Shown here in pieces: positions 1-40,847 of a stretch of 40,847 nt of DNA (positions within the stretch are counted from its first letter, which is position 1; the number at the start of each line of letters is the position of its first letter). Origin of the DNA: Candidatus Thorarchaeota archaeon SMTZ1-45 (GTDB lineage: Archaea; Asgardarchaeota; Thorarchaeia; Thorarchaeales; Thorarchaeaceae); assembly GCA_001563335.1 (NCBI GenBank), contig LRSL01000083.1, positions 1-40,847 of the forward strand. Reading direction: 5' to 3'. The notes under the pieces were generated by a model, which saw only the letters and a program-made list of their open reading frames with translations, did no database searches and was not told the DNA's origin. The translations under genes were made by a program, and so were the position numbers.

Positions 1-574
1 AAGCCAAGAAATAATCTGGTGCAAGGAGTGCAACAAGAATTCCACCAACGGGAGGTACAACTAACTGAACAACCTGAAATGTCATCTGAGATAGAGAGTT
101 GGCTGCGACTAACTCATCACCATCGACTAGATTTGGTATTGATGCACTCCTTGCGGGGAAGAACCATGCATTTGCAGTAGCATAAATAAATGTGAGAATG
201 TAAACCCAATAGATTGTTGGTATGAAAGATGGGAAATATACTGTCAGAGGAATAAGAAGAATCGCAACTGCTCGAACAATATCAGTACCAACCATGATTG
301 TTTTTCGGTTCCATCGATCAATGTACACACCAATTGGACCAGCAAAAGCAACAACAGGCAGTGTTTGAGCAATTGCTAAGATTGCCATTGCCATTGCAGA
401 GCCAGTAAAATCATAGGCATAGAACATAAGCGCCAATGATGCTATTGCTGTACCAATGTTTGAAACCAGTTGACCAGACCATAATAGTGAGAAGTCTCGA
501 TGAGATAGTACAGATCTAAATCCGCGTGAATCATTGGTTTCACCGATTTCTTCAGAATTTACAACTTTAGTCAT
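1..574 (-). CDS. MFS transporter (MefA/EntS-like H+ antiporter family), 3'-truncated by window edge
   Basis: Not in ORF track. Manual translation from ATG at 574: MTKVVNSEEIGETNDSRGFRSVLSHRDFSLLWSGQLVSNIGTAIASLALMFYAYDFTGSAMAMAILAIAQTLPVVAFAGPIGVYIDRWNRKTIMVGTDIVRA...; MFS motif A (GxxxDRxxRK); AGGAG SD upstream. Confidence 0.9.
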   Translation of the reverse strand, partial: MTKVVNSEEIGETNDSRGFRSVLSHRDFSLLWSGQLVSNIGTAIASLALMFYAYDFTGSAMAMAILAIAQTLPVVAFAGPIGVYIDRWNRKTIMVGTDIVRAVAILLIPLTVYFPSFIPTIYWVYILTFIYATANAWFFPARSASIPNLVDGDELVAANSLSQMTFQVVQLVVPPVGGILVALLAPDYFLA

Positions 575-579
575 TTGAT

Positions 580-678
580 CTATCTCCTAAAGTAGACTCT
601 AGCTACTGCTTTAGTAGACACGATGGTCTTTGTAGTATTCCAAACCCGCGGAGTTCCTTCTATCTCTGCTAGTGTCAT
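580..678 (-). CDS. Putative small protein, 32 aa (MTLAEIEGTPRVWNTTKTIVSTKAVARVYFRR)
   Basis: ATG preceded by GGTGA SD; ends 5 nt before the MFS start; shares TPRV...(S/T)TxAxAxxY...RR with the ORF at 683-793. Confidence 0.45.
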   Translation of the reverse strand: MTLAEIEGTPRVWNTTKTIVSTKAVARVYFRR

Positions 679-682
679 TTCT

Positions 683-793
683 TCACCTTCTAGTTGTAAT
701 GTAAGCATAAGCAAGTGCTTCTGTTGTTTGAATGCGGGCGAATCTTGTTTCATCAATTAGACGAAAGACTCGTGGAGTTTTAGTAAATCTCAT
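683..793 (-). CDS. Putative small protein, 36 aa (MRFTKTPRVFRLIDETRFARIQTTEALAYAYITTRR)
   Basis: ATG..TGA ORF 4 nt from the next ORF; motif similarity to 580-678. Confidence 0.4.
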   Translation of the reverse strand: MRFTKTPRVFRLIDETRFARIQTTEALAYAYITTRR

Positions 794-820
794 TTTCTTT
801 CACACATTCTTTTTAGCTGG

Positions 821-937
821 TCACAGGATATGTTGTTTCTGAGAAAAACTGACCATTTCTCTGACCACAGGGTGACCACTCTGGAACCCAATCAGGTCGA
901 TTAAGAGCTGTTTTATCGTTCTCAGAAGATTATCCAA
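821..937 (-). CDS. Putative small protein, 38 aa (MDNLLRTIKQLLIDLIGFQSGHPVVREMVSFSQKQHIL)
   Basis: TTG start with a strong GAGGTGA SD 5 nt upstream; co-oriented with the two small ORFs and the MFS gene. Confidence 0.3.
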   Translation of the reverse strand: MDNLLRTIKQLLIDLIGFQSGHPVVREMVSFSQKQHIL

Positions 938-1117
938 ATACTTCACCTCGTAACAGAAAAGAAAGCGTAGGAGATAGCATCAGTGCTGATGACTAACCTC
1001 TTATTCTTTAACACAGATGAATTCCGTAAGTTAGTTGTTTGAGCCATGATATTTCACAAGAAATACTGCTCAGATTTAGTATATATACCGAAGCCACGTA
1101 TGGGGGTCACAGAAAGA

Positions 1118-1134
1118 AGTCACAAATTGTGACT
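1118..1134. promoter_or_regulatory. Perfect 7-3-7 inverted repeat AGTCACA-AAT-TGTGACT, candidate operator
   Basis: Lies in the divergent intergenic region; an extra GTCACA half-site sits at 1106-1111. Confidence 0.4.
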
Positions 1135-1340
1135 AGGGTAAAGGCTCAATAGCAGATATGGTATACAACGTGATGATGAATCAATCTACCAAAACAACCC
1201 TCACTTTTTTTGGTACTCTGTAGAGATAGTCATATTGGTTTTTTTGATTCAACAACCAATCATGGCGCACTTCGTGGGAAAGACCTCATTCTTTATACAC
1301 AAAACAAAGTATGTGGCAGTTAGTTCTAGCGTGATATGCA

Positions 1341-1853
1341 ATGAATGAGTATACAATCCTTATGAGACTCCTCACACGTTCGGGCAATCCAATTGGTGCT
1401 AGTGTAGATGATATGCTTGATGCTCTTGGATTACCGGAAGATTTGGGAAGAAATATTCTGTTTAGACGTTTGAGCAAGTTACATTCCAGACTAGAACCAG
1501 TAGGACTTATCATTAAACACAACCCAGTAAGTGGAGTATTCTATGTTGATACTTCACTCCAAGCAAAGATAAAACAAGATGAAACCACGCTTCCAGATAG
1601 ATTAGCAGCAACTCTCCTCATTGTTATAACGTTGGCCTATCAAGATGGGGGCTGGGTGTCTTTCGACAGGGTACGAGAGTTTCGTAAGAAGAGTCTAAAA
1701 GGCGTCATGGAAGATCTAAGAGAGCTACAGAATCAGGGATACATTGAGATAGACCAGACAGGAAAGAGGGTTAGGTTAGGACTAAGAGTTCCCTTTGAGA
1801 TCGACTATGAAGCATTCTTCAGAAACCTCGTATCAGAAAAACCAGTGGACTAA
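1341..1853 (+). CDS. Tandem winged-helix protein, kite (ScpB/Nse1/Nse3-MAGE)-like
   Basis: 170 aa; WH-A ending LxxVGLIIKH..GVFYV; WH-B ending LRELQNQGYIE...RLGLRVPFEID, resembling the Nse1/MAGE (W/L)GPRxxxE motif. Confidence 0.6.
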   Translation: MNEYTILMRLLTRSGNPIGASVDDMLDALGLPEDLGRNILFRRLSKLHSRLEPVGLIIKHNPVSGVFYVDTSLQAKIKQDETTLPDRLAATLLIVITLAYQDGGWVSFDRVREFRKKSLKGVMEDLRELQNQGYIEIDQTGKRVRLGLRVPFEIDYEAFFRNLVSEKPVD

Positions 1854-1911
1854 ATACTATGACTTCGTTAGTTTTATCAATATATCGTCAAACCTCATCA
1901 TGGTCGGAATT

Positions 1912-2271
1912 ATGTCTCATAGACGTTCACTAAGATTTGCAAAAACGACCTGCCCAATATGCGGCAGTAAGGAAGTCGCTCGTGACGACAATAAAGGAGA
2001 CCTCCTCTGCACAAACTGCGGTCATATAATTGTCCGCACTGAAACGAGAGCTGTCGGTAAGTTCGACATTGCTCAGCATCTCAAACGAAATGGAAAAATG
2101 GACTTTGCTGGACTCCGACATGCTACAGGAGCTTCAGAGGACAAGTTATTCGGAGTAATTCGGAGCATGGTTGAAATGGGGCTTCTTTCGGATTTCCAAG
2201 GGCAATACTCTCTCACAAAGAAAGGACAGAGATGGTATCGCCAAAGATTGGGGCAGGAATGGGGATATTAG
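1912..2271 (+). CDS. TFIIB-type zinc ribbon fused to a winged-helix domain
   Basis: CPICGSKEVARDDNKGDLLCTNCGHII matches the TFIIB Zn-ribbon pattern; C-terminal wHTH (MVEMGLL...YSLTKKG); ATG 1912 (or 1900) preferred over 1795, which overlaps the upstream gene. Confidence 0.75.
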   Translation: MSHRRSLRFAKTTCPICGSKEVARDDNKGDLLCTNCGHIIVRTETRAVGKFDIAQHLKRNGKMDFAGLRHATGASEDKLFGVIRSMVEMGLLSDFQGQYSLTKKGQRWYRQRLGQEWGY

Positions 2272-2284
2272 CCCCCGAAGGGGC
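2271..2284 (+). terminator. Short GC hairpin GCCCC-CGAA-GGGGC at the stop codon, possible terminator or stabiliser
   Basis: 5-bp GC stem starting at the last base of the stop codon; no strong U-tract directly after. Confidence 0.3.
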
Positions 2285-2447
2285 AGGTTCCTCACATTAG
2301 TGGACACTATTTTTTCCAGAGAACATTTCTTTCTACTAGAAATAATAATACGTTAATTAATTTAGAACCTAGCAGAGTGTTGATTGATTTAATTTTCTTA
2401 ATGTCCCTAAGAAATATTTAATAAACAATTTAAATTTTGGTCCACTC

Positions 2448-2555
2448 AGGATTCGATTCGTTGATTTCTATAAATCTTCAATCTCCCTCCTACCACGCGA
2501 TAATCGTGCTGATTAAAAACCAGTACGATTCACACACACTGAATCGAATCCTATC
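2448..2555 (+). ncRNA. Candidate structured small RNA, copy A
   Basis: 13-bp closing stem AGGATTCGATTCG(2448-2460)/TGAATCGAATCCT(2540-2552); inner hairpin ATCGTGCTG/CAGTACGAT; core CTCCCTCCTACCACGCGATA shared with copy B; TATTTAATAAA about 25-30 nt upstream; G-U pairs favour the + strand. Confidence 0.6.
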
Positions 2556-2595
2556 TCTATATTTCGAGGCAAAAAAATCGCACTTGTTCGATCAA

Positions 2596-3432
2596 CTAGG
2601 ATTTTAGACGATCAAATGCATGGGATATCGTTTCTCTTTCCGAATCCAAATCACCAATTATCTCAATTCTATCAAGGCTGGTTTCACCCAGACCTCTCTT
2701 CCTAGCTTCCTGCAGAACAGGCATCTCTGCTGGTTCAAACCCTACGAGATATCCACCAACTGCTTCGACTGCAAAAGCGTCAGTACCCACAATGAGAAGG
2801 TTGGGAGTGACTGTGATTCTTTTCTTCTTAAAACCAAGGTAGACATGGGTTGCATCTATTACAGCAAGATCGATTCCGCCGATTGCTTCATAAATGTCTA
2901 ATAATGCAGTGGTCAGGTGTTTGTGGAATCTATGCTTCTTGGTATCTGGGATCATGCCAAGTAGATTCTTGATGACAAAGCCAAGGTTCATGAGGTCTTC
3001 AAGTCCAGCTTCTTCATATCTTCGGGGTACATGAGTACTGATGAATGTGTTTGGCTCAGAAAAAACTCGAGGGAATGGAACACTTTCCCCAGTAATTACA
3101 ACATCCTTCGTGTCTGTATCCTCTGATAGATTGAAAGGAACTACTCTATCATTGTAGCATTCTTCCCAAATCTCAAGTCGTTTCAATCCTGGTCCAGCTC
3201 CACTATCAGACTCAGTCACCCGAATGGATGGTGCCTTATCAAATGAATCAACAATTGATTGTAGAGTCTGAACAGTAGTGCAAATCCCAGTTTCAGAGTT
3301 GTAGATTCCAACCTTGACAAAAACAGGTATTTCAGTCGTATTAAGATGCTTCATGCCATCTATGTGTTCCAGAGCACTACTGAAGGCATCATTACTCACT
3401 ACAATAACAGTTGGCTTCAAGAGCAACACCAA
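2596..3432 (-). CDS. DUF362 domain protein
   Basis: VFVKVGI, ESDSG, IKNLLG, DLAVIDA, D-A-F-A-V-E-A and EARKRGLG motifs typical of DUF362. Confidence 0.75.
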   Translation of the reverse strand: MVLLLKPTVIVVSNDAFSSALEHIDGMKHLNTTEIPVFVKVGIYNSETGICTTVQTLQSIVDSFDKAPSIRVTESDSGAGPGLKRLEIWEECYNDRVVPFNLSEDTDTKDVVITGESVPFPRVFSEPNTFISTHVPRRYEEAGLEDLMNLGFVIKNLLGMIPDTKKHRFHKHLTTALLDIYEAIGGIDLAVIDATHVYLGFKKKRITVTPNLLIVGTDAFAVEAVGGYLVGFEPAEMPVLQEARKRGLGETSLDRIEIIGDLDSERETISHAFDRLKS

Positions 3433-3559
3433 GCCATGAAATCTAGATGACTGCTATTAAACAATGTAGGACTCAGCAATTATAATGAGCTGTCACACAA
3501 TTAATTTTTACAATTTCCTCTAAAGTAATCCTTAATATAGTATAGAATTAATTACTTAC

Positions 3560-3663
3560 AGGGTCTGGCGCAGAGGGCTTCAAACAAACTCCCCTCCTAA
3601 CCACGCGAATACCTACTAAGTAGGATACCTACTTTCCCTTTTTACCTCTGTGCCGACCTATCT
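3560..3663 (+). ncRNA. Candidate structured small RNA, copy B
   Basis: 15-bp closing stem GGGTC(T)GGCGCAGAGG(3561-3576)/CCTCTGTGCCGACCT(3645-3659); core CTCCCCTCCTAACCACGCGAATA followed by hairpin CCTAC-TAA-GTAGG; CCTTAATATA box about 25 nt upstream; ends CCTATCT like copy A. Confidence 0.6.
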
Positions 3664-3770
3664 TATTCTATCAAAACTAATTTGTTTTTCTCGTGCTTCG
3701 TAAAAGGATTAATCTGTCTTCAGACAGATATTTCATCTGAGCATTAGTGAAGCGTGTGAGGAGGTCTTAA

Positions 3771-4235
3771 GTGAGTCGGCATACTATTCGTAGGACTGGA
3801 CTAGCAATTGCATTGTCACTCATTGTGTTGATCATTGGTCTTTCGTTGGCATGGTTGGGAGGCTATGGCTATCTTCCCTTGGATCCACATCTTGTGGTTC
3901 CAACTACTATAATTCTCTTTTTCGCCACACTCCTATTGTCTGTGACGACCATGATGGCAGGAACCTCTTTTATTGCAAGACAAAATATCTCTACCATTCC
4001 TAAATCACCGATGGATAATGTCTTGAGTCGAGGAATTCGTGACTCTATGAGCGGCATTGAGAGGATAGTTCAAGCTCCTCCAGACGTTTCTATACGGGAA
4101 ATTCTAGTTAGAGATTGGTCTTTTCAGAAGAGGGTTTCCCACAACTGGTATGTGATTGATGAGAATGGAAATGATGTAACGGATTGGCCAATCTGTAATT
4201 GGGAGGGAATTGCAGTCATTCGTTTCGATGACTAA
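3771..4235 (+). CDS. Hypothetical membrane protein (2 N-terminal TM helices)
   Basis: GTG start with GAGGAGG SD; two hydrophobic segments followed by a soluble domain. Confidence 0.75.
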   Translation: MSRHTIRRTGLAIALSLIVLIIGLSLAWLGGYGYLPLDPHLVVPTTIILFFATLLLSVTTMMAGTSFIARQNISTIPKSPMDNVLSRGIRDSMSGIERIVQAPPDVSIREILVRDWSFQKRVSHNWYVIDENGNDVTDWPICNWEGIAVIRFDD

Positions 4236-4327
4236 CTTAATTGAGGGAAGATAGGGAATCTAATTCTGTATGGATTCGAGTTAGTTAATAAACAAAGGTT
4301 GTGGTTTAGAAAAATTGAAACAGACTC

Positions 4328-4729
4328 ATGTTTCAATTTCTGATGAGGAAAGAGATGAAAGGTAGAGGAAGAAGACCCCTAAGAAGCCCACGAAGAATTT
4401 TCCGACCTTTTCAAAGGAGGAGGAAAGCACGAATAATAAGAGGATTATTCCGAATCAGTACAGGAGCTGCAATGTTGTATCTAATTGCTGGTACAAACAG
4501 AGCAGTAAAGTTGGATAAATCAGATGTACGAAAATTGGAAAGTGATGCTCAGAAGAATGTAGAAGACATGGATGAACACGAATTAATAGAAGCAATGGAA
4601 CGTCTAGGTATAAAGTCAATATCACTAACGAATGAAGAGAAACAGCTTGTATTGGTGGTCTGTCCCTATTGTGGCCATAAGAATGAACAAAGCATGAGAA
4701 AGTGTGAGAATTGTGGAGCAAGCATTTGA
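4328..4729 (+). CDS. Hypothetical protein with Arg-rich N-terminus and C-terminal zinc ribbon
   Basis: CPYC..CENC ribbon; alternative ATG at 4355 with a GAGGA SD. Confidence 0.75.
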   Translation: MFQFLMRKEMKGRGRRPLRSPRRIFRPFQRRRKARIIRGLFRISTGAAMLYLIAGTNRAVKLDKSDVRKLESDAQKNVEDMDEHELIEAMERLGIKSISLTNEEKQLVLVVCPYCGHKNEQSMRKCENCGASI

Positions 4730-4740
4730 TAATGGGTTAG

Positions 4741-5889
4741 TTACTTCTTGATAACCAATAAGGGTCCGTCAATCTTGACTGGTGCTTCCGGTGGAAGATC
4801 CAAGAGCCAGTCCTCAAGCTCTTCCATAGTATTGAACCGCAACAAAACCATCAATCGCTGAAGAGGAAGAGTGTCATATCTCGTGATGACCTTCTTTAAC
4901 TGAAACATTCTAAAAGCTTCGAGTTCAGCCTTTTGCTCCTCTAGACGTTCTTTCGATGTGTCAATCCATGGACTGTCCTTCTCAAAGTCCCAAATCTCAA
5001 CATTGCCATCCATAGACCCTGTGATGACCTGGTGATCATCAGGAGTGACCACCATCGAATGAACATTCTCTGTTGATGTAAGGCTATGTAGTAAAACTCC
5101 ACCACGAAGCAACCAAGCTCTTACAGTACCATCGGTGGAGCCAGTGATAACATGTTGTCCATCATTTGTGATGTGAATCATTATTACTGCAGTGTTGTGG
5201 CCGGTCATTGTCTTCAATAAAGTACCAGACTCGAGATCCCAAAGGTTGACAACTCCATCTTGACCCCCAGAGAGAATGTATCGCGAGTCCGCTGTTATGG
5301 CAAGTGTAGTCACATGTCCTTTATGGGCTTTGAGAGTCTTTAACTCGATACCTAGCTCAAAGTCCCAAATCCAAATCATGCCAAGCGTATCAGTAGTTGG
5401 AGCTTTTCTACTGCCACAGAGCATGTGACGACCATCAGGACTAATGGTGATTGAGTAAATTCCTTGTGAGTGTTCTAGATATCGAAGCAGGATACCACGG
5501 TCAACATCCCAAAAGCGGACAATTCCATCATCGCCCCCGGTAACAATATACCTCTGATCAGGACTGACAGCGACCGACCGGATGTGTGCTGAATTAGGTG
5601 CCAATGAACTCCGCAGAGATTTTGTTTCTATGTTCCAAATTTTCACAGCAAGGTCTTTGTCTGCAATAGAAACCAATTTTTTGTCATCAGGCATTAATAC
5701 GAGACCATAGACAGGACCGTTATGACCAAGAAACTTGTGTACTTCTTTTCCGGAAGTGATATCCCAAAGCCGAATCGAAGCATCTTGACCACCAGAAACT
5801 AAAGTTTGTCCATCATTTGTTATGGCAAGAGACCATACAGTAAATTCATGCCCTTCTAGTTTAATATTAGGGATTAATTCCCCTTCCAA
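4741..5889 (-). CDS. WD40 beta-propeller protein with C-terminal PCI-like winged helix
   Basis: About 7 GH...WD repeats; coiled linker; tail YDTLPLQRLMVLLRFNTMEELEDWLLDL...VKIDG; GAGGAG SD before TTG. Confidence 0.9.
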   Translation of the reverse strand: MEGELIPNIKLEGHEFTVWSLAITNDGQTLVSGGQDASIRLWDITSGKEVHKFLGHNGPVYGLVLMPDDKKLVSIADKDLAVKIWNIETKSLRSSLAPNSAHIRSVAVSPDQRYIVTGGDDGIVRFWDVDRGILLRYLEHSQGIYSITISPDGRHMLCGSRKAPTTDTLGMIWIWDFELGIELKTLKAHKGHVTTLAITADSRYILSGGQDGVVNLWDLESGTLLKTMTGHNTAVIMIHITNDGQHVITGSTDGTVRAWLLRGGVLLHSLTSTENVHSMVVTPDDHQVITGSMDGNVEIWDFEKDSPWIDTSKERLEEQKAELEAFRMFQLKKVITRYDTLPLQRLMVLLRFNTMEELEDWLLDLPPEAPVKIDGPLLVIKK

Positions 5890-6003
5890 ATTGTTCAGCT
5901 CCTCTCATAGTTTCCTGCAGCTTGAACATAGAAATTAACACAACAAAAGGTTGTCGCTTTTTTTTGAATTTGTAAAACGAATATATAGAAAAAGAGAATG
6001 GAG

Positions 6004-6022
6004 GGTGGCACTGAGTGCCACC
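6004..6022 (-). terminator. Hairpin GGTGGCAC-N3-GTGCCACC followed by a pyrimidine/U tract downstream of hppA
   Basis: Perfect 8-bp stem 15 nt after the hppA stop; CTCTTTTTCT follows on the minus strand. Confidence 0.5.
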
Positions 6023-6037
6023 ACACAAGGTAATACT

Positions 6038-8461
6038 CTACTGGACGGCTTCCACTTTGGCTGATTCCATGCCAAAATCAGCGGGTTTTGTGCTCTTCCT
6101 TATTGCCCAGATAGTAATCATGGTCATTACCGCCAATGCAGCCAATAAGGCCAGATTGATAGTCATGTCAGCACCAAACTTGTACACTGTCAGCATTGGT
6201 GCTAGAATCAGGCTTAGAAGATTGACCACTTTGATCATTGGATTAAGAGCGGGACCAGCAGTGTCTTTGAGAGGATCACCTACAGTATCACCAACAACAC
6301 CACATTTGTGCCGCTCAGAGCCTTTGCCTGTATTATGCGCAACATCGCAAGGCTCGTCTTCAATGGACTTCTTTGCGTTATCCCATGCACCTCCTGCATT
6401 GGACATAAACACAGCTAGCAATTGGCCTGAAATGATGATACCACCAAGGAATCCACCTAAAGCAGCTTCTTGGAACAAGATGCCGACCATTATTGGAATA
6501 CTGACAGTAATAGCAGCTAGAGAGATGAGCTCTTTCTGAGCTGCAGTTGTTGAGATTCCAACAGCTCTGTCATAATCTGGTTTAACAGTGCCTTCAAGGA
6601 TTCCTGGAATCTTAAACTGGCGCCGGACTTCTTTGACCATCTCGCCAGCAGCTCTTGTTACAGCCTTCATGTTCAGAGCAGAGAAAAGCCATGGTAGTGC
6701 AGCTCCGAGAAGTACTCCTGAGAAGACCAAAGGATCGTCTATTCGAATACCAGTTTCTAGCAGTCCTGTGTATGCTGCATAGCTGTTGAACAGGCTAACT
6801 GCAGCTATAACCGCAGAAGCAATCGCTACTCCTTTGGTGATGGCTTTGGTTGTGTTACCAACTGCATCAAGCTCATGCATTGTCCTTTGGGACTCATGAT
6901 CAAAGTCTCCTGGTGAGAGCTCTCCAATACCAGCAGCGTTGTCACTGATAGGCCCATAGCTATCCATTGCTACATTGTTACCAGTGTGTGACAACATTCC
7001 AATACCAATCAAAGCAATACCGTATAGAGTCCAGACAGCTCCTGAGATATCAGCTACAAAGAATGGTGAAAGGGCAACAGCAATAGGGTGCAAGAACAGC
7101 GCAGCTGCAATTCCGAAGGTTGTCACAATCACAACGAGCGCAGCGACTGTCGACTCATAGCCTGCAACCAGACCAGACAGTATAAAGGTCGCAGTACCCG
7201 TATCTGCAGATTTTACTATTTCCTGAACTGGTGGTTTCTTTAGAGATGTAAAGTAGCTAGTTATGGGATTGAAGGAAACAGCCAGCATAACACCAACAGC
7301 TACCAATATTCCGAATCTAAGATCTCCAACATAGAACCAAGAGAGAAGCATTGTCAGTGTGATAGTAAATGCGCTTGAAGCCTCATATGAGAGGAACATC
7401 GCTTTTTCTGCATAAACAGCTCTCTTCCTAAGTAGTTTAGGCCAAACAGGAACCATAAATGTACCGATCATTGATGATATGACTCCAACAGCCCTGACAA
7501 AGAGTGGGAATACAACTAATGCGAATGCACCACCAGGTAGTAGTGAGGCATTATACGCAGGATCAAGATACAGCACAATGGCAAGAATCAGAGATGAAAC
7601 GATTGTCACTTCGTATGACTCGAAAATGTCCGCTGCCATTCCAGCGCAGTCACCAACATTATCGCCAACAAGGTCAGCAACAACAGCGGCGTTTCTAGGA
7701 TCATCCTCAGGTAGTCCATGTTCTACTTTTCCAACTAGGTCAGCACCAACATCGGCTGCTTTAGTATATATACCACCACCGACTCTCATAAAGAGAGCAA
7801 GTAATGTGCCACCAAGACCAAAACCTAGTAGTGCATCAGGCGCTGCAATACCATAAATGATGAAGATTGCAGTTCCACCAAGAAGACCAAGACCATCAGT
7901 CAACATGCCTGTAAAGGTACCACCACGATAGGAAATTGTCAATGCTCGGTTGTATCTATTTTCACCTTCACGTGTAGCTTGTGCAACTCGTATGTTTGAT
8001 TCAACAGCGATTCTCATCCCAAGTTGTCCTACAATGAGAGAGAAGCTTGCACCAAGAACAAAGGCAAGTGATCGACCAATACCAACCACTATCTGAATCT
8101 GTTGAAGAACTGCGAGAGCTGCTGGCTCTTGTGCAACAATCTGTTCTCTAGTAATACCCCAAAGGGCAAGAGTACCATCTTCAGGAATTGTTACATAAAC
8201 TGTGAAGAAAAGGGCACCTGAGAGCACTATCAGAATGGGTAGTATTGTTTTAAGCTGTCTACCAAGATACGATAATGCACCTTCTCTTATACCATTCCAG
8301 ACTGATTGCATTTGCTCTGTTCCCTTAGGGAGTGAAAGAACATCTCTTCGGAGCCACCAAGCATACACGAGACTGGCAAAAGCAGCTAGAACAACAGTTA
8401 GAATCATCAACTGCTCAAACCAATGCATTCCAGCAAATGTCTCGAATAATTGCATAATCAT
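6038..8461 (-). CDS. hppA: Membrane-bound H+-translocating pyrophosphatase, K+-independent type
   Basis: GGGIYTKAADVGADLVGKVE, DDPRN, DNVGD, DxYGPISDNA, GGAWDNAKK, GDTVGDPLKD; GNTTKAITKG (Lys) marks K+-independence; the start may be the second ATG at 8455. Confidence 0.95.
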   Translation of the reverse strand: MIMQLFETFAGMHWFEQLMILTVVLAAFASLVYAWWLRRDVLSLPKGTEQMQSVWNGIREGALSYLGRQLKTILPILIVLSGALFFTVYVTIPEDGTLALWGITREQIVAQEPAALAVLQQIQIVVGIGRSLAFVLGASFSLIVGQLGMRIAVESNIRVAQATREGENRYNRALTISYRGGTFTGMLTDGLGLLGGTAIFIIYGIAAPDALLGFGLGGTLLALFMRVGGGIYTKAADVGADLVGKVEHGLPEDDPRNAAVVADLVGDNVGDCAGMAADIFESYEVTIVSSLILAIVLYLDPAYNASLLPGGAFALVVFPLFVRAVGVISSMIGTFMVPVWPKLLRKRAVYAEKAMFLSYEASSAFTITLTMLLSWFYVGDLRFGILVAVGVMLAVSFNPITSYFTSLKKPPVQEIVKSADTGTATFILSGLVAGYESTVAALVVIVTTFGIAAALFLHPIAVALSPFFVADISGAVWTLYGIALIGIGMLSHTGNNVAMDSYGPISDNAAGIGELSPGDFDHESQRTMHELDAVGNTTKAITKGVAIASAVIAAVSLFNSYAAYTGLLETGIRIDDPLVFSGVLLGAALPWLFSALNMKAVTRAAGEMVKEVRRQFKIPGILEGTVKPDYDRAVGISTTAAQKELISLAAITVSIPIMVGILFQEAALGGFLGGIIISGQLLAVFMSNAGGAWDNAKKSIEDEPCDVAHNTGKGSERHKCGVVGDTVGDPLKDTAGPALNPMIKVVNLLSLILAPMLTVYKFGADMTINLALLAALAVMTMITIWAIRKSTKPADFGMESAKVEAVQ

Positions 8462-8471
8462 TTCACCACTT

Positions 8472-8524
8472 CAAGGGTCTCCAGCACTTCGAAGGGATGT
8501 TTGGCACCCTATCTGAAGCCCTTG
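8472..8524 (-). promoter_or_regulatory. Structured 5' leader of hppA
   Basis: Minus strand CAAGGGCTTCAG pairs with CTGGAG(A)CCCTTG (12 bp, one G-U); inner AGGGTG/CA(T)CCCT hairpin; lies between a CCTTAAAG box (~8555) and the GGTGA SD. Confidence 0.4.
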
Positions 8525-8658
8525 CCGTTTCGATTTCCGCAATGTTGGCCCCCTTTAAGGGTTACCTTACGACATAGTTTACGCAAGTACGGAGTTGCCT
8601 ATTTATTTTGAATAGCTTAAAATTCCTCAACCATCTTGAAGGAATAGTTAAGGGATAA

Positions 8659-9042
8659 TCAAGAAATCCCTAGCTTCTTTCGAGTTTCCACATTATCATC
8701 ATAAACTCGCCATTCTCCAACTAGACCATCACGAATTTTTGCAGTCCAAATAGCAGGGCCATCTAATGGCTCATAAGAGCATTCAGAGAATCCCGCCATT
8801 ATAACAAGTCCTTCTTTCACTTCGATGTGTGTGAAATTATTCCGGTAGTCAGGATAGTTTTTGAAAAAATCGAACCAACCAGAAACCATTAGCGAACGTC
8901 CTTCATGAACCTCTCCAGGTATATCGATGAAGACATGATCCTCAGTCATCATCTCACCAAGACCAGTTAAGTCTCGAGCATTAATTCTCTCATTGAACTT
9001 CAAAGCAGTTGAAATGAGCTCAGACTCCTCCACGCAAATCAC
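8659..9042 (-). CDS. NTF2/SnoaL-like protein
   Basis: FNERINARDL..MTEDHVFID..G..GR; AKIRDGLVGEWRVY. Confidence 0.85.
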   Translation of the reverse strand: MICVEESELISTALKFNERINARDLTGLGEMMTEDHVFIDIPGEVHEGRSLMVSGWFDFFKNYPDYRNNFTHIEVKEGLVIMAGFSECSYEPLDGPAIWTAKIRDGLVGEWRVYDDNVETRKKLGIS

Positions 9043-9100
9043 GCTCGAAATTAATTACGACCACAAACGCATTTAACATCTGCCAATTCACTTCGGAGAT

Positions 9101-10156
9101 ATGGTCGATTCAAAGGACATAGCAAAGGAATTGAAAACTCCAGTCTATTTCAATGAGGATGCTAACCTAAATATCTTGCAGGAACCGATTGCCATCATTG
9201 GATATGGCAACCAGGGAAGAGCTCAAGCCCTCAATCTCAAAGATAGTGGATTGGAGGTCCTAGTTGGTAATATCCATGATGAATATTGGGACATGGCAAA
9301 AGAAGATGGATTTGAGGTCCTTGAGATACAAGAGGCGGCCAAGAGAGCCAAAATTATTCTCTTTTTGATTCCAGACGAACTTCAACCATCCATCTTCGAA
9401 ACGCAGATCAAGCCCACTCTTGAGAGGGATAAGGTCCTATGCTTCGCATCGGGATACAACATCACGTTTGAAACAATCTCAGTATCCCAAGATTTTGACA
9501 CAATCTTAGTTGCGCCAAGAATGATAGGGAAAGGTGTGAGAGAGTCATATCTGAATGGCAGAGGGTTCTATTCCTTCATTGGAGTGCATAATGATGCATC
9601 AGGAAGAGCAAAGGATTTTGCACTTGCAATTGCTAAAGGTATTGGATCGACAAAACCAGGGGGTGCAATTCTTGAGGTCACCTTCCGACAAGAAGCAGAA
9701 CTTGATTTGTTCAATGAACAATGCTTCGGCCCTGCTTTTGGACAAGTTCTAACTTGTGCTGTTGATGTAGCCATTGAAGCAGGATATCCACCAGAGATTG
9801 TGCTTCTAGAACTCTATATGTCTGGTGAGTTTGCTTACACAGCAGAGATGATTGCAAAGATGGGCACGCTGAAGCAACTTGAGCTTCATTCTCCAACTAG
9901 TCAGTATGGGAGCATGTCAAGAGGAATTCGTTATGCAAGTCCTGAATTGAGAGAAGCGATGAAACAGTCACTACGTGAAATACAAGATGGAACGTTTGCC
10001 AAAGAATTTGCAGAGGAATACAAACTGGACTTGGAGATTCTCGATGACATGAAAGAAATGGCGAAGGACATTCCTATTGTTTATCTTGATAGCGCAGTGC
10101 GAGAGAAACTAAGATTTGCGGATGATTCGAGAGGGTATAACTCAAGGCATCTATGA
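9101..10156 (+). CDS. ilvC: Ketol-acid reductoisomerase (class I), divergent
   Basis: IAIIGYGNQGRAQALNLKDSG, LIPDE, VAPRMIGKGVRE, EAELDLFNEQ, SPTSQYG. Confidence 0.85.
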   Translation: MVDSKDIAKELKTPVYFNEDANLNILQEPIAIIGYGNQGRAQALNLKDSGLEVLVGNIHDEYWDMAKEDGFEVLEIQEAAKRAKIILFLIPDELQPSIFETQIKPTLERDKVLCFASGYNITFETISVSQDFDTILVAPRMIGKGVRESYLNGRGFYSFIGVHNDASGRAKDFALAIAKGIGSTKPGGAILEVTFRQEAELDLFNEQCFGPAFGQVLTCAVDVAIEAGYPPEIVLLELYMSGEFAYTAEMIAKMGTLKQLELHSPTSQYGSMSRGIRYASPELREAMKQSLREIQDGTFAKEFAEEYKLDLEILDDMKEMAKDIPIVYLDSAVREKLRFADDSRGYNSRHL

Positions 10157-10314
10157 CTAGATCAACTTGGGATTATGAGGCTATTGGCGGCATCGTTGGA
10201 TTTCTTTTGAATCGAGGTCTTGATCCTGTTTTCCACGCTTGTTTTCAACTTGAAATCTTCCTGAGTTTGGTTTTTGGTTTTCTCATTCTACTACTAATAT
10301 GGATTACAAAATGA
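10153..10314 (+). CDS. Putative 53-aa small membrane protein
   Basis: ATGA overlap with the ilvC stop; MTRSTWDYEAIGGIVGFLLNRGLDPVFHACFQLEIFLSLVFGFLILLLIWITK has a C-terminal TM helix. Confidence 0.3.
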   Translation: MTRSTWDYEAIGGIVGFLLNRGLDPVFHACFQLEIFLSLVFGFLILLLIWITK

Positions 10315-10647
10315 CTTCTCATGATAATTCTGAACAACATGTGTCAGAAAGGGCAAGTTACCTCGATTCCTGCCATACAAAATGAGGAGTAGAGGTAATA
10401 AGCATTCATTGAGTTTTAGATAGCTTGAAGACTTCGTTATGTTTCAATAGCTGATACGAAGGAAAGTACTCTTTTGAACAGGTTATGATAAAATTGATCC
10501 AATGTCGAAGATGCAAAAAGAAGATTAGAGGAGAACCAGTCCTTGTGGGAACTCCAGCTCGCCCTTACTGTAAGAGTTGTGCGAACAAAGTGATACCATA
10601 AACAAAGTCATGCGTTTCTCTCTCTTATACTGTGGAAAAATGAGGTG

Positions 10648-10724
10648 TGGTGGACCGAGCGAGATTTGAACTCGCGACCTTCTGGATGCAAACCAGACGA
10701 TCTGCCAGGCTGATCTATCGGCCC
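10648..10724 (-). tRNA. tRNA-Ala(UGC), intronless, CCA encoded
   Basis: GGGCCGATAGATCAGCCTGGCAGATCGTCTGGTTTGCATCCAGAAGGTCGCGAGTTCAAATCTCGCTCGGTCCACCA; cloverleaf, TGC anticodon, G3:U70 Ala identity pair. Confidence 0.97.
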
Positions 10725-10842
10725 ATGTCTAGCGAGAGAGTTTTCGAACGAATGTTTTAACCCTTACGCTCTCGACGTATTCCTACGTAAGGGGGAAGTA
10801 TATTATTCATAAAATCTTCATCTTCACCGCTAGGAAGGTGCA

Positions 10843-11454
10843 TTAACCTACAGTTTTATGATAGTCCTCGCGAAACACATCGAGCCAGAAAGGAGCACCT
10901 TTTAGCTTTGATGCTTCTTCTGAGCTTAGTTCCTCATACTTAACCTTAGACATGTCGTCGGGAATGATTCCACTAACACCTGCTGGGTCTTCAATAACTA
11001 GAGTGAATCGAAATTCCCCTTCAATTGCAAGATCCATCATTTTAAGAATCTCAACACCCTTCGCCTTCTCTTCAGGTTGCTCTGCAAAATCAATGGCAGT
11101 TTCTACAACAGACATTGTCCGTTGAAGAACACCTTCAACATTTGTTATGAAAGATTCAGCTGCAGGACCAGGTTCAACATCAATGCCAAACTCTGGAAGT
11201 CTGAATGTACCAGACCCTGAACGAACAACACGGGCTCGGAGAAGTTCAGGATTATCAACATGAAGTGTGAAACGAGCAGGTTTCCTCTGCTCTGCTGAAA
11301 AAACATCATTATGACTGAAGTTACATAATGGACATTGCATTGAGAACATAGCTAACTCATTGAAGAAAGGGATACTATACAGTAGAGATCGTACTCTGAG
11401 TTTTGCCTTATCACAGGAGGGACACATTAAACTAATCTCTTCATTCTGCGACAT
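10843..11454 (-). CDS. ZPR1 zinc finger protein (single-module archaeal type)
   Basis: CPSC..IPFFNE..CPLC, IEPGP-like VEPGP, ITNVEGVL, IEDPAG; ORF track start is 11463. Confidence 0.92.
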   Translation of the reverse strand: MSQNEEISLMCPSCDKAKLRVRSLLYSIPFFNELAMFSMQCPLCNFSHNDVFSAEQRKPARFTLHVDNPELLRARVVRSGSGTFRLPEFGIDVEPGPAAESFITNVEGVLQRTMSVVETAIDFAEQPEEKAKGVEILKMMDLAIEGEFRFTLVIEDPAGVSGIIPDDMSKVKYEELSSEEASKLKGAPFWLDVFREDYHKTVG

Positions 11455-11637
11455 GAAAATCACATCTGCTGGAGGACATTATCCTATAAGGGTGACCATC
11501 GGGGATAATAGCTATTTGCTGAATACATCACTAGAAATCTCAAAAGCATCCGTGTAAGTAATTCATACAGACACGCAATGTAGTATCAAAGACAAATAGG
11601 ACTTGGGCAGTTCTTATAGAAACGAGGAGTACACCCC

Positions 11638-12843
11638 ATGGAAATCAATAGTATATACATCATAAAACGTGATACAGGGGTGTGTCTATATCATAAGGAT
11701 TTCACAGAGTCAGCGTTTGACCCGCAGTTATTATCATCATTTCTTGTTGCTATGACATCTTTTTTTGATGAAGCAACACGCTCAGTGACATCACAAGCAC
11801 GAGCGTTCGAAGGCACTCACTATAAGATAATAGTTGAATTTGGTGAATGGACTCTTGGAGCGGTTTCAACTAAAGAAGATACAGCAGATACTAGGACTAA
11901 ACTGAGAAGATTGATTGAACGGTTTGAAGAGCAATTTAATGTTCTTAGATGGGTTGATATTGACCTTGCTGTTCACACTAGATTTGAGCAGAGTGTCATT
12001 GATGAGTTTGTGAGAAGCATCATACATTCTGATACAATCATAACAGTTCGTCCAGAATGGAAACACTACACAAAGAAGGCGGAAGTTATCTCCTTCCTAC
12101 GATTGATACCTTCAATCTGCTCAGTTAAAGAGGCAGCAGAGTTCCTTGAGATTCCTCTTGAAGTGGGACTTAATTTAGCTGCTGAAGCATTATGGGAAAA
12201 AGCAATCACAGTAGATAATCCCGTAAAACCTGATGATATCTATCAAGCAATGTCCATCACAGGAACAAATCCATTAACAGGACCTATATCTCCCGAAACA
12301 GTAAGAACACTCACAGAGTTTGATGGAGAAACCCCAATATCAATTGCAGCTGAACGTCTTAAGACAGCAGATCTCAAGAGATTTCTCGATGATGTAGCCC
12401 TTCTTGAGAAGAGAAAAATGATTGAACTCGTATCGCCAGCGCATTCAGTGGCAATACGATACACATCAGCACTTCAGTCACTATTGAAGAATTGTGCGAA
12501 TATTATTGGTCTGAGTGTTATGAGGAGCGTTTTTTTGGCATCAAAGCAACAACTAGTGGCTAATTATCCTTGGCTTGCATTTGTCAGCTTAGAGGAAGGT
12601 GTTGATATTGAACTTAGGAGTTCCCTAACAGCTGCGACAATAAGGGGTACAATAAGTCCGGATGTAATCAATGATGGGTTTAGGGTTCTGCTGCAATTTG
12701 TCACAAAGAAAGTCAAAGATCTTCTGGGTTCAAATCCAATCAATAGAATAGTGACCAACACAAGAAGAGAGATACAAAATCATTTCCCAAGTACAGCTTA
12801 TGAAATAGAATGGGAGTATCTAACAGCCTTAAAATCATCGTAA
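11638..12843 (+). CDS. Longin-domain protein with winged-helix repeats (NPRL2/3-like architecture)
   Basis: N-terminal SIYIIKRDTGVCLY...DPQLLSSFLVAMTSF longin pattern; later FDGETPISIAAERL-type wHTH segments; GAGGAG SD. Confidence 0.7.
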   Translation: MEINSIYIIKRDTGVCLYHKDFTESAFDPQLLSSFLVAMTSFFDEATRSVTSQARAFEGTHYKIIVEFGEWTLGAVSTKEDTADTRTKLRRLIERFEEQFNVLRWVDIDLAVHTRFEQSVIDEFVRSIIHSDTIITVRPEWKHYTKKAEVISFLRLIPSICSVKEAAEFLEIPLEVGLNLAAEALWEKAITVDNPVKPDDIYQAMSITGTNPLTGPISPETVRTLTEFDGETPISIAAERLKTADLKRFLDDVALLEKRKMIELVSPAHSVAIRYTSALQSLLKNCANIIGLSVMRSVFLASKQQLVANYPWLAFVSLEEGVDIELRSSLTAATIRGTISPDVINDGFRVLLQFVTKKVKDLLGSNPINRIVTNTRREIQNHFPSTAYEIEWEYLTALKSS

Positions 12844-12904
12844 CAATATACAAAACAGGATTGAGAAACTCAATGAATATAGTGCATCAGGAGTAAGAAT
12901 CAGA

Positions 12905-13699
12905 TTGGCAAGGTGGATTTATGCAGCATTTGTCATTTTGTTGGGAATATTCATCCTTGTTGTTTCCGGAATTCTCGTAATGGTTGGTTTTGATGCACTT
13001 GTTTTCTCTGCAGCAAGTATCATCGCACCTATGGTTGCTCTTAGTATTGGAATAATGGGAATAAGCTTCTTTGGTCGGGAATCATTTCTGAAAGAGGACC
13101 GATTCCATACCCTAAACGTATGGATTGCATTTGGTTTGATTTTCTTTTGTCTAGCAGATATTACAGCGATTTTGGTATACATGAACGAAAATTCCGCACA
13201 AATCTGTTTCACAATAGGCCTTGTCCAGATACCTGGGTTACTCCTGTGGGCATTGGGAATAGTTGGATATCTTAAGTCCCTTAACTCATCATTGAAATTG
13301 ACTGAAGGAACTCAACTCTGGCTAGCTCTAGGAGTCATTACTACACTAACATCACTTTCACTTGTTGTAATTTTCGCGATATTATTTCCTTCAAGAAATC
13401 TACTATCAACCATAGTATCTGTACCAATAATCGTCGTTCTGGGGCTTATCCTTTGCATCATCTCTGGAACTTTATGGATTTTCAGAGATGGTTATCTTGC
13501 AAGACCGCTTCTCTTGCTATTTTTTGGAGTCGCGCTTCTCTTTATGCGTAGTGTGATCTGGCAAGTTGAAGATTATTGCAGTGGAAGTTCATTCAGCCAA
13601 ATAACAGCAATCGAGTCATATCTTCTCGTAGGAGCATCCTTTCTCATTGCAAGCAAACTGAATATCATCTTCGAATCCAGCGAAGGAGCAATGAGGTGA
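12905..13699 (+). CDS. Polytopic membrane protein (~8 TM), sensor-like
   Basis: About eight hydrophobic segments; W..FGL..F..AD pattern as in membrane sensor domains; AGGAG SD. Confidence 0.75.
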   Translation: MARWIYAAFVILLGIFILVVSGILVMVGFDALVFSAASIIAPMVALSIGIMGISFFGRESFLKEDRFHTLNVWIAFGLIFFCLADITAILVYMNENSAQICFTIGLVQIPGLLLWALGIVGYLKSLNSSLKLTEGTQLWLALGVITTLTSLSLVVIFAILFPSRNLLSTIVSVPIIVVLGLILCIISGTLWIFRDGYLARPLLLLFFGVALLFMRSVIWQVEDYCSGSSFSQITAIESYLLVGASFLIASKLNIIFESSEGAMR

Positions 13700-13713
13700 T
13701 CACCTCTTCTCGC

Positions 13714-15984
13714 TTATTCTGAATCTTCTTCCTCAGCTATTCTTCTAGCAATCATTTCACGGACATTGGGTGGCAATGAGTCTGGATCGCTTTTGTACTT
13801 CTCCTTAAGACTCTCTATCATCTCAGGAGATGGTCTTCCAGATCCAATTGGACCACCATGCCCACTCAGTTCTTGTTTTCCAAGTTCCCGCTTCTTATCA
13901 TCAGTCATACTATCTACCTCAATCATTCTTTCAAACATGTCACGCATTGAGGGTGGAATTGAATCTGGATCGGATTTGTAGAGATCTTTCATCCTCTCAA
14001 TCATCTCAGGGGAAGGCTTCATTCCACCCATACCACCACCCATTCCATCATGGCTCATTCCTGAGTTTAAAGCACCCATTTCCATCATCATCATGCCTGA
14101 GCTGGAGAGGACAGGGGCTTCAACACCATATTTTTCAACCTCAGACTTAGCTACTTCTGCAACCTCTTCTGTAATCTCTTCAATCCCTTGATGCGCGTAG
14201 TATGTATCATATAGAGACTTGAAGACCCCATTTAAGGCTAGTAGCTCATCATGAGTTCCCTGCTCCACCAAATCTCCGTGGTCAAACACAAGAACTCGAG
14301 ATGCATTTGCTATGGTTGTCAAACGATGTGCAATTACAATAGTAGTTCTATTTGAGAACAAACGTTCTTGAGCGTCTTGAACAAGAGACTCACTATATGC
14401 ATCCAATCTGCTGGTTGCTTCATCCAAAATGAGAATCTTTGGATCTGCCAACATTGTGCGTGCGATAGTGATCATCTGACGCTGTCCTGCACTAAGATTC
14501 TTTCCACCTTCTATGATACATGTGTCATATCCATCAGCAAGGACCTCAATGAATTCGTTCGCACCTATCATTTTGCAAAGATTGTCAATCTCCTCATCTG
14601 TAGCCTCAGGACGTCCATAACGTATGTTTTCAATAATGGTATCATCGAAGAGATATGGTTCCTGAGGGATCAAAGACATTGAATTGTGAAGTGACTCTTG
14701 AGTGACTAGTCGGAGGTTCTGACCACCAATGAAAATGCCGCCTTCTGTGGGGTCGTAAAAACGATTTACTAGTGCGGCGATAGTAGTTTTGCCAGCCCCA
14801 GTGTGACCAACTATTGCGACCATCTCACCAGGTTCAATTGAAAAAGTCACGTTATTCAGAACAGGAGTGCCTTTCACATACTCAAATGATACATTTTGAA
14901 AGTATATGCCATCGCTTTTCTTATCAAGTGGTATTGCTTCTGGATCATCTGTAATTGCTGGTTTAGACTCAAGAACATCTGAAACTCGATCCATTGCAGC
15001 AAGAGAAGCCTGTACCTGTGTAAACATCATACTTAGTCCAAGGAGAGGCCATAGGAATCTACCGATGAGTGCTATTCCTAAAAACACCTCACCTACTGAA
15101 AGGAGTGGAAACGTTCCAACAGCCAATGAACCAGCTACAAATAGCATTGCAGCCAGAGCAAATTGGCCAATGGATCTAACAAGGGGTTGCATTGCACTCA
15201 TGAGAATCATAAACCTGAAACCATGATGGTATGATTTTTGATTCAATTCCATCATTTTCTCTGCAAGCTCGCGTTCTCGATTGAAAGCTTTCGCAACATG
15301 AATCCCACTCAGATTTTCTGCAATCTGGCCAGATACAGCTCCAGAAGCTCTTCGAGATGCGAGCATGATTCTCTGGCCAACTGTGCCAAATAGTGCTGCA
15401 ATAAAAGCGACACCTGGAACTACAACCAATGATGTCAGTGCGATGAGTGGATTTACAATCCATAACAATAGGAATGAAGAAACAAGCATTAATGCCTGAC
15501 TTGCGAAGTCAATCAATACTTGAACACCTACGCCTAGTTCGACAGTGTCTGAAGTCACCCTAGAAGTCACATTTCCGCTCTGTTCTAACTTGTGATAAGA
15601 AAGGTCTGCTCTAAGAAGGTAGGAATAGAGGTCCTCTTGTATATTCTGTACAAACCCAGCTTGTGCACCAGCAAGAATCCATGTGTTGATACTACCAAGT
15701 GTCCAAGATGTGACTTTGAAGATTATGTAAAGGAGAGTCAGAAAGATAGTAGTGGCAATAACAGGATTTGCTACTAATAAGCTATCTATCCCAAATGATA
15801 GAATCAAGGGATCGAATACTGAAACAATTGTTGAAAGCAAAGACAAAACTGCACCAATAGCTACTATTCTTCTGAATCTACCAAGATAATGGACCATTCT
15901 ACCTAGAAGAACACGAATGGGTCTACTTCTCTTCTCTCGTTCACCTGCAAGTGCTGTTGGACCTCGTCGTCCATGCATAGCCAT
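13714..15984 (-). CDS. ABC exporter, fused TMD-NBD, consensus-site subunit (TM288-like) with C-terminal extension
   Basis: GHTGAGKT, LSAGQRQ, ILDEATS, IAHRL; extra ~155-aa tail. Confidence 0.93.
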   Translation of the reverse strand: MAMHGRRGPTALAGEREKRSRPIRVLLGRMVHYLGRFRRIVAIGAVLSLLSTIVSVFDPLILSFGIDSLLVANPVIATTIFLTLLYIIFKVTSWTLGSINTWILAGAQAGFVQNIQEDLYSYLLRADLSYHKLEQSGNVTSRVTSDTVELGVGVQVLIDFASQALMLVSSFLLLWIVNPLIALTSLVVVPGVAFIAALFGTVGQRIMLASRRASGAVSGQIAENLSGIHVAKAFNRERELAEKMMELNQKSYHHGFRFMILMSAMQPLVRSIGQFALAAMLFVAGSLAVGTFPLLSVGEVFLGIALIGRFLWPLLGLSMMFTQVQASLAAMDRVSDVLESKPAITDDPEAIPLDKKSDGIYFQNVSFEYVKGTPVLNNVTFSIEPGEMVAIVGHTGAGKTTIAALVNRFYDPTEGGIFIGGQNLRLVTQESLHNSMSLIPQEPYLFDDTIIENIRYGRPEATDEEIDNLCKMIGANEFIEVLADGYDTCIIEGGKNLSAGQRQMITIARTMLADPKILILDEATSRLDAYSESLVQDAQERLFSNRTTIVIAHRLTTIANASRVLVFDHGDLVEQGTHDELLALNGVFKSLYDTYYAHQGIEEITEEVAEVAKSEVEKYGVEAPVLSSSGMMMMEMGALNSGMSHDGMGGGMGGMKPSPEMIERMKDLYKSDPDSIPPSMRDMFERMIEVDSMTDDKKRELGKQELSGHGGPIGSGRPSPEMIESLKEKYKSDPDSLPPNVREMIARRIAEEEDSE

Positions 15985-17870
15985 TATGGAGCACCTCCAT
16001 GGACAGACGCAGCTGCGAGTAATTCCTGCGCACCTGGTAATCTTTCGAAAATCTTGCGATAGTGTTCAGAGTCCCGGAGTAGGTCCTCATGACATCCAGC
16101 TGCAATCAATTCACCCTTATCTACAATAATTACAAGGTCAGATTCAATGAGAGTTCTTAGACGCTGCGTGACAGTTATGCTTGTCCTATTTACCATTACC
16201 TCATCGAGTGCTTTTCTCATCAAGAACTCAGTTTGGGCGTCCACTGCGCTAACCGAATCATCAAGGAGTAGAATCTTAGGGTCTTGGATGATTGCACGAG
16301 CAATAGCCAGTCGTTGCCTTTGTCCACCGGAGAGTGTCATTCCACGCTCTCCAATCAGTGAATCATAACCTTCTGGAAGATTTACAATGAATTCATCAGC
16401 TTGAGCTCGCTTTGCTGCATCAATGATCTCATCCATTGATGCTTGACTTCGCCCGAATGCAATATTATCGCGAATGCTCATTCGAAACAAGAAGATGTCT
16501 TGTTCAACAAGTCCAACAGCATCACGGACTGATTCTGTACGTACATCTCGAAGATTCACACCACCCACTTTGATTGAACCATCAGTAGGATCATAGAGTC
16601 GTAATATAAGCTTCAATATTGTACTCTTCCCACCTCCAGGACCACCAATAAGAGCCACACGAGACCCTCCGGGAATCGTAATGTTGAAGTTTTTCAGAGC
16701 ATAGTGGTCATTGTTATTTTCCTCGGAGCCATACTTGAAGCTTACATTATCAAATACTATATCGCTTAACCAGTCTACATCTTCTACCTCCAACTCTGGC
16801 TCAATCAGTGTTTCTTTCCAATTTAGAATGTCAACAATTCGTTGAGCATTCACATATCCTCCTCTAAGTACAAGGAGCATTCTTGGAAGTTGGAAATTCA
16901 AACCCTCAAGAGAAACTAGTAATGCGAGAATTGTAATCATATCTCCAATTTCCAAAGCCCCGTTGATGACTGCATAAGCTGAATATAGAAAGGCAATTGT
17001 TGTCATCCCTACAAGTACAAGTGCAGGGATATAGAATGCAGCCAACCGACCTTCTTTTGCCACGGAGTCTTCGTATGTCTTACTTATTTCGTGAAACTTT
17101 TCTTGTTCGAGATTCTCTTTTCCAAATGCTCTTACAACCTCAATGCCTGTAAATACACCCTGGGTGCGTGCGGTCAACATTTCCATGTCTTCAGAACGCT
17201 TACGTCGAACTGATTCAACTGCATTTGCATATTGATATGAAAACGCAAGATAGACGGGTGTTCCAATTAACATGATCAAAGCAAAGCCAGCAATTGGGAT
17301 TGAAAACCCACCAAGTTGCAGGACTAAGAAGTTCTGGAGCGTAGGACGAAAATCAATTTGAATGAGAATTATTGCGGTTATTCCAAAAGAGATGAAGCCT
17401 CCTGCCAGATTTCGGAGTGCAGGATTTAACGAAAATCTCACCCATGAGATGTCTTGCATAGCAACGGAAAGTAGACGCTTACTATCAACCTCATCATGGA
17501 AAGTCATACTATAATCTTGTAGAGCCTCAAAGAAATCTTGACGAGCATCACGTTCCCAGCGCAAAGTCACAATAGCCCAGACATAACCTACAACAAAGTA
17601 TAGGCCCATATATGCGAGGGCTAACCCAATAATAAGCCACACATAGAAAACAAACTGAGTACTAATCGTCAGAGCAGGCGTGATTCCATCTGACTGTAAT
17701 AATTCGTTGGTAGCTAGACCAATGAAAATCGATGGAATAGTAACGAGTATTGTTGAGATGATGGTGAGAAGCATTGCAAATGCAGTGATTCCCTTGTTCC
17801 TCATTAAACCACTAAGCATGTAACGCGCGGGACTTTTTCTAATGGTTTTTCCACCATTATTTCTAGACAA
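15984..17870 (-). CDS. ABC exporter, fused TMD-NBD, degenerate-site subunit (TM287-like)
   Basis: GGPGGGKS, LSGGQRQ, LLLDDS (Walker B E to D), TQRL (switch H to Q); 1-nt overlap with its partner. Confidence 0.93.
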   Translation of the reverse strand: MSRNNGGKTIRKSPARYMLSGLMRNKGITAFAMLLTIISTILVTIPSIFIGLATNELLQSDGITPALTISTQFVFYVWLIIGLALAYMGLYFVVGYVWAIVTLRWERDARQDFFEALQDYSMTFHDEVDSKRLLSVAMQDISWVRFSLNPALRNLAGGFISFGITAIILIQIDFRPTLQNFLVLQLGGFSIPIAGFALIMLIGTPVYLAFSYQYANAVESVRRKRSEDMEMLTARTQGVFTGIEVVRAFGKENLEQEKFHEISKTYEDSVAKEGRLAAFYIPALVLVGMTTIAFLYSAYAVINGALEIGDMITILALLVSLEGLNFQLPRMLLVLRGGYVNAQRIVDILNWKETLIEPELEVEDVDWLSDIVFDNVSFKYGSEENNNDHYALKNFNITIPGGSRVALIGGPGGGKSTILKLILRLYDPTDGSIKVGGVNLRDVRTESVRDAVGLVEQDIFLFRMSIRDNIAFGRSQASMDEIIDAAKRAQADEFIVNLPEGYDSLIGERGMTLSGGQRQRLAIARAIIQDPKILLLDDSVSAVDAQTEFLMRKALDEVMVNRTSITVTQRLRTLIESDLVIIVDKGELIAAGCHEDLLRDSEHYRKIFERLPGAQELLAAASVHGGAP

Positions 17871-17871
17871 T

Positions 17872-18432
17872 CTATGTTCCTCCAGGCTTCAATCTATTCA
17901 TTAGAGTTGAAATTCTATTCTTCATCTCTTCTAGTTGATTTAGTAATCGCTGGCGATCTTTGGTGTTCAAGGAATCCTCTACTGACTCCAAAGCTTCAAT
18001 TGAGTATTCCATCCCATGCATATGAAATCGTACACGTTCTTGGGGTTCCAATAGACGCTCCCAAAGTCTTGGACCAAGACGGGTTTTATGACCAACTGCT
18101 TGCTTTCTATGTTTTATGAATAAGGTCATCTGCTTTCTTCCCAAATCAGTAAGACTGTATGTTCTCATCCGCCCCTCAGTCTTTACTGTCTGAATTGTCC
18201 CTTCCTCTTCAAGGGAAGATAGAAGTGGATAGATAGTTCCAGGACTTGGATTCCATTCACCATCAGTCAATGAATGAAGCTCTTGCATTATCTGTGTACC
18301 AGTCAAGTTCTGAGATTTAAGCAAGCGTGGTATTATATGACGAAGAAGACCTCTTGGTACAGATTGAGGCATCTCAAGATGTTCGCAATCTTTTTCTTTG
18401 GTTTCATCAGTCACAACTATCATCTCATACAA
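17872..18432 (-). CDS. PadR-family transcriptional regulator
   Basis: PRGLLR..WNPSPGTIYPLLSSLEEEG..YSLTDLG; first gene of the ABC operon. Confidence 0.92.
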   Translation of the reverse strand: MYEMIVVTDETKEKDCEHLEMPQSVPRGLLRHIIPRLLKSQNLTGTQIMQELHSLTDGEWNPSPGTIYPLLSSLEEEGTIQTVKTEGRMRTYSLTDLGRKQMTLFIKHRKQAVGHKTRLGPRLWERLLEPQERVRFHMHGMEYSIEALESVEDSLNTKDRQRLLNQLEEMKNRISTLMNRLKPGGT

Positions 18433-18543
18433 TATCGGATGCGATTATCGAATGCGATATAAAGACTTTGGTTAATGCATTCTATAGACTAGGGGGAAGT
18501 TTGATAAGACTAATACAACCGATTTAGCAAAATAGCGAGTGAT

Positions 18544-20376
18544 GTGACCTTGGGAGAAAAGGCGAAGGTAAAGGAAACAGTTCGATTATATTCCAGAGTA
18601 TGGCAACTTCCTTCCTATCGCCAGATAGTTTTGAGAATGGTTCTTCTTGTTTTAACAGGATCACTAATACTAAGTGTTACGAAAGGACTTCTTCTTGAAG
18701 TATTCATGAATTATTTGATAATTCTTGGAATACCAGTCTTCGTCGGTTCAGGACTTCTTTACATGATAGCTACAGAAGAAGGTTCTCCGTTAGATGGAAG
18801 AAGGACTGCTGGACTGGTCCTCTTTGGGTTGATATTTTGGATATCACTAAGTGCAATTGGTGGTATCATAGATTCGTTAAGATCTTCAAATGTATTTGAA
18901 ATTAGGTTCTCGATGTTGGGAGTATCAATAGCATACATGGCATTCGCATTTCTAGTAAATGGACTGAGTGACCATCATCCTGCAAGAAATACAACTGCTG
19001 CCTTAATGCCCCCAGTCCTTTGGATTATTGTGGAGTTATTATTTGCCCCCTTGAATGCGGCTCTTCCAACATTGCCACCATTATGGTACATCTCTGTTTC
19101 TGCTTCATTCATCATTGCTTCAATCGTTGTTCATTACATCTATCGAGCTGTGAGTGTGCCTTTCGAGAGAGACCTTGGTATCAATGGGCCTCAGCTTCTG
19201 AGAGCATTTGGCCATGATTATTTGGCTGACAATCCCAAGCCCTTTGAAGATATTCTCACAAAAATCGCAACTATTCAAGACATACCTGTTGAAATTCTCT
19301 TGTTTCGGGATGATGCAGGCCCAGTAGCATGTGGTGTAATTCAATATGTCCATCCAGGACCTTTCAGGGATATTGGAAGTAGTGACCTCCCCTCAGTCAT
19401 TATTGAACACATAAAGAAGAAACATGGAATACCCGCATTTGTCATGCATGGTAGTTGTACACATCAACAGAATCTAACAACCAAGGAGGACTATCCAATC
19501 GTATTGGCTGAGATAGATAGACTCATTGAGGCAACAGGAGTACACGAGTTCATCTCAGGCCCTCATTGGTATGATGGTGGAAAATTCAAGGTCTGGAGTC
19601 TATTTGTTGGAAATGATGTACTTACAATTAGTACAAGTTCACCAGAGTTCACTGATGATATTTCTCTTGATGTTGGATACGATGTAGCAAATATGATACG
19701 AGAACGCCTGCCTCAAATCGAAGGTGTTGCGGTAGTTGACGCTCATAACTGTATTGATGACCTCGCTGTTTCCGTTAATCCAGGAGATACGGATGCAGGG
19801 GAGTATGTAGGTGCAGTTTCAGGAGCTGTATTTTCAACAATAAACAATGAAAAAAGCAGATTGCAAATAGGTATGCATCAGATTATTCCCGATGATATTA
19901 GCCAATCAGAAGGTTTGGGTCCGGGAGGAGTAACTGCAACAGTTCTCAATCTCAGTGAACGGGAGATGGCATTGATTTCAATAGACGGTAATAATATGGA
20001 ACCAGGATTCAGAGAAAACGTGCAGAGTCTACTTAAGGCACAAGGGTTTGACGAATCCGAGATAATCACAACAGATACACACGTTGTCAATGCAATATCC
20101 CTCTCAAGTAGAGGATACCCACCGATTGGTCGAAATAAGCCAGATGAAACAATGGAGCACATTCTGGCAGCTTCAGTAAAAGCTCGGGAACGAATTCAGC
20201 CTGTCAGTGCAGGACTTGGTTTTGGTATGGCACGTAACCTAAGGACTTTTGGAGAAAGGGGTTTTGATATTCTTACACAAGATGTCGCTGAAGCTGCAGG
20301 TATCGCAAAGAGAATGGGAATAAGAGCTGGTAGCGGATCGATTTTGCTCTACATTCTCTTAGCATTTCTCTTCTGA
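18544..20376 (+). CDS. DUF2070 family membrane protein
   Basis: N-terminal TMs then VHPGPF..GSS, HG.CTH, SPEFTDD, DAHN, DGNN, TTDTH motifs. Confidence 0.88.
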   Translation: MTLGEKAKVKETVRLYSRVWQLPSYRQIVLRMVLLVLTGSLILSVTKGLLLEVFMNYLIILGIPVFVGSGLLYMIATEEGSPLDGRRTAGLVLFGLIFWISLSAIGGIIDSLRSSNVFEIRFSMLGVSIAYMAFAFLVNGLSDHHPARNTTAALMPPVLWIIVELLFAPLNAALPTLPPLWYISVSASFIIASIVVHYIYRAVSVPFERDLGINGPQLLRAFGHDYLADNPKPFEDILTKIATIQDIPVEILLFRDDAGPVACGVIQYVHPGPFRDIGSSDLPSVIIEHIKKKHGIPAFVMHGSCTHQQNLTTKEDYPIVLAEIDRLIEATGVHEFISGPHWYDGGKFKVWSLFVGNDVLTISTSSPEFTDDISLDVGYDVANMIRERLPQIEGVAVVDAHNCIDDLAVSVNPGDTDAGEYVGAVSGAVFSTINNEKSRLQIGMHQIIPDDISQSEGLGPGGVTATVLNLSEREMALISIDGNNMEPGFRENVQSLLKAQGFDESEIITTDTHVVNAISLSSRGYPPIGRNKPDETMEHILAASVKARERIQPVSAGLGFGMARNLRTFGERGFDILTQDVAEAAGIAKRMGIRAGSGSILLYILLAFLF

Positions 20377-20454
20377 GATGGAATCCACTCGCTATTTCGA
20401 TAGAGGTATATGCATTCGTTCTATTTCAGAGATTCTATTGTGTTGGTGAATAAC

Positions 20455-21018
20455 ATGAAGAAACGAGTCCTTGTCTGTTTGACAGGTGCTAGTGGTGCGA
20501 TATACGGAGTTCGACTTCTGAGAGCTCTGAAAGCGAGTGACAATGAGGTTCATCTAATCATTAGTAAATGGGGCGAGGAAACTCTCAAGTATGAAACAGG
20601 CATTGACAAAGATACTATCAGCAAGGAAGCTGACTACTCCTATGATGAACATGACCTTGCTGCAGGTCCTGCCAGTGGCACCTTCCCAATTGATTCAATG
20701 GTTGTCATACCCTGCTCGATGAAGACCCTAGCAGGTATTGCTCATGGATATGCTGATAACCTTATAGCACGAGCAGCTGATTGTACCCTGAAAGAGAGAC
20801 GTACTCTCATTCTTGTTCCCAGAGAATCTCCCCTCAATCTCATTCAGATTCGAAATATGGCAACAGTAACTGAGGCGGGAGGATTAGTAATTCCGGCAAG
20901 TCCTGCATTTTGGGCTAAGCCTAAGACAATTGATGAGCTTGTAGACTCAGTGGTAGAACGTGTGCTAACTCATCTTGGAGTTACTGATGACAAACGGGCT
21001 ATGTGGACTGGCGATTAA
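20455..21018 (+). CDS. ubiX: Flavin prenyltransferase
   Basis: TGASGA, ASG, PCSMKTLA, RAAD..LKERR, PRESP; start at MKKRVLV (ORF track gives 20410). Confidence 0.93.
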   Translation: MKKRVLVCLTGASGAIYGVRLLRALKASDNEVHLIISKWGEETLKYETGIDKDTISKEADYSYDEHDLAAGPASGTFPIDSMVVIPCSMKTLAGIAHGYADNLIARAADCTLKERRTLILVPRESPLNLIQIRNMATVTEAGGLVIPASPAFWAKPKTIDELVDSVVERVLTHLGVTDDKRAMWTGD

Positions 21019-21023
21019 TTGCT

Positions 21024-22871
21024 TTACCCCCAATGCAAAGGAGTGCCACAGTGATCACAGATGACAGTTTCTCCTGGAAGTGCACGTTTAGGCAATGCCG
21101 CTCCACATTGGGCACATTCTATCTTCTTAGGTGCAAGATCATCAGTCTTAGCTTGTAGTTTGAGAAGGACCTCTCTGAGATTGTCACGCATCTCAGATAG
21201 AAGCATATTCATCTTATTCTCATCATCACTCGCGACTGAGATCCTCATTGTTAGATTGTCCTTTGAAACTGAGCCAATCACAATATATTCTGTACCAGCT
21301 CTAGCTTTTCCATAATACCACGATTCTTCTCCATTCTTGGTACCGCTCTTTTCGCCAACAAACCTTACACTCTGTTGTTCAATTATGTCATTAACAATAT
21401 CGAGCATTTCTTGAACATCAGCATCTGGATCGATTTGATATTCTGCAGCCCTCTCTGTTTGTAATCGAGTTTCGAGGAGCTTTTCTAGATCAGACATTGT
21501 CATTGTTGAAAGATACGCATCCCGAGCTATTGCAGCGTGTGCTGTTGGAATCTCAACCTTGCTCTCACCATGATTGTTGCAGCTGAGACTTGCTTCAGAC
21601 TTGTCACCTTTGTCTTCGATGAATGACAGAGTTAATGGATTGTGACATTTATGACACTCGTATAGTTGACGATAGAATCGTTCAATGACTGGTTCGTTGG
21701 CACCAACCGGAAGATGTCGTTCAGCACCATGTCCATTTCGACACTCCATTTTTAGACTGATTGTATTATCACGTACCTTTGTGTCACGGATGGTCATTGG
21801 CGATTTGCATTTTTCACACGTGAGGCTCTCTTCAGCAGAGGACATCCTATCAATGTGTTTGTTTCGTTCTTCGATATGCTTGTAAATACCCATACTGACA
21901 CTTTTCTTTAATTCACCATGAACTGGACAAACAAGTTTCAATTCTACATCATTGCCACTGACCTTTGTTTCACCGATATCGGTAACAAGATTGCAATCAT
22001 TACACTTCAGAACACCACCAACTATGGCATCAATGGCTTCTTCATCTAAATCTGCAGGCTGAGATAATTCAATACTGTGACCATTCATGCAACTGCATTT
22101 GAGCTTGTATTTCATCTTATCAAGTTCAGCAGATTTAATGGATAATGATTCTCCGCAATCACGACAGTTTAGCATTGAACGTACGATGCTACCCTCAGAC
22201 ATGGCTTCAACGATCGATTCTATCATCCATGCATATTCAGCAGGAAGTTCTTTCTTTGTTTTGCCATGTGCAGGACATGAGATTTCAATCTGAGCTTTGT
22301 TGCCTTTTGGTTGTGTTTCCAATACTTGACATGGGAGACCACACTCATCACAGTGAATGAGTCGTTTTATGACTGTCTTCAGAACCGATTCGTCTGCAAT
22401 CTTGGGTATAAATCTCATCTCTTTATGTCCATTGGAACAACGTGATTTTACTTCAAGTATGCCCTTCTTTTCGGAAATCTCACTAGCAGTAAATACTCCA
22501 CCACACCGAGGACAACTCATAGAGTCAAGAATTGATTTTGAGCAGTTCATGCTGCCCTGAAGTCCTGCTACAGATGAGTGGTAGAAAGATGGTATCTCTC
22601 TTTTTTGAGGACCATGTATTGGACAGACGAAGATATACTCTGCTTTGTGTTTGCCCACATCAGTGTTCATTAATGTCATTGTGGACCCACATTCGATGCA
22701 TGTGAAGATGCCTTTGAAGACTTCATGCGCCATGCTATCAGCCTGATATCTTGAAATGTCCCTCTTCCCCTTGTGACCCTTCATACACTGACAATAGACT
22801 CGGAGGGTATGACCCTTTAGCTCCCCAGTCTGAACATAGAAAGGTTCCTTACATTTCTTGCAAGTGAACAT
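21024..22871 (-). CDS. Multi-Cys3His metal-finger repeat protein with platform-like domain and terminal zinc ribbon
   Basis: 8 repeats of CxxC-x~20-(CxxGH/CPxHG), about 57 aa each; terminal CAQC..CDHC; ATG 22871 follows a GGAGG SD (ORF track gives 22886). Confidence 0.85.
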   Translation of the reverse strand: MFTCKKCKEPFYVQTGELKGHTLRVYCQCMKGHKGKRDISRYQADSMAHEVFKGIFTCIECGSTMTLMNTDVGKHKAEYIFVCPIHGPQKREIPSFYHSSVAGLQGSMNCSKSILDSMSCPRCGGVFTASEISEKKGILEVKSRCSNGHKEMRFIPKIADESVLKTVIKRLIHCDECGLPCQVLETQPKGNKAQIEISCPAHGKTKKELPAEYAWMIESIVEAMSEGSIVRSMLNCRDCGESLSIKSAELDKMKYKLKCSCMNGHSIELSQPADLDEEAIDAIVGGVLKCNDCNLVTDIGETKVSGNDVELKLVCPVHGELKKSVSMGIYKHIEERNKHIDRMSSAEESLTCEKCKSPMTIRDTKVRDNTISLKMECRNGHGAERHLPVGANEPVIERFYRQLYECHKCHNPLTLSFIEDKGDKSEASLSCNNHGESKVEIPTAHAAIARDAYLSTMTMSDLEKLLETRLQTERAAEYQIDPDADVQEMLDIVNDIIEQQSVRFVGEKSGTKNGEESWYYGKARAGTEYIVIGSVSKDNLTMRISVASDDENKMNMLLSEMRDNLREVLLKLQAKTDDLAPKKIECAQCGAALPKRALPGETVICDHCGTPLHWG

Positions 22872-22961
22872 ATTCTTCTCCTCCACCTGGCGTGCGGCGG
22901 CGAACCTAAACCAGGTGTGTTAAGGTCCCTAAAAGATATTCCGTAAGTGGATAGATTTGCC

Positions 22962-25238
22962 CTATTGTAGATAGAGGGCAATGGTTAAAGTTGCTGTACA
23001 ATACTTACAACGAATTGGGAGGCGTCTTCCCATCTCTTCAACTTGTTCAACTTCTAGCGGTGCACCACAGCGAAGACAGACCCAAGAATCCATTGTTTCA
23101 GCCAGTTCATCAATAGTAGTGGGGAGCATTGCTACATCTTCACCAAGTGCTTGAACTCTCACACATGAATGCCGTCCATTTTCTGGGCCACTTATTAGAA
23201 TGATGACTGCAACCTTTTTCTGAGTGTACTTTCCTTCTGCATATCCCCTGATTGTGCCAATGAATTCTCCACCCACAATGCGTTCTTCACTATCAATAAT
23301 ATGGAAATTCTTTGCAGGCAGGATTTTTTCCGCTTTTGTGAAAAGTACTTGAGCATTCCAGTCCAGTGTTTGTTCTTGCTGCGTTTTCTCAAGACCTGTC
23401 AATATGAACTCAAATGATTCAGATGTTTTCTTAGAAGGCTGAAGCAAGTCGCAGACTGATCTTATCAGATACGGTTCAACACTTACAGTATGTAGTTGAT
23501 CTAGGAAGTCAATATAAGATACAGTAGCTACTATTTTGCCCTGCACACAGTCTTTTGTTGGGTAGAGTGTGAATTGAGGGCTTCTAAAGCCACCAACTTC
23601 AATTCGTGATATCGTTTTGACATTTTCACCTGCTAGTTCCATGCAATCCTGTGGATATGCAACAATGGAAACAGTGACGTTGGTTATTACATAGCCACTA
23701 TCATTCCTCACCTTGACCTTGAAATCAAATTTGCCTCCAACAATCTCACACCCCCGGAAAACTGCAACTCCAGTTTCGCTATGATCAATTGTAGTAGAGG
23801 AATCCTCCAAAATAACAGGAAACTCCGGTTCAGACACCTCAATGGGAGGTTTAGTCTTATCCTCTTGGATTTCATTATACGCGGCTTGCATGGCTTCAGC
23901 ATGGTCAGGTGGAATTTCAAGTACAGTTTTTCCATGAAGCGGGCAAAGCAGAACAACTCGATCCTCACGAACATGAGGTTCAATATAGACGAGGTCGAGA
24001 GATTCGTAGCATTCAGGACACTGATAGAGCCTCTTGTATAACCCAGTTAGCGTTTTTTGATCCAATCCAGGAATGAACAATCTTTTACTTCGATGCCCAT
24101 TTCGGCATTCAACATCCAGCTCTATTAGATTGCGTCGTTCTTCAACATCGCGAACGTTCACTGGCATACTGCATTTTTCACAGCTCAGACTCCTAACGAT
24201 TGAAGGCATTCGGTCAATTAATACTTGGTTTTCTTCAACCAATTTGAAGACATCAGGTGGTACCTCACGTTTCATTACACCATGAACAGGACATACTATT
24301 CTAAATCCAACTTTCTTCTTTGTCTTCTTCTTGTCAAGGATATGAGTGAGATGACCACACTCATCACAGGTTAAGAGTGCAGTTGCAACACGTTGTACTA
24401 CTGACTCAGTCCAAGCTATTGGTAAAACTCTGTCTGGAGTGCTTTTTGTGCCAGGACAGATACATTTCAGCTTGTACCCTTGTTTATCTTCTTCAATACT
24501 TCTTATAGCGAGTGACCGACGGCAGTCATGAGAAGTAAGTGAAGATTTTACGACTGCATCATCAGGAATCTCAGATACAGCCTCTTGAAGGAGATCAATT
24601 TGAGTTGATAGAATATCCTTCTTTGATGTTCCATGAATAGGACATGATGTTGTAAGTCGTGCGGTATTCCCCCGCGTTTCTATATCAGTAATATGACCTG
24701 GTAAACCACATTTGTCACAATGGACAACTCGTTGTAGAATATTCTTTAGCAAGCTAATTTCTAGACTGCTGGGAAGATATCTTGTGGTTTTGTGACCATT
24801 CGCGCATCGAGTTTCTACTTCAAAAATACCTTGTCGCAAGTCAATCTCATTAACTGCGAATACTAACCCGCAATATGAGCATCTAAATGAGTCAATGATT
24901 GAACGAGGGCTGTCAATATCTGCACCTGCAAGTTCTACCATTGCATGAAAAGCACGAGGAAACTCACGCTTCTGCGGTCCATGTATTGGACAAAGAAAGA
25001 TACTCTCAATGCTATTTCCATGACCACGTTCCTCAATATGGGTCATATTAGAACCACATTCTGTACATGTATAGAGCCTTTTGAAAACTTCAGGAGCCAT
25101 ATCTTTAGCCTGATGTTCAGATAGTCGGCGAACGCTCTTGTGACCTCTCAGACATTGTACATTCATTGTCAGAATCTTATCTTTCATCTCAGCACTTCGA
25201 ATGTAAAGGGGTTCACTGCAGCTCTTGCACGAAAACAC
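22962..25238 (-). CDS. Multi-Cys3His metal-finger repeat protein with Ig-sandwich plus platform (adaptin/coatomer appendage-like) module and terminal zinc ribbon
   Basis: 8 repeats (the 5th degenerate); GGKFDFKVKVRN..ITNVTV beta-sandwich; terminal CLRC..CKYC; paralog of the neighbouring gene. Confidence 0.85.
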   Translation of the reverse strand: MFSCKSCSEPLYIRSAEMKDKILTMNVQCLRGHKSVRRLSEHQAKDMAPEVFKRLYTCTECGSNMTHIEERGHGNSIESIFLCPIHGPQKREFPRAFHAMVELAGADIDSPRSIIDSFRCSYCGLVFAVNEIDLRQGIFEVETRCANGHKTTRYLPSSLEISLLKNILQRVVHCDKCGLPGHITDIETRGNTARLTTSCPIHGTSKKDILSTQIDLLQEAVSEIPDDAVVKSSLTSHDCRRSLAIRSIEEDKQGYKLKCICPGTKSTPDRVLPIAWTESVVQRVATALLTCDECGHLTHILDKKKTKKKVGFRIVCPVHGVMKREVPPDVFKLVEENQVLIDRMPSIVRSLSCEKCSMPVNVRDVEERRNLIELDVECRNGHRSKRLFIPGLDQKTLTGLYKRLYQCPECYESLDLVYIEPHVREDRVVLLCPLHGKTVLEIPPDHAEAMQAAYNEIQEDKTKPPIEVSEPEFPVILEDSSTTIDHSETGVAVFRGCEIVGGKFDFKVKVRNDSGYVITNVTVSIVAYPQDCMELAGENVKTISRIEVGGFRSPQFTLYPTKDCVQGKIVATVSYIDFLDQLHTVSVEPYLIRSVCDLLQPSKKTSESFEFILTGLEKTQQEQTLDWNAQVLFTKAEKILPAKNFHIIDSEERIVGGEFIGTIRGYAEGKYTQKKVAVIILISGPENGRHSCVRVQALGEDVAMLPTTIDELAETMDSWVCLRCGAPLEVEQVEEMGRRLPIRCKYCTATLTIALYLQ

Positions 25239-25347
25239 TACTATACACCACTGAATGAAAGAGAGTTAGCAGGTACATTAGGTTTTCATGATAGACTATT
25301 AAGGGAATTTCAGGTGAGCTCTGCTTTTATGGTTCTTTTCCCATCGT

Positions 25348-25866
25348 TTACTCTTCAAAAGTGTCAGAGTTCTCAGAAGAATCCTCATCCTCTTCTATAT
25401 CCTCAACTACCTTTTTTCCTGGGCTCTTTGATGTTTCTCTCTTTTTCTTCGATTCAATGAAATCTTCTAAATCCTTAACAATTGGGATATCAGCCCTTTG
25501 AAGAGCTAATGAAGAACCATAGAATAAAATCAGGATTCCACCAAAAACGATCATAGCGGGACCGATAAACCATCCTACTACAGGTACTAGGAATATATAG
25601 TATCCTAATACTTGAATAAGTCCACCTATCAGCAATCCAGGAAAAGCGATGTTGACAGGTTTCGTCATCGCAGACTGTACTGTTAGAATGCAAGTAAGTC
25701 CAAACCCGACAACTGTGAAGAAAACGCCTATAAATTGGATAAAGAAGCCCAAGTACCAAATAATGGCTCCAATCAATATCATTACAATGTTTTGTGATGT
25801 TGTTAATTGTTCAAATACTTCTAGTGGCTTGTCATCCATTTTCCTCACCAATACTGTTGCGTACAT
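25348..25866 (-). CDS. Hypothetical membrane protein (~4 TM) with basic then acidic tail
   Basis: Two similar TM hairpins; tail KKKRE...DIEEDEDSSE. Confidence 0.75.
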   Translation of the reverse strand: MYATVLVRKMDDKPLEVFEQLTTSQNIVMILIGAIIWYLGFFIQFIGVFFTVVGFGLTCILTVQSAMTKPVNIAFPGLLIGGLIQVLGYYIFLVPVVGWFIGPAMIVFGGILILFYGSSLALQRADIPIVKDLEDFIESKKKRETSKSPGKKVVEDIEEDEDSSENSDTFEE

Positions 25867-25899
25867 CGCGAGATATTATGTATTGTGGAATATGAGAAG

Positions 25900-27174
25900 C
25901 TACTGACTTCCAGTTGTGTCAACACTCTCAAGAACTCTATCTGCAGGTTTCTTTAGCTTAGTTCGATACCCACGGGTTGTGTACACACGCACCGGCTTTA
26001 GGATTCTCGAGAAGCTTCTGGCCATTGGGCTCAAGTCAGTAGCATGCCAAAACTCGTAGCCACTGGAACCTCGTTCAAAGAGAACAAGATCTTCAAAACC
26101 GAATCGTCCAGGATAGAATGTTACAGATGCTCGGTCAGGATAGTCAATGTAGACATTACTTGGATCAATACCAGCATCATCTGCAATCTCTTTTTCCAGT
26201 GAATATAGTCCATCAGCTGTTGCTAGCTTTCCTAGGAATGTCGGGTCTGAAATAGCTCTTGAGCTAACTAGCTTGATGAGATTCCTTCTTCTAAAGTCAT
26301 TATAGATAGCTTTTGCCACTTTCATCTCATCAGTGTCATCAGGTGTGATATGGAGCAACTGGTATAGAAACGATAAATCATCACACCTCAGAAATGATTC
26401 AAGATCCTCGGTAGGTAGAGAAACCAATTGAGACCCGACCTCATCTAAAATCCTAAGAAGCATAAGTTCCGCTGCACGAACGGTCTTATGGAAATAGACA
26501 GCCTCAAACATGTTGGCTGCAGCAGACAAGTAAGATTCTAGTGTGAACAGAGAACTTCGTTCAACTGCAATCTTGTTCTTTGCTATCCTAGTAGCAGAGA
26601 ATAGTCTTCTGAATTCGAGCTGTGCATATTCCACTCCTGCAAAGTATGAGTCTCGTTCAAGGTCATCTATAAGCTCAGGATTGATTGGACAGTGAATGAG
26701 GTCAATATTAATCCCTCTTATGGGAATTCCTTTGTGAATGAGGTCAATTACTTCATTTTTAGTGAAGCCATGATTTTCAACAATATCTCCAACTTTGGAC
26801 TGTCCGACGATTAACTTCACAATCCTGGGACGAGTTATGCCTCGTACAGAGAGAAATTCCTCAGATACATTTCCCCAAGGACCATTGGTCAGCATTAGAA
26901 GCAATGACGCAAGTCTACCCTTGAGAACTTCATCAACATCACCACCCAAGTACTCGAGGAAAACCTCGGTCATGTGCATGAACCCTAGTGTTCTACCCAT
27001 CAAAGACGTAGCAGCACCAGGATAAACCAGTGATAGTCCTGCAGGACTCTGAATGTACCGAAGTCTTTGACTCAATCGTAAATCGATGATCTCCTTTTCT
27101 AGAGCAGTCAAAGCGATATATCCATGGATTGGGTCTTTGATTTCGATGACTATGGGGAAATCTGTCAATGGCAT
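25900..27174 (-). CDS. SAMHD1/dNTP triphosphohydrolase-like HD-domain protein, catalytically degenerate
   Basis: IKDPIHGYI, QRLRYIQ, VYPGA, RDSYFAGV and VYFHKTVRAAE retained; metal ligands absent. Confidence 0.85.
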   Translation of the reverse strand: MPLTDFPIVIEIKDPIHGYIALTALEKEIIDLRLSQRLRYIQSPAGLSLVYPGAATSLMGRTLGFMHMTEVFLEYLGGDVDEVLKGRLASLLLMLTNGPWGNVSEEFLSVRGITRPRIVKLIVGQSKVGDIVENHGFTKNEVIDLIHKGIPIRGINIDLIHCPINPELIDDLERDSYFAGVEYAQLEFRRLFSATRIAKNKIAVERSSLFTLESYLSAAANMFEAVYFHKTVRAAELMLLRILDEVGSQLVSLPTEDLESFLRCDDLSFLYQLLHITPDDTDEMKVAKAIYNDFRRRNLIKLVSSRAISDPTFLGKLATADGLYSLEKEIADDAGIDPSNVYIDYPDRASVTFYPGRFGFEDLVLFERGSSGYEFWHATDLSPMARSFSRILKPVRVYTTRGYRTKLKKPADRVLESVDTTGSQ

Positions 27175-27269
27175 GTATTATTCAACCGTCTTTTTGGTCA
27201 CTTTAGAGATATAAAAAACCCTGAAATACTTGCCTCTCTTTGTTCATACGAGAACCTTCTTGAGGAGAT

Positions 27270-29138
27270 TTGTCAAAGCGAAACATCATGAGAAGACAGT
27301 GGGTTTTGCTTTTCCTGGTGCTGTTGTTTTGTACCAGTACAGTTGCAGTAGGAGATCCAAAACCCATAAGCATGGTTGTGGAACCCGCTAGAGATGCTCA
27401 GTCTCAAAAAACTATACAGAGAGTCTATGGCACAGACCTCTCGGAAATAATCTACTCAGCTGTTACACTTTTAGAGTATCGGAAATTTGTGAAGGAAATA
27501 TCTGAAAATGGTTCGAGATTCATTACTACTTCAGGTGAAACAAGGTTAGAAAATAATCATAATGCAAGAGAGTATATCAAGCAAAAGCTAGTTGAACTTT
27601 CAAAGGGCAGAATCGAAGTTGAAGAAATTGGTAGTTACAAGAATGTTGTTGGGAAATTGCCAGGGTATCTCCCTGGTAATAACCCAGCACTTGCAATTTC
27701 AGCTCACTACGACTCGCCTGAAGGCTCACCAGGTGCTAATTGTGATGGCAGTGGAATCGCTGCAGTTCTAGAGCTTTCAAGGGTTATGTCTCAATATCGA
27801 TGGCCACTTGATATATACTTCATAGCATTCAATGGTCTATTCGGTTTTCGATTCATGCAAGGGAGTCCAGAGGTGGCTATTGAGTTTAGAAACAGAAACT
27901 TAGAGTTCTTGATATTTTATAATGTCGATACAATTCTGGTCCAAAACCCAGAATCTCCATCTGATGAGCGAATTCTAATGGGATATGGGACATTAGGACA
28001 GTCAGATTATCATCGTGGGCAATACTGGGCGGAGTTAGCGCGTACGATGAGCACTAATATCGGCGACGACCTAATAGTTCCAGTTCCCTCTGGGATTTTT
28101 CCATTCTGGACTGCTTCTGATCATTATGCATTATTTAATAGAGATTTCAATGCTATCTGTGCTTTTGAATCGGGTTTTGCAGTTGATTCTTCATTTCATA
28201 GAGGAAATGACACTTGGAGTAATCCTCTAATTGACTACAACTTAGGTGTAGAAACAACTGCAGTCATAGGTGCGAGCATGGCACATATTATGGGGCGTAC
28301 ATATGGTGAACAGACGGAATTGAAATATGATTTCATAATGGGCGTCCGTAGACAAGAAGTCTTCTACATACCAGTCACTACTCCAACTACATTGAATCTC
28401 ACTGTTAGGTGGTTCGGTGGCTCTTCCTCATTCTTATTATTAGATCCGTCAGAGGGACTTGTTGCATTGCAAACCTATAATCACTCTTCAGCATGGAACC
28501 AAACCAATGTATTCAGTCCATTTGTGTCGACAAAGGGATTATACACATTGATTGTACAGAAAGATCATTACGATCCAGTTGGCTACGAAATGCAAATCAC
28601 CTATCAAACAGACATTGATGGTAATAGTGTTAAGGATAGTCAGGAATATTGGATTGATCAAGCTCTTTTTGCTTCGGACCAAGATAGCGATGGTCTTAGT
28701 GATGCTGAAGAGATTCTGTATGGTACTGATATGTTGAATTCTGATTCTGATGGAGACACAATGCCTGATAAATTCGAGATTGATGTGGGTCTTGATCCCA
28801 ACAATCCAGCAGATGGAAATCAGGATGCGGATGGTGACAATCTGAGTAATGCTCAAGAGTATTCAAGGGGATTGAACCTATTCTCAATCGATTCAGACTC
28901 AGATTTAATGGATGATCTCTGGGAAGTAGAAAATGGGTTGGACCCGCTAGTTGATGATTCGATGCTTGATCTAGATGGTGATGGAATCACGAATCTCCAA
29001 GAGTATCTAAATGGAACCAATCCCCAAATTCCTGAAGCGATGGAAACAACAGTAATATGGATTGCCACACCAGTCTTAGTCATTGCTGGAATCAGTGCAT
29101 TTGTTTATGTTCTTAAACGAAGAGAAACATGGAATTAG
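27270..29138 (+). CDS. Secreted, membrane-anchored M28 peptidase homolog (probably inactive) with DxDxDG Ca-binding repeats
   Basis: Signal peptide; SAHYDS, GANCDG, FNGLFG in place of the EE motif, SDH; D.D.DG..D..E repeats; C-terminal TM followed by KRR. Confidence 0.85.
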   Translation: MSKRNIMRRQWVLLFLVLLFCTSTVAVGDPKPISMVVEPARDAQSQKTIQRVYGTDLSEIIYSAVTLLEYRKFVKEISENGSRFITTSGETRLENNHNAREYIKQKLVELSKGRIEVEEIGSYKNVVGKLPGYLPGNNPALAISAHYDSPEGSPGANCDGSGIAAVLELSRVMSQYRWPLDIYFIAFNGLFGFRFMQGSPEVAIEFRNRNLEFLIFYNVDTILVQNPESPSDERILMGYGTLGQSDYHRGQYWAELARTMSTNIGDDLIVPVPSGIFPFWTASDHYALFNRDFNAICAFESGFAVDSSFHRGNDTWSNPLIDYNLGVETTAVIGASMAHIMGRTYGEQTELKYDFIMGVRRQEVFYIPVTTPTTLNLTVRWFGGSSSFLLLDPSEGLVALQTYNHSSAWNQTNVFSPFVSTKGLYTLIVQKDHYDPVGYEMQITYQTDIDGNSVKDSQEYWIDQALFASDQDSDGLSDAEEILYGTDMLNSDSDGDTMPDKFEIDVGLDPNNPADGNQDADGDNLSNAQEYSRGLNLFSIDSDSDLMDDLWEVENGLDPLVDDSMLDLDGDGITNLQEYLNGTNPQIPEAMETTVIWIATPVLVIAGISAFVYVLKRRETWN

Positions 29139-29150
29139 AGAGGACATTGC

Positions 29151-30974
29151 ATGAAACAAGACCCGCTAATCTTCATCATTTGCATGATTCTACTTGTAAG
29201 TCCTATCAATGGGATATCGCTAACAGTGATTGATACGCATACTGATTTGCATACACTCGCTCCAGTTGGAATCGAGAGAGTTTATAGCACTGATTACTCA
29301 CACGAGGTCTTTGAGTTGGTATCACTGACCCATTTTAGGAATTTCATCATAAAGCTCACTGAAAATGGATCAAGACCAGCAGGAATACCATCTAACTTGG
29401 GAGGAAACAATGTTGCTGCAAGAAACTGGATTGCCAATGAATTACAATCAGTTTCCAAGGGTAGAATCGAAGTTGAAGTATTGGGACATTATGCATCGGT
29501 TCTAGGTAAGCTTCCAGGTTATCTTCCAGTGGATGCTCCAGCATTAATGGTTGGAGGACATTATGATTCGGTTGAAGCTGCACCTGGAGCAAATGATGAT
29601 GGAACGGGAATAGCTACCGCTCTTGAACTTGCCAGAGTTATGTCAAAATACAATTGGCCGCTAGACATTTATTTTGGAGCTTGGAATGCCGAAGAAGATG
29701 GTCTGTTGGGGAGCAGAGAGGTCGCGGCTATCTTGAGAGATAGAGGTGTTGAACTGCTAGCATACTATAACGTGGACATGTTACTTGTACCTGACCCAGC
29801 AGCTCCCCCAGGAGGAGATGTTCTGATGGCATTTCCAATAGGAGATTATCATCTTGGGAAATATTGGGCAGACCTAACAAGAGTAATGAGTAATAATTAT
29901 GGACTCCATAGTATTCAACCAGTAGCCTCCAATGATTTCTCAGGGTGGGAGCGTTCTGACCATTGGCCATTTGTACAGAGAGGGTATACAGCACTATTTG
30001 CACATGAAAGTGGGTTTGCTTACGATACAGCATATCATTCTCCAAGTGATGTTTGGTACAACCCACTCTATAATTATGAAATTGCTATTGATACAGTCAA
30101 AGCGATAGGTGGTGCAATGGCGTTCACAATGGCGAGGGCGTTTGGGGAACCAACAACCCATGATATCTCATTCACCTTACAGGAGGATCAGAATAGGACC
30201 TATATGTTTGCCATTAGTACTCCTACGATTGTTAATGTAACTTGTCGCTGGTTTGGAGGAGGGACATCTATCTCACTTTATGACACAAATAATCAGTTAA
30301 TCACTCAAATGGTTGATGATGAAGCATCACCTTGGGTTCAAACACAGATAATTAGTCAGAGCGTTGTTTCTGAAGGTATCTATAGGTTATTCATCGCCAA
30401 CAATGGGGATAGAAGTGTTGGACATGAGATGGTCTTGACTTATTATTCTGATATTGATGGTAATGATATTCTTGACAATGAAGAGTTTTGGTTTGACCAA
30501 GAGTACTTCACAATGGATTCAGATTTGGACTCGATAAGTGATGGTCAGGAGATGATTCTAGGTACAAATCATGAATCAAACGATTCGGATTCTGATACGA
30601 TGCCAGACTCTTGGGAGATAGAAAATGGACTTGACCCATTAGACCCAAGTGACGCAGCAGGAGACAATGATGAAGATGGTGTCATAAATACCATGGAATA
30701 TGAATACAATTGTAATCCCAATAACTCAGACTCTGATTCAGATGCAATGCCAGACCTTTGGGAGATTGAGAACGGTCTTAATCCAGTACTGGATGATTCA
30801 TTGGATGACCCAGATAATGATGCTGTCACTAACATCCAAGAATATCTGGATGGAACAGATCCTCAATTCGCAGAGCTAAGACCAGAACGTCTAGTGGGGC
30901 CAACACTTGCTTTTGTGTCAGTTGCTGCCATTGCAATAATAGCTTATCATGGAGTTCGTAAAAAAATTGGATAA
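29151..30974 (+). CDS. Secreted, membrane-anchored M28 aminopeptidase with DxDxDG Ca-binding repeats
   Basis: GGHYDS, PGANDDGTG, NAEEDGLLGS, NVDM, SDH, YHSPSD all intact; C-terminal TM followed by RKK. Confidence 0.9.
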   Translation: MKQDPLIFIICMILLVSPINGISLTVIDTHTDLHTLAPVGIERVYSTDYSHEVFELVSLTHFRNFIIKLTENGSRPAGIPSNLGGNNVAARNWIANELQSVSKGRIEVEVLGHYASVLGKLPGYLPVDAPALMVGGHYDSVEAAPGANDDGTGIATALELARVMSKYNWPLDIYFGAWNAEEDGLLGSREVAAILRDRGVELLAYYNVDMLLVPDPAAPPGGDVLMAFPIGDYHLGKYWADLTRVMSNNYGLHSIQPVASNDFSGWERSDHWPFVQRGYTALFAHESGFAYDTAYHSPSDVWYNPLYNYEIAIDTVKAIGGAMAFTMARAFGEPTTHDISFTLQEDQNRTYMFAISTPTIVNVTCRWFGGGTSISLYDTNNQLITQMVDDEASPWVQTQIISQSVVSEGIYRLFIANNGDRSVGHEMVLTYYSDIDGNDILDNEEFWFDQEYFTMDSDLDSISDGQEMILGTNHESNDSDSDTMPDSWEIENGLDPLDPSDAAGDNDEDGVINTMEYEYNCNPNNSDSDSDAMPDLWEIENGLNPVLDDSLDDPDNDAVTNIQEYLDGTDPQFAELRPERLVGPTLAFVSVAAIAIIAYHGVRKKIG

Positions 30975-31049
30975 TAATCCAAGAAGGTCACTTGCTAAAG
31001 ATTCAAATTACCCATAAACAACCGCAAACAAGGGACCGGTGAGAAGGTA

Positions 31050-31928
31050 TTGTTCGTTCCGAGCAGGAGGTCGTTACGATTAGTCGAAATTCAGGAGAGT
31101 GTTCTTCCTGAAGATGAGTGGCTGATAGGAATCTCTGACCTCGGATATTTCAAAGGAGTTGGATACTCCATGCCTATCGTCAATGAGTATGGCGATGAGA
31201 ATGATTTAGGTAACCTCTATGCGTTCCTGCCAGGGTTATTCTATTGTTCATCTCAACAGACATCGGTTGATGCTGTGTTAATTGAGGTTACTCACAAAAG
31301 CCTATCAGGAGTTATGCTTCCTAGCTTCAGACCTGAGGATGTTAGAACATTTGATGTGAGTGGCGGATTATACTTAGATGAGAAAGGGAAAATCAAACCG
31401 GTTGAATTGACAACGGACACCCTTGGAAGTTTTGGGGTGGAGTCTTTTCTAAGAGACTCTGGGTTAAAGCAGGAAGCATTCAATTACAAGAGGGAGGTCC
31501 AGATTGCTTCTCATCTTGCTGGGATAGTCCCACTGAGTGAACTGAAAAAAGCCTACGTTTCTAGCTCATTCTTACAATCAAGACTCATGAAGTTGCTCGA
31601 TGATATTCAGTTCTATGGACTCAAACCTCGAAAGAGAGTTTATGTGAGAAACAGAAACCATCCCTATGGTACTGTGGTTGATGTGAAGTACGGAGGTCTT
31701 GATGATGAAACTAAGTTCGAAACTGGAGTGAGACTTAGAATTCCCGATGATTTGAGATTAGAAAAGGAACTGAGCAATCTTTCATTTTCAAAAATGGTCG
31801 ATTCCGGGGTTGAGATAGATGTAGAGAGAGCAATCCTTGACATGTTGTTATACGTCAGGTTCGAACTAGAGGGTAATGTGAATCACAAAGATGTCTTGAA
31901 GAAACTGTTTGAGGAGGAATCTGGTTGA
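31050..31928 (+). CDS. Hypothetical protein
   Basis: 292-aa ORF, GGTGA upstream, 4-nt overlap with the next ORF. Confidence 0.75.
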   Translation: MFVPSRRSLRLVEIQESVLPEDEWLIGISDLGYFKGVGYSMPIVNEYGDENDLGNLYAFLPGLFYCSSQQTSVDAVLIEVTHKSLSGVMLPSFRPEDVRTFDVSGGLYLDEKGKIKPVELTTDTLGSFGVESFLRDSGLKQEAFNYKREVQIASHLAGIVPLSELKKAYVSSSFLQSRLMKLLDDIQFYGLKPRKRVYVRNRNHPYGTVVDVKYGGLDDETKFETGVRLRIPDDLRLEKELSNLSFSKMVDSGVEIDVERAILDMLLYVRFELEGNVNHKDVLKKLFEEESG

Positions 31929-33451
31929 GCCTAGATCTTGAGAACATGACAAGGTCAATTGTAGAGAACCTTCATCAGACATGGCTCTATAGGGCAATTG
32001 AGGGCTGGTGTCGAAGTGATGCACTTGAATTGAGAGAGGAACTGGGTCTTGCGAGTTTCTCTATCACAACCTCAGACCCTGTTGAGATGTATCAGAAAGT
32101 CAAGACACATTTGCTCTCTAAGACATTTCATGATGATGAAACCTTGCAATTCCTTATGGATGCACCACGTTGGGTAGGTTTCACCTTGGAAAAGGATGAA
32201 TTTCAGTCTGGTCAACAGGTCATTGGGGCAGCGAGGAATGAGGCGATCGCTTTACTTTGGCTAATGGCGATTCCAAAGCTTATCATCAAGCCTACAGTCT
32301 TTCCAGAGGATTACCCAATTGATGGTATTAAGATATTCATCAGTAGCCTAATGTCGTCAGACAAGACACGAGATCTGTTAGTACATTATATGTCCAAAGC
32401 TATGGAGTTGCGGGGTATACATGATATTGTATTTGAACCAAATCCCATTGGGAGAGGGTATATAATTGATGATGCAATAAGACCGCAGCGACTAAGGTCA
32501 CTTCTCGCGTTGATGATAATGCGATCAACAAAGCATACTTATGATTTGGACAAGGTGTTCACCCTTAACGAAGAGCAGATTGTTGAAGAAGCATCTGCAT
32601 ACATAGTATCAATGCAAGCAAAGTCGATGCTAAAGAATCAAATAACAGGCGGCGTGATGCTACGACCGTTTGATTGGCCATTGATTGGAAATCCCAAAGT
32701 TTGTAATGGATTATTTTCAACCTTGAATGTGCTCCAACAAAGCACCTCAAAGATGGTTACTTGCACTACATATACATATGAAACTGCGGAAAAGCAAACT
32801 CCTTGGAGCCGAAGTGATTTCATTTCATTCTTAATAAAAGAAATAACAGAACATTATTCAGAGATACATCGAATTCGTCATGGGAAAAGCAAGAATACTG
32901 AACTTGATTTGTTTATAGAATTGCTAACTGGGGAAAATATCAAGATAGCAAAAAGACTCCTTAGAGCAGATGATCCTGGTGCAGCATTATTTGAGGAATT
33001 GAATGATTATAAACAGAAGGCAAAGAGTGGAGAGAAACCTCAAATCACACCAGAGCGTCGTTTTCGAATAGTTCTATCTTCTTTGAAACAACAAGTATCA
33101 GAGGATAAATTGGAAGAAACTTCATCAAATGAGGTGATGGACCAGATTAACGAAGCCTTTGATGCGATTATTGGGGTTGTTGAAAGTCACGAGAAGTCTC
33201 TTGGTGATGAAGCTGAAAGGTTTGCACAGGCACTCTGTTTTGAAACCGCTTACCGAATTCTTCAACTTCTAGATGTTGGAGATGCCCTCATGGACCTTCC
33301 GTGGGTTTCCAGATTTGTCGCTGAAGAATCTGCAAGGTCAGATATCTCAACAGGAGAGATAAGTAATTTAGATGATGAACATCGCATCAAGAGGATCGTT
33401 TCCGCTTATGCGGGTGGTCTTACATACCTTATTCTCCAAAACCAGAACTGA
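31925..33451 (+). CDS. Hypothetical, predominantly alpha-helical protein
   Basis: 508-aa ORF, GAGGAGG SD, TTGA overlap with the upstream gene. Confidence 0.8.
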   Translation: MSLDLENMTRSIVENLHQTWLYRAIEGWCRSDALELREELGLASFSITTSDPVEMYQKVKTHLLSKTFHDDETLQFLMDAPRWVGFTLEKDEFQSGQQVIGAARNEAIALLWLMAIPKLIIKPTVFPEDYPIDGIKIFISSLMSSDKTRDLLVHYMSKAMELRGIHDIVFEPNPIGRGYIIDDAIRPQRLRSLLALMIMRSTKHTYDLDKVFTLNEEQIVEEASAYIVSMQAKSMLKNQITGGVMLRPFDWPLIGNPKVCNGLFSTLNVLQQSTSKMVTCTTYTYETAEKQTPWSRSDFISFLIKEITEHYSEIHRIRHGKSKNTELDLFIELLTGENIKIAKRLLRADDPGAALFEELNDYKQKAKSGEKPQITPERRFRIVLSSLKQQVSEDKLEETSSNEVMDQINEAFDAIIGVVESHEKSLGDEAERFAQALCFETAYRILQLLDVGDALMDLPWVSRFVAEESARSDISTGEISNLDDEHRIKRIVSAYAGGLTYLILQNQN

Positions 33452-33481
33452 TTGACAATCTATAACCAATGATTTTACGGT

Positions 33482-34396
33482 TTACGTGAATGTCCTCAAT
33501 AGCATATCCCATCTATGCTGTATGAAGTCCTCAATCTCTTTGATTTTCTTATCGTCACGCTTAGGTCTGAATAGGTGGGAGAAACGGCCTTGCATTTTCA
33601 GGAACTCATCTATAGGTTTTCGTTTCTCAGGATCTTGGAATCTTTTGCTGTGCATTCCAAGTGTGAATTCATCACCCACACGTTCCCATTGAATCCAGTA
33701 GCCAGTTTCCACAGCTAGCTTACCAATCTCCACACCTTTCTCCACAGGATAATTCCATGCCTGTGGACATGGAAGGAAAATATGGCCAAACTTAGGTCCC
33801 TCGAACTCACGCGCCTTCTTGAACTTGTCAAAGAGGTCTCGGGGATATGAGGTGTTTGCTGTGAATTGATACACTGGCTCATGAGCAGCCACGATGAAGT
33901 CAAGCATCTTCTCAGGTTCCGTCTTGCCAAACCAGGTAGTTGTGGTCTGAGCATGAAGTGGTGTTGCTCCCGACCGTTGAGTTCCTGTATTGCTGTAAAC
34001 TTGGTTATTATAGCAGATATAGAGGAAATCAGTTCTACGCTCGAATGCTCCACTTAAAGCTTGTATCCCGATATCGAAGGTTCCACCATCACCAGCCCAA
34101 ACCATCACAATAGTGTGATCGTTACCCTTAGCCTTTAGAGCAGCCTTTACACCTGATGCAGTTGCAGCAGATGCCATGAACGCAGTATTAAGCACAGGAA
34201 TACCTAGACCGCTCTTTGGCCATAGTGACTGAACAACACTCGTACAACAGGCTGGGACCACTTGGATCACATCTCCCTCTAGTGCCTTGTGGGCGTGTCT
34301 CAAAGCGACCATGTCCTGACAACCTGCACATGCTGCGTTACCCTTCAGTACATATTCCTTGAGTGGCATTTCTTTAGTTGCTACCATTTCACTCAC
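33482..34396 (-). CDS. porB: Pyruvate/2-oxoacid:ferredoxin oxidoreductase beta subunit
   Basis: ACAGC, GDGGTFDIG..NN TPP-binding motif, YSNTGTQRSGATP, PCP. Confidence 0.9.
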   Translation of the reverse strand: MSEMVATKEMPLKEYVLKGNAACAGCQDMVALRHAHKALEGDVIQVVPACCTSVVQSLWPKSGLGIPVLNTAFMASAATASGVKAALKAKGNDHTIVMVWAGDGGTFDIGIQALSGAFERRTDFLYICYNNQVYSNTGTQRSGATPLHAQTTTTWFGKTEPEKMLDFIVAAHEPVYQFTANTSYPRDLFDKFKKAREFEGPKFGHIFLPCPQAWNYPVEKGVEIGKLAVETGYWIQWERVGDEFTLGMHSKRFQDPEKRKPIDEFLKMQGRFSHLFRPKRDDKKIKEIEDFIQHRWDMLLRTFT

Positions 34397-35571
34397 TCCT
34401 TCAAGTCATTCCAAGTTTCTTCAGGACCAAGCTCACCGCTTTCTACAGCTTTATACGTGTCCAATATCACAGCCTTGATGTCTGGTATGGTCATGTCACG
34501 ACCACCAAGACCGCCAATATAGCTCTTTATCATGGGTCTGTTTTTAGTATGGTACATTGATGCGCGAATGTCGTTTGCTACCGGACCACCGAAACCATAT
34601 GAAACCCCTCTATCAAAACTTGAGAATGCCTTCACGCGGCTTCCAAGATCACGAATCTCTTCAACAGGGAATGGCCGAATCATTCGAATCCTAGTATTTC
34701 CAGCCTTGTATCCCTCATCACGAAGCTCATCAATAGCATCCTCCGCCTCAGCTCCCATAGAACCCTGTGATGTAAATACAACGTCAGCATCATCACACTT
34801 GTAGCAATCGATTGGGCCTCCAAAGTATTTCCCGAAGTGTTTCTTGTAATCTCTCTCCACTTCTTCATAGACTTTTAAAGCAGCCTTTGTGCCCTCATGC
34901 ATCATATTACGGAACTCACCATAATGTTCAGGAAACACGATGTTTCCATGACTAATAGGATTTTCAGGATCCATTACCCAATGTGGCGGAGTGTAGGGAG
35001 GAAGGAACTCGTCGACTTCCTCAGGTTCAAGATAATCATACGGTGACACTGTATGGCTCAGTACAAAACCATCGGAGTTGACCATTACAGGCATCAGAAC
35101 GCGTTCATCCTCTGCGAGCTTGAACGACTGGATAATCGTATGGTACAGCTCATCAACACTTGCAACATAGAATTGAATCCAGCCAGTATCACGCTTCGAG
35201 TAAGAGTCATCATGAGTAACGTGAATATTCCAGCTTGGAGAAACTGACCTGTTAATATTGTTCAGTACAATTGGTAGTCTCGCTGCAGCAGCCCAATGTA
35301 ATGCTTCGTCCATAAGAAGTAGACCGTTTGAGGATGTAGCTGTGAACGCTCGAGCTCCTGTAGAACTGGCTCCAATGCATGCAAACATTGCAGAGTGTTC
35401 CGACTCTACACGAATGAATTCTCCTTTGAAGATACCTTTCTCGTTCAAGAGAGCAATCTGCTCGGGTACGGTTGTTGCAGGTGTAATTGGGTATGCTGCA
35501 ACGACTTCAACTCGTGCAGAAACCACAGCTCGAGCAGCTGCATAATTGGCACTCATTATCTCTGTCTTCAT
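34393..35571 (-). CDS. porA: Pyruvate/2-oxoacid:ferredoxin oxidoreductase alpha subunit
   Basis: AAYPITP, VESEHSA, TATSSNGL, DGFVLSH, RPFP, GLGGRD; ATG 35571 overlaps the delta-subunit stop (ATGA). Confidence 0.9.
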   Translation of the reverse strand: MKTEIMSANYAAARAVVSARVEVVAAYPITPATTVPEQIALLNEKGIFKGEFIRVESEHSAMFACIGASSTGARAFTATSSNGLLLMDEALHWAAAARLPIVLNNINRSVSPSWNIHVTHDDSYSKRDTGWIQFYVASVDELYHTIIQSFKLAEDERVLMPVMVNSDGFVLSHTVSPYDYLEPEEVDEFLPPYTPPHWVMDPENPISHGNIVFPEHYGEFRNMMHEGTKAALKVYEEVERDYKKHFGKYFGGPIDCYKCDDADVVFTSQGSMGAEAEDAIDELRDEGYKAGNTRIRMIRPFPVEEIRDLGSRVKAFSSFDRGVSYGFGGPVANDIRASMYHTKNRPMIKSYIGGLGGRDMTIPDIKAVILDTYKAVESGELGPEETWNDLKE

Positions 35572-35903
35572 CCCTCTGAACCTCCTACTGGGAGCGAGTC
35601 TCCAATTGAATCTGAGGTGCGTACCATCTCGATGCATTTCTTTGGACATACCTCAGCGCAGATCCCGCAGCCTTTACAATAGTCAAAATCCCAAACAGGA
35701 TAGTCATCCTCACCTATGCTAATAACGGCCTCTGGGCAATGCAGCCAACAAGTGCGGCACTTATTGCACTCATCATAGTTGACTATTGGATCGAAGGTCC
35801 GCCAGCTCCCGGTCTTTCCAGTTGAGCCAATCATGGGTTTGGAGTAAGAGGTCTTTGGCATGTCCTTCTTGCCCGTAGGCTCAGTATTTACCTCATTAAC
35901 CAA
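35568..35903 (-). CDS. porD: Pyruvate/2-oxoacid:ferredoxin oxidoreductase delta subunit (2x[4Fe-4S])
   Basis: KTGSWRTFDP, CNKCRTCWLHCP, DYCKGCGICAEVCP. Confidence 0.92.
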   Translation of the reverse strand: MVNEVNTEPTGKKDMPKTSYSKPMIGSTGKTGSWRTFDPIVNYDECNKCRTCWLHCPEAVISIGEDDYPVWDFDYCKGCGICAEVCPKKCIEMVRTSDSIGDSLPVGGSEG

Positions 35904-36032
35904 TTAGGTACACTTCCAGCTCGAGCTCTTACTAGCTCGTCCGGAGGACAGACAATTAAGCGTTATGATGTAGGTTCATTCTTGATTCGGATACCTTATC
36001 TAGTCATCAAATCACAGGATTTTCGATGCACT

Positions 36033-36836
36033 ATGGAGTTCTCGATGACATTGGTTCAGATGCCCTGTGTTGAGGGAAACAGACAGCATAACTTCTCAAA
36101 AGCTAGACAACTTCTTGAGAAGTACAAACCTGGGAAGGGAGTTCAATTCATTCAGTTTCCAGAGCTGTTCGCGATTGGATTCCGTCATGAGGACTATTAT
36201 AGAGAAGGACCTGGAGTCCCGGGTCCAACAATGGACTTCCTGTCAAACATAGCTGAGAAGTATGAAGCATATACTGTTGGTACGGGGATTGAGAGTATTA
36301 AGGACAAGTTCTACAACACTTTAGTATTGGCAAATCCAAATGGTCATGTTTCAGGAACCTATAGAAAGATGCATCCATTTCAAGATGAGCGGGATGTCTT
36401 CAAAGGAGGTGATTCATTGGCTATCTTTGATTGCGCGGGTATCAAAGTCGGAGTTCAGATATGTTATGACATAAGGTATCCAGAGGTGACTAGAAAGTTA
36501 GCTCTTCAGGGCACTGAACTAGTACTCATGCCCGCGGCTTTCCCAGACCCAAGAAGTGAACACTGGAATACTCTGGTGAGAGCACGAGCAATTGAGAATC
36601 AGCTCTACGTTGCTGCGGTCAATAGGATTGGTTTTGGATTCGATGGGAAGACATACTTTGGTCATAGTCAGACAGTCGACCCATGGGGAATTGTCTTAGT
36701 AAGGCGAAACTCAGAGGAGAGATTAATCACCACTCAAGGTGACACTGATATGATTGAGTCCGTGAGGTCTCAGATTACATGCTATGCAGATATTGCCCCA
36801 GCAGGTTATGATAAAGTACAACATTATGAAGGGTAA
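36033..36836 (+). CDS. Carbon-nitrogen hydrolase (nitrilase superfamily, Nit/omega-amidase-like)
   Basis: E-K-C triad: FPE, YRKMH, ICYDIRYPE; RARAIENQ; GHS..VDPWG; ORF track start is 35982. Confidence 0.9.
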   Translation: MEFSMTLVQMPCVEGNRQHNFSKARQLLEKYKPGKGVQFIQFPELFAIGFRHEDYYREGPGVPGPTMDFLSNIAEKYEAYTVGTGIESIKDKFYNTLVLANPNGHVSGTYRKMHPFQDERDVFKGGDSLAIFDCAGIKVGVQICYDIRYPEVTRKLALQGTELVLMPAAFPDPRSEHWNTLVRARAIENQLYVAAVNRIGFGFDGKTYFGHSQTVDPWGIVLVRRNSEERLITTQGDTDMIESVRSQITCYADIAPAGYDKVQHYEG

Positions 36837-36895
36837 TCTCAAGAACACAAGCGTTAAGTGATGTACATAACTAGCCTACACTATCTGGAGGATTA

Positions 36896-37408
36896 ATGGT
36901 GGATCAAACCAACCTCATAAAGGATTCAGTTCGCGATTGGTTCTCTCGAGAGGGAACAAAGGTAGAAACGATTTCAAACCCACGTGCAGAGTTTTTGTTT
37001 AAGGTAAAGTTTCATCGATTCTTCTTTACTGTGGTTCGACCAAATGAACAAAGATATCTTCAGATTGAGTCACAGGTAATGATCTCACCGCAACATCAGA
37101 AGCTTCTCACACTAGAGAAAATGCGTGATTATCAAGTAAAAGCTATGAAGTTTAGTTTCCAAGAGGGACTGACAATGGGCTTCATTCAACCTCGACCAGG
37201 TCAACCTGGACCACAACCTCCAGGACCAGGATTTGTCATCTCGGATAGAATCTATGATGATGCATTCACTGAAGACCGACTATGGAGAACTATGCGGAAA
37301 CTACATGGAGCAATTGACATGGTCATCACACTATTAAATGAAGTCACAGGGCAACCGGGTCCAAAACCTGAGGAGTCAACAGAAACTGGTCCATCTTATT
37401 ACACATAA
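36896..37408 (+). CDS. DUF2299-like archaeal protein
   Basis: VRDWFSREG, V.ISPQHQ, RIYDD.FT patterns; GGAGG SD. Confidence 0.65.
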   Translation: MVDQTNLIKDSVRDWFSREGTKVETISNPRAEFLFKVKFHRFFFTVVRPNEQRYLQIESQVMISPQHQKLLTLEKMRDYQVKAMKFSFQEGLTMGFIQPRPGQPGPQPPGPGFVISDRIYDDAFTEDRLWRTMRKLHGAIDMVITLLNEVTGQPGPKPEESTETGPSYYT

Positions 37409-37537
37409 ATGTGACCGGCTTGACGTTTTTTCGAGGAGGGTACGTAGTAGCTCTCTTTTTCAAATCAGAGGAAATAAGATTACGATAGTTGTAAGAGCCC
37501 ATTAAGTGACCCGCCGTACAATACAGAGTGTGTTTGC

Positions 37538-40500
37538 ATGAAAGAAACTCGTATCCAAGTTAAAGTCGTTATACCACTTCTTGGAATTCTAATCCTATGC
37601 TTTTTCACACCAGTGTCACTCACAACCATGGATAGTGTTTTTTCAGATTCAAAACCACAGAGGCTACAACCTTCTGATAATAATTTAATATCATCAGCAG
37701 GTAGTGGTGGTAATGAAATCAATTCGATTATGCAATACTCTAGGGAGATTCAAGGTTTGAATCTCGCACTGATGAATAGCTTCGGTGATACAGCATCGCA
37801 CTTGAAAACTGTGGATTGCTCGGCGTATCACATTGCTGGATGGTCGTTGTATGAAGTTTTAATTTCGACCTCAAGAATTGTTGCTAAATCCGAATGTGAA
37901 GTTGTTGGGAAAAGTAGTAGTCCTAGTAATGTGGGATTTAGGATTTTTGAACATGACTTGGATTTGTATTATGACCAACTAGCTCAGGGTTTCTATAATA
38001 TGAATCATGATGGCAAGTTGGAGAATTTGTCAATACTATATGACTCCCCGACCTATGACCCAATCAATCAAAATTATGCATACATCGATATCAGATCAGA
38101 TTACCAAAATGGATCTACCAATATGGTGTCTTCAGTACAATTAGATAACGTTGGACTAACTGCAACATGGATCAACATCACTGAATCTGTCATTCTCAAT
38201 GCAGGTATAACATACTATGCTGTTATGAATGGGAGCAATCTCATCGAGTACAGCAGCATCTATCCGTTAATTCGATGGTTCTATGAAGATACTTCTGGGA
38301 TTTACCTAACCAGACGGCATAACACTGATGGTGATACTTGGGGCTCAGACAGACCCTTTGAAGCTCTTCTTAATTATACATACATTCCATGGAATACAAC
38401 AAGTGATTCTGTCCTCGAGTTCATTAACCCACAATCTGTAGCATTACAAGGGAATTCAACCTCGTTAAGTGGTTCTGAGTGGCTTTTTAGTTCAACATCA
38501 AATGTTTCACAAGTGCAATTTTCATCTAATCAATCGATATCAATTGAGTATGATTTAACACTTCGATACAAACAAAATATTTCATCGCAATCAACCTGGT
38601 TCGTAGGTTCATCAGGAAATGATGTTGAATGGAATATCACATCAGTCCTTGATTTCCCTGAGCTAGGCGGATCACAGGATAAAAATCTGACACTAGTTTT
38701 GCCTTATGATTGGACAGCCAATCATCTGTTCAATTTAACAAATCCAACACAGTATTATGACCATTTCAGTCAGGATGGAGCTACAGTAGTATGCAATCTA
38801 TTAAATGACGAAACTTGGGTGTTAGAATGCACATCACCTAACTATCTTCAAACAATCTCGAAATATGATAGTAGCGATGATAGTACAATAAGCTATAAAG
38901 TGCCTGTTTCAGTGATTATGGATATCAACAGCACAATCGAAAGTCCCACATCAATCATTGCTACAAATGGCCAAGCCAGTCTTAGAGTGTTATATCAGAA
39001 CTCAGTTGAGTATTCTGAGAACTTTTCTGTAACAGCTGGGAAATCTTACCATCAATGGGATATATCTTCTCATTCATCATCTAACGGATTGCATACAATT
39101 GATGTTGCGTGGGTGAACGGTACTGAGGCAGGATATCTAACTAGCAATGTTCTTGTCTACTACCAAACAAATCTAGTGGCAGACGAATATTTCATTGATG
39201 CGTTTACTGACGATTCATTCTATTTGGGAATAGATTTCAATCAAATATTTCCCGTTGGGGGTATTGATGGTGCTGCTGCAAATGTTACATATTCATTCGG
39301 AGCAGCTGTAAATCAATCATTAGAGGATCAAAGTAATGGCCGCTGGGACACCACTGTTTCAACATCTAGCATGTCTCCTGGGACTTATGACTTGCACATT
39401 TATGCAGAAGGATATGCTCTGGAGAACAAGAGTCTAATAATTGAAGTCACGCTTATTCATGATACAGAGGCACTTACTGTTCTGTGGTCAAACACCAATG
39501 ACATAACCTACATCGAAACGACTGAACTTTCTGTAGCCTATAAGCAAGTGGGAGGTAGCCCAATCGCTGATGCAATAGTTAACGTTACGATAGATACTAC
39601 GACATGGTCACTTACTTGGGATGGAGTCAGTGAAACCTACAAAATGATATTTGATGGTTCAGATATTCCACCAGGCTTTGGTATTCATAATTTAGTTATA
39701 GAAGCGTGGAAGCAGGGGTATAAATCACAAGTAGATAGCACTCAAACACTTACAATTCAAGAAGAGCCAACCACACTTGACCTCCAGTGGTCTAATGGTA
39801 ATAGCATAACCTATATCGAGTCAACAACACTGATGGCAAATTATACAATGAGTGAGGGATCACCTGTCACTGGGGCTCTTATCAACGTCACAATTGGTTT
39901 TGACACGTGGACACTGTCTTGGAATGGCATCACTGAAACCTATGAGTATACGTTTAATGGAAACGCAATTCCACCAGGACTTGGCACACATAGTCTTACT
40001 GTGGAAGCTGACAGGTTTGGGTATGTCTATGGATCAAACTCTTCGTTGACATTGACAATAAATGAAGAACCTACAAGCTTGGTTCTCACATGGTCATATG
40101 GTTACAATATCACCTATGTTGAAGAAACCTATCTTATAGCAAATTATACCATGAGTAATGGATCAGCTGTTGTAGGCGCGAGTGTAAACGTAACAATAGG
40201 ACTTGACACATGGATTCTCAATTGGGATAGTCCAACTGAAACATATCGGATTTTATTTGCAGGAACAGATGATCCTCCAAGTTTTGGAACTCATAGTATT
40301 ACAGTACTAGCAGATCTACATGGATATGTTTCAAAGTCAAATAGTAGCAGTCAGCTCATTCTCAGAGAAGAACCTACTAATCTTATGCCAACATGGTCTG
40401 AAGGAAATAGCATTACGTTTGTTGAGCAGACAACACTTTCTGCTTCATATACCATGAGCAATGGTTCTGCTGTTCGTGGGGCTCTTGTAAGAGTTACGAT

Positions 40501-40847
40501 TGGACTTGACTCATGGTTGCTCAATTGGCATGAGGGATCGTTGTCTTATCGGATTACATTTCTGGGCACACAAGATCCTCCAGGATTTGGAACTCATGGT
40601 TTAACCGTTGAAGCTTCCCTTTTTGGTTATGAAAGTCAAACGGATACTTCCGAACTCCTTACAATATCAGAAGAACCTACAACGTTAACTGTAACATGGT
40701 CAAATGGAATTGTAATCACATATGTGCAACAAACAACACTCTTAGTTTCATATAGAATGAGCAATACCACACCAATTTCAGGTGCTACTCTTTCCGCAAC
40801 AATTGGGACTGATGTGTGGATACTAAATTGGAATCCTGTTAGTGAGG
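37538..40847 (+). CDS. Large secreted surface glycoprotein with tandem Ig-like repeats (runs off window)
   Basis: Not in ORF track because there is no stop in the window. Begins MKETRIQVKVVIPLLGILILCFFTPVS (signal peptide); S/T/N-rich with many NxS/T sequons; downstream repeats are in frame with this ATG. Confidence 0.88.
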   Translation, partial: MKETRIQVKVVIPLLGILILCFFTPVSLTTMDSVFSDSKPQRLQPSDNNLISSAGSGGNEINSIMQYSREIQGLNLALMNSFGDTASHLKTVDCSAYHIAGWSLYEVLISTSRIVAKSECEVVGKSSSPSNVGFRIFEHDLDLYYDQLAQGFYNMNHDGKLENLSILYDSPTYDPINQNYAYIDIRSDYQNGSTNMVSSVQLDNVGLTATWINITESVILNAGITYYAVMNGSNLIEYSSIYPLIRWFYEDTSGIYLTRRHNTDGDTWGSDRPFEALLNYTYIPWNTTSDSVLEFINPQSVALQGNSTSLSGSEWLFSSTSNVSQVQFSSNQSISIEYDLTLRYKQNISSQSTWFVGSSGNDVEWNITSVLDFPELGGSQDKNLTLVLPYDWTANHLFNLTNPTQYYDHFSQDGATVVCNLLNDETWVLECTSPNYLQTISKYDSSDDSTISYKVPVSVIMDINSTIESPTSIIATNGQASLRVLYQNSVEYSENFSVTAGKSYHQWDISSHSSSNGLHTIDVAWVNGTEAGYLTSNVLVYYQTNLVADEYFIDAFTDDSFYLGIDFNQIFPVGGIDGAAANVTYSFGAAVNQSLEDQSNGRWDTTVSTSSMSPGTYDLHIYAEGYALENKSLIIEVTLIHDTEALTVLWSNTNDITYIETTELSVAYKQVGGSPIADAIVNVTIDTTTWSLTWDGVSETYKMIFDGSDIPPGFGIHNLVIEAWKQGYKSQVDSTQTLTIQEEPTTLDLQWSNGNSITYIESTTLMANYTMSEGSPVTGALINVTIGFDTWTLSWNGITETYEYTFNGNAIPPGLGTHSLTVEADRFGYVYGSNSSLTLTINEEPTSLVLTWSYGYNITYVEETYLIANYTMSNGSAVVGASVNVTIGLDTWILNWDSPTETYRILFAGTDDPPSFGTHSITVLADLHGYVSKSNSSSQLILREEPTNLMPTWSEGNSITFVEQTTLSASYTMSNGSAVRGALVRVTIGLDSWLLNWHEGSLSYRITFLGTQDPPGFGTHGLTVEASLFGYESQTDTSELLTISEEPTTLTVTWSNGIVITYVQQTTLLVSYRMSNTTPISGATLSATIGTDVWILNWNPVSE
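39458..40847 (+). repeat. 303-bp (101-aa) tandem coding repeats, 4 complete plus 1 partial
   Basis: Unit starts at 39458, 39761, 40064, 40367 and 40670 (EEPT.L...WS....ITY.E.T...Y.MS.G....GA.V.VTIG.D.W.L.W...PPGFGTH). Confidence 0.85.

Follow-up and report, generated by a model that had tools for sequence, protein, structure and literature searches.

End-paired small RNAs of Thorarchaeota with an invariant pyrimidine-rich loop: evidence for a new RNA family

What are the two elements, A and B, that stand as direct repeats on either side of a DUF362 gene in the window (the whole stretch of Thorarchaeota DNA analysed, 40,847 nucleotides), and what might their conserved loop do? The initial annotation had taken them for structured RNAs of an undescribed, multicopy family, transcribed from their own promoters and presenting an anti-Shine-Dalgarno (anti-SD) seed in trans. 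Both elements are present as it described. They are preceded by TATA-like boxes at -31 to -22 from the first stem base, and the DUF362 gene, which lies outside the RNA family, is convergent with A. We conclude with near certainty that A and B are both genes for small noncoding RNAs of a single new family, as the annotation had proposed.

Genes, promoters and folds

The boundaries of A and B were set by covariance models (R1, R2 and R3; Table 1). The two RNAs have in common the core CTTCAA..CTCCC(C)TCCTA(A)CCACGCGA(A)TA and the ATCT that directly follows their 3' ends, and their stem sequences are unlike each other. The plus-strand fold of A has a free energy of -30.2 kcal/mol (z -6.2) and that of B -32.1 kcal/mol (z -4.0); in each case 0 of 200 shuffled sequences folded as well. 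Folds of the minus strand were weaker, with z of -3.8 for A and -1.3 for B.

The TATA box of B keeps the same distance across genera and follows a conserved BRE-like stretch. A TATA-like motif was found in 37 of 40 distinct B rows; of the 24 distinct A-type rows, 19 have one between -36 and -18. Judged from these promoter sequences, transcription would start at the first G of the stalk.

Table 1. Positions of the RNA genes, their parts and neighbouring genes in the window
Feature	Position	Strand	Remarks
Kite gene (ScpB-like, tandem winged-helix)	1341-1853	+	AF2 pLDDT 77; part of conserved upstream operon
ZnR-wH gene (TFIIB-type Zn-ribbon + winged helix)	1915-2271	+	PF08271, E 1.8e-8
A TATA-like box TTTAATAAA	2417-2425	+	-31 to -23 from first stalk base
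RNA A	2448-2552	+	105 nt; genus-specific paralogue; R3 114.8 bits, E 1.2e-24
A closing stalk	2448-2460 with 2540-2552	+	13 bp
A 5' hairpin	2463-2467 with 2472-2476	+	
A invariant core	2476-2502	+	
A variable hairpin	2503-2511 with 2521-2529	+	
A CA-rich spacer	2530-2539	+	
DUF362 gene	2596-3432	-	PF04015, E 1.3e-11; between A and B
B TATA box CTTAATATA	3531-3539	+	-30 to -22 from first stalk G
RNA B	3561-3659	+	99 nt; ancestral family-wide gene; R1 95.2 bits, R2 80.1 bits
B closing stalk	3561-3576 with 3645-3659	+	15-16 bp
B invariant core, CCUCCU inside	3578-3611	+	
B hairpin	3612-3616 with 3620-3624	+	
B conserved tail CCUACUUUCCCU	3628-3639	+	

The stalk that joins the 5' and 3' ends is 13-17 bp long across the family. 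Its sequence drifts and is not conserved across genera, and the pairing is retained. On alignment A5 all 16 pairs show double changes, 90% of stalk cells pair compared with 34-50% when one side is slid, and 0 of 500 shuffles reach the score; RNA A gives a similar picture on alignment A10 (92.6% against 21-49%), two rows of which are not A-type, one being a B copy and the other an antisense match. Since alignments A5, A10 and A11 were made by fitting to the model structure, they are biased towards it. The 35 distinct metagenome sequences took no part in model building, and in them 88.8% of stalk cells pair, compared with 27-56% when slid, again with double changes in 16 of 16 pairs. The annotation's claim that structure is kept without sequence is thus supported by compensatory changes along the whole stalk. 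It had also argued from the G-U pairs of the two copies that the function lies in RNA of the plus strand. Family-wide, the closing stem of B holds 78 G.U or U.G cells against 20 A.C or C.A cells in 40 distinct sequences. Because pairing is kept through G.U far more often than through A.C, selection appears to act on the plus-strand RNA and not on duplex DNA or a cruciform.

Within the genomes examined, the RNA is confined to one family-level group of Thorarchaeota, f1. With strict filters, model R1 found B in 48 of 86 f1 genomes, representing 13 of 16 genera. In a phylum sample, model R2 found it in 23 of 26 good f1 genomes versus 1 of 124 other Asgard genomes. The single outside match (G175) was marginal, and we treat it as chance because it recurs in only 1 of 22 genomes of its own genus. 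Two other kinds of match were set aside: a metagenome match (L203, E 0.009) inside a 370-aa ORF, taken as chance, and recurrent one-mismatch matches, CTTCTATCCACGCGA, which fall within conserved coding sequence and are unrelated. RNA A was found by model R3 in 21 of the 86 genomes, every one in genus g1. The ancestral gene is B, one per genome, and A is a duplicate limited to the window's genus; "multicopy" was therefore not the right word. The 3.54 Mb genome holds exactly two occurrences of the 14-15 nt core, and a core motif search found the core again in 23 of 27 other genomes of the genus. Across the genus A and B are 212 to 7905 nt apart, and what lies between them differs from species to species.

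The family matches none in Rfam. At gathering thresholds, a search of the whole window against Rfam 15 returned tRNA-Ala only; for A and B, cmscan gave no family at or above the gathering threshold. Region 2300-3800, searched with E up to 10, gave sub-threshold matches at chance level (a snoRNA model scored 15 bits against a gathering score of 85), and the loci of nine relatives gave no match with E up to 1. The tRNA-Ala gene, at 10648-10724, was the sole match of ARAGORN and Rfam in the window; neither ARAGORN nor the Rfam tRNA model calls a cloverleaf at A or B, and a tRNA or tRNA-like identity was rejected. Our literature searches found no description of such an RNA in Thorarchaeota and no paper with the core sequence; the noncoding RNA lists in supplements of Asgard genome papers (e.g. 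PMC7015854, PMC7594248) could bear on the claim of novelty. Asgard archaea are the closest known relatives of eukaryotes, and their noncoding RNAs have hardly been explored; the present RNA is single-copy and nearly universal in one Asgard family. It is ready for Rfam: seed alignment, structure, evidence of covariation and taxonomic range are all in hand.

The invariant loop

The stalk carries a pyrimidine-rich loop of 45-60 nt, most of which is unpaired according to prediction. The core of the loop, CUCCCYUCCUA(A)CCACGCGA(A)UA, does not vary, and its predicted mean unpaired probability of 0.84 agrees with the single-stranded display that the annotation had assumed. All 17-28 nt of the core stay the same while the neighbouring proteins diverge to 50-80% identity. 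A stretch that keeps its sequence amid changing surroundings is the mark of a function under very strong constraint. In all four full-length 16S rRNA genes of the genus the 3' end is GGAUCACCUCCU, and the statement that CCUCCU is the 16S 3' end is true here. The core is not a mimic or fragment of that end, since only the hexamer CCUCCU is common to both. What the loop does offer is an unpaired stretch complementary to the SD consensus, as is expected of an anti-SD small RNA.

Our preferred reading, put forward tentatively from the sequence, is that the loop may act by anti-SD-type pairing. The loop would be the working surface, and its C-run with CCUCCU would pair with G-rich sequences of SD type. 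The stand-alone chromosomal RNAs would act in trans, and the leader-class copies described below would act in cis, as a hairpin 7-14 nt before GGAGG and then the start codon. The adjoining AACCACGCGAAUA module would be a second recognition surface, probably for a protein. If the loop does work through its anti-SD sequence, it offers a handle on translation control in a lineage that is not easily grown. The AACCACGCGA half of the core is equally invariant, and SD pairing offers no explanation for it: such pairing requires CCUCC only and would therefore leave the invariance of AACCACGCGAAUA unexplained. In one copy (G070) CCUCC is lost, the sequence reading CCCCUCAG, and AACCACGCGAAUA is kept.

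Target searches gave no specific partner. A role as an rRNA guide was rejected: duplex energies against 16S and 23S rRNA with flanks from a genus member equalled those of shuffled queries (-27.2 against a shuffled mean of -26.7 for the core query, and -26.2 against -26.2 for the tail). A perfect or near-perfect antisense partner in the genome was likewise rejected: such matches showed no excess over controls, with 205, 64 and 37 antisense 10-, 11- and 12-mers versus 265, 64 and 16 in reversed controls; the 12-mer excess comes from the opposite strand of the elements themselves. With up to two mismatches, the core or its complement had 17 matches genome-wide (15 besides A and B), compared with 33 for the reversed pattern used as control. 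Generic GGAGG sites are plentiful, with 907 of them before ORFs. SD sites with extended complementarity were limited to scattered sites of 10-13 nt, few of them before ORFs. Among tRNAs, RNase P RNA and SRP RNA the best z was -3.4 (28 targets, 40 shuffles), with no long helix. Thus, of the trans-acting anti-SD seed proposed by the annotation, the unpaired core and its agreement with the 16S end stand, these scans yielded no specific target, and the mode of action is still inferred.

Regulatory RNAs of this general kind are known. Methanosarcina mazei sRNA162 and the small RNAs of Firmicutes with UCCC loops, such as RsaE/RoxS and the RNAIII hairpins, are C-rich regulators of anti-SD type. Like them, A and B are small, predicted to be independent transcripts, and expose an unpaired C-rich stretch complementary to GGAGG-type sites. 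They differ in having no sequence or Rfam relationship to those RNAs, in placing the C-run inside an invariant block of 17-28 nt of which half (AACCACGCGAAUA) has no SD logic, and in having an end-to-end stalk of 13-17 bp in place of short hairpins. Archaeal C/D and H/ACA guide RNAs also combine short terminal pairing with conserved single-stranded, guide-like stretches. The consensus of the C box is RUGAUGA and that of the D box CUGA. Neither C and D box pairs nor an ACA box occurred at conserved positions in alignments A2-A6, and a C/D box identity was rejected on this ground and on the rRNA complementarity, which is no better than shuffled.

Inserted hairpins and leader-class copies

Five variants carry an inserted hairpin: B of G068 and of G070, A of G027 and of G003, and a second copy in G009. 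The insertion separates the C-run, which is CCUCC and in some cases also the UAA after it, from ACCACGCGA. In the minimum-energy folds of all five, the C-run pairs with a run of G that ends the insert on its 3' side, a point in favour of the pairing mechanism. Against that mechanism, such variants would mask the C-run in cis.

A second class is represented by five non-syntenic copies (L175, L188/L226, L167, L116 and L036), all without a TATA box, on contigs that resemble viruses or plasmids. Each has its own complete, self-complementary stalk, with no half-sites. Three of them are followed by GGAGG and two by AGGAG, SD-type motifs placed at +7 to +14, and the start codon lies at +16 to +27. 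No row of the stand-alone class (40 of B and 24 of A) has an SD-like motif within 25 nt. The annotation's argument against a 5' leader, made for copy A, thus holds for the chromosomal copies and fails for this class, which directly precedes an SD and a start codon. A difficulty for action in cis is that the loop could pair with the SD downstream only by forming a pseudoknot, and this would have to span a 16-bp stalk. Two of the leader-class ORFs (87 and 41 aa) have CxxC...CxxC motifs. Among IMG/VR viral contigs there were no exact B cores and six A-core 15-mers without a match to model R2. The module on virus- and plasmid-like contigs would amount to mobile elements reusing a regulatory RNA of the host.

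Autoregulatory mRNA leaders, such as the operators of ribosomal proteins, mimic the primary RNA site of a protein. The present motif resembles them in occurring both as a stand-alone RNA and directly before an SD and start codon, and differs in that no similarity to rRNA was found. A parallel for the two classes is sRNA162 of Methanosarcina mazei, for which both cis- and trans-encoded mRNA targets are reported (PMC3510493).

Other readings and the neighbouring operon

RNA B lies directly downstream of an SMC-kleisin-kite-ZnR-wH operon. The top Foldseek matches of the kite model are ScpB of ScpAB, JetB and Nse1/Nse3 (E 2e-5 to 4e-4), and the gene is found upstream of B in 26 of 52 loci. ZnR-wH (AF2 pLDDT 81) has a winged helix that matches MarR, AspA and Sso10a-like folds. 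Nearly all relatives have its gene as the direct upstream neighbour of the RNA genes; for B, it was seen upstream at 32 of 52 loci from genomes and 22 of 39 from metagenomes. Full-length orthologues of ZnR-wH occur only in f1 (26 of 26) and f2 (1 of 1). A conserved TATA box precedes the ATG of ZnR-wH by about 30 nt, and the gene is without an SD; regulation of ZnR-wH by the adjacent RNA through such a site was therefore rejected.

Apart from anti-SD pairing, the RNA could be a protein-binding scaffold or decoy: a sequence-specific protein would bind the invariant loop, and base pairing would be secondary. We consider this possible, if rather unlikely. The protein might be the upstream ZnR-wH, which is as conserved as the loop, or a part of some conserved machine, for example the ribosome or RNA polymerase, and the leader-class copies would serve as translational operators for that protein or one related to it. 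The invariance of the core amid diverging protein neighbours, which is typical of RNAs that contact conserved machinery, speaks for it, as do the insertion hot-spot that splits the core into two modules and the fact that no genome site besides A and B stands out at up to two mismatches to the core or its complement. The RNA's place beside ZnR-wH, the invariant basic-aromatic tail of that protein and the cysteine motifs of the two leader-class ORFs are further points in favour of this reading. However, the sister family f2 has a ZnR-wH (44% identity, same operon) with neither the RNA gene nor the core motif; in its genome G037 no RNA was found downstream of the orthologue, with filters off or by eye. 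Moreover, the winged helix resembles DNA-binding folds (MarR, AspA), and the leader-class ORFs showed no significant similarity to ZnR-wH. A stronger version, in which the RNA is the dedicated partner of ZnR-wH and an RNA component of chromosome organisation, the loop being carried by viruses and plasmids as leaders of small Zn-ribbon genes to tap or evade it, is improbable.

Very little likelihood attaches to a DNA-level site, the invariant 28 bp being bound by a protein beside the SMC operon and the inverted repeat being incidental. Such a site might resemble a centromere, load SMC, form an origin box or be an att site of integrating elements. Its position at the 3' end of an SMC-kleisin-kite operon, the likeness of the adjoining winged-helix protein to the centromere-binding protein AspA, and the presence of the same core on contigs like mobile elements, as expected of att sites, would suit such a site. 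The G.U bias of the stalk and the promoter at a fixed distance argue against it. In addition, the core is non-palindromic and occurs once per genome, and the mobile-element copies keep complete stalks, with no integrase found beside them.

We find it no less doubtful that the chromosomal copies are cis parts of mRNAs, either a 3' UTR or terminator of ZnR-wH or a 5' leader for the gene that follows. Outside the window's genus, the element does lie on the same strand as ZnR-wH in most loci, 126-390 nt downstream of it; the leader-class copies show that the fold can serve as a 5' leader, and in the window a plus-strand gene with an SD begins 112 nt after B. Yet a conserved TATA box stands between the ZnR-wH stop codon and the element, and in 12 of the 20 loci holding a downstream WD40 gene that gene is convergent, ending within about 60 nt of the element's 3' end. 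The convergent DUF362 gene facing A and the lack of a nearby SD-like motif in all 64 stand-alone copies also speak against this reading.

Y RNAs are about 100 nt long, with their ends paired in a long stem and a pyrimidine-rich internal loop, an architecture that they (RF00019) and the bacterial Y-like RNAs bound by Ro60/Rsr have in common with A and B. Of the Y- or vault-RNA likeness noted by the annotation, this architecture stands. In A and B it is the loop that is conserved, not a bulged helix within the stem, and the Rfam Y_RNA model, which holds the Ro-binding helix in the terminal stem, had no match in the region (E up to 10) or in the loci of nine relatives (E up to 1); vault RNA gave no match there either. 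TROVE (PF05731) had 0 matches in the window's own genome (G000, 88% complete), and the Deinococcus and Bacteroides control genomes were positive. Membership of a Ro/TROVE particle, like descent from a MITE or other DNA repeat as the direct-repeat arrangement might suggest, is largely refuted: there are one or two copies per genome with a strand bias and no target-site duplications, and each copy has its own promoter and self-complementary ends.

Structure, novelty and distribution of the two RNAs

RNA A and RNA B were confirmed in the sequence where the initial annotation had placed them, and their boundaries were set with covariance models. Both RNAs are closed end to end by a stem (A, 13 bp; B, 15-16 bp) whose sequence differs between the two. 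The core CTTCAA..CTCCC(C)TCCTA(A)CCACGCGA(A)TA is common to both; 3' of it come a hairpin and then a spacer, and ATCT follows each RNA. The + strand folding energy is -30.2 kcal/mol for A (z -6.2) and -32.1 for B (z -4.0); the minus-strand z values are -3.8 and -1.3, respectively. Rfam 15 matched only a tRNA-Ala outside the elements when the whole window was searched, positions 2300-3800 gave only chance-level sub-threshold matches, and ARAGORN found no tRNA at A or B. These results bear out the earlier view that this is not a described family. The core string was absent from the papers of the searched literature, and literature searches on Asgard and Thorarchaeota ncRNAs brought up nothing about such an RNA.

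Coordinates of the RNAs, their promoter-like boxes and neighbouring genes in the window
Feature	Position	Strand	Remark
RNA A	2448-2552	+	covariance-model boundaries
RNA B	3561-3659	+	covariance-model boundaries
TATA-like box of A	2417-2425	+	22-31 nt 5' of first stem base
TATA-like box of B	3531-3539	+	22-31 nt 5' of first stem base
154-aa membrane protein gene	3771-4235	+	starts 112 nt after B; strong SD GAGGAGG at 3757-3763
133-aa basic protein gene, C-terminal Zn-ribbon	4328-4729	+	follows 154-aa gene
Seven-bladed WD40 protein gene	4741-5889	-	conserved neighbour 3' of RNA genes
H+-pyrophosphatase gene	6038-8461	-	conserved neighbour 3' of RNA genes

The exact core occurs twice in the 3.54 Mb genome. 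The search of related genomes proposed in the initial annotation yielded homologs: the core recurs in 23 of the 27 other genomes of the genus, mostly as one A-type and one B-type copy on the same strand, 212-7905 nt apart, and in other genera of the window's family as B-type alone. Under the stringent filter settings applied to large sets, a covariance model from 14 B sequences (R1) found one B copy in 48/86 genomes of the family, covering 13/16 genera. A model rebuilt from 40 family-wide copies (R2) detected B in 23/26 family genomes of a phylum-wide sample vs. 1/124 genomes of 26 other families. The single outside match is taken as chance because the remaining 21 genomes of that genus lack it. 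One family genome missed by R2 (G070) does carry the element, with a 90-nt insert, and in a second (G029) the contig stops 357 nt past the upstream gene. The A model (R3) found A in 21/86 family genomes, all of the window's genus, and in none of the 58 genomes of the 15 other genera. From the distribution given by the three models we conclude that B is the ancestral single-copy gene and A a genus-specific duplicate, so that the "multicopy" RNA first proposed gives way to one B per genome plus a duplicate of limited range. Scanning of metagenome contigs with an exact 16-mer gave 97 stretches; among the 80 loci listed, 39 had R2 matches (41 in all), and the remaining listed loci were chance 16-mers without an R2 match.

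In nearly all genera, a (C)TTAATATA-type box occupies positions -31 to -22 relative to the first G. TATA-like motifs at -36 to -18 are present in 37/40 distinct B rows and 19/24 A rows, and the 3' flank is rich in pyrimidines (ATCTTATTCT, ACCTCTCTTC). On these sequence data, the assignment of A and B to a new family of structured small RNAs, independently promoted and belonging to one Thorarchaeota family, appears secure.

Covariation of the stalk

The alignments used for covariation were model-fitted. In the stalk of B, which joins the 5' and 3' ends, double (compensatory) changes occur at all 16 pairs among 53 distinct rows; 90% of cells are paired, vs. 34-50% after sliding the 3' partner by 1-3 columns, and none of 500 column shuffles reached the observed score. 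Among 35 distinct metagenome sequences, none of them used in the model, 88.8% of cells are paired (27-56% slid), double changes are again seen at 16/16 pairs, and the covariation score is 0.628 vs. 0.239. The A-type alignment is 92.6% paired (21-49% slid) and has double changes at 18/26 pairs, including 8/8 of the variable inner hairpin, a count inflated by the inclusion of one B row and one antisense row. Thus, the idea of a stem conserved in structure without sequence was upheld by the B stalk. A MITE origin is essentially excluded by the compensatory stalk changes and the rarity of the exact core.

The B stalk contains 78 G.U/U.G cells vs. 20 A.C/C.A cells. This asymmetry argues that selection acts on the + strand RNA, and neither on duplex DNA nor on the opposite transcript, as the initial annotation had reasoned from G-U pairs. 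The single-stranded core proposed there also agrees with prediction (mean unpaired probability 0.84 over 38 B and 19 A sequences).

Gene neighbourhood

In most loci outside the genus, B lies on the same strand as, and 126-390 nt 3' of, the gene for a 118-aa protein (ZnR-wH) with a TFIIB-type Zn-ribbon (PF08271, E 1.8e-8) and a MarR/AspA/Sso10a-like winged helix. This arrangement was seen in 32/52 genome loci and 22/39 metagenome loci. The ZnR-wH gene is preceded by that of a 170-aa protein whose structure model best matches the kite proteins ScpB, JetB and Nse1/3. In a near-complete relative, genes for a 1125-aa SMC (PF02463) and a 220-aa protein in the kleisin position, for which no family match was found, precede these two. 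All four operon genes are contiguous on one strand in other genera; in the window's genome the SMC and 220-aa genes are on contig C23 (842-4805, -), apart from the window's kite and ZnR-wH genes (1341-2271), reflecting either a split of the operon in the genus or an assembly break. Full-length ZnR-wH orthologues exist in 26/26 genomes of the family and in the single genome of the sister family (44% identity); elsewhere, TFB ribbons alone match. The C-terminal tail is invariant in the family (RWYRQRLGQEWGY) and reads KWYHSELGKQWGY in the sister family, whose one genome has the same operon, not followed by an RNA gene.

At 1915-2271 (+) in the window, the ZnR-wH gene lacks an SD and carries a conserved TATA box of its own, TAGTTTTATCA, roughly 30 nt 5' of its ATG. 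The position of the box suggests that the mRNA is probably leaderless, and with its own promoter and no SD the gene is not an obvious target of the RNA. The WD40 gene is convergent in 20/52 loci, ending within ~60 nt of the element's 3' end in 12 of these 20, and A is opposed by the convergent DUF362 gene, which argues that the chromosomal copies are not 5' leaders. The earlier statement that A is not a 5' leader therefore stands, and can be extended to the chromosomal copies; five other copies precede an SD and start codon (see below).

A conserved element of ~130 nt lies at about 1004-1135 (+), within the ORF-poor gap 756-1286 5' of the kite gene. Four copies of it exist in the genome (contigs C83, C92, C86 and C47; 81-93% identity), and it is kept 5' of the kite gene in relatives. 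Within it, a TATA-like TTTAGTATATATAC precedes the palindrome GTCACA..TGTGAC. The element resembles a shared promoter/operator module or a further gene for a small RNA.

The core, the leader class and possible modes of action

The core is unchanging over 17-28 nt, while neighbouring proteins fall to 50-80% identity. In 4/4 full-length 16S genes of the genus, the 3' end (GGAUCACCUCCU) has the same CCUCCU as the loop, confirming that it corresponds to the anti-Shine-Dalgarno sequence. Five copies carry an insert at one site: the B genes of G068 and G070, the A genes of G003 and G027, and an additional copy in G009. The insert lies 3' of the C-run (CCUCC, in some cases plus the UAA next to it) and 5' of ACCACGCGA. 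This shared site shows the core to be composed of two modules. In every one of these copies, a G-run (GGGGA, AGGGA) at the insert 3' end is paired with the C-run in the minimum-energy fold, suggesting that the C-run is naturally in a helix with a G-rich strand.

Five non-syntenic copies form a leader class: metagenome loci L175, L188 (identical to L226) and L167, and two extra copies in bin G020 (L116, L036). These copies retain the core, bring a self-complementary stalk of their own and lack a TATA box. Downstream of them come an SD-type motif, GGAGG or AGGAG, at +7 to +14 and then a start codon at +16 to +27. The ensuing ORFs are of 87, 58, 41 and 371 aa, that of L167 being ambiguous. No SD-like motif was present within 25 nt of stand-alone copies (0/64 rows). 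L175 neighbours a UvsW-like helicase, an N6/N4 DNA methyltransferase, a clamp-loader-like ATPase and an S8 protease, and L188 a DpdA homologue. Judged by this gene content, both contigs may be of viral or plasmid nature; no integrase was seen beside them. The G020 bin holds four core copies, namely A, B and the two leader-class copies on short contigs (C73 with L036, C380 with L116; also C409), possibly mobile elements binned with the host.

We tentatively favour the reading that the C-run would pair with targets in anti-SD style, in cis for leader-class copies and in trans for the chromosomal ones, and that AACCACGCGAAUA would be a second module, probably bound by protein. Complementarity of the RNA to rRNA was no better than that of shuffles, antisense words were not in excess in the genome, no SD site with extended complementarity stood out, and tRNAs, RNase P RNA and SRP RNA gave no convincing pairing. 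The lack of a complementary partner for the loop, together with the invariance of the core along its full length and an equally conserved Zn-ribbon protein encoded nearby, would fit the main rival, that the loop as a whole serves as a protein-binding platform with pairing secondary. This we consider somewhat less likely; against it, the sister-family genome keeps the Zn-ribbon protein without the RNA. As for the Y/vault-RNA-like scaffold first suggested, no TROVE protein in the window's genome and no Rfam match were found, and the Y-RNA reading is essentially excluded. Action as a DNA-level site, whether for SMC loading, centromere-like or att, is unlikely because of the G.U asymmetry of the stalk and the presence of a promoter.

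Functionally, C-rich anti-SD sRNAs, for example M. mazei sRNA162 (PMC3510493), come closest to the A/B family. Compared with these, the family differs in its long end-to-end stalk, its bipartite invariant loop and its use as both stand-alone gene and leader.

The B tail contains a 9-mer, ACUUUCCCU (3631-3639), that recurs in the same orientation in the 16S 3' trailer of genus members, inside a GGG...CCC hairpin, at three of four loci (L098-L101); this may be coincidence. Two further observations concern rRNA genes. On contig C205 of G017, 16S (137705-139206) and 23S (65200-68309) are on the same strand ~70 kb apart and are thus unlinked. The 16S match of G014 spans 2293 nt for 1464 model positions, suggesting an insertion of ~800 nt, perhaps an intron.

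Follow-up and report, generated by a model that had tools for sequence, protein, structure and literature searches.

The window analysed here, the whole 40,847-bp stretch of Candidatus Thorarchaeota archaeon SMTZ1-45, carries two adjacent genes, here termed A and B, whose products are paralogous repeat proteins with different C-terminal regions (Table 1). The coordinates of gene A are given from the GTG codon. However, its true start is likely to be the ATG at residue 6 (22871), since that is where the ESM Atlas record starts and the resulting 615 aa is the length of most orthologues.

Table 1. Features of genes A and B, with positions in the window and residues of each protein
Feature	Position	Strand	Description
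Gene B	22962..25238	-	758 aa; super-repeat array of four di-ribbons, then hinge, Ig-like domain, TBP-like domain and terminal ribbon
B array	23847..25238	-	Residues 1-464; eight zinc-ribbon units, seven with the full Cys3His set, paired into four 116-aa di-ribbons
B unit 5	24381..24545	-	Residues 232-286; degenerate ligands, SHDC...CPGT (S-x2-C ... C-P-G-T)
B hinge	23769..23852	-	Residues 463-490; acidic, pI 4.05, Pro-rich, predicted disordered
B Ig-like beta-sandwich	23460..23768	-	Residues 491-593; proximal half of appendage-like module; AF2 pLDDT 70-84
B distal alpha/beta domain	23085..23459	-	Residues 594-718; presumed TBP-like
B terminal CxxC...CxxC zinc ribbon	22965..23084	-	Residues 719-758; Cys span 721-747
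Gene A	21024..22886	-	620 aa from GTG; four di-ribbons, TBP-like domain, terminal ribbon, without Ig-like domain
A array	21483..22874	-	Residues 5-468; eight units, Cys3His ligands in all
A C-terminal alpha/beta domain	21150..21455	-	Residues 478-579; topology S1-H1-S2-S3-S4-S5-H2 (TBP-like/helix-grip)
A terminal CxxC...CxxC zinc ribbon	21027..21125	-	Residues 588-620; Cys span 591-613

The repeat array

A search with the regular expression CxxC-x21-C-x2-3-H returned eight matches in A, with the first Cys at residues 9, 63, 125, 179, 241, 295, 357 and 411, and seven in B (4, 58, 120, 174, 291, 353 and 407). Shuffling the residues of each protein 2000 times gave on average 0.004 matches in A and 0.0025 in B, and never more than 1. 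The 21-residue spacer is invariant in the units of both proteins, and the distance between units alternates between 54 and 62 aa, producing a super-repeat of 116 aa. Odd units terminate in CxxGH (X3-H) and even units in CPxHG (X2-H), the exception being the eighth unit of A (CNNHG), whilst all 15 intact units have His as their fourth ligand. These counts bear out the first-pass annotation, which had described eight alternating Cys3His units per protein, a fifth unit without ligands in the longer paralogue and a terminal CxxC..CxxC ribbon on both. The two proteins can be aligned colinearly over 454 aa with 39% identity (E 1e-123), and the internal repeat shows in a further HSP that is shifted in register (A 4-231 against B 231-459, 28%, E 8e-27).

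The ligands are conserved among orthologues. All eight sites of A are intact in 20/24, and seven sites of B in 42-45 of 45, whilst unit 5 of B is intact in none of the 45; its strands and fold are still predicted by AF2 despite the degenerate ligands. Additional sites have been lost in the most divergent orthologue, L052, and there are site losses in L037, L041, L042 and L044, with the repeat kept in every case. The Cys residues of the terminal ribbon are invariant in 34/34 orthologues of A and 34/34 of B, and that of A gives a weak match to LysW-type ribbons in profile searches.

AF2 predicts both arrays confidently (residues 1-462 of B at pLDDT 81-95; A as a whole at pLDDT 88.7 and pTM 0.69). 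In every unit two knuckles flank a three-stranded antiparallel sheet, as in a zinc ribbon, with its strands lying between the knuckles and behind them, and one or more helices complete the unit. Each trunk is built of four tandem di-ribbons, a di-ribbon being two Cys3His knuckle pairs with three strands each, joined by helices. The metal sites are probably structural and occupied by Zn. As judged from pTM only, the trunk may be rigid and elongated.

No Pfam, NCBIfam or PDB entry describes this architecture, in agreement with the statement of the first-pass annotation that no such protein was known to be characterised, and neither A nor B matched an enzyme family. The units score weakly against ribbon families associated with nucleic acids (Zn_ribbon_recom, TFIIB, GRF-like and Ogr/Delta), and 0/16 single units reach the gathering score of any family. 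Membership of PF13408 (Zn_ribbon_recom) was rejected: the best single unit scores 18.1 bits against a cut-off of 25.3 and there is no recombinase domain. Whole A does reach 39.2 bits, as the sum of four weak stretches, and B has no match to this family. Membership of the Rubredoxin family, whose members hold Fe with the four Cys of CxxCG...CPxCG, was likewise rejected, given the His fourth ligand of the 15 intact units and the lack of any match to the family at E up to 10.

The di-ribbon as a domain of its own

Among the best 150 representatives, 74 contain at least one full di-ribbon: one copy in 66, two in 2, three in 1 and four in 5. Within this set, four tandem copies are confined to the A/B family, and the domain begins no more than 30 residues from the N-terminus in 50 of the 74. 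The di-ribbon is distributed across Thor-, Hel- and Lokiarchaeota and Ranarchaeia. The evolutionary unit is the 116-aa di-ribbon, i.e. two zinc ribbons with their helices, rather than the 57-aa finger. The earlier proposal that a small fold had been polymerised into a scaffold thus holds in that the modules are real and conserved and the array is confidently predicted; the unit is larger than was proposed, and many small Asgard proteins have it in single copy. Both the domain and its array appear to be undescribed in the literature searched.

The C-terminal module

The first-pass annotation passed over the last 300 residues of B and the last 160 of A, which hold the only functional lead, an appendage-like module. 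The 300 residues of B include its best conserved part. Foldseek searches with the B model returned the AP2 alpha-appendage (7ohi_A, 1w80_A, 3hs8_A and 1b9k) with probability 1.00 and TM(target) of 0.39-0.42 over ~230 columns, along with COPI 9qpq_H (0.42), the beta2-appendage 2iv9_A, TRAP-beta (0.50-0.55) and BBSome subunits. Owing to the low model confidence of the distal half of the module (pLDDT below 50), the Foldseek superpositions fit poorly (rmsd about 16 A). This distal half (594-718) nonetheless shows column identities of 0.8-0.9. The hinge (463-488) also falls below pLDDT 50. It is residues 491-593 of B that form the proximal Ig-like sandwich of the appendage-like module, with Foldseek matches at probability 1.00 to AP2 and COPI ears and TRAP-beta (TM(target) 0.39-0.55). 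Protein-language features placed the module with the eukaryotic adaptin-appendage clusters PF02296/PF02883/PF09066 at 0.77 and 0.76, which we treat as a lead only, and sequence searches gave weak matches to TRAP_beta and CARDB. At the sequence level no match was found to the eukaryotic appendage families PF02883, PF02296 and PF09066, either with P0002 at E up to 10 or with 19 module sequences at E up to 1, and a PDB sequence search gave no adaptin link for A or B. Taken together, the module resembles the adaptin/COPI appendage at the level of the predicted fold.

By hhalign, the whole module of B aligns with residues 311-596 of the Helarchaeota protein P0301 (98.2%, E 4.5e-14, 256 columns). 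The C-terminal domain of A (478-579, AF2 pLDDT about 85-93) aligns with the distal half of the same module (P0301 463-596; 95.6%, E 1e-8). A direct comparison of the A C-terminus with the B module matches the terminal ribbon alone (23%); the link between the two runs via P0301. The module is a mobile unit: in the paralogues L024, L053, P0244, P0247, P0259, P0260, P0245, P0220 and P0242 it is joined to TM helices (one or several), to TPR repeats, to a coiled coil or to one di-ribbon.

Gene neighbourhood

B is present in 53/53 related loci. Of the 46 loci whose downstream flank is readable, 24 have A after B; in the window and in most of these 24, both genes are on one strand, with A starting 75 bp downstream of B (90 bp from the ATG). 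In L010, L012, L013 and L038 the two genes are separated by about 1-1.5 kb, and an opposite-strand ORF fills the gap in L012. The 3,157,342-bp Thorarchaeota chromosome CP070761.1 encodes B and two module paralogues and gave no A-type match. Moreover, A diverges faster than B, with 46% against 67% identity between the same genomes. A scan of the 29 ORFs of the window found no ESCRT, ubiquitin or coat gene; A and B have no Vps4 or ESCRT-III neighbour and contain no Vps28-C or steadiness box (SB). The gene context is of a housekeeping kind and syntenic across the clade, and is therefore uninformative on function. Genes for POR/TPP enzymes lie about 8-10 kb away (33482-35649), with nothing that links them to A or B.

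Discussion

We put the chances about even that A and B form a non-enzymatic scaffold or adaptor of a Thorarchaeota-type Asgard archaeon, with B arranged as trunk, hinge and ear. The structural metal sites would make the trunk a stiff surface for multivalent interactions, and the ear-like module, by analogy with adaptin appendages, may serve as a protein-interaction hub near membranes. On this basis B could be read as the soluble equivalent of the paralogues that are anchored in the membrane, and A as a faster-evolving derivative of B. A more specific form of the scaffold reading, which we regard as quite improbable, is that B, with its derivative A, acts as an Asgard-specific trunk-hinge-ear cargo adaptor and represents an independent or ancestral route to the layout of eukaryotic coat adaptors. 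Four di-ribbons would then stand in for the alpha-solenoid and make multivalent contacts with a repeated ligand, e.g. ubiquitin-like modifiers, by analogy with the ubiquitin-binding zinc fingers of ESCRT-0/-II, whilst the ear would recruit membrane-remodelling factors.

Other functions can be envisaged for an array of eight ribbons. Such an array might read or clamp DNA or RNA in the manner of TFIIB, RpoP, Elf1 or the ribbons of large serine recombinases, with the module recruiting further factors. The weak family matches point this way, as do the names 'RpoP/Elf1/topoisomerase Zn-ribbon' given to relatives automatically by source pipelines and the conserved K/R after the second knuckle of each ribbon. 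However, no single unit reaches a gathering score and A passes PF13408 only by summation, the pI values of the arrays (7.0 and 7.8) are close to neutral rather than basic, and paralogues carry the module on membrane anchors, which does not suggest work on chromatin or RNA; we consider nucleic-acid binding unlikely. We judge it highly improbable that the array is a poly-rubredoxin wire, an alternative put forward in the first-pass annotation, in which redox-active Fe in each Cys3His site would relay electrons along the chain. The rubredoxin knuckle is CPxCG, which the CPxHG of even units echoes. Moreover, the ligand pattern is nearly that of the Fe site of GDGT-MAS, C9-X2-C12-X20-C33-X2-H36, a mononuclear Fe 'rubredoxin' domain according to PMC9433317, and here the first-pass annotation had correctly named the Tes/GDGT-MAS domain as a precedent. 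However, the central site of B lacks its ligands in 45/45 orthologues, so a relay would be cut there, and L052 and four further orthologues have lost other sites. Neither GDGT-MAS nor rubredoxin was matched at E up to 10 by protein or profile, GDGT-MAS being absent from the PDB sequence matches of both the proteins and profiles A2, A3 and A5. The window holds no membrane redox complex, and the C-terminal domains are interaction folds rather than redox folds.

The first-pass annotation had also suggested that A and B pair. Many paralogous scaffold pairs heterodimerise, and the short same-strand spacing of the two genes would suit an obligate heterodimer that functions only as a pair. Against this, A is missing beside B in 22/46 readable loci and has no counterpart on CP070761.1, the two genes lie well apart in four loci, and A evolves faster than its supposed partner. 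Obligate pairing thus finds no support in these data and seems distinctly unlikely, and a scaffold or adaptor remains our preferred reading.

Asgard archaea are intensively searched for precursors of eukaryotic membrane trafficking. Appendage-like regions have already been published from them; what appears new, within the literature searched, is the di-ribbon domain, which this locus defines as an apparently undescribed 116-aa Cys3His unit, and its array. The locus also shows the module as a mobile unit, joined to membrane anchors, to TPR repeats or to di-ribbon arrays, and provides a defined set of proteins that can be expressed to find out what an archaeal 'ear' binds. If the cargo-adaptor reading were true, the di-ribbon would be a new Asgard-wide recognition domain. 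Should the function prove mundane, the family would still offer a compact natural example of a poly-zinc-ribbon scaffold, predicted to be rigid.

Comparison with known systems

The N-terminal domain of GDGT-MAS/Tes (C-X2-C-X20-C-X2-H, PMC9433317) shares with A and B (C-X2-C-X21-C-X2-3-H) the Cys3His ligands and a near-equal spacing. The A/B spacer is one residue longer, and only even units share the X2-H ending, odd units having X3-H. Unlike the arrays, this domain is a single, Fe-binding copy on a radical-SAM enzyme. Generic zinc ribbons (PF13408, TFIIB, RpoP, bL33 and the aIF2-beta C-terminal domain) have two knuckles and a three-stranded sheet as in A and B, and match them weakly by profile, whereas A and B are set apart by His as the fourth ligand, by a fixed 21-residue spacer, by a helical linker and by ribbons that always pair as a 116-aa di-ribbon.

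Comparable to the C-terminal module are the appendage-like proteins of archaeal and Asgard sorting systems (Makarova et al., 10.1101/2024.02.06.579148, mBio 2024), whose Ig-like and TBP-fold regions are interpreted there as interaction hubs. In these proteins (arCOG15284, 'Adaptin (TRAP-beta) appendage domain') a TBP/helix-grip domain comes after an Ig-like sandwich, an order presumed for B as well, and some also have a Zn ribbon, TM linker, TPR or PCI domains. However, they came from ESCRT neighbourhoods or Vps28-C/SB fusions, and A and B have neither. The di-ribbon array was not found in the text passages, section 6 and 10 of the 13 mBio supplementary files (all but 6, 7 and 9) of that work.

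The large subunits of eukaryotic adaptin and COPI complexes (AP2 alpha, beta2 and gamma-COP) and BBS2/7/9 of the BBSome combine a repeat trunk, a flexible hinge and an ear of sandwich plus platform; B is predicted to be alike in this layout, and its ear matches theirs at fold level. Their trunks are alpha-solenoids or beta-propellers, whereas that of B consists of zinc ribbons; B moreover has an extra terminal Zn ribbon and no detectable sequence similarity to them. The trunk has relatives in small Asgard proteins (e.g. P0291 and P0301 of Helarchaeota, P0310 of Lokiarchaeota and P0278 of Ranarchaeia), which contain the same 116-aa domain as A and B. These have one copy, rarely two, against four in A and B, together with Pro-rich linkers and other partner domains (a PCI-like winged helix or DZR-type ribbons), and P0301, P0388 and P0362 have the C-terminal module in common with B.

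The repeat arrays and their fold

A probably starts at an ATG at residue 6 rather than at the GTG, since most orthologues are 615 aa long and the ESM Atlas record begins there; read from this ATG, A and B share the N-terminus (M/V)F(T/S)CKxC. The expression CxxC-x21-C-x2-3-H matches eight times in A and seven times in B, with an invariant spacer of 21 residues between knuckles and unit-to-unit distances that alternate between 54 and 62 aa. Shuffled controls (2000 each) gave a mean of 0.004 (A) and 0.0025 (B) matches and a maximum of one. The end motif is CxxGH in odd units and CPxHG in even ones, the exception being A8 (CNNHG); unit 5 of B reads SHDC...CPGT, and both proteins end in a Cys4 ribbon. 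The motif search, shuffles, unit 5 and terminal ribbons thus confirm in every detail the octameric CxxGH/CPxHG arrays that the first-pass annotation had read in these tandem paralogues. A and B align colinearly over 454 aa (39% identity, E 1e-123), and a second, register-shifted alignment (28%, E 8e-27) reveals the internal repeat.

Coordinates of features in the window, in proteins A and B and in related loci
Feature	Location	Strand	Description
Gene A	21024..22886	-	620 aa, counted from GTG
Gene B	22962..25238	-	758 aa; upstream of A, 75-bp gap
B hinge	residues 463-488		pLDDT <50; acidic (pI 4.05 for 463-490), predicted disordered
B beta-sandwich	residues 491-593		pLDDT 70-84
B distal region	residues 594-718		Column identity 0.8-0.9, among the protein's highest; pLDDT <50
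B terminal ribbon	C-terminal to 594-718
WD40 beta-propeller protein	4741-5889	-	Eukaryote-like family
ZPR1 homologue	10843-11463	-	Zinc finger and jelly-roll; eukaryote-like family
UbiX-type flavoprotein	20410-21018	+	Always tail-to-tail with B
Four-TM protein	25348-25866	-	172 aa; directly upstream of B, co-directional; basic-then-acidic disordered C-terminal tail
HD_assoc_2 protein	25900-27174	-	No Pfam HD match
Five ORFs (>1103, 292, 508, 401 and 264 aa)	37538-40846; 31050-33451; 11638-13699	+	No Pfam match at E <=0.001
Hydrophobic ORF, locus L012	12316-12987	-	223 aa; between B and A, on the opposite strand to both
Region with an additional gene, distant locus L052	12338-14123		Gene of 420 aa, between B and UbiX; by eye resembling an aconitase-X-type enzyme
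Module protein, L053 (Helarchaeota)	7496-9802	+	768 aa; many TM helices, then module; 36% identity
Module protein, L024 (Thorarchaeota)	3828-5288	+	486 aa; multi-TM and module; between UbiX and DUF2070

AlphaFold2 models built with orthologue alignments gave a mean pLDDT of 88.7 and a pTM of 0.69 for A, and pLDDT 81-95 for residues 1-462 of B. Each modelled unit runs from the CxxC knuckle through two strands to the third Cys and a C-x-x-H knuckle, followed by a third strand and by one helix in odd units or two in even units; the predicted topology is that of a zinc ribbon. Besides being modelled confidently as repeats, the units fell outside annotated repeat families: no Pfam family was matched by any of the 16 at or above its gathering score, and PDB sequence searches with A, B and four profiles (those of the proteins and the super-repeat among them) returned no match below E 0.05. 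Sub-threshold Pfam matches were to generic ribbons (Zn_ribbon_recom, Zn_ribbon_4, TFIIB and GRF-like), and A exceeds the PF13408 cut-off only through summation of four weak stretches. Whole-chain Foldseek of A matched only beta-propellers and other beta-repeat proteins, at low TM (<=0.15), which we regard as repeat artefacts. No NCBIfam model exceeded its cut-off, and a weak match to Sel_Asgard (E 0.01; 15.7 bits where 132 are required) was set aside.

Conservation of the metal ligands

At E <=0.001 there were 99 A-type and 167 B-type relatives. Their organism names are all Asgard, mostly Thorarchaeota, with Sifarchaeia, Promethearchaeota and one Odinarchaeota, and their functional names are without exception 'hypothetical' or an automatic Zn-ribbon label. 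A precomputed Pfam accession, PF26040.1, is attached to 7 of the 99 A-type relatives and to one B-type relative. Alignments of 34 sequences per type retain every ligand of the 15 intact units in at least 30 rows, missing ligands being mostly N-terminal gaps in unit 1. Moreover, a census of orthologues from 53 related genomic loci (24 A, 45 B) found all eight sites intact in 20/24 A orthologues and a single substitution in the other four. Units 1-4 and 6-8 of B are intact in 42-45 of the 45 orthologues and unit 5 in none; its loss is therefore ancient and tolerated. The most divergent orthologue, from L052 (36% identity), has a unit 3 without any of the four ligands, and units 4, 5 and 8 lack one each.

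An Asgard two-ribbon domain amplified four-fold

A profile of 40 di-ribbons of 116 aa (alignment A5; eight from the window, 32 from the loci) was searched against 1.84 billion representative proteins, giving 167 matches at E <=0.001, 22 at 1e-10 and 9 at 1e-30. The best 150 of the 167 were re-scored locally, a full di-ribbon being a match to at least 85 of the 116 positions: 74 contain at least one full di-ribbon, 20 half of one only and 56 short stretches only. Of these 74, 66 have a single copy, 2 have two copies and 5 have four; the one three-copy protein is of the L052 type, with a degenerate copy. All five four-copy representatives are the A/B family's own, to which the four-copy array is confined among the best 150 of the 167 matches. 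The octamer of fingers originally proposed is therefore a real repeat but is better described as a two-ribbon domain, Asgard-wide and single-copy in 66/74 proteins, that has been amplified four-fold.

The first copy begins within 30 residues of the N-terminus in 50/74 proteins. The usual single-copy protein has 130-250 aa and consists of di-ribbon, Pro-rich linker and C-terminal ribbon, the latter being replaced in some by a PCI-like winged helix (P0284: 22.2 bits, cut-off 22). Twenty clusters were looked up; the eight that carry organism names are all Asgard (Helarchaeota 5, Lokiarchaeota 1, Promethearchaeota 1, Ranarchaeia 1), Ranarchaeia being a member of the kingdom Promethearchaeati. Two further layouts were seen: P0278 (Ranarchaeia, 527 aa, partial) has 2.5 super-repeats and then repeated helical, winged-helix-like segments with no Pfam match, and P0382 (Helarchaeota, 1448 aa) has its one di-ribbon at the C-terminus. 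Matches with many stretches at profile positions 65-98 (e.g. P0293) are DUF723/DUF4379 'CPxHG...CPKC' repeats, a different family; such repeat proteins are among the 56 with short stretches only.

An appendage-like C-terminal module

The first-pass annotation had noted terminal ribbons only, leaving out the hinge, sandwich and distal domain at the C-terminal ends of A and B. When compared with PDB structures by Foldseek, the B model matched AP2 alpha-adaptin appendages (probability 1.00, TM(target) 0.39-0.42, ~230 columns), the poor rmsd (~16 A) owing to the weakly modelled distal half of the module. Further matches were a COPI appendage (9qpq_H), the beta2 appendage and ear-containing BBSome subunits, whilst TRAP-beta matches the sandwich alone (TM(target) 0.50-0.55). 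Language-model features of B 485-758 ranked its own cluster first (0.97), then Thorarchaeota/Promethearchaeota clusters of 355 aa (0.95) and 329 aa (0.93); behind these came, as leads only, two clusters of eukaryotic adaptin appendages (0.77 and 0.76). Sequence profiles of the module matched TRAP-beta, CARDB and DUF11, all sub-threshold.

The C-terminal domain of A (residues 478-579) is modelled at pLDDT ~85-93 in the order S1-H1-S2-S3-S4-S5-H2, and this predicted order is that of the TBP/helix-grip topology ascribed to the distal appendage subdomain in the parts of Makarova et al. (2024, 10.1101/2024.02.06.579148) consulted. Against P0301, a Helarchaeota homologue, hhalign aligned the B module over 256 columns (98.2%, E 4.5e-14) and the A C-terminus over 125 columns of residues 463-596 (95.6%, E 1e-8). 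Direct hhalign of the A C-terminus with the B module aligned the terminal ribbon alone, at 23% probability, and the link between the two is therefore drawn via P0301. From these alignments, A carries the distal half of the module and no Ig-like half.

This module is mobile. P0301 (601 aa) and P0388 (444 aa), both from Helarchaeota, follow the B plan with a single super-repeat: one di-ribbon and a linker come before the module, and a terminal ribbon closes the chain. Multi-TM proteins carry the module in L053 and L024 (table). In complete, shorter paralogues it is preceded by a single N-terminal TM helix plus linker (P0244, P0247, P0259, P0260 and P0245), by a coiled coil (P0220) or by TPR repeats (P0242). 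The complete chromosome CP070761.1 encodes B and two module paralogues.

Genomic context

Gene order in the 53 loci is HD_assoc_2, 4-TM, B, (A), UbiX, DUF2070, PadR, ABC, ABC, kept throughout; with synteny extending over the entire region, the neighbours of A and B are a poor guide to function. No ESCRT, ubiquitin or coat family matched any of the 29 window ORFs scanned. Isoprenoid-pathway genes may be conserved neighbours of B, though the same synteny applies. The four-TM protein has orthologues in 24 loci with a conserved juxtamembrane segment; its acidic tail was considered as an ear-binding motif and dropped, as it shows no motif-level conservation across the 24. By eye, the N-terminal part of the HD_assoc_2 protein looks like the HD domain of a dNTP-triphosphohydrolase in which the metal-binding His/Asp positions have been substituted. 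Synteny of the 292-, 508-, 401- and 264-aa ORFs, the four queried, is conserved across Thorarchaeota loci.

B and A are separated by ~1-1.5 kb in four loci (L010, L012, L013 and L038). In the same genomes A has diverged more than B (46% against 67% identity). A quick IQ-TREE array tree (25 A rows, 45 Thorarchaeota B rows) places A and Thorarchaeota B in separate groups (SH-aLRT 87 and 98), so the duplication did not arise recently from within B; the outgroup row, L052, has a long branch and is missing one unit through trimming, and no order of events is drawn from the tree.

Proposed function and alternatives

We take A and B to be scaffold or adaptor proteins. The Cys3His sites, presumably of zinc, would be structural, since the dead site in mid-B is tolerated in all orthologues and there is no enzymatic or redox domain. 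Four di-ribbons could form a stiff multivalent trunk; with the acidic hinge and ear-like module behind it, the layout would correspond to the trunk, hinge and ear of adaptins. The module may act in membrane-proximal protein-protein recognition, given that paralogues frequently carry it on membrane anchors, and might serve as a hub for a putative partner. What the analysis shows is the domain anatomy with its conservation and mobility and a resemblance to adaptin appendages at fold level; the metal, the stiffness of the trunk, the hub role and any partner are inferred.

Other readings would make the arrays nucleic-acid binders or an Fe wire. A wire is hard to reconcile with a unit 5 that is dead in all B orthologues and with the absence of a redox domain. 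The paralogues had also been suggested to pair, and A does follow B in 24 of the 53 loci (the flank is unreadable in 7). However, an obligate heterodimer finds no support: A is absent beside B in 22 loci, and for none of the 99 A-type matches does the longest contig reach the 3,157,342 bp of the B-encoding chromosome CP070761.1. In many lineages, B evidently does not need A. Complex prediction for A 455-620 with the B module (alignments A2 and A4; score 0.00, mark 0.32) speaks neither for nor against binding.

Comparison with known systems

The Cys3His precedent invoked at the outset, archaeal tetraether synthase (GDGT-MAS), is real: part of the published account describes a C-X2-C-X20-C-X2-H site that binds Fe (PMC9433317). 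As GDGT-MAS is absent from the sequence and profile matches, its likeness to A and B is one of ligand pattern only. The earlier statement that no protein of this architecture had been characterised stands for the literature searched. There, no paper on zinc-ribbon repeats in Thorarchaeota turned up, and none of the listed titles and abstract openings on tandem zinc ribbons in Asgard archaea concerns the A/B family. Koestlbacher et al. 2026 (PMC12962969) use none of the words 'adaptin', 'appendage', 'zinc' and 'coat' in their main text and describe neither the di-ribbon nor its array there. Neither di-ribbon nor array is described in the text of Makarova et al. 2024 or in 10 of its 13 mBio supplementary files.

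Those same parts of Makarova et al. 2024 (10.1101/2024.02.06.579148) do describe archaeal and Asgard proteins with appendage-like regions (Ig-like plus TBP fold), some carrying Zn ribbons, TM linkers, or TPR and PCI domains. The regions are regarded there as interaction hubs, and the supplement names arCOG15284 'Adaptin (TRAP-beta) appendage domain'. Appendage-like regions in Asgard archaea are thus already known, and what appears new is the N-terminal domain type, the di-ribbon, amplified four-fold on an appendage-like Asgard protein.
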